In this document: in pieces, positions 1 through 64,000 of the stretch
How the letters are laid out: each line of letters begins with the position of its first letter
Position numbering within the stretch: position 1 is the first letter of the stretch
From: Raillietiella orientalis
Taxonomy: Eukaryota
Direction: 5' to 3'
Assembly: GCA_036172245.1 (NCBI GenBank)
Contig: JAYWIR010000007.1
Span: forward strand, 3,844,001 to 3,908,000
Length of the DNA stretch: 64,000 nucleotides
Notes under the pieces: generated by a model
The model's database searches: none
Told to the model about the DNA's origin: nothing
Seen by the model: only the letters and a program-made list of their open reading frames with translations
Translations under genes and position numbers: made by a program

Positions 1-701
1 GCGTGGCTGGTTGAGTCTTAAGTCAGCACTAATCACAGCAGGCAACTCTAAAAGTAACTTTTCTAGACCTCCATCAACTTCACAAGTAACCATAAGTTTT
101 TCATTTTGTTTCTCAATGCTTGAAGCACATGCTGCTTGGGGCCATTTCAGTAAAGTGGCTATCATCTGAGCTGTTTGCACAGCATCATCATCAATGGCCT
201 ATATTCATAAACCAAATATAATAGACTTTCCATTTACTTGTTTGCCCAACAGAATAAGCTGTGCATTTTCAATCTCGGCCAACTTCGACAACACTTTGGC
301 AACATGTAATGGTTCAAAAGATAAGGGTCCCCTCTCAGCTGTATCCACATGAATCGCATGATCAGCTCCTAAGGCTAAAGCAGTACGCAAAACTTCCTAC
401 ACAGCTTCCTACACAAACACCTCAGGAAATGAGTGTTAACATACCTGGCTTTGTGATGGGCCACATGATACTGCAACAATGTCTTGTGCCCATCCTTTTT
501 CCTTCATTCTTATAGCTTCTTCAAGAGCAATTTCGTCAAATGGGTTCATGGAATGTTTTACACCATCCAACACAACCCCACTTTTATTAGGTTGAACACG
601 AATCTTGAAACATCCTTTTATTTTTGGATCACTTCTGATTTTCATACCTTAACAGCATAATCAATAACTCGTTTACAACCAACCAATATCCGTAGGGCCA
701 T
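1..701 (-). CDS. ETFB: Electron transfer flavoprotein subunit beta; exons 701-648, 603-445, 396-238, 198-<1; 3' end outside the window
   Basis: Spliced translation [48 protein letters not shown]...LLGKQ/AIDDD...[13 protein letters not shown] introns of 44, 48 and 39 nt keep the frame. Confidence 0.96.
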
Positions 702-3289
702 TCTTAAAAAATCTTACAAAAATGTAACCCTCGATGTCTTATAAATTAATGGAATCTAAAACTTGGAGCTGACATTTTCATTTCAAAGAAAAAAATGCAC
801 GACATTCTCATTCAAATTACGAAAATCGAAGATGAACCACTTGCATTTTCCTGTTTGTAAAACTATCATTTCATATCATATAACCTGATGTGGCATTGCA
901 TTGGATTTAAACGGCAAACACAAATCCTTTTACACACACAAATCAAATAACGCAAATGCTTTGATTTTTAGGGAGAGGAAACAATCCACACCATCCATGC
1001 ATGTGCTATTCCACGAAAGATACAAAAACGGAGGATGACCGAGAACGCTAAACGGGGAAAACAAAAGCAAAAAGTACATTGCAAACTTTTTGCGTTTTTT
1101 TTTTTTCCAGTGAAGTGACGAATGCCTCCGTGCACCATTTCTCAATGCACGGGCAAAGTTCCGCTGTCCTCATCGTTATTACTTACGTTATCTTCCTGTG
1201 AAACACTTCCCGAAACCGCAGTGCTTTGCCATGCGGCTAATTGGCTTCAAAATTGGCTCAACAAAATTTACTGTTGATGCAGTGCATCATTTTAAGTTTC
1301 AATACTTATGGTTGAAAATCATTCACTATTCTGACTTTATGAAATCACCAGCTCGTGCTTACAGCAAACGTCGATCTCACCAGACACAACTTCATATTAA
1401 TACAAAAGCACACGCACCCATACGGTGGAAAACCAACGTTTTTTTTTTTTTTTTTTTCTTTTTCTTGAAAAGCGCCGTCTTACTACATTTCTTTAGAGAT
1501 TGCATAAAAAGTCAACGAACTATCTCATTCCCGGTCGCGTCAAGGCGAGCTTTCCTTCCTCCAGGCTCTCACGTGGCAGGGATGCCGGCTCCTCGGGACG
1601 CGGGAAAAACTGCAGAGCACACCTCAATGACGCACGTCTCCGAGAGAAACAAGTAATGATAATAATTTTCATGGTAATTATAGATGCAGTTTTTCAAAAA
1701 AAAAAAATAAAAATACGAGAAAATTAAAAGGAAGTGTAACAGGATTGTTCGGAAATGAAAAAGAAGGCAGACATGACTTCACCCAGGAACTATTTCGTGG
1801 ATGATAGGTTTGTTCCACGTCAGCCACAGGGGGATTCTTTTTGAAAATTACTTACTTGATTTTAGCGAATTCCTTTTCTGATGAAAAAGTCGATCATGAG
1901 TTTTGAAAACCTTTGACAGGATCGTGTCTAAACATTCTATTTGAGTAATAAAAATACCACATGAACGACTGCTTCTTGTTGCAAGTTTGCGAGAAGTTTT
2001 GAAATCAATGAAGGGAAATCAATCAAAATACACATTGGTGTTTTTCTGAAATTATTAAATAATTCATGTGCAATGAGAGTATTCCTCCATTCATTCGTGA
2101 CTTGGAAAAACTGAATGTCTCACTAGATAAAACATTCAGTGATGGAGTTCTTAATGTCCTCGAGATTTTTAAGGTCGTTATTTTTCAACTTTGGTTGTTT
2201 GAATCTTCTTTATTCACCCAAGAACCAATGCAATTCATAGGTTTCCAATGCAATTTTCCAATGCTTGTCTGCAACAGTTCATCATGTAGGTTTCCTACAT
2301 GCAATGCTTCAAGCTTTGCATGGATGACGAAATTCTGTGGGAGTTGCATCATCCGTCGGAATCCCTATATTCTTTTAGTTTTTCACAATTTTGTACTACT
2401 GCATTTTCTTTCACATCCAGTTTTCTAAAAGTCTCCTGCTAACGCGTGTTCTTTTCTTTGTTTTTTTCTCAAGAAAACACTATTTTATCTGTAACCCATC
2501 TTTGATGGTTTCGCAATTCTTTCTCTTCTTGTGTCCAATCTTTAAGATTTCCATCTTAATGAATAAACGTGGATTAGAAATTAATCTTTGTCATTTAAAG
2601 TTTCTTTATTTAAGTCATTAAGAATTTATTCTGAATTGAGAAGTTCCCATGTTCACATAGGCTGTGGATAGGAAAATGTGTGTGTGAATTAAATATTTAT
2701 CATAGTTATTCGTGTTGGTCTTTTTTTTGGTCCTAATAAAACGAATAATTCTCGGATTTGAACGCATATTTTGATAACTTTTCCTGCAAGCTATAGAAGA
2801 GGAGAGGAAAATTCCGCGTTTTCTTCATCTGAAATTAGCTGCAAAATGCAATAGATTTCAAACAGATTTCAAAGTACCTTTAAATTATATGAAAACATAA
2901 TCTGTTGAATCTCATCACAAGGTTCCATAAGGAATGGGAGTCTCGAGAATGTTATGAAACGAGCAATGAGAGCGTCTTTTCTGATGAAGATGTGCCTAGC
3001 GATCTGCTTCCCAGATCTGCCCATTTCATGTTGCAAAAAGTGCTGCGAATTTTCTTAGCATCTATTTGCACTCACTAACGGTCTATGATTTGACTTGAAC
3101 TTGAGAGTCAGCCAACCCATTTTTGTGATGTGTCATATTTTCCATTAGTACGAAACACCTGAGCGATATGCTTAAAATATTTTAAATTAGGAGCGGTGTA
3201 GAATCAACAGAGAATGTCCAGAGGACGTCCCGCATCCAGCAAATCGTAATGCAACTGCTTTGCATCCTCTGAAGCTTTGTATTGCTAGT

Positions 3290-4970
3290 TCTACAAATCA
3301 GATGGAAACTTCTGCCGACTTGTAGACCATATCTTAGTGGCGAGGAGGAGAGGCTGGAGTCTTGCTAGCTCGCTGCCAATGTCTCCTGTTTTCTGTGCAG
3401 CCGTTCCGACTCCTCCGAAATCATAATCTTCACAAGAAAGCGAAAAAGGAATCAGAAAAAAGAAAAGAAAAGAAAGAGGGTGCAAGAAAGAGAGAATCAA
3501 CTGATTTATCTAACGAAACGGAAACTTCTTGACTCCCGTCATCGTTCGAGAATGACTGCTGTTGAGAGTGAGGGACGGCTTCTTATTTCTGCAAGACACT
3601 TCCCCTATCTCAATTTGAGCAATTGCAAATTTTGGCTGTTCGGTTGCCCAGTTCGGACAACTGCCTTGAAGCCGACAAGAAAAACGCCAAGGAAACGACG
3701 CGACTCGCGAAACCTCTGAAAGCAATGCTCCTCCCCTCTTTCTTGGCCTGGATCGTCACGGGCAACAAAAGTCTTCGTGATCAGCATTCAGAGCCTGGTG
3801 GCCCCCGTGAGGAAGACACGACAGTCGAACTTTTTAGGCAGAGAGAGTCTAGAGTTCGTGTAGACAGGCAAAGCGCCCCCACCACCGGCCTCGATGTCAG
3901 CGGATGGGCAAGTCTGGGGTCCGTTCCTCAAATCCCAATCAGCACGGGGATGCGAGCGTTCTAAACAGACTTAGGATGCGCCTTCCAGGGTGGCGGGCGG
4001 TCCCACGCTCTAAATAGGAGGGTGGTGGTGGCAGTTAGTCTCTTCTGCGGTTTCCTTCCCGCCGTGGACTAATGGAGCCCAGAGACCACGGGATGCTGGG
4101 ATGCTAAGACCGACCGCACATGTGTTCCTCCCTGTGTTCGTCCTGAGCCCGTCGGTGCTCCTCCAAACATCGCGTTCCTGGAAAAATCCCCTTCCTTCCG
4201 ACGGTCGGAAGGAAGGGGATTTCTCACTCCCGAAACCGAGAGAACAGGTTCTCGGGATCAGGGGACCTTGGTCGCCAGAGGTCAAACTCGTCGATGTGAA
4301 TGCCTCCTCCTCTTTTCCAAGAGAGCGCCCCCTTCCCTCTTGGAGCCACCTTTCCCGAAGGGCGAGAAGAGGAGGTTGCGCCGCACCCCGTCGAGGGAGG
4401 GAGGAGGAAACTAGAGGTCACATAGGTTCCCGCCTCGCGGATCTCGCCAGGATATTTGGGAAAATCACATGTGGAGACCCCACCGTAGGGCGGAAGGGAG
4501 GTTTAGGGAACCCCCCAACGACAGCGAGACGGACGTCGGCGAGTCTCCCGGGTTCCTCCGACTGGTCGGTCGAATGGACCGCGCTCGGAGAGCTCCGGTC
4601 ACTCCCTAAAGAAAAAGAGGCAGAGGGATGAAGGGGAGACTGAAGGGGTCGGGGGGGATCTTCAGTGCTCCCCGCCCGCCGCCAGCCGACGGCGGCAGGG
4701 AAGCGCGCGGCATCCTGGTCGCAGGAGGCGTCGTCGCCCTGGTAGGAGGTGGCGCCTCCAGTTATCTTCCGCATCGATTCGGTTCCCAAGCTTCCCTCGC
4801 ACTCTCCCGTCTCCCCATCCCCCTCGGGAGGACTCTGAGGAAGAGAGACGCCTCGGAAGCTACGGACGGGGGAGGGGACAGGGGGAGAGGGAACCGGCGC
4901 GCGACTGCCGCCCACCCCTGAAGGAGAGCTGCACTTAGGTAGGGACGCGGAATCGCTGCTCCTCAACGCG
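3290..4970 (-). mobile_element. Decayed LINE fragments (low-complexity ORF1-like part, ORF2 C-terminal part, T-rich 3' tract)
   Basis: GC-rich and frameshifted; FLGVFLVGFKAVVR...AEIRSRPSL resembles the C-terminus of the other copies; T-rich tract at about 3450-3495 on the minus strand. Confidence 0.4.
4184..4222. repeat. Perfect inverted repeat, 19-bp arms and 1-nt spacer
   Basis: aaatccccttccttccgac g gtcggaaggaaggggattt. Confidence 0.95.
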
Positions 4971-4984
4971 AAGACTTTCTAAAG

Positions 4985-6220
4985 GAAACATTCACTCGTG
5001 GCGAAGATGTGGAGCGCCACCTGGTGTGACCTGCACGCCTCCTCGTCCAGCAGGCCACCGGAAACGCGGGCCTCGCGTCCTTCCTTGAGCTCCGTCGCCG
5101 CAACATCTGCCACTGCAGATTGCAGCTTCGAAGAGTGACCACGCTGACGTGGAAGAACACGGGATGGATCTCCTGTCGCCCCGCGAACGGTAGTGCCTGG
5201 CTACAAAAAACCGTTCGCACGTGGACGAGGAGCCAGGAGCAACGCACGGAACAGGTGCGCCGTTTCTCGCCCCGAGAGATCCTGGGGACCCCGGAGAAAG
5301 CGAGTGGGGAGAAATAATCTCCCTCGCCGCAGAGCTGTCCTTCCTCAGGGAATATCTAGGCAGAAGCATCGAGGCGAAATGGGAGGTTGCAGTGATCATC
5401 TCCGGAAAGGGGAAAGGACTAGGCGAGTGGAAGCTCGCCGACGCTGCGACCCCGAGTACACTACCCCGTGGACTCTTGCTCAGGGGTTAGCTACTGGATG
5501 TTTCGTCGGAATACCTGAAGTGGGCCCCGGTGCTCATGGACACCTGCACCCTCCCCTTGAAGTGGCAGGAGTCGGCGGTGTTTCTGCTGCACTGGGGTCT
5601 CCCGCGCAACGCCCGCCGTCACCACTGGACACGGGGTGGTGTCGACCTTAATTGTGTTAGGTGCAGGGAGCATGAATCCCTCCCCTTCCTGCTAGTGGAT
5701 TGTGTCGGCCTTCGGCCCCACTGGGAACGCTTTGCCGCGACCCTAGGAAACCCCGGCGGCAACTCCAGGGATGCTCTAAAACTTCTCTTCGTTCGCGACT
5801 CCCTTCTGCCCTGCGGGATCTTCGCTGCATACAGTGACGCAACAGGAACATCCAGCCATGGGAATGCCGTCCACTTCGCCGTCCGCTTCATCAGGATGGC
5901 AACGCGATGGCTTCACCTGAAAAATAACATGACCTTGCTGACATTTCCGACCTTGCCGACATCCTACAGAGGATGGACAGGACTGCCACTAGCAGTCCTG
6001 TCCATCCTTCCCGAATCCCCCCCAAAAGTGTATTTATTTTTATTTGTTTCTTTTTGGTTGCCCTCTCCCCTCTGCTGCTGTGGTGGACCGCGCCGGTCAG
6101 CGAACTGGTGTCCTGGCAGGCTTCCATTAAATTGTGCGTGGTTGGACCGGCGATCCAACCACAGTTCTCAGAAGATGTTTATTCTTTTATTAGAATAAAC
6201 GCCCCAGCGCACCTGGTGAG
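4985..6220 (+). mobile_element. L1/Tx1-like LINE 3' fragment: ORF2 C-terminal zinc-finger region plus 3' module
   Basis: LPLKWQESAVFLLHWGLPRNARRHHWTRGG..NCVRCREHESLPFLLVDC (zf-RVT-like); homologous to 21.5-22.0, 29.8-30.1, 54.7-55.0 and 58.3-58.7 kb; then a T-rich tract, hairpins and AATAAA. Confidence 0.8.
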
Positions 6221-6224
6221 AATC

Positions 6225-7610
6225 AAGGAAACGCTCTCGGGGAGGAGGTCACGGGGAGGATTCCTCATGACCGGAGGCGGGAGTGGGACCTCGTCCTCGA
6301 AGCTTCCCTACCCCCGTGGATGGGGTGGAGGCGGAGAGTACTCCTCCTCCTCCTCCTTTGGGCTCTTTCCCAGCCCGCGGCAGTCGCCCTCTCCATACGA
6401 CCTCTCGAAGAGCGGTCGCAGGTACTCGACTGCCGCGAGCAGCGAGGCCCAACCTCACCGCCGGTTGTTGGAACACGCATCCGAGGAGCCCCGTCGAGCA
6501 GACCCCTCGCGTGAGAGAGAAAGAGACGGGGAAGAGAGAGGAGTCGACCCGCTCCCTCCCCCCACCAGGTGCCACGCAGTCGCTGTCTCCACCGACGCCT
6601 TAGTGGTGGCGTGCTGATGAAGAGGCTACCCGCTTAGCCGGCGATGGGGGGGTAGGTCGAAGCTTCAAAGGTTCGAAGGCAACTGAGAAGCGGCTGGGCA
6701 GGTGTCCCCTAGGGAGAGGGTGGACGTCCTTCTTCTGTCCGTGTCCTAGTGTCTGTTTCGTGAGGAGGAACCGGCCACCACCCGCCCCAACCTGACGAGG
6801 AGGAAAAAGAGGGAGGTGCGCCCCTCCATCCTCATCCCCCACGCCATTCCTCTTGGAACCAGCAGGCCACCGACTCTCCACTCGCGAACCGGGAAGACGG
6901 GAGCCCTGCTCTGAGAAGCGAAGGGGGAGGGAATCCTTCTGGAGGTCTTCCTCCATTCTGCCCGCGACTACCCCCCCGTTCTCTCTTTCTCCTCCTCCAC
7001 TCGGAAGGGCGGAGGTTCCCCTTTTGCGGCGGCTGGAGAGGCGGGCGAGCTGCCGTTCGGACTGGACGGTCCAGCTCCCGGGTTGCCATGAGACGGGAGA
7101 CGGCAGAATCCGCTCTTCCTCCGCCCTGGCCGAGAGGGCGAGGAAAACGGAGAGGAGCTGCGCGCACACGCTGGAGTCCGGTGGGCGAAAGTGGGTGCCT
7201 GAAATGGCGCCCGCGACTTGGCGCATGTGCCCTGCCGCCGCCGCCTTGGTCAGCGGGGCAGGCTGTGCGAGGGCGGGAGTGGACCCGTAGGGGTTCGCCG
7301 CGGTGCGCAATCGGCGATCCCCCCGAGTTCCAGGAACTGATCAGCACCCCGATCCCTGCCCTCCCTTTGTTCGGCGGTGGCTCCGCCTCGCCGTCCAATG
7401 AGAAACCGCGATGACTCACCACGCACCTCCCCTTTCCGCGACGGGCACCGCGGACAGGTCTGAACCTGCGGGTCCTCAGACGAGCGGGTCGAGCTGGCGT
7501 GGGCGGATGTCATTGTGGTTGCAGGTGTTATAGCAGGTCCGACGAGCAGCTTTTGACAGGTGGGTCTTTCGCACGCGGCGTGGACGCAGGTGCGCATCTT
7601 TCTCCTCCAT
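6225..7610 (-). mobile_element. LINE ORF1 C-terminal half, degenerate
   Basis: Frameshifted knuckle remnants (TCVH..KTHLSK..TCYN..NHNDI) near 7510-7595, then S/E/R/P-rich low complexity; the end resembles 57500-57600. Confidence 0.5.
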
Positions 7611-7649
7611 CCCAGTTCCCCTTGCTTCTCGGAAGGGGGTAGGTGCGTC

Positions 7650-9355
7650 GGAGGAGGAAAAAGAAGGGGGGGAAATGGAAAAAAAAGAAAAGAAAATAAG
7701 AGCGGCGCTGGCTAAGGGTTCGGCACCCACGTCCCCCCTGTCCGATTTCCACCGTGCGCGCTGCAGCCGCCGCCCCTCTCCCCCCTCCTCTCTCCCGTTC
7801 GCCCTGTACGGTACACCGTGCGCCGTACACGCGCCCTTACGATCCCGGTCCTCTGAAGCGACTCGGCACGGAGGGCTCCACCGGGGGGCCAGGAGGAGGT
7901 GGGTGCGCGCTGCGGCAGCACCCAGCACTTCGCCGGCTCCCCTTCTCTCTGATGACCCCACCCTGTCTTCACGGTTTCGGGAGCCGGTGTTTCCTCCGAG
8001 GCGTCCGGAGGGCGGGGATGGCTACCAGCTCTGCTTGCGACCACCGTCCCGGCGATGGCCGACGAAGAAGACCCGTGGTTGCCGGGAAGGCTACCCGGAT
8101 CCCGATTCGAGGACCGGTAAAACGAAGTGGTCGGCAAGGTCGAAGGGTCGCCGAGCGAGGAGGGCGGCCGGAGTGGGGTGGGTCTACGGGTAGACCTCCG
8201 GGCTCCCCTTTCTGGCGATTTCCTTTCCTCTCTTCCGCACCTCGGCCACCCCTTCCTCTCTCCGGGGTCGCGTGCTACGACCCGCGAGCGCCCGAGTCCG
8301 CGGGCGGTTTCGACTGCGGAAGGGGACGATGGGGCTTCGAAGCGGCGGGGGAGCTCCCGGGTCTGCGCCGAAGACGTGGGGGAGGGGGGGTGGAGCCATG
8401 GTGCCGGTGGTCACGGGGCGGGAAGAATCGCGGGCTGGAAGGGGGTGGGTCCTGAAAGCTTGGCTTTGACCCCCTCTCGACCCGAGGCGCACCTGTTGCC
8501 CGTCAGTAGTGCGCGGTTTGATGGCGCGTTCGCGCGCGCTCCCGTGCTGACCTCGCGGACGGCGTGCGCTTCTTGCGGCTGGTTTCCCCTCTCTTTCCCC
8601 GACCACGTAGCACTCACAAAGGAGTATGACTCATCGGTGGCAAACCGGCCTTCCGGGACTGCTAGTGATTGCACGAGTGACACCGCTTCTGGGCCCGTGG
8701 TCCCACCGCGCTCCCTTCGTGCGTGGTGACATCGGCGCTCCTTCAGCCAAACCGACGGATCGGCACCCTGCTTTCCCCGTTCCAGACGCATAGCCCAAAG
8801 GGAGCGGCAGGTGAAAAGCAAGAATCTGCGAAGATTGGGGAACGGAGACCAGGGGAAGCCTCCGGTCGCCGGTTTCGATGTTCCCGTTGATTTTCCAATT
8901 TCTGCTACGGTTCCGTGCGGGAAGGGGGAAAAGGGGTGACCCCTTTTCCCCCTTCCCTCACGCTTCCTCGCTCCCCGTCGACCCCCTGAAAACTTCGCCA
9001 AGGATCCTTCGATCCCGTTTTCAGAGCGCACGGAGCGAACGATCGGGAACGATAGGATGATTCGCGCATCATCGGGATCGGGAGTCTGGTAGACAAGGCG
9101 TAGACAAGGGCGCCGAGCCGTCGTAGCTTGCGGCCCTCTAAGTCTCCGTGACCGTTTTCCGGCTGCTTGCCAGTGGCAAGCCAAGTTCCCTTCTCAAGAT
9201 GCATCCCAGCCACGACCCCACTTCTGTCCGCTTGCTTGACTTCGATAGATGGGCGTTCTCTGGGAAGACGCGTGGCAACACTCCTTTTCGGTGTACACTG
9301 GTTGCTTCTTTCCAGGAGTCACTCGTTCCGTGCACTCAGTGCGGGTGGCCGTAGG
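7650..9355 (-). mobile_element. Degenerate L1-like ORF2 3' part with a possible RNase H-like domain
   Basis: FLLFTCRSLWAMR (WxxR motif after the zinc finger), then FATDES, NQPQEAHAV and TTDGQQV; T-rich 3' tract at about 7660-7700. Confidence 0.4.
8919..8957. repeat. Perfect inverted repeat, 19-bp arms and 1-nt spacer
   Basis: gggaagggggaaaaggggt g accccttttcccccttccc. Confidence 0.95.
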
Positions 9356-9731
9356 GCATCACTTATTGCGTGAAACTCTTGCTGTGGTAAAAGCAGTGAA
9401 TTTATCTCCAGTGCCCATCATGCAGTAGATGAGACTTCTGAGAAGTTGCGCCTTTTGCAGGATTCTTGGTGGAACTTTCTGGAGCTTCGAGTTTGGGTCT
9501 GTTGTTTCAACACGCGGCACCGCTGTGTTGGTGCTCGAATTTGGGTTGCAGCGATTAGCTGCCACCAATATAAGAAGCTTTAATTAGATGCCCCTCTGTT
9601 ACATGCGTACACTGCTTAAGGCGTGGGTGACCCAAACTGAAAGAAAATAAACAGTGGTGGCAAGGAATATTGTCTCTTGCATCAATGAGCACTTACGTAG
9701 TGAAGAATACAGTGTTTCTTTTTGTTTTCAG

Positions 9732-11807
9732 ATTCACATGTTTTTCTTCAATTCGACGGAAGGCACACAAGCCGATACCCCCGTGAGTTTTTCCTTTGGG
9801 ATGAATGGCATTTCACGGAAAGTTATTTTTTTTGCTTGCCAGTGTGTTGTAGATATTGAATGTTTACCTGGTTTTTATTGTGGACTGAAAAAACTATGTG
9901 CGCCCTGCCTGAAATGTGCTGAGATTTTATTTCGAGGGAAGAACGACAGATTTCCTTGTGCCAAAGAATGGGACCAATGTGGAGGCTGTTTAAATGGGTA
10001 TGTGGCCCCAGCGAACAACGGGAGGTCCCCGATCTTCCAGGGGGAACACTGTTTCCGACTTGCTGTTTGAAACCACTAAGATAAACCACGAACTGCTTTG
10101 GCTTTTAGCTGAATTTCGGTTCTGAATGCACACTTTGTTTGCCGTCTGTGCTTCTATTTCTAATAGCATACTCGTCGCGTATAAGAGTAGAAGGAGAAAA
10201 CTGAGAATTTCTTCTCTCAGCTTTGCTTCAAGCTGAGAACTTCGACTTCATGGTCGCTTCCCATTCACCTTCTCTTCAAATGCCCTACCCGTTCTATTTT
10301 GCACATAGAATTTAGATCGCCTCAGTTATTATTGATGCAATTATCCGTATCTTTGTTTGAACTCTTTGCAATTTGTGGGAAAAGAAAGATTCGTGTACGA
10401 GCAGAACTATGAAGGGCAGTTTTTTTTTTGGCATGTACGGAGAATGAAATTGAATGCCAAGCTAAGGTTTCTGAAAGCAGAATCTTTTACAGCATGCATC
10501 TTCACCCTTTAAATCTTTGCCATTCAGCATGTGATTCTTTAAAGTACTTGAAGTTGAGTATGCCATTTTCAGGTACCAGGAAGAAATGCTAAGTGAAAAT
10601 CGTACTTCCCCGATCTGTGATAATGCTATGTCACTCACGCAGAATCAAAGTGAGTCATCCGTTTTACTTTTCTAGAATTACAATTGAAATTGTTTGTAAC
10701 TCATGAAATGCATTTCTCAACGTGTCATGTGACTTTGTTTTTCAAGTTAAAACAAGGCCTTGACATCGGTAACTAGGATAACCATCCCACGAATAATTCG
10801 GTATTATATCTCCAACATATATCATAATTTGGTCTTTTATGTTGCTTAGATGGTGTGTTTTCTGCGAATGTAATCACAGGAAGCTGTATAGTATTTGTTG
10901 CTGTTTTCATTACGTTCAGCATCGGTGCAGCTGTTCGTAGATATCGTAGATCTAAACAATCCATCAAGTCAGGTAAGCACTCTTACGTCTGATGTGCGGT
11001 GTAACATGAAATGACCACACGAATACATTGGACGAAAAAATAAGGGTTCAGGTAATACTGAGCTTTATTTCATAAAATCAGTGGTACAAACTTTTGTATA
11101 ACAAAAAGGAATTTTGGACCGAATATATATATATGCAGATATTTCTCAAAATGCATTGTACTAATGATTTAGCAACATAGTTTTGATTTCTTGATTCTAT
11201 AGGAAATTGTGCATTCAAGCTGCATAAGCACATATGTTGTATTTTCCAAAGTGGTTTTTATGTTGCAGTAGTTTAACAGCGTGATTAAATTTCTCGGTAT
11301 TGTTAAACTCAGCAGCAGATCAATCTGTACCTTTCAGGATCTCATTTGCCAAATTTTCCTATCAGCACACCTGAGATTCAACACACATTTCCACGTCATC
11401 ATCCAGTTCAACAGTGGGTTCATGAACAACTGCAGGAAAAGGTTCCCAGGGAACCATATAATATGGAAGAGGCCCCCCATTGGTTTCCAGAAGCCTGGAT
11501 TGAAGGTGAACACAAGGCCAACATAGCAAGCAGAAAGTTTCTTTTTTAAGGATTTTCAAGTGCTTCCACAGCTGAAATACAATCTTCAATCAGCCAAGGT
11601 GATAATCCAGATGCAGCAGAAGATGCTGACTGTGTGGAAATGTTGCAAACAGAATCTGGGCAACCAGTAGAGGCCAGTCCTTCCCAAGAGCAACCTGGAA
11701 ATTATGAAGACCACAGTGAAACTGCAGATGGATTCAATGTGCTTTTGGAGTTCCGCTGTTTTATACCAAGGAGAACTCATAATTGTTCTGGTTATTCAAA
11801 TGAGTAA
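9732..11807 (+). CDS. TNF receptor superfamily-like type I membrane protein; exons 9732-9782, 9843-9997, 10573-10649, 10850-10972, 11338-11505, 11551-11807; possible first exon 1656-1673
   Basis: Six GT-AG exons join in frame; 10-Cys ectodomain with CAPCLKC...C......CGGCLNGYQEE..PIC; hydrophobic VITGSCIVFVAVFITFSIGAAV then RRYRRSK; acidic tail with PSQE; TAA at 11805-11807. Confidence 0.75.
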
Positions 11808-11856
11808 AGCTTACAGCCTTAAGCAGCGTGTGTGAAATGACATCCTTGGGTGGGGT

Positions 11857-13802
11857 TCATAATGCCAAGTACCGGCCATGCATCTTCAAAAACTGGAGCA
11901 TTGGATTAATTATGGTACATAAAGTGAGACCAACCACTAATCACCTGAATAATAAGAGAGGAACCTCCTGCAACATATTCTTGGGGGATTTGGCTAAGGG
12001 GGCAGTTATCTACAGACATGATCTGCAAGTTGGTACACAGTGCTAATTCCCAAGGAAGGGTGTGCAGATCTGCATTGTCATTGAGTGACAAATACTCCAA
12101 ATGTTCTAATGTGCCAATTTCTTCAGGTAAATGGGTCAGACGATTTTCTCCCACAGACAAATAAGTCAGATTTGTCAGAAGACCAATGTGCCTAGGCAGG
12201 CTGACTAGCTGATTGGATTGAAGCATTAACTTCTGCAACTCTCGCAATAGTCCAATTTCATTGGGCAAAGATTCCAACTGATTTTCCTCTAGATCCAATA
12301 CTTTCAGACGTCTCAAATTGCCGATAGCTGGGTTGAGCTTCTACAAAAAGAATCCCACACGTGCTTTTTGTGCACTGCTTTCTTACATACCTTCAATAAA
12401 TTGTTAGAGAGAATAAGCTCTTCCAGAGACTGCAATTGTTGCACATCATCAGGAAGCCTAGTGAGCTGATTGGTAGCAAGATTAAGTTCCACTAATTGAG
12501 CCCACGTTCCTACATCTACAACACATCTTTCCCACTTCTAAATTTCTTTTTTACCTAAAGGAAGGACAGTCAGCTGGTTGTCTTTCAAATTGAGATGTGT
12601 CAATCCCTTGGCATGTGAAAAAATTCCATATGGAATGCGGTCTATACGGTTATGCTCCATGTTGATGAGTTGCACATTTGTGAATTGAAAGGGGCCACCA
12701 GTTGGGAAAGCATCAAAAGAGTTGCGTGCTAGGGTCACAGAGGTTAATTTGTGAAGACTAGTCAGCAGGGCTGGGGGTAACTTTGTTACAGAATTTCCTT
12801 CAATATTAAATTCATCCATCTGAGAACATTGACCAAGAGATGGTGGAATTTGTGTTAATCTATTATAGCGCAATCCTAAGCGGCTGAGACTAGTCAGTTG
12901 ACCTATTGTTTCAGGAAGATCAAGCAACTCATTATGTTGCAAATCCAAAGTGGCAAGCCTAACACAGCAGCCAATTTCCAAAGGCAAGTGCTCTAGTTGA
13001 TTATGAGACACATCCAGAGTAATTAAGCGTTGCAATTGACCAATCTCAGCAGGCAGAGAGCGGATACGGTTTTCTCGCAAACTTAGCATGGTTAGATTCT
13101 GGAAACAGATAATTAGCTGCCAGCACATTGCCTGGAAATCACCATCAAATGCTTCAAGTCTTCCTTGACAAGGCGGATGCGATTGAAACGTAAATACAAT
13201 GTAGTCAATGATGTCAGCCGATACACCACTTCCGGAATCTATGCCAACATGGAAAACAATGTGCAACTGCAACTCACTTCTGTTAGCTTATTGTGCCGAA
13301 GATCAAGTACACGTAAATTGTGTAGATTTCCCAAGCTATCTGGCAACGAATTCAAGGCATTTTCATTAAGAGCAAGTGTCTGCAAATTGGTAAGATGACC
13401 AATTTCCGATGGCAGAGTAGTCAACTTGTTGCCATACAAATAAAACTCGACCAAATGTGTTAATTCTTTAACAGAAGGTGGTAGGACTCGAATCTGGGAA
13501 ACATGACATACTGCTTCCTTTCATTAACTTACATTGGCCTTTGTCAAATCCAGTAGCTGAGCTGCTTCTTCCTTGCAACGTTGAAATTCCTTGCTCACAT
13601 CCTAATGTATTCCTCAACATGCTTCTCCCTATTCAATGTTATTTATAGTTACCAAATCTGCTTGGATTGGTTTCAGCGAGCGGCCTGTGGGCTTGTTGAC
13701 ATTACTTTCTGGCAGATTAACAGTAACTATCTTTCTATGACTGTCCACTGCTGTTCCTGAGATTCCTGTTTTATCCTGAAATTGGATTTTGTTACCCAAC
13801 AT
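11857..13802 (-). CDS. SHOC2: Leucine-rich repeat scaffold SHOC2/SOC-2/Sur-8, multi-exon; start uncertain (ATG 13802, or upstream ATG 14123 across an in-frame TGA)
   Basis: [19 protein letters not shown], a long LRR array, [33 protein letters not shown]-terminus [16 protein letters not shown]. Confidence 0.95.
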
Positions 13803-14779
13803 TTCATCAAGTGCATAATCCTCGTTTCACAGTTTCAAATTGCTCAATGATTCAAAACTACATGCCTTTCTGTTGTTCTTTGGAGAACTTGAAGACCATG
13901 AGAAATCTTCTCCAATATCCAGTATCTCAGAATTACCAACACATGGAATGGAACAACCTCCTTCTGAATGCTCAATAATGCCACTTATAGCTCCACTCTG
14001 CAAAGGAAACTTTGTTCGAAACATTTGTTTAGTATCACAGTCTTTTACCTCTCCGCGATAATCTGCTAATCTTTCAGCAACAGCACTGCTTTCACTGCTT
14101 CTGCACTTGAAACTTTTTTTCATTACAACTTCTTTTTGTGTCTTCCCATTGTTTATAGGTACTTTCTCATTGATACCACTTTCAAAATAATGAAAATGAA
14201 AACTTAGATGGGAGATTTTAGGCACTCATTTATAATGCCATTTACTTCATTTACAGATCCGATAATTCATGTTATTCATTACTAGTTCTACTGATTAAAA
14301 ATATAATTATTTTGGCATTCTTATGCATATATGTGTCCAGAAGGGGTGGAATTTCGTTAATTGTTCAACTTTCATCTAGGAATGATGAAATTTTCACCAT
14401 TTTTTCCTGTAATAAACTTCCAAATAACATTCTGGTATTTACTTGATGGCATTTAGTTCAATCTACAAAATTTACTTGTTTCGAATAATTTATCCCGAAA
14501 CAGGCATTTAAAAAGGCCATTTAATTCCCGGCAACCTTAACATCGACGAACATCTTTTAAAGCACTGATTTACACGTCATTAAAAGCCCAAAAATACGTT
14601 TTTAAAACGCATAATCTCCAATGAGTCTGGATTAAAAGCGTTTTAATATATTAATTGGCTTGACGTATGTTTAAATTTTGGCTACATCATGATGATGACA
14701 ATTTTCAAGTGAAATTACAAGCAACACTCCATACAGGACCCCAGCATCCACGCCTTTCTCATGGAACACGCACTCTTAC

Positions 14780-16230
14780 ATGTTAATCAATAACTTCGAG
14801 CATTGGGCATTCTGTTTGGTATAATCTGATCAAACTCACCGCATGCATGTCTTTTTTTCTTAAAAGGAACATGGCAATGGATTCTTTTGCTTAAAATTAA
14901 TACTGACGGAAGAGTTTTTAATGAAAACGGCTTCGAGTGATTCGGGTTCCCGTCATCAGTCACTTCGTTGATACAATTTATGTTCAACAAGAATAAGCAC
15001 AGTTGCAGAGTTTCGTTTGGAGAGTATCATTCATACGTATTATGGAAAACACGGAAAGGCATATTTCCGGTGCGATTATTAAAATCAACGCCGAATTTAA
15101 CTCTCACCTCCCTGAACTCGCACGACACAGAAATCGATTACAAATGCATTTTCACAACTATGTCCAGCTTATTTTCGTGTCGACACCCCACTACTGCTAA
15201 AAACGATACGAACAGGATTTGCTTAGTATACCGTGTTCAGGAAACTAAGAAGCATTGCAGTGTCCAATTCTTATCGTAAAATATTTGGAATACGAAAGTA
15301 AACTTTGGAGCAGTGAATACTTCCCCGATCAGTTCCTCACACATTACGAGAAAACTGAGCATGTAAATTGACACGAAAAATAATTTCGGGCACGACGAAG
15401 GCTGCTGTTTCCTAAAAATGGGGGCGGTGTCAAACGTCAAAAGGAACATGCAAAACACCGTGGTTTTTTTTATAACTGTTTCTTCGTTTGCCTGCCAAAG
15501 GGAAGAAAACAAAGCAAATCGGATCGACCCGTTTCTCACTCTCCTTGTAATGAGAGTGTTCGAACTCTCGAAATTGCACACGGGGGTACCCGAGAATTTC
15601 CAGATCTTCCACTGACTGCTTCCAGGATGCTCCCCAAATCCAGTGGCAGCTACGAGGGTGTTCAAGTAATTTCAAGAGCGAGGGCAAACGCACTTAAGGC
15701 ATGCAGGTGAAAGAAACACCCTTCATTCCATTACTGTCCTTTGCACTATCAATATTTATTTATTAACAGTCCAAGATAAACCACACATCACTACTACGTA
15801 ATAAATTTCTAAACAGAGATTGTATTAAGAAGCCCAACGCTACATCTGGGATGTTTCATGACACTGGGGATCAGAATTTCAGACAGCAAAGCGGTGTTTA
15901 ACCAACTTTTCAATTATTTTTCAAGAAATGTTTTTCGTAGTCAAACTCCGGTGGCTGCCACTGTTGAATGTTTACCAAATGGACCTGTTGTTCGATGAAA
16001 TGTTCTTCGACTCCGTGTTAACAGCGGCTTCAAATCAGACCACGTCCACCACCACATCTGCAACGCCGGAGTCAGAAGAAGTCCTGTTTCCTTGTGTTCG
16101 GCTGAAATGGTTCAATTTCATCTGCCTTTCGCCTGGAATTTAAGAATTTGCTTCCCCTAAAAATGCTCTTCCCAAGTGACGACTTCACGGAGGAAGGTCC
16201 ACAAGTGAACATTATGCTACCAGGGATATT
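14780..16230 (-). mobile_element. Old L1-like ORF2 remnant (RT and post-RT)
   Basis: FDYEKHF (DxEKAF-like), VEDLEILGYP (RT domain 7-like), SLWQANEETVIKKTTVF; many stops and frameshifts. Confidence 0.45.
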
Positions 16231-17899
16231 TTATTTTTGTAAAGTAATGATCTCCTATCAACTTATGAAATACTAATTATATACGTGCAGTCCTTCATAC
16301 GTTGTACTAAAAATTATTAGAATTAATACTAGCAATGATTGGGTAGAAAATTCCTTATCTATTTTTCATATAAGTAAATTTTGTGCATTCATAAATATAG
16401 GGAGATCACTCGTTTCCTTAATGCTATTTCAACTCTGACTCTATAAAAGGTGAAATTTTTTGCTGGGAAAAACAGATAATTAATTTTCCATGTTTTCTTC
16501 GTAAATGAGAGATGTTCGAGACTGGCATCAGCCCATCACTTTTTGAATGAGAAGGAAACAAATATTCATTTCTCTATATTCTTGTATTTGTTCTCCGGCC
16601 TTCTCCTGTTTGCTTCTTTTTATGTGTGCGTTGTAATTCCTCCAAAATGCCCGTGGGAAAGTTCTTCAATGGCAGTTCATTTGTTCGTTAGTCACTATAC
16701 GATTGGCGCCCAGACAGGCATCACTAAGCAAAATGACCAGGAAAAAGAATGATGATCATTCAATGAATTCGAAAATGCCTGATGGGTATTTATGGGGGAT
16801 CAGCGTCCATCGAAAGCTATTGCCTTTTCAAAGACACGATATTACAAATCTTTGCAAGAGAACTCCAAGGACTGCCAACTAATTTGGAAACCGAAAAAGT
16901 AACATAGCAGTAACCAGTAAATGTCCTTGCTACTTGGTAACATTCTTGCATTAGCGTGGGAATGCTACCTTGCATCTTCGATCCTGTCTCCTATTTCATC
17001 TGAGCTTTCAGCAGTTCTATAGGAGACCGAACATGCCGAAATGCAATCCAAGATGGTCTTGCATTTGACCACCGTTAATCTGGTATGTACATATGCCTGC
17101 TACGATGGCATGAGTGCATACCAGCTTAACGAACGGTGTTTAGATACAAACTGCGAAATGAGAGTTGCCATACGTATATACCAACGTACATTTCGCAGTT
17201 TTGCTAACGGAATCTTCCAATTTGCTGAATCTTTAAATGAAATATGCAGATATTTACCGATGCATTCAAAATGAAGGTAGATGACCCCGTCAAACTTTGC
17301 ATGGTGTTTCTGTGGGATGTTTATCTTAGCTGCAGAGAACGCTCAGAAAACAGTTCATATTTTGGAACCTACCTCTCCGACGACTGAAGCAGAGAAACAT
17401 TTCTCCCAGGACAAGAACTTGTCCGAACGACCGATCCATGGAGTCCTTGAGAGCACATGAACGGAGTTCCGCTTCTAATGGGCACGTGCACACTGTTATG
17501 CTTGTAATCCATGTGGACAGCCTTGGCTTCCACTCTTCACAATAGAGATAATAACTGAAAAATTCTCAGACATTTTCCATTTTCACATCCGTACTCGTTT
17601 CTCTCTTCATTCCATTCTGCTTTGCTCTGTCTTTCTACCACCTTGCTGCTGCTTGTTTTGCAAGTCCCCTTTTTATTAATTTTTCAGAATGCTTTCGGTT
17701 TCCTTTCTTTTCTTCATTATTGGTTCCCGAGCCCTCTTCTTCGGTGCTGCAGTCCCATGCGTAAAATAGTGATGTTCTTGCTTGTACTCGCACCTCCCTA
17801 AAGGCCCCCGGTCAAAAATCATTTCGTGAATTAAAAACCAGCGGAAGTCTGGGATGACGGAAGAAGAAAGAAAAACCTCAGAAAGAAAGGAATAAGAAA

Positions 17900-19900
17900 A
17901 GGCAAGTTTGTGGAACGTGAGGTCGCAATGGGAGTTACGCGGATCACTCGCGTCGGAAGCAGAAGTGATCTCATCATTGGAACCGAAAGCGTGCAAACGA
18001 GATGATCAAGCGAGATGGGAGACGCCCCCGTTCAGATGACAAAAAGCTTAAGGAGCAAAAAAAAAAAACTTGCGAGGCGCATCCGCACCGAGCACCTCGA
18101 ATTCGTCCGTTCGGCCTTGGCTCCTTTCGATCTTATTTCAAAAACTTACTCTTAATGAGAGACCCTCGCCGTGTTCCAAAAGTCACAGGAGAAGGAAAAC
18201 TAGGCTCGCAAGCACATGCGTCGCTTGCCTCCGCGTCCTTCTCCTACCATGGCAACCGGTGTGTGGCGACATGACGTTTGCGCAAAATCGGATCGCCAGT
18301 TCGGGTTAGGGGACCTAACCCTGGAGGAAGAAGGAGGGACGGACGAAGGAAGCAGAGGCGTGGAGTCGTTCCCTACACCTTCCCAAGCCCCTGGGGAAAA
18401 AAAGAGATGGGAAGGCCCCTTCTATTGGAGTAGAGATAGGAGAGTGGTCTGCCTCCGGAAGATGCACAGGAAAACAGATGGAGGTAGCAGTGATGGTGAC
18501 CACTGCCACCTCCATCCTTCCTCATCTCCGGGGGACGGGATGGAAGAAGGGAGCGAGCCACCGCAGCCTCTGGGGGGGGGGGGGCACTTCCCGGTGGCGC
18601 CTCCCTCTCCTACCGGAGAAACGTAGGAACAACTTCTCCCAGAAGACCTCCGGATACAATCGGAGGAGGATCGCTCTCCTTTTGCAGACTCCTCCCGTCG
18701 CAAGGAGACGGCGGTTCTCCCAACAGCGACAGCAGCTCCATCTTTCCCCTCCGAAAGGGAGGAGGGGACACTCGGAAGAGAGAGGACTGGAAAAACGCGA
18801 AGTCATATCCCCGGAAGTCTTCCTGTAGGAATGGGACAATCCAGGGGCTCCGTGGGTCTCGAGAGGCTACCTGAAAATGAAGCATGAAAGATATGATGCC
18901 ACCCGTTCTAGAGGCTGACACTAGGCAACAGGAACCAGAGGATGGTCCTGGGAATGGGATGACCGTCAGAGATCGTCCAAAAAATTACTTGGCCAGAATG
19001 AAATGGGATCGCTAGGGCAAGGGTGAGGGTGGGGAAGGATGGCAGAACAGGAAACGTGCAACGGGAGCGTACGACGCACAACACGTAAGAAACGATTTTT
19101 GGCTTCCATCCCTCCCCCCCCTCCCCCACAGCTTCCTCCCCCTCCGGGTGCCCCAATCACCAGCCAGCGGCTAGGCAGAACCAGAACCCGCCGATGAGCC
19201 ACTCAGGAGGCCAGCGAGGCCGACGCAGCTTCCAAATCTGAGTCCAGAGCCGTCGTCAGCTCCGCCGGAGATTCTGTCCCATTGTGTCGCAAGGTCTGGA
19301 CCAATATCGGGGTCAGGGAGTCCTATGGCCTGCCAAAACGGCGGAAGTCGGCCCGCCGACATCCACCCTGTTGGGCAACCTCGAGCTGCGGAGGTCGTCA
19401 CGGAGTGAGAATTCACCCCGCCGGATTGACCGGTGCTGCCGCGACGTCACCCACCCTCAAGGCCTCCGCCGTGATTCACTGCCGGACTTAGTGGCGCGGG
19501 CCACTCGACTTGAGACTCGCCCACAGTGCTTCCCGGAGCTCCTCATGCAGACGGCAAAAATGGCATTTAATGCAGCGTTCGCTGTTCCTGGAGAAGGCCA
19601 CTTCCTTCCCCTCTGGTCACTGCCGATGACGTTGACAGCCATTGCAGCCAATGCCATAGGCGGGCCAAGGCCGAGAAAAAGCCCTATGGAAAGCAAAGGT
19701 CGGGAGGTCACTATCGCTAGAAGGCTTCGCTCGTGACACCGTGAAGGTCAGCGCTAGTGGTCAGAGTGGAGTCTCTGAAACCCCCTTTCCGGGCAGTGGT
19801 TGTTGGAGCTGCTCTTAGTAGCGAGCATAGTCTTTGGTGATGGAGGAGGGTTGCTCTTGTAGCCGGTGGCGGTGCAACGGTCCTGATCCCGCGTCTCTGC
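17900..19900 (+). mobile_element. Degenerate LINE ORF1 plus start of APE endonuclease
   Basis: TCVAC...HDVCAK knuckle remnants at about 18210-18285, a low-complexity linker, then ILSHCV and frameshifted ADITLL near 19270-19385. Confidence 0.4.
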
Positions 19901-20869
19901 TCTTCCCGTCATCATCAATGCGGCTGATGGCTAGCAGATCAATGTGTCTAAAACCGCAAAGACGAGGCGGAAGTCGTCAGTCGCTGCTGAGAATGAGAGT
20001 AACGCAAGCGTCGTCTCTAGGGTTACGCCATCGGTCTGATCCTTCGGGTGAAGTCCCCTGCTGCCTCTGCCTACATCGATCGATCTTTCCGGAGAGTCGC
20101 CGTAGCCTACTCAATCCACCTCATCAAACCTTCCGGTTCTGTAGAGAAGGTGAGCTATCCGGGGCCCTGCCCTTTTGCCACCAATTGACCTCTCGACAAG
20201 GGTGCATCTGGGCAACATAGTGAGCATGCCACCGACCACGTTCCTTCCAAGAGTCTCCTCGAGTGCCTCCGGCATCATTCTGGTCGAACCTCCAACCGAA
20301 AAACCATTGCTATGGCCACCTCCGTAGGTCCACGAGTCCCGCTGCCCTTATGCTGTAGCAGGCAGAGTGATCTTCCGTGGGTCCGTGTTGTGTCTGCAAA
20401 GTTTGACAATCGCCGTTCCTCTCATCGTTCTCCCTCCCTCTTCTCCACCAATATCTGAAGAGAGGGGCAAGCTAAACCATCCCATCTGGAATAATTTACA
20501 GAGCTAGGACGACTGCATGGACGCGCGCGAGACAGAAAACACATTCGCTGGGATTTTCTTGGAAACCCCCCATTCCATCCCTTTTCCGTAGCTTCAGAAT
20601 AAATCCTCACAGCTTTAGAAATTCATCCTCAGTTTCCCCAAAGCCGGAGGTGGGTTCTCCAGTTTCCGGTTCTCGTCAACCTCATTGGACTCTTGCTGCC
20701 TTGGAGAGACGGGGGAATCCGTCCGGTCACCGCCACCCTTCCCTGCGTCATTGACAGTTCCTCAGCTCACACTTTCTCTGACTCTTTCGATACTGAGAAG
20801 GCCCTCTTCTTCCACTACCACTGTTTTTTCTGGAGAACTCCTTCGTCCATGATCACCGTCCCTCCTTGA

Positions 20870-22320
20870 GAACTCCTTCATCCACGCTTGGCTCCCGCCA
20901 GCTGCCGCTACCTTGCCGAGTCTCTGCGAGCGGTTCCGGTACGCGTGCGCCTCTCTTGTGGTCTCGACCGGTCCCAAATCTGGAAGCGTTTGAGGCCACA
21001 CACCCCGGGTCGCTTCCTCTTGACAAGACGTCGCTTTTGCGGCCTTCCTTAGAGCTGCCCCACGCGCTTCTTCCCTGGCAACGGAATTCTACCGCGTCGG
21101 GGAGTGTGGCATTCAGGGATGAATTTCCTAGCCTCCTTCGTCCGGCTTCCTCTTTCCGCAGCCGGCGCTGCAGCCTCTGTTGCCCACACGCAGGTGCGAA
21201 TAGTAGGCTCATCTTCCAGGCATCTCCCGGACGCATTGACGGCATCCTCCACATGTGCGCGGGCGGTTCGGTGCCTCCTTACCCTCAGGGCACACGCTGC
21301 GCGGCTCCCGCGCGGTGGAACTTACTGTGCATCCCACCAAGTGGAGCGTGGGCGGAAAGAACGTCCCTTGCCATGGCGCTGCCCTCCTTGAGGGAGCACA
21401 TCGGCATCAATCTGCCGGCAAAATGGGAGGTCTTCTGTGAGATCACCTGCAGGTGCAGGACGCTAGATGGCTGGACCGCGGGGTCAGCTGACAAATGCTG
21501 CGACCTCAAGCGCCCCTCCGAAAGGACTTTTGCGACAGAGGTGAAATGCTGGGAATTCCCCGTGAAGCTCTCGAGTGGTTCCCAGTGCTCTTGAAGAACC
21601 GCAACCCTTCTCTCCGCCCCTCTCTCAAGTGGTGGCGGCGCTTCTGTTGTCGCACTGGGATCTCCCGTGCAACTCCCGCCGACGTCACTGGACCCGGAGG
21701 GACCTGGCATTCGTCAAACTGCCACAGGTGCGGGTGCGTGAATTCCTCCTGCATCCACTTGTGGGTTGCGTTGCCATGCGACCGTTGCGGGGACGTTTGC
21801 GGGAACTGCGACAATCTTCCGGAGGTATCCATGTGGCAACCCCAAAGACTCACTGAAACCTCTCTTAGCGTGTGACGCATTGCCTCCAGCGGCATCCTTA
21901 GCAGCTCTTTGGTGCCTATGCGGGACTGTGTCGGCCTGGAGCGACGCAAGAGGAGGTGGAAGCGACAGGACGCTATCCACTTTGTCCTAAGTTTTTTGAG
22001 GAAGCTCCAACGAGATGGCCCCGCCTGAGAAACATGCGGTAGGAACTTTCCGGCGTCCTCGATAGGATGGCTCCCGGCAGGATGTGATCCCTTCCCGTGC
22101 TCTTCCCCCTCAAATTCATTTTCTTTCTGCTTCGGTTTCTATTTCTATTTTGTTTCATTTCCTCCCCTCTGCTGTCGAAGACATTTCTGCCGGTCTGGGC
22201 ACAGGATTATCGACAGGTTCCTAATTGTCTGGGGACGCGGTAAGGCAGTTGCCCCACACTACCTTTGCATTGTTTGTTTTATTTTGTGAGAAGGAAACGC
22301 TCCCGGCTAACCGGGGCAAA
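20870..22320 (+). mobile_element. L1/Tx1-like LINE 3' fragment (zinc-finger region plus 3' module)
   Basis: LREHIGINLPAKWEV aligns with LREYLGRSIEAKWEV at 5.35 kb; HWDLPCNSRRRHWTR..NCHRCG; T-rich tract and hairpins at 22110-22320. Confidence 0.8.
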
Positions 22321-23170
22321 CCGCATCTCCTCACGAGGGCGGGCGTCTCAGCCGTGCGCCCCTACTCGGCGACCGAGATCCACAGCATCCGTCTCTGGAC
22401 CACGGTCTGCTCCCGCGAGGGTGGAGGTCGGCCGACTCGTGCGTGTCTGGAGGGGCCGCTAGAAGACCACCGCGGCGGCGGCACCACTTGGCGCGGCTTC
22501 CACCCGCCGTCGCCCTGGCGGCCACGAGCTGCGCTGCGGTCGGTAAGAGCAGCGGCGGTCCGTCCCACTGCCCCGGCACCGAACCCTGGAGGACCCCGAG
22601 TGCTGGCTCCTGGGTACGTGAACTACACCGCCAGAGTCCTGCGCAAGAAGTGTGGGAAGGACGCCGGCGGCACCTACTTCGGGTCAGCTCCGTCGTGAGC
22701 AAGCAGGATGCTGCGCACCCTCAGATCGGTCACGTGCCAGCTGCCCGATTGGACGAAAGGCCTCCCGTGGCCTAACCTTCCCAGACTCCGAAGCACTGCC
22801 GCCTCCATCCTGCTGAGGCGCCTATGAGTGCATCGCCGCCCGCTCTTCCCTGCCTCATACGTCATCAGAGGAAGGGAGACTCCAAACGTCCTGCTGCAGG
22901 AGAGCCATACCCGCAGTCCTAAAAGTGTCGACTCGCCCTGTGACCCGGCGACCGCAGGTCGATGGAAAAGAGAACCACCGCCAATCCAGAAGACGGGGGT
23001 CCGTTCTCGTGCTCAGGAGAGAAGCTGGACACGGCTCCACGCTCCACCAGAAGCGAGGACCGCATCGCCTCACGCAGGCCGTAGAGGATGCGGAGTAGAC
23101 GACACAACAGCCATTGATCCCCTTCCTCCCCGTCTCCATCATTTTTTTGCACTGACCTATTGCCCATCCC
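22320..23170 (+). mobile_element. Internally deleted LINE 5' part (ORF1 remnant and APE motif) in tandem behind the previous copy
   Basis: NVLLQESHT at about 22885-22912 (APE LxQEtH motif); the leader shares ccgcatc(t)cctc with 55937-55946. Confidence 0.5.
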
Positions 23171-24959
23171 CTATTTTGGATGCAGCCTGCAATTTTTCCG
23201 AGCCAAATTAGGACAACCAGCCCCCCTACTGTGTTAATATTTATAAAGAGAGCCCCAGTGTGCCATATTTTCATTCCGGATTGCGTTATCGCGCGGGTTT
23301 CTCAGCAACGCGAGTTGAACGCATCCGCAAAGACACTCTCATTTCGAGTTTTACATAAGCGACCCGGATTTCGGGGTCAATTATGTGAAATAAATGAATG
23401 GAATTTTTGCAATAAAGTAGGGACCGCTATCGGCTGGACCGGAAAGGAGGCGACGAAACCTCGCTGGGGACGGGACTAGGGAGAAAGGGAGTGAGGGGGA
23501 GGGAAAGGGAGAGCCCGTAAGAAAACGTATATTGGAGGCAATCGACCGGACTTGCGATGATGGAACTCGAACCACTCCCATCGCGAGCGTTTTATTTATC
23601 CATCGTGGATGAATTGCCTGGAAACCCTGGACGAGAAAGTCGCGTCAAGGTGTCGCTATGGAAAATAGGTGTGGTAGATCTAGTAACAGCGTTCTTTCAT
23701 GATGCAGATTCGCGAATCGAGCAACAGCAGCAGAAAAAAGGAAAAAGCAGGACTCGCCGGCACTTCCTCGAAGTCAGCTGAAGACAATGCCCGAAGCAAT
23801 GGCGGGAAAGTAACAAGACGTGCATCTCTTCCGGAGGGCGAAGAGTCGGATCGTCGACAGTTGTAACCGGTTATAGGGATGCTATCAGTGTTCGTGTCAG
23901 GTGAGGATGTTATCGGGACCGTCCAGCTGCGCTCTTCTCGCCAGTGGATGCTGGAGTCTCCCGGTCACTGCTGTTGCCATTCTGATGAGCCAGAAGACAG
24001 AAGCGGGTCTTCCCCTTTGCAGGAAGGGCAACTATTCCTGACAGAACGAAACGCTCATCCGGAACGCCTTCGTCGCCACCCCCCTCTGGAATCTGCTTTC
24101 TGCTTCCCTTATCCCCCACTTCCCCTTTACCGGCAAGGCAAGGCGGAGCGAAGGACGGACGGTCTCCTGAGGAAATCACTGTGAAGCCCTGCAAGACCGA
24201 AGGTCTGTCCAAAAGAGCTCGCTGTCCATCGATGGAAATGCCAGGACAGGAGTCCCAACGCTGAAGAAAAGATGAAGCTATGGCTCCACTTCGTAAGTAC
24301 TCCTTTGGAGGCTGGGAACTGGGGAAAGGCTGTCTGGCAACCAGAACACGACGAAGCTGGGATGGCGTATCCTTTGGGAGAGCATGATCAGGTCTCGTGA
24401 AGTGCAACGTGTGGCGAAGAACAGGCGGACGAGCATCTGGATGCGCGTCGTCTGGTTTACCCTACGTTGATCCGGGGAGCCTCGCTGAAGACCGTGAGAT
24501 AGGACGCGAAGAAGATGTGGAGTCTCCTCTTCATGAGAGAGGAATGAAATTCGTGGGCAAACCTATTTTCCACCAGCCACGCCAAGGCGTTGGCCTACAA
24601 CAAAAAATGAACAAACAAGTGGGGAGTGCAATTCCCAGAACAAAGACAAAAAGGAAGTTGAAAGGGAAGGTTCTCCGGCACGCAGGTCGGTTGCTGGGGT
24701 TGTCCGGAGCGGGAGATAGATGCAGGCCCGCGTTGGTGGCCTTGCCGCTGCGGTCTCTGCGCTTGGCGCCAGGCGTCGAATCCCTCCCGGGGAAGGATCT
24801 GTCCCGTGAACGGCAAGTGTGTCATGAGTTTCGAGTCTTTCCCATAGGATGACGCCGGTTGGCCTACAGTTTCGGATGCGGCACCGGCAGCATCATCCTT
24901 TGATTGGCCAGGATTGGAAGTCGACCTCCAAGGCCCTTTCGGAAATCAAGGAGCCTTTC

Positions 24960-27250
24960 TAAGTTCCCCTCCGCTTGTGAAAATAAATGAAGGCATGATA
25001 AGAAACAGCGGTCCCGAATTGCAGCTTCTCCCTTCCTCTCAGTGGTGGCGGCGTGGAATTACCAGCGATCTCCGACCTGACTTCTTCCTGTAGGCGGCCG
25101 ACATGTGGGTGACCGACCTCCTTCGCTGCGCCCAAGGTTGCAGCAACTGGCGGGACCGATGCAGTGGCGCTGATGCAGCATCTAGTCGCGATCGCGGCGG
25201 TGCCCGTCGGGAGTCCCCCGCCGCAGCAGGTCCGTGGCGGTGTCCCCTCTCCTGGGAAGCGTCAAGGCCTGATCCAGCCACTAACGGGAGAATCGCAGGC
25301 GGACCAGCTGGAGCTCTCCGGGTCGCACCCTGCGCCCTTGCTCCGGGCGGTATGCATCCGGTGCCGGCTCTCAGGGTACCTTCTGCGTGTTTCCCATCAG
25401 CTCCGTGTTCCTTCCCCTTGGCTGTGGGTGTGACCACCACCGGCGTCACTGGGAGAGGTGGAGGAGCTGCGTAGCTTCCTGAGCTGCGAAGGGCGCGAAA
25501 GAGTGGAAGGGTGCCTTCACCTGCGTCTGAACTTGAGAGCGTTTGGATGTGGCTCGCGGTTGCCCTGCTTCGCTCAGAAGACGTGGAGGAGCTGCTTCAC
25601 GCGCGCGAGGGGAAGGGAGGGGTGGATGGGAGTTCTGCAACCGCCACGATCGCTATCCCGCATTGCGGCAGAGAGACCGTGGCTTCCCACCACTTGCGGG
25701 AGCAACGCCGTAGCCCCGAGGTCCTCCTGGAGCGTTCTGGCGCCGTCCACCTTGCGCGCAGGGTGCGGAGTCACGCCACGTGCCATGTTCAACAGGTTTG
25801 CGTCCTGCCCGTGCAATCCTCATCCATCGATCTCATCTGTTGTTACCTTCCCTCAGCCCTCCCCGTACTTCCGGGTGGCCGACGGGCGAGTCGGTTGTGC
25901 CCGCCCTCTTCTCGAACCCTCCTTGAGCAGTCTCATAGCCGTGATGTCCTTCGTTGATGTTTCTCGTGATCATGATGCCGCTGGGCGTTGCGTGGGAATG
26001 CACGACGCCTCGGCATCCCCCACCAAGTCCTGCAGCTAGACGGGGAGCGTGGAATACCACGAGGATCTCCTCGCCTTCCAAGGAAATCCCTGAGCATACG
26101 TTCAGTCCCGTTAGGCGAGAGAAGGAAGGTGGGATCGGGGGGGAGTCGCTGCTCCGGGCCGTCGACCACGTGGATGCGCGACAACTCCTGGCTCTCACCG
26201 CCGATTGAGAACTTTGGTCTTATGCAACCCACAGGGCTTTTTCGAGAGTGGTCAACCACTCGAGTGGCCTGATGTCGGCACTTACAGGCAAACACGGAAA
26301 GTGGGGCAACATCGATCCCACTTGGAAAAGGGAGCAGGAACCGGTGGCCAAACACCTGTGACCCGAAGCAAGGAGCTATGGAACGAAGAACTGGCCATGG
26401 CCATCCTGTACTTCGTACTGGTACCCAGGGAAGAGTTCGTACCTGTAAGTGGATATTTCGGAGGCCAGCCATGACCATCCGCAACTGCAAACAGTTTGCA
26501 ACCAGTGACAACTTCCACGAGATGCGACTGTTTTGCTACGCGCAACTCATGAGAGGCAGATACACCTGGAAGACGAGAGAGCTTTGGAAACATCAGGCAT
26601 CCAACGCTTGAACCCTGGAGGCCAAAGTCAACATCTGCTATAATGAAGAACAGCTATCGGGAAGAAGGTGGATCTCACCAGGATTTCCAACCGCTACGGG
26701 ACCCGGATGGTGAACCCGCAAGCTGTTGGAGTCACAGTCTTCAGAAGCGACCTCCTCCTGTTTTACCACGGAGGCATCCTGAGTGAAAGCAGGCATCACA
26801 CTCTATTGACAACATCCTAGACGAGGCGCTCTGCAAGGCATGTGGCATCAACGATTTCTGCATTTTCATGCTTATTACAAATAATGACTCTTGTACCGAC
26901 TTTCAATTCCGTGGTCAGCTCCATGTCTTCACCTGCCCAACGCTTTGCCAGAACTGGAACACGCTGACAGCGGTGATCGGCCTGCAGAGAACCAGAACAA
27001 TGCATATCTTAGCGGGGATGTTCGACAGTACCGCAAATGCCCGCGCTACAATCAATCCCATGGTTCGGACCACCATCTCCCTCTGCATTACGAGCGTCGT
27101 GATAAGAAGGGCAAAGATGAGGAAATTCCATTGCTCTTGGCCATTGTTGTTTCACCTCCGCGAGCCGACGACGCACTCCTTCCCGAGTTCCTCCTTTTCG
27201 GTTACCAGCCGACGTCCCTCGCCGCTTGCCTTCCTCCTCGTCGCACCTAC
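24960..27250 (+). mobile_element. Heavily deleted Ty3/Gypsy LTR retrotransposon (5' LTR end, PBS, gag, PR, RT, RH, IN remnants)
   Basis: In order: AATAAA near 24981, LTR-end CA 25040-41, PBS, CIRCRLSG knuckle, VCVLPVQSSSIDLI (protease-like), NSWLSP and FGLMQP (RT), EELAMAILYF..YFGGQP (RNase H), DEEIPLLLA..PEFLLFGYQP (integrase). Confidence 0.75.
25043..25059 (+). promoter_or_regulatory. Primer binding site, tRNA-Leu type
   Basis: TGGTGGCGGCGTGGAAT resembles TGGTGGCAGCGGTGGGAT (complement of the tRNA-Leu 3' end) and lies 1 nt after CA. Confidence 0.6.
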
Positions 27251-27259
27251 TTTCAAGGT

Positions 27260-27775
27260 GTGTTGTCCTCCGGCGTGTGTGGAAATGTTTGACCACTTCC
27301 CTGAACTTCCGAGAAGACCACTCGAGGGTCCCATTTACGTGTGGCAGATGCCGCCTGTCGCGACGATCGCAGTTTCGCGCTGCGTCCGCGGAATCGTGGC
27401 GCCTGGAACCCCCGACAACAGAGGCCGGAATAACACAAAAGCCATCTCCTTCGGCTTTTCTTTCCTAAGGATTGCAGCTGAGCCACAACCAGGGGGAACT
27501 TGCCGGCATCTTTGAGGGAGCAGTCTGTGATCCCTTCCCTTAGGCTTCCTTCCAAACATTTTGGTACTTTTTTTTGTTCAATATTTATTTTATTTTATTT
27601 GTTTACCTTCCTCCTAATTTCCCTGTGCGAGCCTCTCCCGGCGACTGCTCCGAGCAGAGGACTCCTGCGGAATATGCGGAAGTGGTGGCTCTGTACTGCC
27701 ACTACGAAACTTGTCGACAATTTATTGACAAAGTTTACATTTTTTGCAAGAAACGTCTCGGCGTAACCAGGTGAA
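27260..27775 (+). mobile_element. Short LINE 3' end (ORF2 last helices plus 3' module)
   Basis: TIAVSRCVRGIVA..AISFGFSFLRIAA matches TMYCIRAIVKA and AVHFAVRFIRMA of other copies; terminal aagaaacgtctcggcgtaaccaggtg. Confidence 0.7.
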
Positions 27776-28049
27776 AGTGCTGTCCATGACTCCATGCCCT
27801 CTGGACAAGCAAGGCAAGGAGCACCCGGCTGAGCGTCTGCCACGGTCGGCGTTTTGTTCCATATTTGCTCGCCGAGCTGTGCACGACTTTGCTGCGCAAA
27901 GTCTGCAGCCGGAAGGCGCCCTCGTTACAACAGAGGAGCAGCAACGGGGGAGCTTCAACAAAGATCCCACCCCCTTCCCATCCGCGACAGCTGAAATTCT
28001 TGGTGCCATCGTGAATTCGAACCTCAGCCACACCAGAGCAGGAGAGTCT

Positions 28050-30590
28050 TCCCACGGAGCTACACCATGCTTCGCAATGCAAACGGAGCTTTCCACCCGA
28101 CCCATCCACACCTTCCTTCCCAGCAAAGCCTGCAGCTGAGAAAGCTGATCAGGAGTGTATGTCACCTTGAGATCGGAGAGGATCCGTTCCTTCCCAAGGG
28201 AGGAGGCTTAAGTAGCTCGAGCAACTGGCATCCGATTGAGACCGTGAATTCGGAGATCCTCAAGCTGATTTCGAGACTGTGGACAACGCAACCGGAAGGA
28301 GACGGAAGCTGATCGATGAACCTGGAGCAGGCTTGCGCTGCACCCAACAAAAGCCTGGAAGGCAGCCTGTTGCGTGCTCACACCCGGCTCCGAATACGGC
28401 ATTGCCGTCGGGCTCGACAGCCGTCGGGCTTCGAATGCCCAGTCTGGACAAACGAACTGCAGAAAGAGCTGGAAAAATCCATAAGAGCGTTCCACTTAGT
28501 CAAGAAGGAACTCCTTCTGGAGCTCCAGACCTCCGGGGGGCTTCCTACCATCCTATTGGCTCGTCGCGCCTCTCGTGGACGAGATTAAGAAAATAGATTG
28601 CGGCAGCCGACACGTCTACGGTGGTGTCTCCAATAGGGAGGGCAGTAGGAACCCTTCTCTCTCCGATGCACACTTCGATTTCATGCTCGACAGGTATCGA
28701 CATTTTCGTTCCCTGTCTTCGCCGGCGGCACAGAGGACTTGCTTCCCTTGCTGCCCATATGCACCCTTGAGGCATCTACCGGGCTATTCTTCGAGCCGAC
28801 AAGAAGGAAAGCGGATGCAAAAGTTCACAGGATGAAGCTGACTGTCCTTCCCGTCGGAGCTGCTAGGGCAGGATTGCCAGCTTGCACCTCCTCGGCGATC
28901 TCCGTTTTCGATTTCTTGCTGTGCTCAAGGGCCATCTTTGCCCTCAGAAGCGTGTTCTGTGGGCTGTCTCTCGAGGTGTACAAGGCTCTGGGTTCATTCC
29001 TAGGCTGCGAGTCTTTCTTTCCGGCACGGGACGCGACTGAAAGCGCTCACGCTGCTCTGCTTCTACGGTTCCTGCTTTACTTGCCTCCTCCTCCCTACGA
29101 GACGATAAGGCTAACTGACGGACTCGTGTGGAATGCCCTCCGGAGCGTGGCGGCCGAAAGACTTGTCAGGTCACGCCTGTCGAGAATCCGGACCACCAGT
29201 CCGCATCGAACTTCAAGTGCATTGGCAGAGGCCAGGTCTGGAGGCCCTGTTCCGAAACGACCGCTGGCTCTTACCAGCGCGCAGTCTCCTCAGGCTCGAG
29301 CTTGTCTACGAGACACTCGCGTCTCTCGTACTCCTAAGCCGCAACAAACAGAGAGAAGACGCTGAACTTCCCCATGGACCATCTGGCCTCCTTGTTGCCG
29401 CAGAATCCCTGCTCCTGCCTTCCTGTATCCCAACTTCAACGCGTGGCAGATGAAGGTTACCTATTCCTAAGCACGGGCGAGCACGGGCATTCGGGCGAGT
29501 CCTGCAGCTGCTGCACCGAGTTCAGCACCTCGGCAGGGAATTCTTGCAAGAGGAACGGAAGGAATTCAACGAATGAAATCGCATCACGGTCACCCTTTAG
29601 ACGCAGCGCTACCTTCTGCTTAAAAGCATGAAAGCGGCAGCCTATTGGTTAGTCGAGAGGTAATAGATCAGTGAAAGAAACCCTTGGGTGGATGGATGAT
29701 AAGCAGATCCACCGACGCACTATTCTTGCTCACGGACCTCTATGGTGGATGGAGACTCTGAACATTCAACGGGTGGTCCGGTATTTCAAGCAGCTGTCTT
29801 GAGCACTCCTGTGCCTCCCCACCAGCAGCAACATATGGCACTGCTCTACTTGCACTGGGAACATGTGTCGCGCAGTCAGCGACGGAGTCGCACGAAAGAA
29901 CGCATTCCCCGAATCGTGCCGGGTGCCAGGCCGTCGAGTTGCTCCCACACCTGCTGTTGGAATGCCAGCAACGGGTGTGGGATGACCCATAGTAATGCAT
30001 CGCTTCAGTCCTCCTGCGTCTGGTCTTACACTTCCGGCATCTCAAGAGGAGGTTCTTTGCGAAGAGAAAACCGTCCAGCCCCTGGCGACACGGCATTTGA
30101 ACAGCAGCCGTGGATCGTCGTCACGCGGTGGAGCAGCGGCGGTACACCGGAGGACGGCCATTATTCATTAGACAGGGCAAAAAAATGTTTGAGGACATGA
30201 GGATCCCAGTCCTTTATTTTATGTGATCCCTCCGTTCGCACAAACATCCTCCTCATGATGAGCCGGTGCGACAAGATTTTCATCTCCACTCCGAAACCAA
30301 AAAAGACGCCGCCTGCGTCGCAAGAGGTTGCGAAGATGCAGGAAAGCTTACCAATGACCTGGCTCTCCTATTCCCATCCTGTTCTTCAAGTGAGTTGAAA
30401 TCGTCTAGTGAATCCTCATTTTATTTCTATTCATTTTGACTACCTTTGTTTATCTATTTTAGCTCCTGATCCCTCCTCTTTTATTTCTGTATTTTATATG
30501 TGAGGCCGACCCGAGAGTCATCGTAATCCAGGACTGAATATGCCATATGTTTATTTATACATGGTTTTAGTTCCAACGCAACCCGGAGAC
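28050..30590 (+). mobile_element. L1/Tx1-like ORF2 remnant from RT to zinc finger, with 3' tract
   Basis: FLPKGGGLSSSSNWHPIETVNSEILKLISRL (RT domain 1), EKSIRAFHLV, EGSRNPSLSDAHFDFMLD, ASTGLFFE, then GCQAVELLPHLLLEC; T-rich tract at about 30415-30500. Confidence 0.75.
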
Positions 30591-33500
30591 GAACACCTTA
30601 GCTGGCTCAACATCCGTGTTTCGGATTCATGGAAGACGGCCGTCGGCCAGCAGGTAGCGCCGCTTATGCGACGTTGGAAAACGATTACAGCCTAATGACG
30701 ATCTTTGCTCAGTTTTGCAACGTGGTTTAGTTCCCTCCTGAATTTTCTCGCTCCATCTGCCGGCTCTGTCCTTTGCTACTCTAATTGTAACGTATTGGAA
30801 ACTGCTTTTCTGTAACAAATAGAGGTTACCATGGGAAGAGTTTCAAAGCCCTTCATTTCCGCTCCGAACTGTGACTGTTTGTGCTGGATGAAGAAGACAT
30901 TGCAGCAGTCTGTTATTCAGTGAACGTAGTATTGCAGGACACAATCCTAGCCCACAAGCATTTTTCAGCATGCCAATCTTCCCTTTCGAAATGGCTGTTA
31001 ATGTACTTTCTCTACCTGTAACGGTACGCAAAGTGAAGGGATGCTGAATCTTCACTCTTGGTACGCTTTCTGCTGCACTTCCCTGTAGCTACTATGCATG
31101 TCAGAAAAGATGGACGACATACTTCATCCTGCCCCATCTTGAACCTTGTTAATGAAAGTGGTTTCCTGAATGTTTCCGTGACACGCTTTGTACGTTTCAT
31201 CCTAGTCGGGCGTACCGATGAGTTCATCCCTCTTTCTGTGCAATCTTCTTAGATTTGCTACCTTCATCTTCAGTAGGAAACAGGTGACCCCAAAGGGATT
31301 CGCCGCTTTCTCGCAAATCGGTTGCATACGTTTTTGCTATGCAAGATGTGATCGATGAACCTATGGCCTATGCTCAGTTATTTCCGGCCTAGTCCTTCCA
31401 GTTTATTCCAGCAACTCCTGGCTCCGTGCACGTCTCAGTATCTTTGCTTGTCTAAATTGATGCTGAGATCCACGATGGTGGCGAAATTCCTGATGGAGAT
31501 CCTGATCTTAAGATTGCTAGAGTTTGAACACACTGGATTTTGTTCACTGATTCGCATGTGTTCGCGAGAAACAGGTGACGCCTCCAGACCATAACATCCA
31601 CTTGGATCGAGCATACGCCCTCGCTATGCATTAAAGCTTTCCAGGACGGATAACAGACAACTGCTTCACGAAGATGGCTACACCTTTCCTGTGCTTGGCG
31701 CCATTGCCAATCAGGAGTTGGGATCCCACGTGGCTTGCACGCACGACAGATCTTCGAACGCAATGGGACTCTGGATCGTGGCCTCTTTGGGAGCCTAATA
31801 CTCAGAAAAGCCTCTCACGAGTAGGTCTTCCCTACAACATTGCTCTGAGTAATCTTGACTGTTTCAGCGAACTTGACAAAGTACTCCCAAATGGCTTTTA
31901 ACAATAATCTACGTACTTAGTATGCTTTTGATATGAAAATGCATCGATCTCTTTGATAAATTTATAGTCAGTTTAATTTATGTCTTAGTTTGAGGCAAGA
32001 TGAGTTTGTCACCCGCTATTCAATTCATGTAGTATTTAATTACTGAACGTTCAAGCAATCAGTATTCTCAAGTTGATTAATTTTGTATACAGCCTGAGCA
32101 CTCATTACCACCGGCGCTTGTTTTTGCTCGTTAGCTTTGAAGCACACATCTAATATAGACTGTGAATTGCAATAAGATACTGTAGAAGATTCAGCATCTC
32201 TTCAAAATCTACATGTTTATGGATGGAAAGAAAGCATAATATAAGCAATTGAAATATAACATAGTGACATCATAATGCTATTACATTGCTCGGTCTAGAA
32301 TTTTCACTGGTTAACTTGAGGAGTAATTCAGGTTGATGAACTTTTACTACTTGTATGACAAAAGCTCAAATACCAAGTTATCGCACAGAAATTTGCATAA
32401 CGACTAAGCAAACATAACTCCTATGTTTGTACAGAGAAATCATAATTTGAGATACGTTTTCCCTCTTTAATCACTATCCGTTCATTTGTGCTTGCATATC
32501 CCACCGTTTGCCGACTGAGTGAAAATCTGTCGAAATGTAAATTGGACCCAGAACTCCTATTAATGAATACAAAAATCTGCAAACCTTGAACACGCAAGAA
32601 AGTCTCATGACGTTAGTTTTCTTTCCTTTAATGCTCTTATGACTTCACATCAGACAATCATTAATTAACCCACAGTCGAGTACTTTTTCTTGATATGAAT
32701 GCAGTTGAATGTCCAGTAACCGAAACAATCGTGAAGTATTTATCTCTTTCACTAATCCTGGTCCAGTTGTTTGTCCTCGAAACTACTTTTCCATAAACGG
32801 GGCATTTGACAGAAGAAAATACTGTTCTAATACTCTGAGTGATACTTGGCTGGAGGAGGCTCCAAAATCTTGTAAGCAATGACGTTCGGGGAGAAAGCCT
32901 TAAACAGGAAGTCTTTAGCGTGTTCTTCGATGTAAATGCCAACTGCTCTGCATTTGTCTACTTTGCTACCTTTTCTGGTTTTCGCTTTTCGGCAATTGAT
33001 TTGAGCAACATGGGCAGGTATAATAACCAATTTGTAAATTAGTGATTAACTCGGAAAAATGTCCAAACATTTAGTGCATTCTGCAGTGTTCACTATCTAC
33101 TAGTTTGTTTTACAAATCATCACCGATCGCCTTATTTACATTGTATGCATTTTCTTAATAGCAACCGTGAACACTGAATCTAAAATTGGTCTACTTCTTC
33201 TGAAACTTGAATTTGTGGAGTAAAGCTGAATATAAATTATGGTAGAACAATTTTACAAAGCAAAAACAATATTTCGCATTAAAAAAACTGCTTTCCAAAA
33301 TTGTATAGCAACTCGGCATTGCGCACATTTTGAAACTACAACCGAAAGACGGGTTAAATCTCAACTTGAATCTTGCACAGATTTTATTCTCGACTCTAAA
33401 CTGATAAATATCTGTTACCGAGTTAAAATGCATTATAAGGTGAAATATGGATCAAAGATATCAGTGCAAAACTATACTTGGTCTACAAGAAGCATTATAC

Positions 33501-33811
33501 TGCAAAAATTTGTAGGGAATAAAGAATCAAAACTTGAAATTAAATGAAAGTAAAAAATGAAAAGCTAACAGCAAATCATGAATTACAGAGAAAGTGATGG
33601 AATTTCATCCAAGATTGTCATAGATTTGATTTCTAACATTATAATCTTACCAACTAACAATATTTTTGTGTGATCTTTTATTAATGATATACCTATTCAA
33701 AAGAATTAATCATCAAAAATAGAAAAAGCAATATGCCAGAACCGAATACTGCAAATTTCCACATTAGAGATCCAATTGTTCCATCCTCGTTCTGACATTA
33801 TTCACATTAAT

Positions 33812-35222
33812 CTATTTCTGTAAGTCATACAATAACTGAATTTCTTTTGCATAAATGCCATCAACATATGGGGTTTCAAGTATTATAGGAATGTCATTGA
33901 AATGTGGGCTATTTACAAGGCAAGAAAACCCTGCAATTCCAATTTTACCTTTTCCAATGTTTTCATGCCGATCTAAATGACAACCCAGTTTTCCTAAAAG
34001 TAATCTATGAATGCAGTAAACAGATTAACCTTGCCTTTGGAATCATTGATATGAGCAGCCATTAGATATCTCCAGCCAATGATGTCCTCAAATTCTTGAA
34101 GCATTTTCTGAAATCCATGCGGGTTACTGAGATCATAACCTAAAGTCAACTTGTACTAAGCAGATGTAGTACACCAATTTCAAACCTGCAGCAAAGGCAT
34201 GGCATGTATCAAGACAGACACCAATTCGAGACTGATCTTCAATCAACTCGATTATGTTTTTGAGTTCTTGAAATTCCCCTCCTACTGTGTTCCCCTTATG
34301 AAAACAATTTCTTACTTTACAATCACAGTAGCATTCCTTACTTGCTTACTCATATTTTCCAAAACAACTTTAACAGATCTGGTCTGTTTGAGGGAAACAT
34401 TAATGCTTTCTGCAATCCTTTCTATGCATTCTTCTCTGGTGATTTCTCCACATGTTGAACCTAAAGTGCAAGGATATCATTTACGGATATCCAATGCTAA
34501 TGGTCAAATGAATTCCTTAAATTATGTGTGTTTGTATGCACATGTATTTACATGTAAAGTTACTCCACATATATATTTACCTGGATGGATATTATATAAG
34601 CTTAAACCCAAGTCTTCACATCTTTGCAACTCATCAAGAAAAAGATTACGACTCTTAATCAAGATATCTTTCTTTGGTGAACCCAAATTAAGCAAATACG
34701 GAGCATGGGGCAGAATTAAATGGGAAGGAAAATTATGAATCTATACAATTTCAAATATACAAATAATCCTTGTCAGTTCAGTACGAACACGGCAAAAATG
34801 TTTAAATTTTGCCACAACACTGCTATTCAAAGGCCGACTATCCCATCTTCGTTGTGATCTCAGAAACATGCCAAACGACTTTGCGCCGATTTTCGCTGCT
34901 TCTTCGACAGCATTAAATACACCACCTAACGTAAATTTGATCCTGTTTTCAATTTCTCCTTTCGACAAGAAAGAATACCTGCTATGGAGACATGAGCACC
35001 GATGAATTTCGAACCAGTACACAGAGGTGAACCATTCATACATCCCACAGCTGTTGCGAGCTGATTTTCATCCAACAATTTCTGGGGAGCTTTAGCTCGT
35101 CTCCGGACTTTTGTTTTCTTCGGCTCAACATCTGCGGCAACCTTAACTTTTAACTATTTATCGTAGTATTGTATACCTGCTTTTACTTTTTCTTTTCGTG
35201 TTCTGCTACGGGTTTGCATCAT
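33812..35222 (-). CDS. apn-1: Endonuclease IV family AP endonuclease (Nfo/APN1-like), multi-exon
   Basis: KFIGAHVSIAG, PHAPYLLNLG, YNIHPG, VLENMS, CLDTCHAFAAG, HINDSK, LDRHENIGKG, IILETP; TAG at 33812-33814. Confidence 0.93.
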
Positions 35223-36655
35223 TCTGAATTTACTAAAGGTGAACTCAAAATCAAACTATGAACAAAACATCACAGTTTATCATGAAAGAGCAAAGCATTT
35301 ACCTGCAACCACATACGGTGGTCACTGCTGCAATTGGAACACTTCTGTGCATACTCACACAAGGCTGATTTTGAAAACAGAGTTACGCTGATCTCTTAAC
35401 AACCGTAAGGGATCACCGGGGTTAAGGTCAACAAGGAAGCGCACGCGCTTTGTTCCTCATTTTCAGAAAATATAGTCTAATATAACTGTTTCACATGTTT
35501 GTAAATTGACCTATACTCGACGTAGTCATTGTGAAGACTGCCTAATCCAATCAATGATTGCGCAGATAAAGACTATAAACAAAATCATGGAGTGATCCTG
35601 CTGACTATCGGTGAAACACGACGTCAGTTTCATGGATGCAATAATTATCCCCAAGTGTTTAAAATGCTTTATATCTGTCATTGGTAATGTTTCTCAATGA
35701 GCCCATCGGTAAGTTTATCTGGGAATTTTATTGAAAATTTAAAAGTACTTGCACTTAGATGCAAGCATTTAGCATTTGCCATTTTCCTGGATGTTTCTTG
35801 GTGGTAGCCATTAAGGGTTGAAATCATTTACAGTTACAGATTTGCACATTCACCGTGTTATCCTTGTGATCGTATTTCAGGATTTTTCAATTGTTTACTA
35901 CAATTTGCAGTGATTTTCAACCAGCATTCCATTTGCATAAGGAAAATGTAGCTGGCAAAAATTTCCAGTAAATGGCAATTTCAATTTTTTGTAATAAAAC
36001 TAATTCAGCTGTGTTACTAACTCTATTGCAAGTTTAGGAGCCAAAAGTTAACTGATCGCATAGTTTGGCCTATGATCATTTACTATATCGTACTGCTACT
36101 TTGTAAATTACATCCTTCAATAGCAAATTTTGCATAATTTACTAGGCCAAACATTCAAAACAAAGGTATATTGTGCTATCAAGTAAATGCTTTAGAATAA
36201 CTACATGCTCAGCAGAATGTGAGTTACAGAATAAAAATTTTTTTCATCAGACACAATGTTTATTCTTACAGCTTAAGTTATCATTTGTTAAAAACACTCC
36301 ATGTAAATGGACAAAGAAAATAAATTATTAATTTTCATCCGATCAGTCTATCAGTATACACATTAGGCTAAACAAAAATTTCTATTACATTTTGGATTAC
36401 TGATGAATTTGATTCATTCCAATTCCTTGAACTGGACATTACTTTTACAGCCCTTTTTCATTCATGAGAGATCATAGCACCCTTTTTCAACCTTGAAGTT
36501 TTCAATAAAAGAAATATATGACATGAATCTATTTCTCTAGTTATAAAGGTGATTATCTGATCAAACATTGCAGACCTAAAACATGTAGAAATAAATTCCA
36601 TCATTCTCCCATGAAGTAATTACCAACATGACAAATCACTATTAATATAATGACA

Positions 36656-38302
36656 TTAAAGTATTAATGCCCGTGGTGTCATAAAATGCTGCAACTCTGC
36701 TTCACTAATTTGAGCACGAGCTTGCTGATGTTCCTGAGTTAAAGCAACTAACTGATCAATAGCGATTTTTTTTATTTCTCCAGTGAGCATTGAACCAGTG
36801 CTGTAATCCTGGTGAACAGAAACATGATAATTTTAGTAGGAATTGAAGATTGGTACTTGCATTTTTTATCTGTTGTAGCTGGTCTTCATCTTTTAATAAC
36901 ATACGCAAGTACTGATAGGAAATATCTACCTCACAATTTCCTCCATGGAGTCTATGTTCCTCTACTGTTGCCTGACCTCCAGAAAAAGCATACTTGTTGA
37001 TCTGAAGTACAAAAAACAAGGGGGGGGCAGGGAGAGCAATTTGGAACATGAGAGCAAGTTTTTAACATTCTTTACTTTATTGCGAATCTGCTTTGGTGTA
37101 TCAGTCATAAAGATGCAAGAATTACAAGATGATGCTGACATTTTTGTTTGAAGTCCTTGTAATGATGGTAGAAAGGTGGAATGTAATAATGCTGGCTTGG
37201 GAAATCCTAATCGAGGTGCCACATCTCTCATCATACGAAAATAGGGATCCTTTAATTAACTTAATATACAAGCCAAAAATTAAATTACTTGATCAATGGC
37301 ACAAGGTATTAAGCATTGAATGTTTTTGCTTTTATTAAAGATAAATGGGAATGAAGTGCTCAAACATGGTGCTGCCTGCACAGCTGGGAAGGCTATTTTA
37401 CCAATATTATCACTATCACAAAAGCCAAAAATACCCTTAACTTGATTAAAGGTAACATGTTTCTGAATGCTCACGACATTCTGGTAAAATTCTGGGCACT
37501 GACTGAAACATCAGCTGTATTTCCACAGATAAACCACCCTCTCACATACCCCATAAACTCAAAATCCGAAAATACAAAAGTTTTATCTCTGTGAAAACCA
37601 CAGGCAATTATGTCTTTTGCATTCTCATGTGCCAGATCGATGGAATCCCGTAGATCAAGGTTTTTCCATAAAAACTTTTCATCATCTGTCAACTGAATGA
37701 TTAAGGGAACATTAAAAACATCTTGAAGCCATCTAAAATATTTTTCTTAAATTTTTATATAAAGCATTTTTCAGTGATAGGCATAAAACCAAAGTTTGTG
37801 TATACAAACAGTTAATACGAATAACAAATCCAATTACTTTGTAAATATGAATGGAATCAGATGACCAATATGAATAGCTGATGATGAAGGTCCTCTTCCT
37901 GTATACAAATAAAACGGTTCACGTTTTTCGTAACTATTTAGTATTTGGAGTAGGTCACGTTGAGAAAAAAAAATATTTCTCTTAAGTAAATGATGCACTG
38001 GTTTCCCAATCACATGTTCAAATCGTTGTAGCAACTCTTCATCAATTTTTGAACAACCAAACCTTGCTATGGAGGAATTATTACAATTTAAAACAAGAAC
38101 AGCTTGATGGTTTCATTTCTTCCAATAATGAACCCCAACATAATGTTATTCAGGCTTTGCATGTTCTTTGTGTTCCATAATACTTACTTATGAGTTTATC
38201 ATAATCAATTCCGGTATGAGATTTTGCTTCAACAAGCCAAGGATCCACAACATCATCCGAATCAACATCACCTATTTTTATGCGAGAAAGTTCATTCTCC
38301 AT
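36656..38302 (-). CDS. WARS1: Tryptophan--tRNA ligase, cytoplasmic, multi-exon
   Basis: [49 protein letters not shown]; short N-terminus without a WHEP domain. Confidence 0.96.
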
Positions 38303-38639
38303 TTCCTCAGAGCATAACTACGTTTATGCGAAAACTTCTAAAAAAGAAATTTTAGATGACTGCCAAATGCATGTTGCAACTCATTAGATGAAACGTATTT
38401 TTAATCCCCAAATCCCTACACTCAAGAATCGCCGGCTCCAACTCATCTGATTACCGTCCTGCGATAATTATTGTAAAAACTGTGCTTTCTTACTGATCCA
38501 CTGATAGCAAATGCCGAATCCAAAGCTTGAATATCAATGCAAATAATACAGGCTATCGAGACGTACAAAGAAGCGTTGTGAACCCAAAGGATGTCACAGA
38601 ACGACACGACAAGATCTGCACCCACACTCCATTCATGTT

Positions 38640-39080
38640 CTTTCTGCATACGGGTCACTTATCTTTCATCAGCGTAATAACCATCTCATAGGAACCGAAG
38701 TACACGCCACACACTTCACCCTCCCAAAAAGGCATGTGGTTCGAACAAACCATCATTGGGAAATATTGTGCCCCAAGAAGAAAAAAATGCCCGGGTTGCA
38801 ACTGGCTTATAAACCTGATACTAGGCAAGGAGATCTCGTCGATGATGATCTTATCCCCACCATGTGTTCCTTCTTCACGGCAACGCTTCAGGCTTTCCGA
38901 CACGCACCCATCCATGCAAGTGAAACGTGTTTCCCGGGGGGAAAAGTGGGTTATCAGCTTACGAAGTGCACAAAACTCTTAGTACTATGCACTCACGCGT
39001 TTAGTAGTAGAATTATCTCAATGAATGGCAAACGAATATGTACTTTCTGAAGTAACAGACACCGTCACCGGGAAATTATT
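38640..39080 (-). mobile_element. Possible Pif1-type (Helitron-like) helicase remnant
   Basis: GNTFH, KIIIDEISL and MPFWEGEVCGVYFG occur in the order of Pif1 motifs; frameshifted. Confidence 0.35.
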
Positions 39081-39949
39081 CAACGGGAAAACTGATTGTA
39101 CAATTTGTGCTAAGTCCACCTTCTCAATGTTTGGGATTCAATGAATGTACAGTCGCAAAAATAGCAGAGCATTCAGAAACATAGATAATCCTCATAAACA
39201 CTGAAATTAATTGATTATATATATAAGAATACAAGAAGTATTCACCGCTAACTTGTACACATAGCAGTTCAAAACAGAAGAATGGATGTGATTCGAATGC
39301 AAACATCTTTAAAAGCAATCTTAACGGCCAAGTTTTTGATTTCAGACATATTTTGTCCGAATGTTGTATTTTGTATGTTCACTAAATCAGATTCAAATTC
39401 AAAAAGTAATTGTTTTGGGGGACAAGTAATTAAGGTTTTCGTGTACCATTCCTAGAATTCCGGTTTTTACTCATCTTAGCATCCCGTTTATCAAATTTGC
39501 TTGGTGTTTTTTTTTTATGTTAAATCGATAGTTTATCCCTTCAACATAGATTCTTTTTTCTGCAGAGCTTGCAACTTATTCCACTCATATTTTTAAATAC
39601 ACTTTGAACAAAAACTGAAGCCATGTGCGATTTTTCCACATCGAAATACTGGTAGACGTTTTTCGAAACAAGCTTGAAAAACAATTCAGTGAGGTTTGAC
39701 AGCTGCTTATCCTTAACAACGGAGTTATTCGATGTTTTGGAGATTTATCTTAAACAGGTTATTGTAACTTTCAGTTTTCTGAAGTCCGACACGGTGGATT
39801 GATTTTATCTGTCGACAAGTTTTTAAGAAAACTCAGCAGAGTTGGGAACACACCTTTAACTCAGTTTCAAAAACATTTGAATAACACTACATTTTGCACT
39901 GAAGTCCACACTGGATGTCGCATTCCTGTGTGTGGTCCTAATGCTGTTC

Positions 39950-41610
39950 ACTTGTGGATCAACACTTTGGAGAGGGGAAGTCGGTGCTGCTTTGCACTCA
40001 ACAGATCACTTGCAGTTTCTGCAGGATATACCTGAGTGCTCATACAGGCACTAACGAACAGCTGGCTGTCCAGGAGTCGCTCGAGTTCGAGAGAGGTCTG
40101 GTGATCCTCCCAGGGTCTCCTATAAACACATGGTGTCATCACACTTTATGAGGCGCATGATTCTTCTTTTCTCCTGGTTCTACATGCCATTGATGTTTCA
40201 GGAGGCGATCCTAAGTCCCTGGAGGGAGACAGGAAAGAAGTCATCGAGGACTATTAGTGGGTTTGCCTTTCTTCTTTTTCTTCTGCTTTGGAGACGCTGT
40301 TTGAATCCTCTCCGCAGAACGAAACTCTCCTAGGTCACTCTCCGAATCGAATCGATGTGGTCGGCTCTCTCTTCCGTGAGGTGTTCCTTCTCTTGGGCCA
40401 GATGGGCAGTCCGCGGGGTTTTCATCGCAGGGGTCAAGATATATTGGGCCGACTAGACAAATTTGGCTTTCACCTGACTCGGTCGATCCTTCAGCTGCAA
40501 CCTCTGTTCTTAATTTGCCAATGTCTACACGATGGCATCCGCAATTTCGGAGATGCTGAGCAGGATCTTCTTCTGCTACTCTTACGTGTTTTTCGGACGA
40601 CTTTCGCTTCGAGTATGACCGCGTCCTGGTCATACTCCGCCACCTGCTGCTTCTCCTCCTATATCGCACCGCTGTCCAGCACAGTTTTTGGAGGAGGATG
40701 AAGCTCTTCATTAACTGACTTCCTATTATTGTTTTTGTTCTTCATCGCGGTAAAGCCCGGTTCAGTGCCTGCGCTCACAATCTCCACCTTTTGTTGCTGT
40801 TCCTTCTCTTGTATTCATAGCAGAGGAGGCATCCACGGGGTTATGAGCCATGCTCAGTACCTTCTGCAGTAGCTCTTCGTATGGCCCGAGAGCTTAAAGT
40901 GATGGCATGCAATCGGAATCAGGCGGCCTTCCTGGCCGCACTTGAAACATTCTCCTTCAGGAAGACGACTACCCGGTGCCCGAACTGTTTGCAACCCGCT
41001 AAGAAAATAGGCTACATCCGGTATCGCACCAGGACGTGTAGGGAACGGGAGTCAGTGGAGGCGATTCTGGGGATCTTGGCTCCCTGAAATTCTGATTCGG
41101 GTCATCACTTTACCGCCGAAGATATCAATCATGTTGTTAAAGAGCACAACTTTGTGCACCCCACCATGTTGGGAGAAGAAATCCCACATAGTCCTGATTT
41201 GTGAGTCAGTCAACTCTCAGTATACGGCCATGATGGAGTTTGTTTTCATCCCTCTCAGCAGTCGTCCGTTCAGGACAATGCCTTCCTCTGTGGGCGCCCC
41301 CTTAGTACTTCGTCGGATGTACACACCGTGAAGCCAGAGGCTCAAGGAAGGATCGCTTGGATTTTGGTGAAATCCACATTCTTAGGGAGGAGAGTGGAGG
41401 GCGACGTATACATCTCGCCTCAGGGTCGCGATCTTACAGGTCCTCGTCTTGACCACGGAGTCCACATCCCACACGGGATTCTTTATTATTATGATTTCAA
41501 ACACGGAGGGACTCGTTCCGCTTGCCGTTGCTGCCGCCATGTTCCGCATTGTTGGGAGCGATGCTGCCAGAGCTGGAGCGGTCATCTCCTGAGATACGGA
41601 CGGCCGCATA
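39950..41610 (-). mobile_element. L1/Tx1-like ORF1 remnant
   Basis: DFFSQHGGVHKV (RRM-like), GCKQFGH and CFKCGQEG knuckles at about 40930-41000, K/R/E-rich tail. Confidence 0.7.
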
Positions 41611-44600
41611 CCTCCATTAAAGTTGCGGTTCCATCGACTGCCCAGTCCCTCGGACTACTTACTCGTACTTGTAATTTTCACAGCATTTTCCATTTTATAT
41701 AATAGATAAATAATTGCCTGGGAAATCGTGCTTTCATTTCAGAATTTCCCTATCCTGCTGATATTCTTAAAAGTTCGCTTTTCTGGATGAATCTAAGCTG
41801 GAAAACACGATGTATTTTGTAAAATATACTGCTCTGCTAAAAACGAACTTCATATCACAGACTTATGGGTCCTAACAATCTAAGTACAGCATTTCTTATA
41901 GACTTTTATAAGTATTTCATAAATCACAACTGTAACATTCAGTTCAGGTCTAACCTCAGGAGTCTAGCAGTTGTCATCATCGAGCACATTTTTATGGAGC
42001 TGTTGGTTTTGAATTTCTTACTGAATTGTGCTTTCAAGGAAAAATGAATTTAAATTATCTGTAAAACAAATATCGCTTTTTAACACCTACAGATGGTATC
42101 TCCTATGCAGCGATGTGCTCTTGGTTCGGATTTAACGCCAGATGTACAAAAAATTTCAGTTCAATGCAAAAACCAAAGTATAGCGAAATATACTGTTTAC
42201 ATTGTATGTTCTTCACTTTAGCTGTCTCGACACAGAAACAGTATTTGTCTTGTTTCGAAACCAGAAGTGGATGCTTACAGCACCTTCAGAGCATTCTTTT
42301 GATGCTAGCATCTGAACATCATGGATGGATTACTATTTTGTTTGTAAGCTTTGAACAAAACTCCTTGAAAACCAATTTATTATGAACTGTATGGACCTAC
42401 TATAAACTGCATTTCAAAGGTTCATTGGCTATTGCTTCACTTTCTGTAGCATTGGAAAATTGGTAGTAGGAAAAAAACACTCCGGAAGCCATGTGCTATT
42501 GCTCAATCATGTGTTGTATGATCTAAGAATCAATTCTTTGCCACATTAATTAAAGAAAACAATTTATGGTGTTTTTGTCTCCCTTGAACAAGTATTAAAT
42601 TTGCAAAATAATATGACATTTTAACGTTTGAAACAGAAACAAAGTGAGGAGTTGCAATTTGAGTTTAGCTGATGATCGCTGGTGACCGAACCGCAAAGTT
42701 TTTCTAGAGTAATCTTCCCGCAGATTCTCACAACTTTTTTTTTTTTTTTTGTCTTTTAGAGATTCTCTGATTAGATGACTGTTCGTGTAGCGTCAGATCA
42801 TGAATAATCAGCATTGTAACTGATTCCACTAGTTCACAAAAAGGTTTTTAGCCAAATGTGAAAAGAAACACAGCTGAAGCAAGTTTCATGATCATAAATT
42901 CAAGGTAAAGCAATTTTTAATGATTATGCAGTGAATATATGATTGAATCATAAGACCTTCAAGTCTCATTGTTTTGAAGTCGGATGAGATCATAGCAAAG
43001 GTAACACGTACAAGATGCATCATGATGCATTATGGACACATAAATTGGATTTAGCTTATTTACTATTTCTAATTTACAAAAATATTTATTTCTATCATGC
43101 ACTGTGAAGATAAAGGTATTGTAGGTAATTATTTGAGAAAGAAAATCCAATAAAAGAGGAAATTTTCTTTTGCGAGGATTTTCATAAGAGGGAGTTACTG
43201 TTTTTATTTATCGACTGTTTGTGGGGATTTCGAACAGCAGGTGAAATTTAACATTCAATTCCATCTGTCAAAGATTGAACAATGCTCCCAGTAAAAGAGT
43301 TTCAAACCAATCTATGCACCCTCAAAATTGTAAGTAACCTCACATTACCGCGCAAAAATCTCATTTTCTTCAGTATTGTGGAAAACCAGGGAAGAAACGA
43401 GCTGCTATAAAAAGAATAGATAACAGTTGTAGAGATAAAAAAAAAAAAAACACGCATTCCTTATTGTGTTCACTTCAGTGTTAACAAGAGACAGTTTAGT
43501 TCGAATTGAGATACGCAGATGGAACACAGACCCGGTTAGAAAAACAGTCTCTAATTGTAATGTTCTGTTTTGGGCGGAATTACTTTGTTCTCCTCACGTA
43601 GCGGAGATATTTGGAGGATCTGAAACGATCATCGCTCTTGAGAACAGAATGCAAGAACAGTGAGTGATGCATCACGTTGCCCATCTGCTAGTAAAGAGCA
43701 TTAAACATACCCGAATTCCAAGCATGAAGAAAATAAACCACTTTCTACGGCTTATTCAATGTAAACTTTAATCATCAAGAAATCTGGATACGAATGATTC
43801 TCTTGTGTTTACAAAATGACATTTGGTAGGATAGCTTGAACATTTGCCAGTAGTCTTTAGTACCTTCCCGACAATACAGGTGTACACCAGTGCTATTCCC
43901 ACACATCTTTCTTTCTTTTTTTTACTCAAATTGATTTGCAATTATCAAATCAATCAAATAACAATAAAAGTTACTTCAAAATCATATGTTGCAAATTATT
44001 TGTAGAACAGAAATTCATCACTTATTTTGTCATCGAAGTTGCAATACATGAATGTCAGAAACTTAGAACGGTTAGAAATATGTGTACTTCAAGAATAGTG
44101 TTCTTACAAGAATAATACTTCTGAGCATCTTTTCCATTAACTAGTTGTAGACGTCTTTTATTCGCCTCGTCTCTGTGATATTCAATAGCACAGTGTAATA
44201 CTTCAATGTTTTGCCTCTGTGTATTCTCAGGGCAGTTGACTTGTAGTAACTAAATTAACAAAATGGGCTATTCTATGAAAATGGATATTTTCACTCTTTC
44301 TCTGAATGCATTGTAACCTTTTGCACATCTCAACCAATTGTTTTCTTCATTGTTTTGTGCTCTGAAAACTGTACTTTCCATTTGCTTTGTGAAACTCCAG
44401 TAAGTTTGTTGATTTGATGCTTCATTTCCCAATGAAAGCAAAGTTCCTGGCTTTGTATTTTCATTAGGTAAAGTTTATTAAAAAAACCACTTGATGTTTC
44501 CTTGTTACCCTCATGTTCTGTGCGAAGAAATCCATAAGGTATGATTTTAAACAGTGTTTACGAATTTTGTATTTCTCCAAGTGGCACTTATTCACTTGCA

Positions 44601-46623
44601 TACGGCCTCAGCTCTCCAATCATTGCTTTTCTGTTTGGTTGTTTTTACTAGCGAACATAAATATCACTAGTGTATACGATCTGGTACGTATCTAAGGTGA
44701 ATTCTTATCGTAGATACAAAAGAGTGCTTGATAAAGCTAAGAAAGCACCCAGATTACTCGAGCATTTCTCACTTACACGATTCACTTTGGTCTGGGTATC
44801 AGTTTTGTCCTCCGACACACGTCTAACGTGTCATACCGGGCTATATCAACGGCTTTCTTGTTTCATCTTTTGAGAAGAAACAGAGTAAAAAAATTGAAGC
44901 ATATGCTTGCAAAAAAAGTACATGGTGAAAATTAACTACTTTTGCTAATAAATTATTGGAATAATATGCCACTCTAGAACTTTCATGCACAAAAATTATT
45001 TTTAGAGTATGATCATATGTCGAACAACATTTTTGATTAAGACATTTTTTAAAGCATGGAGTTCACTCGAAATTTCTGAAATCCATTAATCCATCGTATG
45101 GCATTCATGAAGAGTTATTGCTTATACATAAGCAACTTTTTATGGTGTCTTACAGGGGTGATCAAAGATCGTCATCAAGAGAATAGGACCAATGCTGACA
45201 CATTCCATAGTATCTTAGGTTGTTATTATTACAGTTATGAACGACCGAAGAAACTAGAATTTTTGTAGATCTGAAGTAGATTACATTGATTTGAAGTAGA
45301 TTAGGTCAAAGTTGAGCAGACTAAGAGCAGACTCATCGTGCGTAAGGAAACGATTGCCATAGTGTTTTTAACGCTTCAAGCAACCGTTCGGAAATGAAAT
45401 TCTAATTCCATGGACCTCAAGAATTTATTGGTGTTCTTGGCTTGGGGGAATTGACTATATCATTAGCGGGAATATGTTTATTCTCTAGTGATTTTAATGG
45501 TCAAATGGAATAAGCTGAATAAGATTCACTTCTTCACATGAAGAGTCCTCAACCAACTAAATAAGAGATTAAAATTAACAAGATGATACAAAGCCATGCA
45601 GCATCTCCAGCCCCAACACACAGAATTGCTTTTTCACTGGAAAATAATCTGAAGAATCATACTAATGTTTCGATGTTAAGCTTTGATTTAAAATAGTATG
45701 CTTTATTTGCTTTAGGATACTTTGCATTCTCAAAGTTTATGTTGGTTGTCGTACATAATGAGCTAAAAACGACTTCTGCTTCCGTTGACAAACTGAGTTT
45801 CCAAATTTGTCAACGGTAATTTTTTTTCTGAATTCCATTTAATGTAATGTAATGTTTCATATAATGCTTTCAATATTTCTAATAACTGTTTTGGGTATAT
45901 ATTGCTCCCGTATACAAATTAAAGAAATTCTTAAAACTGCTAAAATTAATTGGTAATTTCTGATGGTTGCTTTTTCTGCAAGATTTTAATAACAACAGTG
46001 CTGTAAAATGACTGGCATTATTTGGAAATCAAGAAATACATTCGAACTAGCAGGCTATTTCGATTGCATTTTGCAGCGAGGAAAAGTCAAGTGCAAAAGC
46101 TTCGTAAAATATATTCTTCATGGCATTTAAATATCCACATTTATCAAGAAGCTTTTCCAGGATTTAAAGAATGAACACGAAGCAACGAAAACATAGCATG
46201 TCGAAAGAATTGACATGTCACGTTTTCGTCATTTTCCAAACAAGAATTTACTGGCCTTCATTATCGCTTTGATTACATTTTTCCAAAAGATTATGACATG
46301 ATATTGGATGTACGGCACATTTACCCAGATTACGTCTTTCATTTTGTGGTACGGGGGTTTTATTTTAAGTACCTTACAAAAAAAATGTTTCTTTCCTACA
46401 GGGTGACCTTAAATGTCTTTCGTTCGCTCGACTCGTTCGAGAAAGTCATATCACTGAAAGTTAAGCAAACGTCTTGAAAGTACTGCAAGTGTGTTTTGGG
46501 GGAACCCCAGTGATCATCCTAAGCTCCCGTACAACATTGTGATCAGTGACTTTTGCGTTGAGATTTACACTGTAGCTCGAAGGCTACACAGGAAAACTGA
46601 ATAGGGCACCAAAAACAAAAGTT

Positions 46624-49600
46624 ATGCCTTTGAAATCCTTGTACTCTAGGAATAAGCATATCGCATCCTCATTCATTTTTTCTGGAAATAGGTTATTTAA
46701 TGAAGGTCGCAAAGAGTCAGTGGGAGTGAAACGAGCCAGGTAATGTTTAGAGCACTTTCAGGTCTAGTAAACAGTTTTTGGGTATGCGTGCCCCAGATTG
46801 TATTAAGAGATATGAAACCCTTAAAGATATTATTATTTTTTTTTTTTTTGGGGGGGTACTATAGTGTATCCACCCAAAACATAAACGATTGTTCATGCTT
46901 GAGGTGAAGTTGCATATTAAATTGAAATTTTGGTTGTTTGAAACATGGCACCTTGTTGGCACATTTCATGTTACTGATTGCCTCACGTGAATTATCATAT
47001 TGTAAATGATTTTTACGGAATCTGTAAATTTGTGCCTCTTTTCTTTTCTTGAAAAGATCGTACTTTTATGGTTTCAAATCCATTAAGAGGTCATCAGTGT
47101 GTAGGAACCAAACTGAAATTGGCTTGTACACTTTCCCCCCCAAGAAACGTCACTTTTCTTTGAAGAGTGTTATTGTATATTTGATGCCTACTGTAACTCA
47201 TGGTGCCTACTCACTACTAATGAGCTCAGTACCTTTATGGAGTGATCATTATTGCTCCTGCTTAGTGTTATGCATGAGATGATTGCTGTTTTACAACTTG
47301 AAAAACTTTTAAGATTTTTGTTTGGAAAGTATGTAATAATGAGGGGTTATCTAATCCATCAGCTCCATGACAATTGCAGTATATTTTCAGTAGAATAGAA
47401 GATGTGGCAGAGTAAAGATTGCATTTGGTAATGATGTAAAAAGAGTTGTGCATACTATTAAATTTGGAGATTAAAAATGTTTTAAAGAGAAATGTGATAT
47501 TTTCAAATGTTTGTATCAGCCTTCTTTGGTGTGTGATGATTCTTCTTAATTCCATCTTTTCTAAGCACTTTCTCTTGCATGTAACAAAATTGAAATTTTT
47601 TGGAATTTGTAGTACATGTAAGAATAGGCAAGCTAAAAAATGTTTAGTTCAATTTTCTTCAGCAGCATTGCCTGTTCTTAACAAATTATGAGAAGCAGCT
47701 GCCGTATTCTTCATGGAGATGGCAGATTATACAGCTACCTGTTTTAGATTTCTCTAATACAAAATTGATTTGACACACATCTTTGATAATATTTCATAAA
47801 AGATGTGGTTTAAACTGTCCTGTATTTGTAACAATATGCAATTTTTCTCCATACATCAAATCAAGATTTCAGCTTTTCTAATGTTATTATATGAAAAATA
47901 TTGCTAGAATTTTATTTTGGCCAAGAAAATTCCTCGCCCAAATTTGCTACTAATTAATTTGTTTATAATGGGTACCATTATGTAGAAGTTAATGATGCAA
48001 TCTATTAGTTTAAAATTAATCCTCTCATGCAAGGTATTTTAGTGCATCAAGTGCCCATGCTTATAAACAACAATACAGGATTGCAACTTGAAAGATTGCA
48101 GTCAGAGTATGTATTGAGGTGATTTGCATTTTTTTTATGGCTACAGGCAGATGAGATTGTGTAGAAATTGAATGAAAACTAATCATAGTGCTCAAACACT
48201 TTCCTTGGAATGACTCCTCCTGTGCACTATTCTGTGATGTTTATGTACTTTTTATTATATTATAAAAATACTGTGCATACATACTGTGCATTTGAAAAAG
48301 TTCGAGACATCCACATTTTCTGTTACCTGTGTTCAAATTCAGTAACCGTTTTTGGCAACAGTTGAACTTGCATTTGCAAAATTTTGGCAAGTCTTTCATT
48401 TCTTAATTCAAAGTTTACACCACATTTTGTTTTAGTAGGTATTTATTAAATTTTGTATGATATAGTAACTCCCTAATTGTGCAGATAGTATTTTCCTGTG
48501 GAATTTCCAATGCCTTTACGTTATTAGAACTCATTACTCACTATTTCATTTGCATTAGGAACCAAATCTTGTAGAATTTGCTCAAAATGTGTTAGCTGTT
48601 TCCAAATCTTTAGGCAATTTTTGTATGGCTAGAAAAAAAATTTCTTTGAGTGCATTGTTCTAATAGCAGAGGAATTGCACCAGTGACTTGGTGGAATTAG
48701 AAAATTCAAATTCTAAATATCACACTTCTATAACTTCAATTTTTGTATTAGGAAGACCTTATTTTACTGAATGTTCTTTTATCATCAGGATAGTGTGTTT
48801 CATTATTTAAGTGTGTGCACTTTCAGGAAAGACTTCAAATAAATAAATAAGAAAGAACTCATTTAATAGAAAATGATTTTCAATAGACATGTTAGCAAGG
48901 TAACATGCATACATATTAAAATGTTCAAAGATGCAGCTGTTAATAAGTAATTCATATCAATGTTTTTGGAGCATCATCTTTTTGGTAGTTTTTAACACTT
49001 ATTATTCAGGTGTTTGTAACATTCTTTTTAGAATCAAATCAATCAATCATGTGCATCAAGAAATAGATCAATTTGTTGTATTTTTACTCCTTTCAGTGCT
49101 ATACATTTGTGCAAATTCGGAGATGTTGGTTTTACCCGAGTTTTTACCTGAGTTGGTTTATTTTTGTCCTGAGGGTTAATTACATTGTTCCTCTAATAAG
49201 AAAATATTAGTTACCTTTTTTGGGTTTAGATTGTTTTGTCATTTTGTTTTTGTATGATATGTACTAAGCAATTTGTATTTTCAAAACAAATTTTATTATT
49301 TTTCTTTTTCTTTAGGAAAATCAAAGATGGCACACTGCAGAATTTTATTTGGTGAACATGCTTTTGAAACTGTCATTGGCTAGTGTGCATATACTATCCC
49401 CATTTAGTTTTTTATTGATTCTATCTAATGCTCATTTTGCATGTGCTTCTACCTTGAATTCCTGTACTGAAAGCAGTTTTTTCAATCTTTAGTTTGGAGA
49501 TAATGTAATAAAGAAACTGGATCTAAATATCTTGCATTCTATAAAAGATAAATCATAATTAAAGCAAAAGCAAAAAGGATTAACACTTATTTTCATTTTA

Positions 49601-50224
49601 ATATTGATACTTAAGGTTGGAATTAAGGTATTTATCAGTTCTGCTATAGCTTTCTGTAAATCAGCATCTTGGAATTCATGAAACATATGCAGAGTATATT
49701 TGAAGCTGCATCAGCATGTATTGATAACAGTACTTAAATTTGAACTCTTGAACACACTATCTAATAGTACTTTTTTTTATTTTAAAATAATTTTGCGATT
49801 TTTGAAAGTGTGGTTTATACATGTTTTTAAACAAAAGGATTAAAGAATTAAAAAAAATAAATCTCATGAAGTTAAGATTGTGTTTTTTTTGTTTTTTTTA
49901 GACTTTTATATCAGTCACGAAAAAGAGGAATGCTGGAAAATGATTTGTTGCTTTCAACTTTTGCACAAAAATATTTAGGAAGTATGAATGAAAGTCAGCT
50001 CCATCAATATGACCAGCTTATCAACAAACCAACCTGTGATTGGGATATTTATCATTGGGCAGTTGGTGTGACTAATGAATTGTTGTTGACTATAGGAAAA
50101 TAGCACATTTTCAGGTTTGCAGCCAACTCCTCATGAATTTGATAATGAAATTATGGACTGGCTTAAAACACATGCAATGAATAAGGAGAGAACACTGCGT
50201 ATCAGACAGCCAGATTTGTCCTAG
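46624..50224 (+). CDS. SDHAF2: Succinate dehydrogenase assembly factor 2 (Sdh5); exons 46624-46739, 49902-50065, 50115-50224; 129 aa
   Basis: [87 protein letters not shown]; intron phases consistent. Confidence 0.93.
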
Positions 50225-50398
50225 GAAATTGATATTGGGTTGGGTGGGTACATTTTTACCAGAAGTGAAACTCAAATCAGGACTATCCAATGACATTTGT
50301 TTCTTTGCCATGGCTACATTAATAAGAACCATATGCAATTCATGTATTATCTTGTTCATATGACTATGTTCATGGATATGGCATTTGTTTTAGGTAAA

Positions 50399-52806
50399 AT
50401 GCTCAGTAGGACAGTCAGGCTGCCTTGGCAGCTAAAGAATGTGTTTTTTAATTCAAAAGTACGGTTTAATGTACCTTATGAACCTTTTACAAAATTTTGG
50501 CGTGATCTTCACTTGGCTGTACCTTTAATGGGTAGGCAGGTTATTTACGAAAGAAAAAAAAGATCTTCAGTCTAAGCACAGCAAATACTAATGCCGGCAT
50601 TGTCCCCAACCATGAATGATGGCACGCTGGTTAAATGGCTCAAAAAAGAAGGAGATCGGTTGCAACCTGGAGATACATTGTGTGAAATTCAAACAGATAA
50701 AGCTATTATGCCATTTGATGTTGAAGAGGACTGTGTTCTTGCAAAGATATTGGTAATATTTGGTGCTCGTAGTATAATTCGCTTTAGGTACCAGAAAATA
50801 CAAAAAACGTGCCTGTTGGAAGACTAATTGCTGTACTGGTTGACCTTGATGAAGATTGGAAATCAGTTTCAATTCCTGAAGAAATGTCTACCAATACCAC
50901 TTCTTCAGCGCCCACAGATGTCTCAGGCACAGGTATCTACGGATGCAAACATTTTGAATGCTATCTGGGTTTAGTGGAAGGACAGCAAATAGCAATGCCA
51001 GCTCTTTCACCTACTATGTCAGAAGGCACTTTGTTAAGGTGGTTGAAGCAAGAAGGAGAGTCATTTCAGCCTGGGGATGTTCTGTGTGAGATTCAGACTG
51101 ATAAGGCCGTCATGCCTTTTGAACTGGAAGAAGAAGGCATACTGGCAAAAATCTTGGTAATTCATGAATAATAATTTTGAGTATTGTTATTGTATTACCA
51201 AGATGAAATATTTACGTAGATACCTGCTGATACGAAAAATGTCCCAGTTGGAAAAATTCTTTGCATTACTGTTGGATCTGATGAAGACTGGAAAGCAGTG
51301 AAGGTACCTAAAGATGCTTTGAAGTCTCAAGATGCTTCTAGTCCTTCACAAGAAACATCAGGAACAAGTATGTCATGCTGATCTTCCAATGCTAAGTTTC
51401 GTCTTTCAACAGTTCAAGGACAGACATTATTGATGCCAGCTCTTTCTCCAACAATGAGTGATGGCACATTGGTAAAATGGCACAAGAAAGAAGGTGATGA
51501 AATAAAGCCAGGGGATGTCCTATGTGATATACAAACAGACAAGGCAGTCATGCCTTTTGAGGTAGAAGAGGAAGGCCTTCTTGCAAAAATTTTGGTAAGA
51601 GTGCTTTCAAGCTAACTTAGTTTTTTGGGGTTGGTTAGGTGTCTGAAGGCACTCAAAAAGTTGCTGTAGGGAGCCTGCTAGCTCTTATGGTGGCTCCTGG
51701 TGAAGATTGGAGAAAGGTGCAGATACCTGTTGATCCTATGCTCCAAGTTTCCTCTGAGAAAAGTGCTGCTCCTGGCGTCATTTCTGAGTTGGGTATCCAA
51801 GCACTCTTCTAAATTCAAATTTTTTGTGTAGTGCAAGTCAGGTTTCCCAGGACAAACGTAATATTGTGGAAGAAAAGATTTCTTCCAGAGGGGCTCAGGA
51901 ACAATCTGGGAAAGCAGAAGCTATGGGTGACTCAGGATATGAACTCCAACTAGACATAAGTATGGCACCTAAATTGAGTGAGCCTTCTGGACCACACCTT
52001 AGTAGGGCTGGTGCTAAGTTTAAAGACATTGAACTCACTAATATCCGCATAGTTATTGGCCAACGATTAACTCAGTCTAAGGTAAATAATAAATCTAGGT
52101 TGAAAGTGTAAAGGGCTGGATGCTTACTCATAGATGACCATCCCTCATGCTTACATGACTCTTGACTGCCCAACAGATTCTTTGAACAATCTTGTAGAGG
52201 ACCTTAAATCTAATGGGTTTCCTCTTTCCATCAACGATATACTGATTAAAGCCACTGCCCTAACACTACGTCTTTGCCCAGAAGTAAATGCCATTCGTCA
52301 AGGGAATCAGGTTACTAGATGTGCAGAAACAGATGTTAGTGTTGCTGTAGCCACAGATCGTGGTCTCATCACGCCAATTGTCAAAAATGCCTCTAGACTC
52401 AATCTGCTACAGATTTCCCAATGTATGAAAGATTTGGTTTCCCGAGCACGGCAGGGCAGGTTGCAGTTACAGGAATTCCAAGGGGGAAGTTTCACGTAAG
52501 TCAGATAAACACATGGTATTAAATAATTATGTCGTGTTTAGAATTTCGAACTTAGGAATGTTTGGAATTCGAGAGTTTCAAGGCATTATCAATCTTCCCC
52601 AGTGTGCCTTGATTGCTCTAGGCAGCTCACGTGCTGTACTTGATCCTTCTACTTTGTCACCTTCTAGGGTCATGACAAGTACATTATGCTATGATAGCAT
52701 GGCCGTAACTCCGGATTCTGCGAGTAATTTTCTAATCACTTTTCGAGAAGTTTTACAGAATTCATCATTGCTGACTGTAGGAGTTAAGAGAAAAGCTGCA
52801 TTGTAA
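50399..52806 (+). CDS. PDHX: Pyruvate dehydrogenase protein X (E3BP)-like protein with three lipoyl domains, about 10 exons
   Basis: Transit-like N-terminus; three MPALSPTM..C(E/D)IQTDKA..AKIL domains; E2-type core [19 protein letters not shown]; catalytic DHR motif reads DSM. Confidence 0.88.
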
Positions 52807-53149
52807 TTTAACTACGTAATAAAGTGTCAGTAATGCCACTGTCGTTTCCATCATTTCAATTGCACATCAGCTCCTATTCAACCAGAGACCCTTTGTATTT
52901 GGCTACCTAATGAACTTCCGTCGCGCCACTGTACGTTTCGTCTCTGATTCAGTTTTTGGTAGTGCTACTTAATTGGAAAATTAATTTTTTATTTTGCACC
53001 CTTAAGAATTCATTGTCAATTTACAATGTCAATGTTGAGGAATTATGCACCGATTTTCGATAATATTACGCTTCGTACGTCTATGAAGCTCTGTTACCGA
53101 CTGCGGAAACGGCAACTTTCTTAGTAGCTATGTTTTCGCATTCGTTGTG

Positions 53150-54300
53150 TTTTGCTAATTACTTTTCGTTGCTTCGAAATAGCCTTCCTATGCTTGCCCA
53201 CAGGCATGTCAGCGCTGCAATGGGTCGTCAGGGCAGCTCTGGAACACATTTCCCTCAGTGTTTGGCCTCGTAACGCCTGCCATCATGGTTTATTAGTCAA
53301 CATAGCGGTGATGGGCTTTGATTGCTCGTTGCAGTTGGGGACCCAGAATAAAATAGCACGGATAAATATAAATCCAAGAACTGATGAGGATACGGAGACA
53401 CTAATTTGCATTGGCGGCAGTGCCAATTAAGTGGATAGCCCAACGGACATAGGTGCGTGAATGTGCAGGAGTGACCAATTCTCCTGCCGTCCTCAACCTA
53501 CACACCTCAGAATACTCAACTAGAACTCCTGTCTGAACTACTTTTCCCTGATTTACGAATTGGTTATGTATTATAATTCCCAAAGCAAAAGTCACTGTTT
53601 TCGAAACATACCACAAACTTGACTGCGAAGGAGAAGAGTGGGCACTTTTCCCTTCTGAACTCCGTCGTTTGAAAGTTGAATTGTATGCACCAGTTTTCAT
53701 ACCCAGCCACAATGGTAGACGGGAGTGCACCATCACAAAAGTTTTCACATTTCAGAACAATAACTTCTTTCTTCACTTTGTCGGCTGCTGGGCACATGAG
53801 CCTAGCTTTCCAATTCTTTTCATCTCGATCGGGATGAATGTGTCTAAACACGTTCCGAAGAGAGAGAAGTCTACTTGTGTTCTCCGGCAAACAAAGAGAT
53901 TCGATTTTCCGTTGCATCCGTTTCCTAAGAAAACCTTCAGAGTCTCATAGAGACATGCATCCATGCGTGGAAATAGCGATACCTATATTTTCTTGCACCA
54001 AACTCCTGCCAGTTCACTCCTGGTGAGAATTGTCGAAAGATACGGGTACCTGCTGATGCTAAGCCCAGTTTCGCCTGGATTGGCTTTTCTCGAACAAAAC
54101 TTACCGACAGGTGATGATAAAATCTTTTGTTGTCTATTTTCTAGCATCCATTCCATTGGAATAATCAAGATTCAGGAAGTCCCCCATGTTTCATGGGTGC
54201 AATCAAATGTTGAAATGCTTTTGACCACGAAGCAGTTCACAGGCAGAGAGAGCTATCTTCAAGGTATCGACTAATGAAGAGAACAGTAAAGGCATGTCCG
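53150..54300 (-). mobile_element. Old L1-like RT remnant
   Basis: RKANPGETGLS (KxPGxDG-like), AADKVKKEVI, RREKCPLFSF (RQGCPLS-like). Confidence 0.55.
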
Positions 54301-54559
54301 TGCACTTTGTAGAAAAGTTCATAGAGATTTATATCGATTCATGGAGTGCAATCAAAGGTTATTTCCCACATATAACTTGCCAGGAACAACACTGACAGTG
54401 TCTTCCAGGGTATGAAGAGAGCAGTTCAATCAAAGGTATGAATAAAGGAAATATATATATATATACGTTCTGAGGAATGAGTTGACATCCTTCAAAGACT
54501 CCATGGGAATCGGCAGTCGATCAGTGAGTGCGACATTCTTCTCTTCATGTACTACCTCT

Positions 54560-55700
54560 CTCAAGACGATGCACCACGCACTCTTTGGGCAGCAGATCGT
54601 GCCACGAAACTGTCATGGACTGCAAATCTCAAACCTAAAACCACGGTAAATCTTTCTCTCAAGAAATGGCGATAATATGAACGAAAAATTGGAACTGACC
54701 AAAAGTGAGACGTTAATCTGCTGCCTGCAGCACTCGCCTCATTGGAACCTGAAGGTCTGAGAAGAAATTCAAAATCGAAAATGCTGAAGACACTCTGCAG
54801 GTCCAACAGCAGGTGTGAGATGGTCTCCTTCCTCCCGAACCTGTCGCCCTGAGCGCCCACGCTCCTCCTTCCCCTCCCCCCCTTGTCCAGTGGTGGAGGT
54901 GCGCTTTGCACGGCATTCCTACACGAAACACCAGCAGCGCCAACAACCGCCATTCGAGGGCGGGTGCTCGAGAACGAGGGAAATCCTTTGGGGTTCTTCT
55001 CTTTCCCTGTTTTCCTTCCAGCTCTGTTTTTTCTTTTTGGTAAAGAGCTGAGGAACTCTTCGCCTCCTCTAACCTCTTTAAACATTGCCCACTCCTACCA
55101 AGGGTGCCTGTTACTTCATTTGAGGGCAACCTTGCAGGAACTACTCTGTGGATCCAGGAAGGCTCCAGAGGAAGGAGTCCGTTCCTCTCTTACTCTTGGG
55201 AAGAAACCTCGAAGGGAGCCCTGGCCCTGACTATCTCAGAAAGGGATCCTGAAGGAATCCTCTTCTTCCTTGTTCTCTCCAAAGAAATCCTCCGAAGGAG
55301 GGGGGCACTCCATATTTCTTCTCAAGAGGGAACCCGGAAAGGATCTGCTTCTGAAATTTCTCCACCGAAGAGAACCTGCTGGAGAACTGTTCCTTGTTTT
55401 TTACTCCTCTGAAAGGAACTCTTCAAGAGACGGTTTTCAATTTCTCTGAAGGACTTTCCCCGAAGGGAGCAGAGAGCTCCCTGACACTCTGGAGAGGCAA
55501 ATCCCAAAGGGATGTACCAACCAGCTCCATGGTACGCGATATAGAGGGTTTCTCCGAAGAATGGTACGGCTCCACTTCCACAACTGGAGGGGAACACTCA
55601 ATGGAACCGGTTCCTTGGTTTTAAAAATGGACCTGGCGGGTCGACAACCAATCTGACCAGCCAAAGAGGGACAATCGGTTTCCGGCTTCCACCAGTGCCG
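54560..55700 (-). mobile_element. LINE ORF2 C-terminal fragment
   Basis: PALEWRLLALLVFRVGMPCKAHLHHWTRGG..KETISHLLLD, homologous to the 5.55-5.70 kb region. Confidence 0.75.
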
Positions 55701-55719
55701 CATCCCTCCTCCTCCCTTC

Positions 55720-57815
55720 ATCCTTTTTGACTGCAGTTTTTCTGGTTTGTTTTTCTCTTTTTGTTTGTCTTTCCTTCCCTCGTGCTGCCGAGGCTCACCC
55801 TGCTGGCCTGCGTGCCAGATCCCGGCAGGTGCTTTTTCGTATTCATAAGTAAAGTGGTTGGATCACACGTCCTGCCACAGACATATAGGTGTGTTTTATA
55901 AATAAACGCCCCGGCGTGACCGGGTGTCAACCAGTGCCGCATCCTCGACGCCGCACCGACATGTTCTCTGTTCGCTCCGCGGGTGGTGTATCGACTGCTC
56001 TTTCTTAAGTGGTTCGTGTAGATTTGGTGATGGCGAAGGCAGCCATGCCTGACACCGCCACCAACGAAGACCGGAGGAAGATGCCCGCATCTCCCCCTGA
56101 GACTATGTAAGTGGCCTATGTAAGTGGGGGGTGCCCGCCCCCACAGAATCGTCCCTTGCACCAGTAACGGCTTGGAATGCCGTGGCCATGGCCTCGTCGC
56201 CGGCAGCCATGGCTGAATAAAAGGCCAATATTGAGGAGGGTTACAATCCAGTCCTCCTCTACAAGTTAGGTCACTTGTACACTCCAAAGAGCGCGGTCAC
56301 CTTCTCGAAGGCGATGTATGCGGACGGCATCCGACAAGAGGAGCTTCGTGGGATGACCGTCCTGAGCGGGGGTCAGGACGTTGAGGTGGTCTGCAGGCAG
56401 ACAGACCTTGCCCAACGACTGCTGAGGACTCCCATTGCTATGGAAAGCAGGGAGCTCCTCCCGATCATGTTGGACCGTTCGATGGTGGTCCACCTTCTTG
56501 GAATAACGTTGCAGATATCCAAGGAGATCGTCCGCAACAAACTCGAGATATATGGTACGGTCCAACCACTGTGGGCGAAGCCCTCTCCTTTTGTGAAACA
56601 CCTCGAGTTTCTGGAGGGCCTCACGGTAGCGCGAATCACCATGCGCGAGGGCTGTGGGTTACCTCACAAGCTAAGGTCTCCAGGGAACTGGTAGACCTGT
56701 GGTACATGGGGAAACCCAAGTATTGCTCGCACTGCAACGCTTCAGACCATCTCAAAAAGGGGTACCTGAATGTGCAGTGCCAGCAGTGCCACTCCACGGG
56801 GCACACCAGTACGGTGTGCCCGCAAAGTATCGTCCGCGTCGCGTCTGACAGAAATGTGAAAAAGCTCGCGGCTAAAAAACAGAAAAAAATCGGTAGCGCG
56901 AACCGCCAAACAAACTGCTATCTCCGTGTCACCAGCCGAGGCTGCTGAATCAACCTCAGCCGAAAGGGCAGAAAAGGTTGAGGGGGACATCCAGGAAGGA
57001 TGACAGGTGGCTAAGAATAAAAAAAGCCTGAAGAAGGCTGAAAACGCAAAAGGGATCACGACCCGCAGCGAAAATCCACCTCGTCGCGAAAAAGCAAAGA
57101 GCTGCCGCGTGACTGTTGACCGGATCTTGGCGATCGACCAGTGCGGAGCCCCTGAACTCGCCGCTGCCGCGCCACCCTCCCAAAGAACAAACGAGGGAAG
57201 CGAGGCGGCGCCGTCCGTCGGGAACGACGTAACTCTAGAACGAGCGATGGAAGAGGTCGCCGCCGCTCTGCCACCGCCCTCTCAGGCTCCGAAAAAGGGC
57301 TTGAGGGATCCGGACTCTACGAAGGGGTCCGAGATCTCGGACTCCGACGCAGAAGCCGAGAAAGCATCTTCCGCCGCGTAAGCATCTCGCCGGAAGTCTG
57401 GAGCCCAGTCCAAGACTAGTCGGAGGCACATCTCCCCCGTCGAAGGGGAAGAGTTCGCCTCCTGCAGTGAGGGTGCAATGATCGTGGGCACTCGGGACTC
57501 CTTACCCGAGAACGTCCCACTCCCCGCCAGGGAGGAGATGGAGGGGGTGGAGACCATCCAGGTGTCTCAGGCGCTCATCTTCCCCGAAAACCTACCTCCT
57601 ACTCAGGTGGGGTGGGGGTGGGGGGGGGTCGACACGCCACTTTTCCAGCATTAATGCCGGGAATCGCTTCTCACCGTCATCTGCGGATCGCCTGTTGGAA
57701 CGTGAACGGGGCATGCAATGACGGCAAGAGGCGGGACGTGGCCGCCATCCTGCCGTCCTTCGACCTTGTGCTTCTGCAGGAGTTACACGTCATTTCCGGA
57801 GCATAAGCGCAGGAG
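55720..57815 (+). mobile_element. LINE 3' module followed by leader, ORF1 and the start of the APE endonuclease
   Basis: VVHLLGI..EIVRNKLEIYGTV (RRM-like), CSHCNASDH and CQQCHSTGHTSTVC knuckles, LRIACWNVNG..DLVLLQELH. Confidence 0.85.
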
Positions 57816-59760
57816 ATTTCTCATCCGGTCACGCTGAGGCGTTTATTTCATATAATATAAACAAGAAAAATCACAATTCTATAAAATAAACCAGTTGGGA
57901 ACCAGGCTTCCAACCGACGACTGGACAAGGATCAAGAGAATTTTCCTGGAACGCAGGCCGGAATAACAGAGTTCGGAACGGTGTGTGGGGTCGGGGAAAA
58001 GAAACAGATAAAAACAAAAGAAAAACAATGAATGGGGGAGATCGGGACAAGGGTCTTTGGACTTGCTCTGGAAGGCACCGGGATATAAGTAATAGCACCG
58101 GGAGTTCAACAGAGCGAACGGGGATGGGATATAGGTGGGCGAGAGGTCACAGGGGTCACCGGATTACGACGGTCTGAAGAGTTTGTAAACCGGCGATGGA
58201 TGCAGGCGATGTCCTCTTTCACCTCGTCACGAAGATGAGGCCGCCTTGCAGCCTTCTCCATGTATTCAGCTGCAAGCAGGTGTGCCTCCCTTCGCTGCGC
58301 TGACAACTCCAGGGCGTAGCGGCGGGCCTTGACGATGGCGCGAATGCAATACATGGTTGCGACAATCACGCCTACCGAAAGTCCATTCCTGCTGAAGAAG
58401 TGTCGCAGCACATCCATGGCGGTGCCTCCCTGCGGCATGATGGCTGAAATCGGCCTTCGCCGCAGTTCACGGAAGTTACCGCAGTCCAGCAAGAGGTGCG
58501 GAAAAGACTCGATCTCTCCGCACCTCAAACAGTTTGGCGAAGCAGCTCCCCCGGAAACGATGCTTCGCTGCCGATTACAATGGAATCCCCCGTGTAAAAA
58601 CAGCAGCACATCTTGTTTCCATTTTAAAGGGAACACGGAGCTGTCCAAACAAACATAGGGAACCACTACCTCTTCGGGGGCGCACTTAAAAGATCGCTTC
58701 ACCGAAGCAGGCCCTTCTCCCGATTTCGAGGAGTGGCAGGTTGCACCAGCTCCTTTGTCGTCCAGCCACCAAGGAGCTTAGAAACTCCTGCAATTGTGAA
58801 GGAGAACTCCCATACTGCCGGTTGGCAACTGTCATTGCTTGCCCTAAGGGCAGACAGAGCTGCGGCGAGGGGTGTGGCGGACAGACTTCTTGTCCTGCAT
58901 GACTACGCCGAGGGGATCGCTCAAGAGAAGTCGCAGGCGTCGAAGATCTTCCTGGCGCATTCCTTCGGAAGCGGCCCACGATGCAAAAGATTTCTGCCGC
59001 CATGCATTAATGTTCATGGGGCGGCAGGAAATCCAACTTTGGGCTTCCATCAGAGAGGACAGCTGCCTCAGCGGGAAGCCAAACCCTTTCCTGGTGTGCC
59101 GAAAGTGGGGCAGCAACGAAAGTAGTCCATCGCTGTCCGTGCAGCGTCTTAGTAGAAGGCGCGCGGGTAAGCACCACGGCGTACACCAGAGCTTGGCACA
59201 GAGCCGCAGCACACGAAGCTGCACCTGCAGCTCGCTGCTGTTCATGTCGAGGATGCCTGCATCCTGACGCGGCGTCACCAAGTCTGCATCCTGACGCGGC
59301 GCCACCAAGTCTTTCAGTCTGACCCGGGACCTTGCAGCACCCCACAACGTTTTGCGTAGAAACCGCTGCGCCCAGTTCTTGACTTCCTGGGGAAGTGGGC
59401 AAACAAAAAACGGGGGGCGGAGGAGGGGAGCACCGAAGGTGTTCCATATACTGGCCGGTTCCGGCAAGACGAACTCGCCACAGGCGGATCCAGTCGGGCT
59501 GCCCCAATAAACAGAGATCGAATGGAGGAAGACGGGAACTTCGTCCCTTCGGGACGGGAAGATTCTTCGCTTTCCGGAGCCAGGGAAAGGAAGAAAAGGC
59601 TCGCCATCTTGCGGCAGGCCCGCCCGGTGATGGCGGGCACTTCACACACGAAGACGTCCGCAAAAGGCCTGCCGAGCGGTGCAGCGCGTCAACCGGTAAG
59701 AGGGGCGCCAATACGGTTGTCCAAGAAGCAGGTGGACGGCCGCAGATGCAGGGGCTTTGA
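57816..59760 (-). mobile_element. L1/Tx1-like ORF2 3' half plus 3' module
   Basis: RPFADVFV, IWNTF..FLRKTLWG..LVAPRQDAG, FLHGGFHC..NCLRCGEIESFPHLLLDC, T-rich tract, AATAAA and terminal motif. Confidence 0.85.
59258..59311. repeat. 27-bp tandem duplication with one mismatch
   Basis: tgcatcctgacgcggcg(t/c)caccaagtc twice; encodes DLVAPRQDA/DLVTPRQDA on the minus strand. Confidence 0.9.
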
Positions 59761-60549
59761 ACTTGAAGTAATGATTGCGTGATTGATTGAACCCTAATTT
59801 AGCGGGGGTGATGCGAGTGATTCTTCTTTCGGGGTTGTAGTGCAGCACAGCATTTACAGTGAGCGGGCGGAGCAGTGGGCCGCGTGCCTCGAACCTGAGG
59901 ATGGTGGAGCAGAATGAACGAATGGTCCGATTTCGAAGGAATGGTATTCATTCTTTAGGCACTATTTTCATGGGTTGTGTGAAGTTGCTCCGAAAGGACT
60001 GCTGCCGATTGTTCAACAGCGGAAATTTGTTTTGCACCATATATGCTAGAAGGGTACGATCAGGATGATTAAGAGGAATAGTTATGGAACACCTGTGAAG
60101 TGCCCATCTCAAAAGGAAGATTAAAGCAATCGAGTGAATATTTGAAATAGGGAGTCAGATAAGGCCAGCAAAGGCCATGGAGTATTGCGTCAACAAGCGC
60201 GGTGATGTAATGGGGAATTGAAGCAGGAAACATCCTCGTGAATAGGAGACAGATGGGGACGGTAATGATTAGGGAAGTCAAATTAAAAAGGAACATCTCT
60301 TTTAAAAAAAGGGGAACACGGAATTTTGTGATTTCTCTGCAGCATTCGCTCCTAACAAACCGATTGCGTTGAGGCGGGGTGCTGCTTCGGTGTGCAATAC
60401 GGTTTTGTCAACGGGGTTTGAGTTAAAGCCGGATTGTGAGTGAGCCCGGCACGGGAAGAAATGAACAGAAGATGAAAGCGAGTTAGAAGCCTTCTGGGAA
60501 GAGAAATGCAATGATTGGAAATTGGAAAATTTTTAGTATTCTTGTGAAA

Positions 60550-61450
60550 AGGGTACTTGGAAATCGATACTCTCGTTTCGATTCTTTCTCTTCCAGGCAA
60601 CACATCAACGCAGATACCCTGAAGAGTGCAAGTTGGGTGTGTTTCCTGCATGCGTAACAGGTCAGGGAGAGGGGTATGGATGGCGGTTAGGGAGAATGAA
60701 GGATGAATCATGGATGCTCATTGGTGGAGGAGGAATGGTTGGTGGATTGGTATTGCATCGATATTTTCATGTACTTACAGGTTCTGTAAGTGAAGTTGTA
60801 AGTATGGATGAGGACCGTGGCTAATTTATAAAGATCTGCTTGAAAGGGATAGAGATGAGCTTTGGGTATTGGAGAGTGTAAGAATTTGGACACATATGCC
60901 AGTTAAAGTGGTCACATGCGACTGAATCTCAGAGGGATACCCGTTGAATGATGGATGTTCAGGTTTCGAAAAGTAGAAGGGGAGACATAGGGTCAGTATT
61001 TTCTTTTTCTTGGTATGTGGAATGGTATGTGAGATGAATGTTGAATGCTTCAGCAAGTTTGCATGGAAAGTGAAAATGGAAGGATGCAAAAAAAAGAGCA
61101 GATGATGGGAATGCATACGGGGCAAATGTGGCTTGATTTTAGATAATGATGAAAACTAGTGCAATGAAGATGGTGATTGAAAGGGCGTTGGAAGAGCCAA
61201 CTTAGTTAATGCGATGGTTTTCGATAGTGAATGGATTCTAGTTACGAGTCTGCACAGAGGGCCTTTGTGTAGGGATAGTAAAAGTTTTGAGGACTGAAGT
61301 TTGCATGGACGGATGATAATGGATATAGGAAGATGGAATATACATATATATGTATATACATATCTGGTGGAGGGATGAAACATGGACAGCGAAGAAGAGA
61401 TGGAGTACATCATGAGTTTTCTGTTCCAATGTGCGGTACGCAGGCAGACG
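60550..61450 (-). mobile_element. Possible very old Jockey/I-like RT remnant
   Basis: Strong strand skew; weak motif echoes LHKGP..RI..LSK, NGYPSEI, LQGICVD. Confidence 0.25.
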
Positions 61451-61599
61451 TATTTACGAAACGGGATGTGAAGAGCATGATTAGATGGAAGATGGCAGCT
61501 CTAGAAAAGCGAAGGACATAAAGCCAACCTGTGGGTACTAGGTGTGGAATAGAATCACTTACATGACTGTCAAAATTTCGGTATTCCCACTCGAGAAGG

Positions 61600-63900
61600 T
61601 TTGTTTCTTTGCAGCCATCTGTTTGTGGTACTCGTTTAGGTTGTTGAGGTCACAGGTTTCACTAGGGCCGAGCTGAGTAGGTACGAATCTGTGCCGCATG
61701 CCGCAGAGCATCTTCGAAATAAAATTCCTCGTTTAGCTGAGGTGGTAGATTGTCGGATCCACAGAGAGAGCATCGATCTGGATTCCAAGGAAGGGGCTAG
61801 CTCGTTAGTGCAAGGCGTCTTCTTTTGACGCGCTGACCATGCGATTCGTGCTGGGAATTGGTACGAGAACAAAAGCAATTGCGATAAACCATGTTCTCCA
61901 TCTCGTATCGTAAGTGGATTGAATCATCAGTGTCCGTGTTCCTAAATAGGGGATGCAGTTCTGGGGGTAACCGGGAACAGCAAAGTGGAACGTTCGGAAG
62001 TGCCTTTCATGCTCCTGTGCGCAGTCTCTGAGAGCCAAAGTTGAACTGCTCTTTGATTTCTGGATGATTAATAAAGCTGCAAAGCAAAAGTCGAAATTCC
62101 GATCCAACGAACTATTCAGCGGATCATGCACAGGAAGAAAATCGCCTATGTCTTCACCAAGCACAGCGTGAGAGTATTCTTCCCCTTTGCGGCATTTGGA
62201 ACACGAGATGGTGGAAGAAAGAGCGCGTCGTGATTCCTGCAATTTCGCAAAGAGTCCCAGTCGAACTCGGGTCGGACTCTTCGCCGGGATGCCAACTACG
62301 GTGATGCCCAAACCTACTGAACCCCATAACCTCACGTACCAGCGCAAACCGTTGATAGATGGGTGAACGATAGATTTCACTGCATCCATGTGCAGAAATC
62401 CAAGTGCATGCGGCTCGAGCGAACAACGTTGACGTCTTCGTTCCGATCGAACAGCCCTCGAAATGGAGGCAACGGAGATGGGAACCTCCTGTTTGTCTTT
62501 TGAATTTAGCGCAGGGAATACCGGAATGTTGAGGGGAGCTTCCTGCCTTGAACTCCGTCATGAATCCAAGGAGGCGCTGACCGTTGTGTGCAGCTTCATT
62601 AGCATCGGGCAAGTTTCTATTCGTTCAAGGCCCCTCTGACAAAACGAAGGGCGTCTCACGATTCTTTCAAGGAAGCTGCAGACTGTTCCCTGTAGAGTGC
62701 TTGTCGTTGCGCCAGAGGTTCGAAGACCTGTGCTAGAGGAGCCTTCATTTGAACTGCTCAGCTCCGACAACAGACATTTCTCTTGCAGAGGATAGAAGTG
62801 GTGGACGTTCACATAAGCAGGAAGTGCGCGTGTGCACACTTTGGGAAAGCATGGAGGAGAGAATTTTTAGTAAAGGGTCACGAAAATTTGCTGCTTTTCA
62901 CTGAAGGAAGAAAGGAGTTACGGACGGTAAAGTATTCTATATGAGAAATGCACGCCTCGTGCAAGAGTGCAAGGTACAGTATTGCAGCGAAGGAGATTCT
63001 TTGTTTTCAAGCTGAGGTGCAGATAGCTGAAACAAAATGGCATGTATGTCACTTTCAGTGTCATCCCCCCAAACTATCATATTTGAATGTGTCGAGGAGT
63101 GATGGGCGATGTATGAGATTTCCGATATGGTAAGGACACCAAAGATGCAATGCAGCGCAGCAAATTCTTACGACAGCTGTGTTCTGTGCATGGGAGCTGA
63201 ATTGCGTTTTTGTCCTTCGTTGTCTTTTTGCTTCATGTTTTTATTTTTTTTGGTGAGGTTTCCTTTGCACCACCTGCTCTTTTCTCATTTCATCATCTTC
63301 AGGTTTTCGAATGACTTCTTGATTTTCTCTTTGACAAGTTTTTCGCATCCAGTGAGCCCACTTCCGTAAGTACATTTCTGGTTTCCACTTATCTCCTTAG
63401 ATCTGCCGGCATTTTCAAGATTGGCTGCTGCATCTCGTCCGTTGTTTGCGCATTCGGACCACTGCAGTTATTTTTTATGCTCGAGCTTTCGATACCCCGG
63501 TATTGTGCAGACATTCCGTGGATGGCTGCATTTGTTGCAGCGTGCAGCTGGACATGCATCCACTCGATGTCTGCAGTTGCTGCCTACAAGACAAAAGTGG
63601 GGACTGCTTGCTATGCAGGACTTGAAAGTCGTGCGAGTAGGTCTCCCGTTGGTAGTGGCGTATAGTTTGATCTTGACAAGCGCTTCACCCGAGGTGTTTC
63701 CGAGCAAGTCTCCCGTTTGCTTCGATTTCCACGCAAACGGAGGTGCTCTCAGACGGTGTTTCGCTCCATCTCAGAGCTGAGGCCGAAAAAGTGGGCCGTC
63801 GTCGCATTTCCTTCATTCATTTTCTTCAACAAGCAACCGCTTAGGGAGATATCATCATCATTGACAGGACCATCGAGCATTCTATCCTATGATCACAGTC
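61600..63900 (-). mobile_element. Deleted L1-like element: ORF1 knuckles and ORF2 C-terminus
   Basis: FCLVGSNCRHRVDACPAARCNKC at about 63520-63595; QTGGSHL; SCSKCRKGEEYSHAV at about 62165-62205. Confidence 0.55.
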
Positions 63901-64000
63901 TGCGTAAATGGTGAGTTTACCTGCAAGAGGGAATATCGTTCCCCCATCCCCCTCAAATCCACATTTTCTTTATAATGGTATATATTTCTAGGTGGCGTGC

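Follow-up and report, generated by a model that had tools for sequence, protein, structure and literature searches.

The window analysed here, 64,000 nucleotides of Raillietiella orientalis contig JAYWIR010000007.1, holds on its forward strand a ten-exon gene for a PDHX-type protein that runs from an ATG at 50399 to a TAA at 52806, with introns of 35–63 nt (Table 1). The first exon encodes a stretch with 7 R/K versus 2 D/E among its first 45 residues, followed by three lipoyl modules, a linker and an E2-like core. On the same strand, an SDHAF2/Sdh5 gene (window 49903–50224, Pfam E 1.5e-20) ends 174 bases upstream of the PDHX start.

Table 1. Parts of the PDHX gene, in window coordinates.
Feature	Position	Strand	Remarks
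Exon 1, ATG and probable mitochondrial presequence	50399..50531	+	start picked from the sequence; targeting predicted
Lipoyl module 1	50577..50932	+	exon 50577-50752, phase-0 intron 50753-50787, exon 50788-50932
Intron 3, 42 nt, phase-1, in frame, stop-free	50933..50974	+	between modules 1 and 2
Lipoyl module 2	50975..51367	+	exon 50975-51156, phase-0 intron 51157-51219, exon 51220-51367
Lipoyl module 3	51413..51792	+	exon 51413-51594, phase-0 intron 51595-51638, exon 51639-51792
Intron 7, two candidate donors (51788, 51793)	51788..51831	+	51793 typical, frame off; 51788 in frame, atypical
Linker exon where the E3-binding domain is expected	51832..52081	+	no recognisable domain; 3' end is the first core helix
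Core exon, 2-oxoacid_dh fold	52134..52495	+	Pfam E 1e-30; top matches named PDHX
Last core exon, YDSMAV (His to Ser) and stop codon	52542..52806	+	

Both Pfam and a lipoyl HMM confirmed the three complete lipoyl domains, with TDKA in each, that a preliminary description of this DNA had reported. Pfam Biotin_lipoyl (PF00364) matched every N-terminal half (E 8.5e-12, 1e-12 and 3.7e-13; 3/3 above the Pfam cut-off), and with the HMM, which was built from single-arm relatives, the spliced model yielded three full domains at 117–128 bits. The intron layout also repeats as described: a phase-1 GT-AG intron precedes each module (45, 42 and 45 nt), and a phase-0 intron splits each module directly after AKIL (35, 63 and 44 nt). 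Every module closes with a linker. An array built by exon-pair duplication is supported. In protein, the arms are 62–65% identical to one another. Pairwise comparison of the N-half exons showed 90–91% identity at second codon positions, whereas four-fold sites matched at only 4/15, 5/17 and 9/20 positions. Conserved second positions next to saturated four-fold sites mean that the copies are old and under purifying selection, not an assembly artefact; their earlier reading as diverged copies is hence borne out, and both assembly collapse and a recent copy are ruled out by the saturated sites. All three lysines are predicted to be lipoylated.

Symmetric modules of this kind could exist mainly for alternative splicing, providing one-, two- or three-arm isoforms, as had been suggested before. 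The frame is indeed kept when exon pairs 2-3, 3-4, 4-5, 5-6, 2-5 or 3-6 are skipped, and a two-arm Diaphorina model and a one-arm Cryptotermes model exist. However, frame symmetry is expected from duplication by itself, the short models from insects are incomplete predictions that may be artefacts, and the full three-arm Bemisia protein is encoded on a single 4317-base Logan contig. With introns as short as 35–63 nt, intron definition usually prevails over exon skipping, which speaks against such use in this gene; in the model with the 51788 donor, the frame is lost when exons 6-7 are skipped. We consider a main role in splicing improbable. If intron 3 were retained, the frame would be kept and arms 1 and 2 would lie 14 residues further apart.

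The core places the gene with PDHX. In a 32-row tree of hand-chosen rows, calculated with a simple model without mixture, it fell into the PDHX clade (100/100), apart from E2/DLAT, and nested in a subclade composed mostly of insects and crustaceans (96/86), adjoining a mantis shrimp (93/84); a group of this core with the genome's own DLAT was rejected in that tree (AU p = 0.00995). A larger quick tree (67 rows) gave the same placement at weaker support (SH-aLRT 87). The core branch in the 32-row tree measures 1.05 versus a median of 0.38, marking a fast-evolving lineage, and no close relative appeared among the best 150 of 11029 matches, where the best identity was 56%. In the lipoyl tree, all three arms fell among PDHX-type lipoyl domains (99/96). 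Furthermore, YDSMAV aligns with SDSRVV of human PDHX (6h60) and with CDHRVV of human E2, in agreement with the non-catalytic core proposed earlier. The DLAT/PDHX phylogeny that had been called for therefore groups the protein with PDHX, not with DLAT, and identity with DLAT, tried as a candidate, is ruled out by the absent catalytic His and DHR motif and by tree placement, the core showing no grouping with E2. Assuming an in-frame junction at intron 7, the domain order lipoyl–linker–core is homologous to that of E2. Of the initial label, E3BP/PDHX, the orthology with PDHX is thus upheld by core and arm trees, but the designation as an E3-binding protein is not, as the docking domain is not recognisable.

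In the linker, Pfam gave no match to the E3-binding (docking) domain PF02817 at E up to 1, and no HMM match to it was obtained in three genomic frames and four spliced models. A whole-domain docking profile scored −0.8 for the window versus at least 29.3 in 237 relatives and 18.1 in the genome's own, equally fast-evolving DLAT. Among lipoyl-bearing relatives without the catalytic His, 237/243 had a docking-domain match (236 at a stricter threshold). Feature searches of an atlas with both linker frames returned no usable match, and in the PDB, the linker query hit nothing but the beginning of the core. When the linker exon was folded from its sequence alone, with no control, strands were predicted at low confidence (pLDDT 62, pTM 0.37). 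In the natural-splice frame (51834–51950), a docking domain that looked plausible by eye was discarded at z 1.6–1.85 (77/1000 and 11/200 shuffles).

PDHX forms without this domain have a precedent in octopus isoform records. Short isoforms of Octopus (P0147, P0150) and Argonauta (P0155) combine two arms and a core, and most of the E3-binding domain is missing. Octopus sinensis also has a full isoform (P0148) that is one clean segment apart, whereas in the window it is the genomic sequence itself that is without a recognisable domain.

The lineage is fast-evolving and the local docking HMM also misses the docking domain of the genome's own DLAT, so a very divergent working docking site is conceivable. 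The gene would then encode an ordinary working E3-binding protein with three arms. One linker frame keeps the G-x-x-G-x-x-L-x-x-D-I spacing (z 2.06, 12/300 shuffles) and includes a 39-residue piece of z 3.0 (7/1000 shuffles; 2/841 window frames), which gave z 0.86 when rescored over a different window; a weak remnant of the docking domain may be present in this frame. It begins in phase 2, as the octopus isoform pair would imply, and the genome has an E3-like gene (contig C26). Against a working domain stand the whole-domain score, far under that of all 237 relatives, and the lack of a Pfam match noted above. Moreover, the E3BP marks given in PMC10156792, i.e. an Arg next to the loop glycine, a Leu two positions past the Asp and a hydrophobic residue three further on, correspond in a by-eye alignment to S, S and P, while the last two marks are hydrophobic in 226/227 and 222/227 relatives. 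That the linker still adopts a highly diverged docking fold and tethers E3 is unlikely in our view. The same source names as E3BP criteria an E2-like domain order, an inactive core, an E3-specific peripheral subunit-binding domain and an M3-like motif, the last of these described for fungal proteins (PMC10156792). An E3-specific peripheral subunit-binding domain was not found in the window PDHX, and we hence do not class the protein as a working E3-binding protein.

The preliminary description overlooked that no docking domain is recognisable, and also a frame problem at intron 7. The natural junction after module 3 (51793/51831), whose donor agrees best with the donor pattern of this genome, shifts the frame of the core by one base and leads to a stop at 51951–51953. 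The donor at 51788 keeps the frame with a 44-nt intron and has a T at +3, found in 0/16 other donors of the PDHX gene and DLAT. Longer introns from 51793, such as those of 80 or 161 nt, or an extra 41-nt intron at 51858–51898, keep the frame as well, and one base may be missing from the assembly, which would also restore it. From the octopus isoform pair we infer phase-2 introns round the docking exon, and this favours a phase-2 reading from 51832. Were the break real, the gene would be decaying or would encode a short three-arm protein without a core. The best-fitting donor, the atypical T of the frame-keeping one and the decayed docking domain all point that way; yet the core is open and conserved in each of its two exons, with canonical introns, the gene is the sole copy found in the genome, and many junctions, among them a 161-nt intron from the same donor, retain the frame. 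A real break is thus highly improbable in our estimate; most likely the assembly has slipped here or the splice site is unusual, and the gene is not dead.

Arm numbers in relatives depended on the query. With the core exon, the best 120 of 517 matches, mostly vertebrates, comprised 108 proteins with one full lipoyl domain, 10 with none and 2 with two. With the region from arm 1 through arm 2 as query, which favours multi-arm proteins by design, the best 120 of 394 matches split into 112 with two arms, 6 with three, 1 with four and 1 with one arm and a partial one; none of these carried DHR, and several were C-terminally incomplete. Three arms occur in the whitefly Bemisia tabaci (QHB15552.1 / XP_018900832), the psyllid Diaphorina citri (KAI5733200.1) and the leafhopper Macrosteles quadrilineatus (XP_054262430.1). 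The protein with four lipoyl domains, annotated as uncharacterized, comes from the lanternfly Lycorma delicatula (XP_075234196.1, P0121); for chains of the E2 family, one to three are stated in reviews. Two further three-arm proteins nest with leafhoppers and planthoppers in the quick tree, and the arms of one of them group with the copepod Tigriopus in the lipoyl tree. A Cyamophila record has two full arms and begins with the tail of a third. Two-arm forms, frequent among the arthropod PDHX matches, were seen in thrips, termites, stick insects, aphids, ants, bees, Tigriopus, Octopus and Owenia. Judging by these sequences, multi-arm PDHX is widespread in invertebrate records, and three arms have arisen more than once.

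The lipoyl survey recommended at the outset, with three arms in 6 of the best 120 matches, hence comes near to the finding that three domains are common in relatives, which was to count against the original claim. The contrast to the one-arm human PDHX holds, but rarity does not, as hemipteran records have three or four arms. With two to four arms in many invertebrate database records, a count of three is modest news. Reviews describe E3BP with one lipoyl domain (PMC6270654, PMC2880790), and a search by title and abstract opening, with most subscription journals outside its scope, found no published description of a multi-arm animal E3BP.

In the lipoyl tree, calculated from a short alignment of 86 columns, arms 1 and 2 are sisters (98/96) and arm 3 is not placed. 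Arms 1 and 2 stem from a duplication in this lineage, probably on an older two-arm state, and we propose that similar arm expansions occurred separately in other arthropods. Within-species arm pairs in Lycorma, Timema, Periplaneta and Owenia fit repeated duplication or gene conversion. In termites, isoforms part exactly where a module begins, and one psyllid model runs off directly after AKIL; these break points, judged from protein models, suggest that insects share the exon borders. A cassette between two phase-1 introns duplicates frame-neutrally, which makes recurrent arm duplication plausible. In metagenomes, a search for animal loci with the same introns found the QTDKA motif in 0/77 loci.

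The hemipteran multi-arm proteins are the closest known systems. Like the window PDHX, they have tandem PDHX-type lipoyl domains with TDKA in each and a core without the catalytic His, and they belong to the same arthropod PDHX clade. In contrast, they keep an E3-binding domain that can be recognised (Pfam E 6.5e-5 in Bemisia, 0.0065 in Diaphorina and 0.00039 in Lycorma). Their arms are 71–90% alike, compared with 62–65% in the window, and none group with the window arms. Human PDHX (6h60) shares the lipoyl–linker–core order and the inactive E2-like core, in which Ser takes the place of His at the equivalent position. It has, however, a single lipoyl domain where the window PDHX has three, and its E3-binding domain is intact where none is recognisable in the window PDHX. 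Escherichia coli E2p (AceF) also carries three tandem lipoyl arms; it is, however, a catalytic, bacterial and intronless E2 with a docking domain, and represents a separate expansion.

A genome search revealed four E2-family core loci: the PDHX gene, of which only this copy was found, DLAT (contig C34) and two genes that we named DBT-like (C14) and DLST-like (C27) from our own reading of the translations. The separate, catalytic DLAT (L009:243-2240) keeps DHR, and its core and docking domain are strongly diverged. It has one lipoyl match at the locus in the genome search and one lipoyl domain in the spliced model, whereas two are given for human E2 (PMC2880790). Of 11 candidates obtained with a short DLAT exon as query, none was an arthropod DLAT at E up to 0.001. 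Equal-scoring matches to a 33-residue lipoyl-like start were noted at three loci (L004, L005 and L006 on contigs C33, C72 and C81); around L004, frames resemble broken bacterial genes by eye, possibly an old endosymbiont insertion.

We consider it likely, with a probability of about 0.7, that the gene encodes a non-catalytic PDHX core subunit that supplies extra lipoyl arms and whose tethering of E3 is doubtful. As the animal's presumably single PDHX orthologue, the protein would be imported into mitochondria, and its inactive E2-like C-terminal domain would sit next to the true E2 in the core of pyruvate dehydrogenase, by analogy with mammals, where E3BP is incorporated into the E2 core (PMC13311838). 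Three lipoyl-lysine arms might then shuttle acetyl groups and electrons redundantly among E1, E2 and E3; the tandem lipoyl domains of E. coli are reported to act redundantly (PMC8421416). These arms would be added to a complex whose E2 has just one, and the array would have grown by tandem duplication of a two-exon cassette between phase-1 introns. The docking domain appears to have decayed beyond recognition at the sequence level, and the E3 tether may accordingly be weak, altered or lost, with E3 held weakly, by other means or by E2. Human complexes without E3BP are described as retaining 10–20% activity and some affinity for E3 (PMC2880790), which makes a partial reliance on E2 plausible.

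A stronger version would be that PDHX gave up E3 tethering altogether and became a pure three-arm scaffold, with the one-arm E2 docking both E1 and E3, or with E3 loose. We put this forward tentatively, at somewhat less than even odds. If true, PDHX can be retained for its arms alone. The apparent loss of the docking domain outweighs the arm count in interest, because it would split the two jobs of PDHX, arm carrying and E3 tethering. It would also offer a natural test of why the core keeps an inactive subunit, a point described as unexplained in PMC10156792. Arthropods may furthermore have shifted the multi-arm role from E2, where it lies in mammals, to PDHX.

Elsewhere in the window, a leucine-rich-repeat gene at 11906–13520 on the minus strand presumably resembles SHOC2/Sur-8. 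At 34741–38112, also on the minus strand, exons look by eye like an endonuclease IV-type gene and a tryptophanyl-tRNA synthetase; single exons of this region had no Pfam match at E 0.001. The window is AT-rich except for GC-rich blocks (54–63%) at about 4000–10000, 18000–30000 and 56000–60000, in which broken frames resemble retroelement remains by eye.
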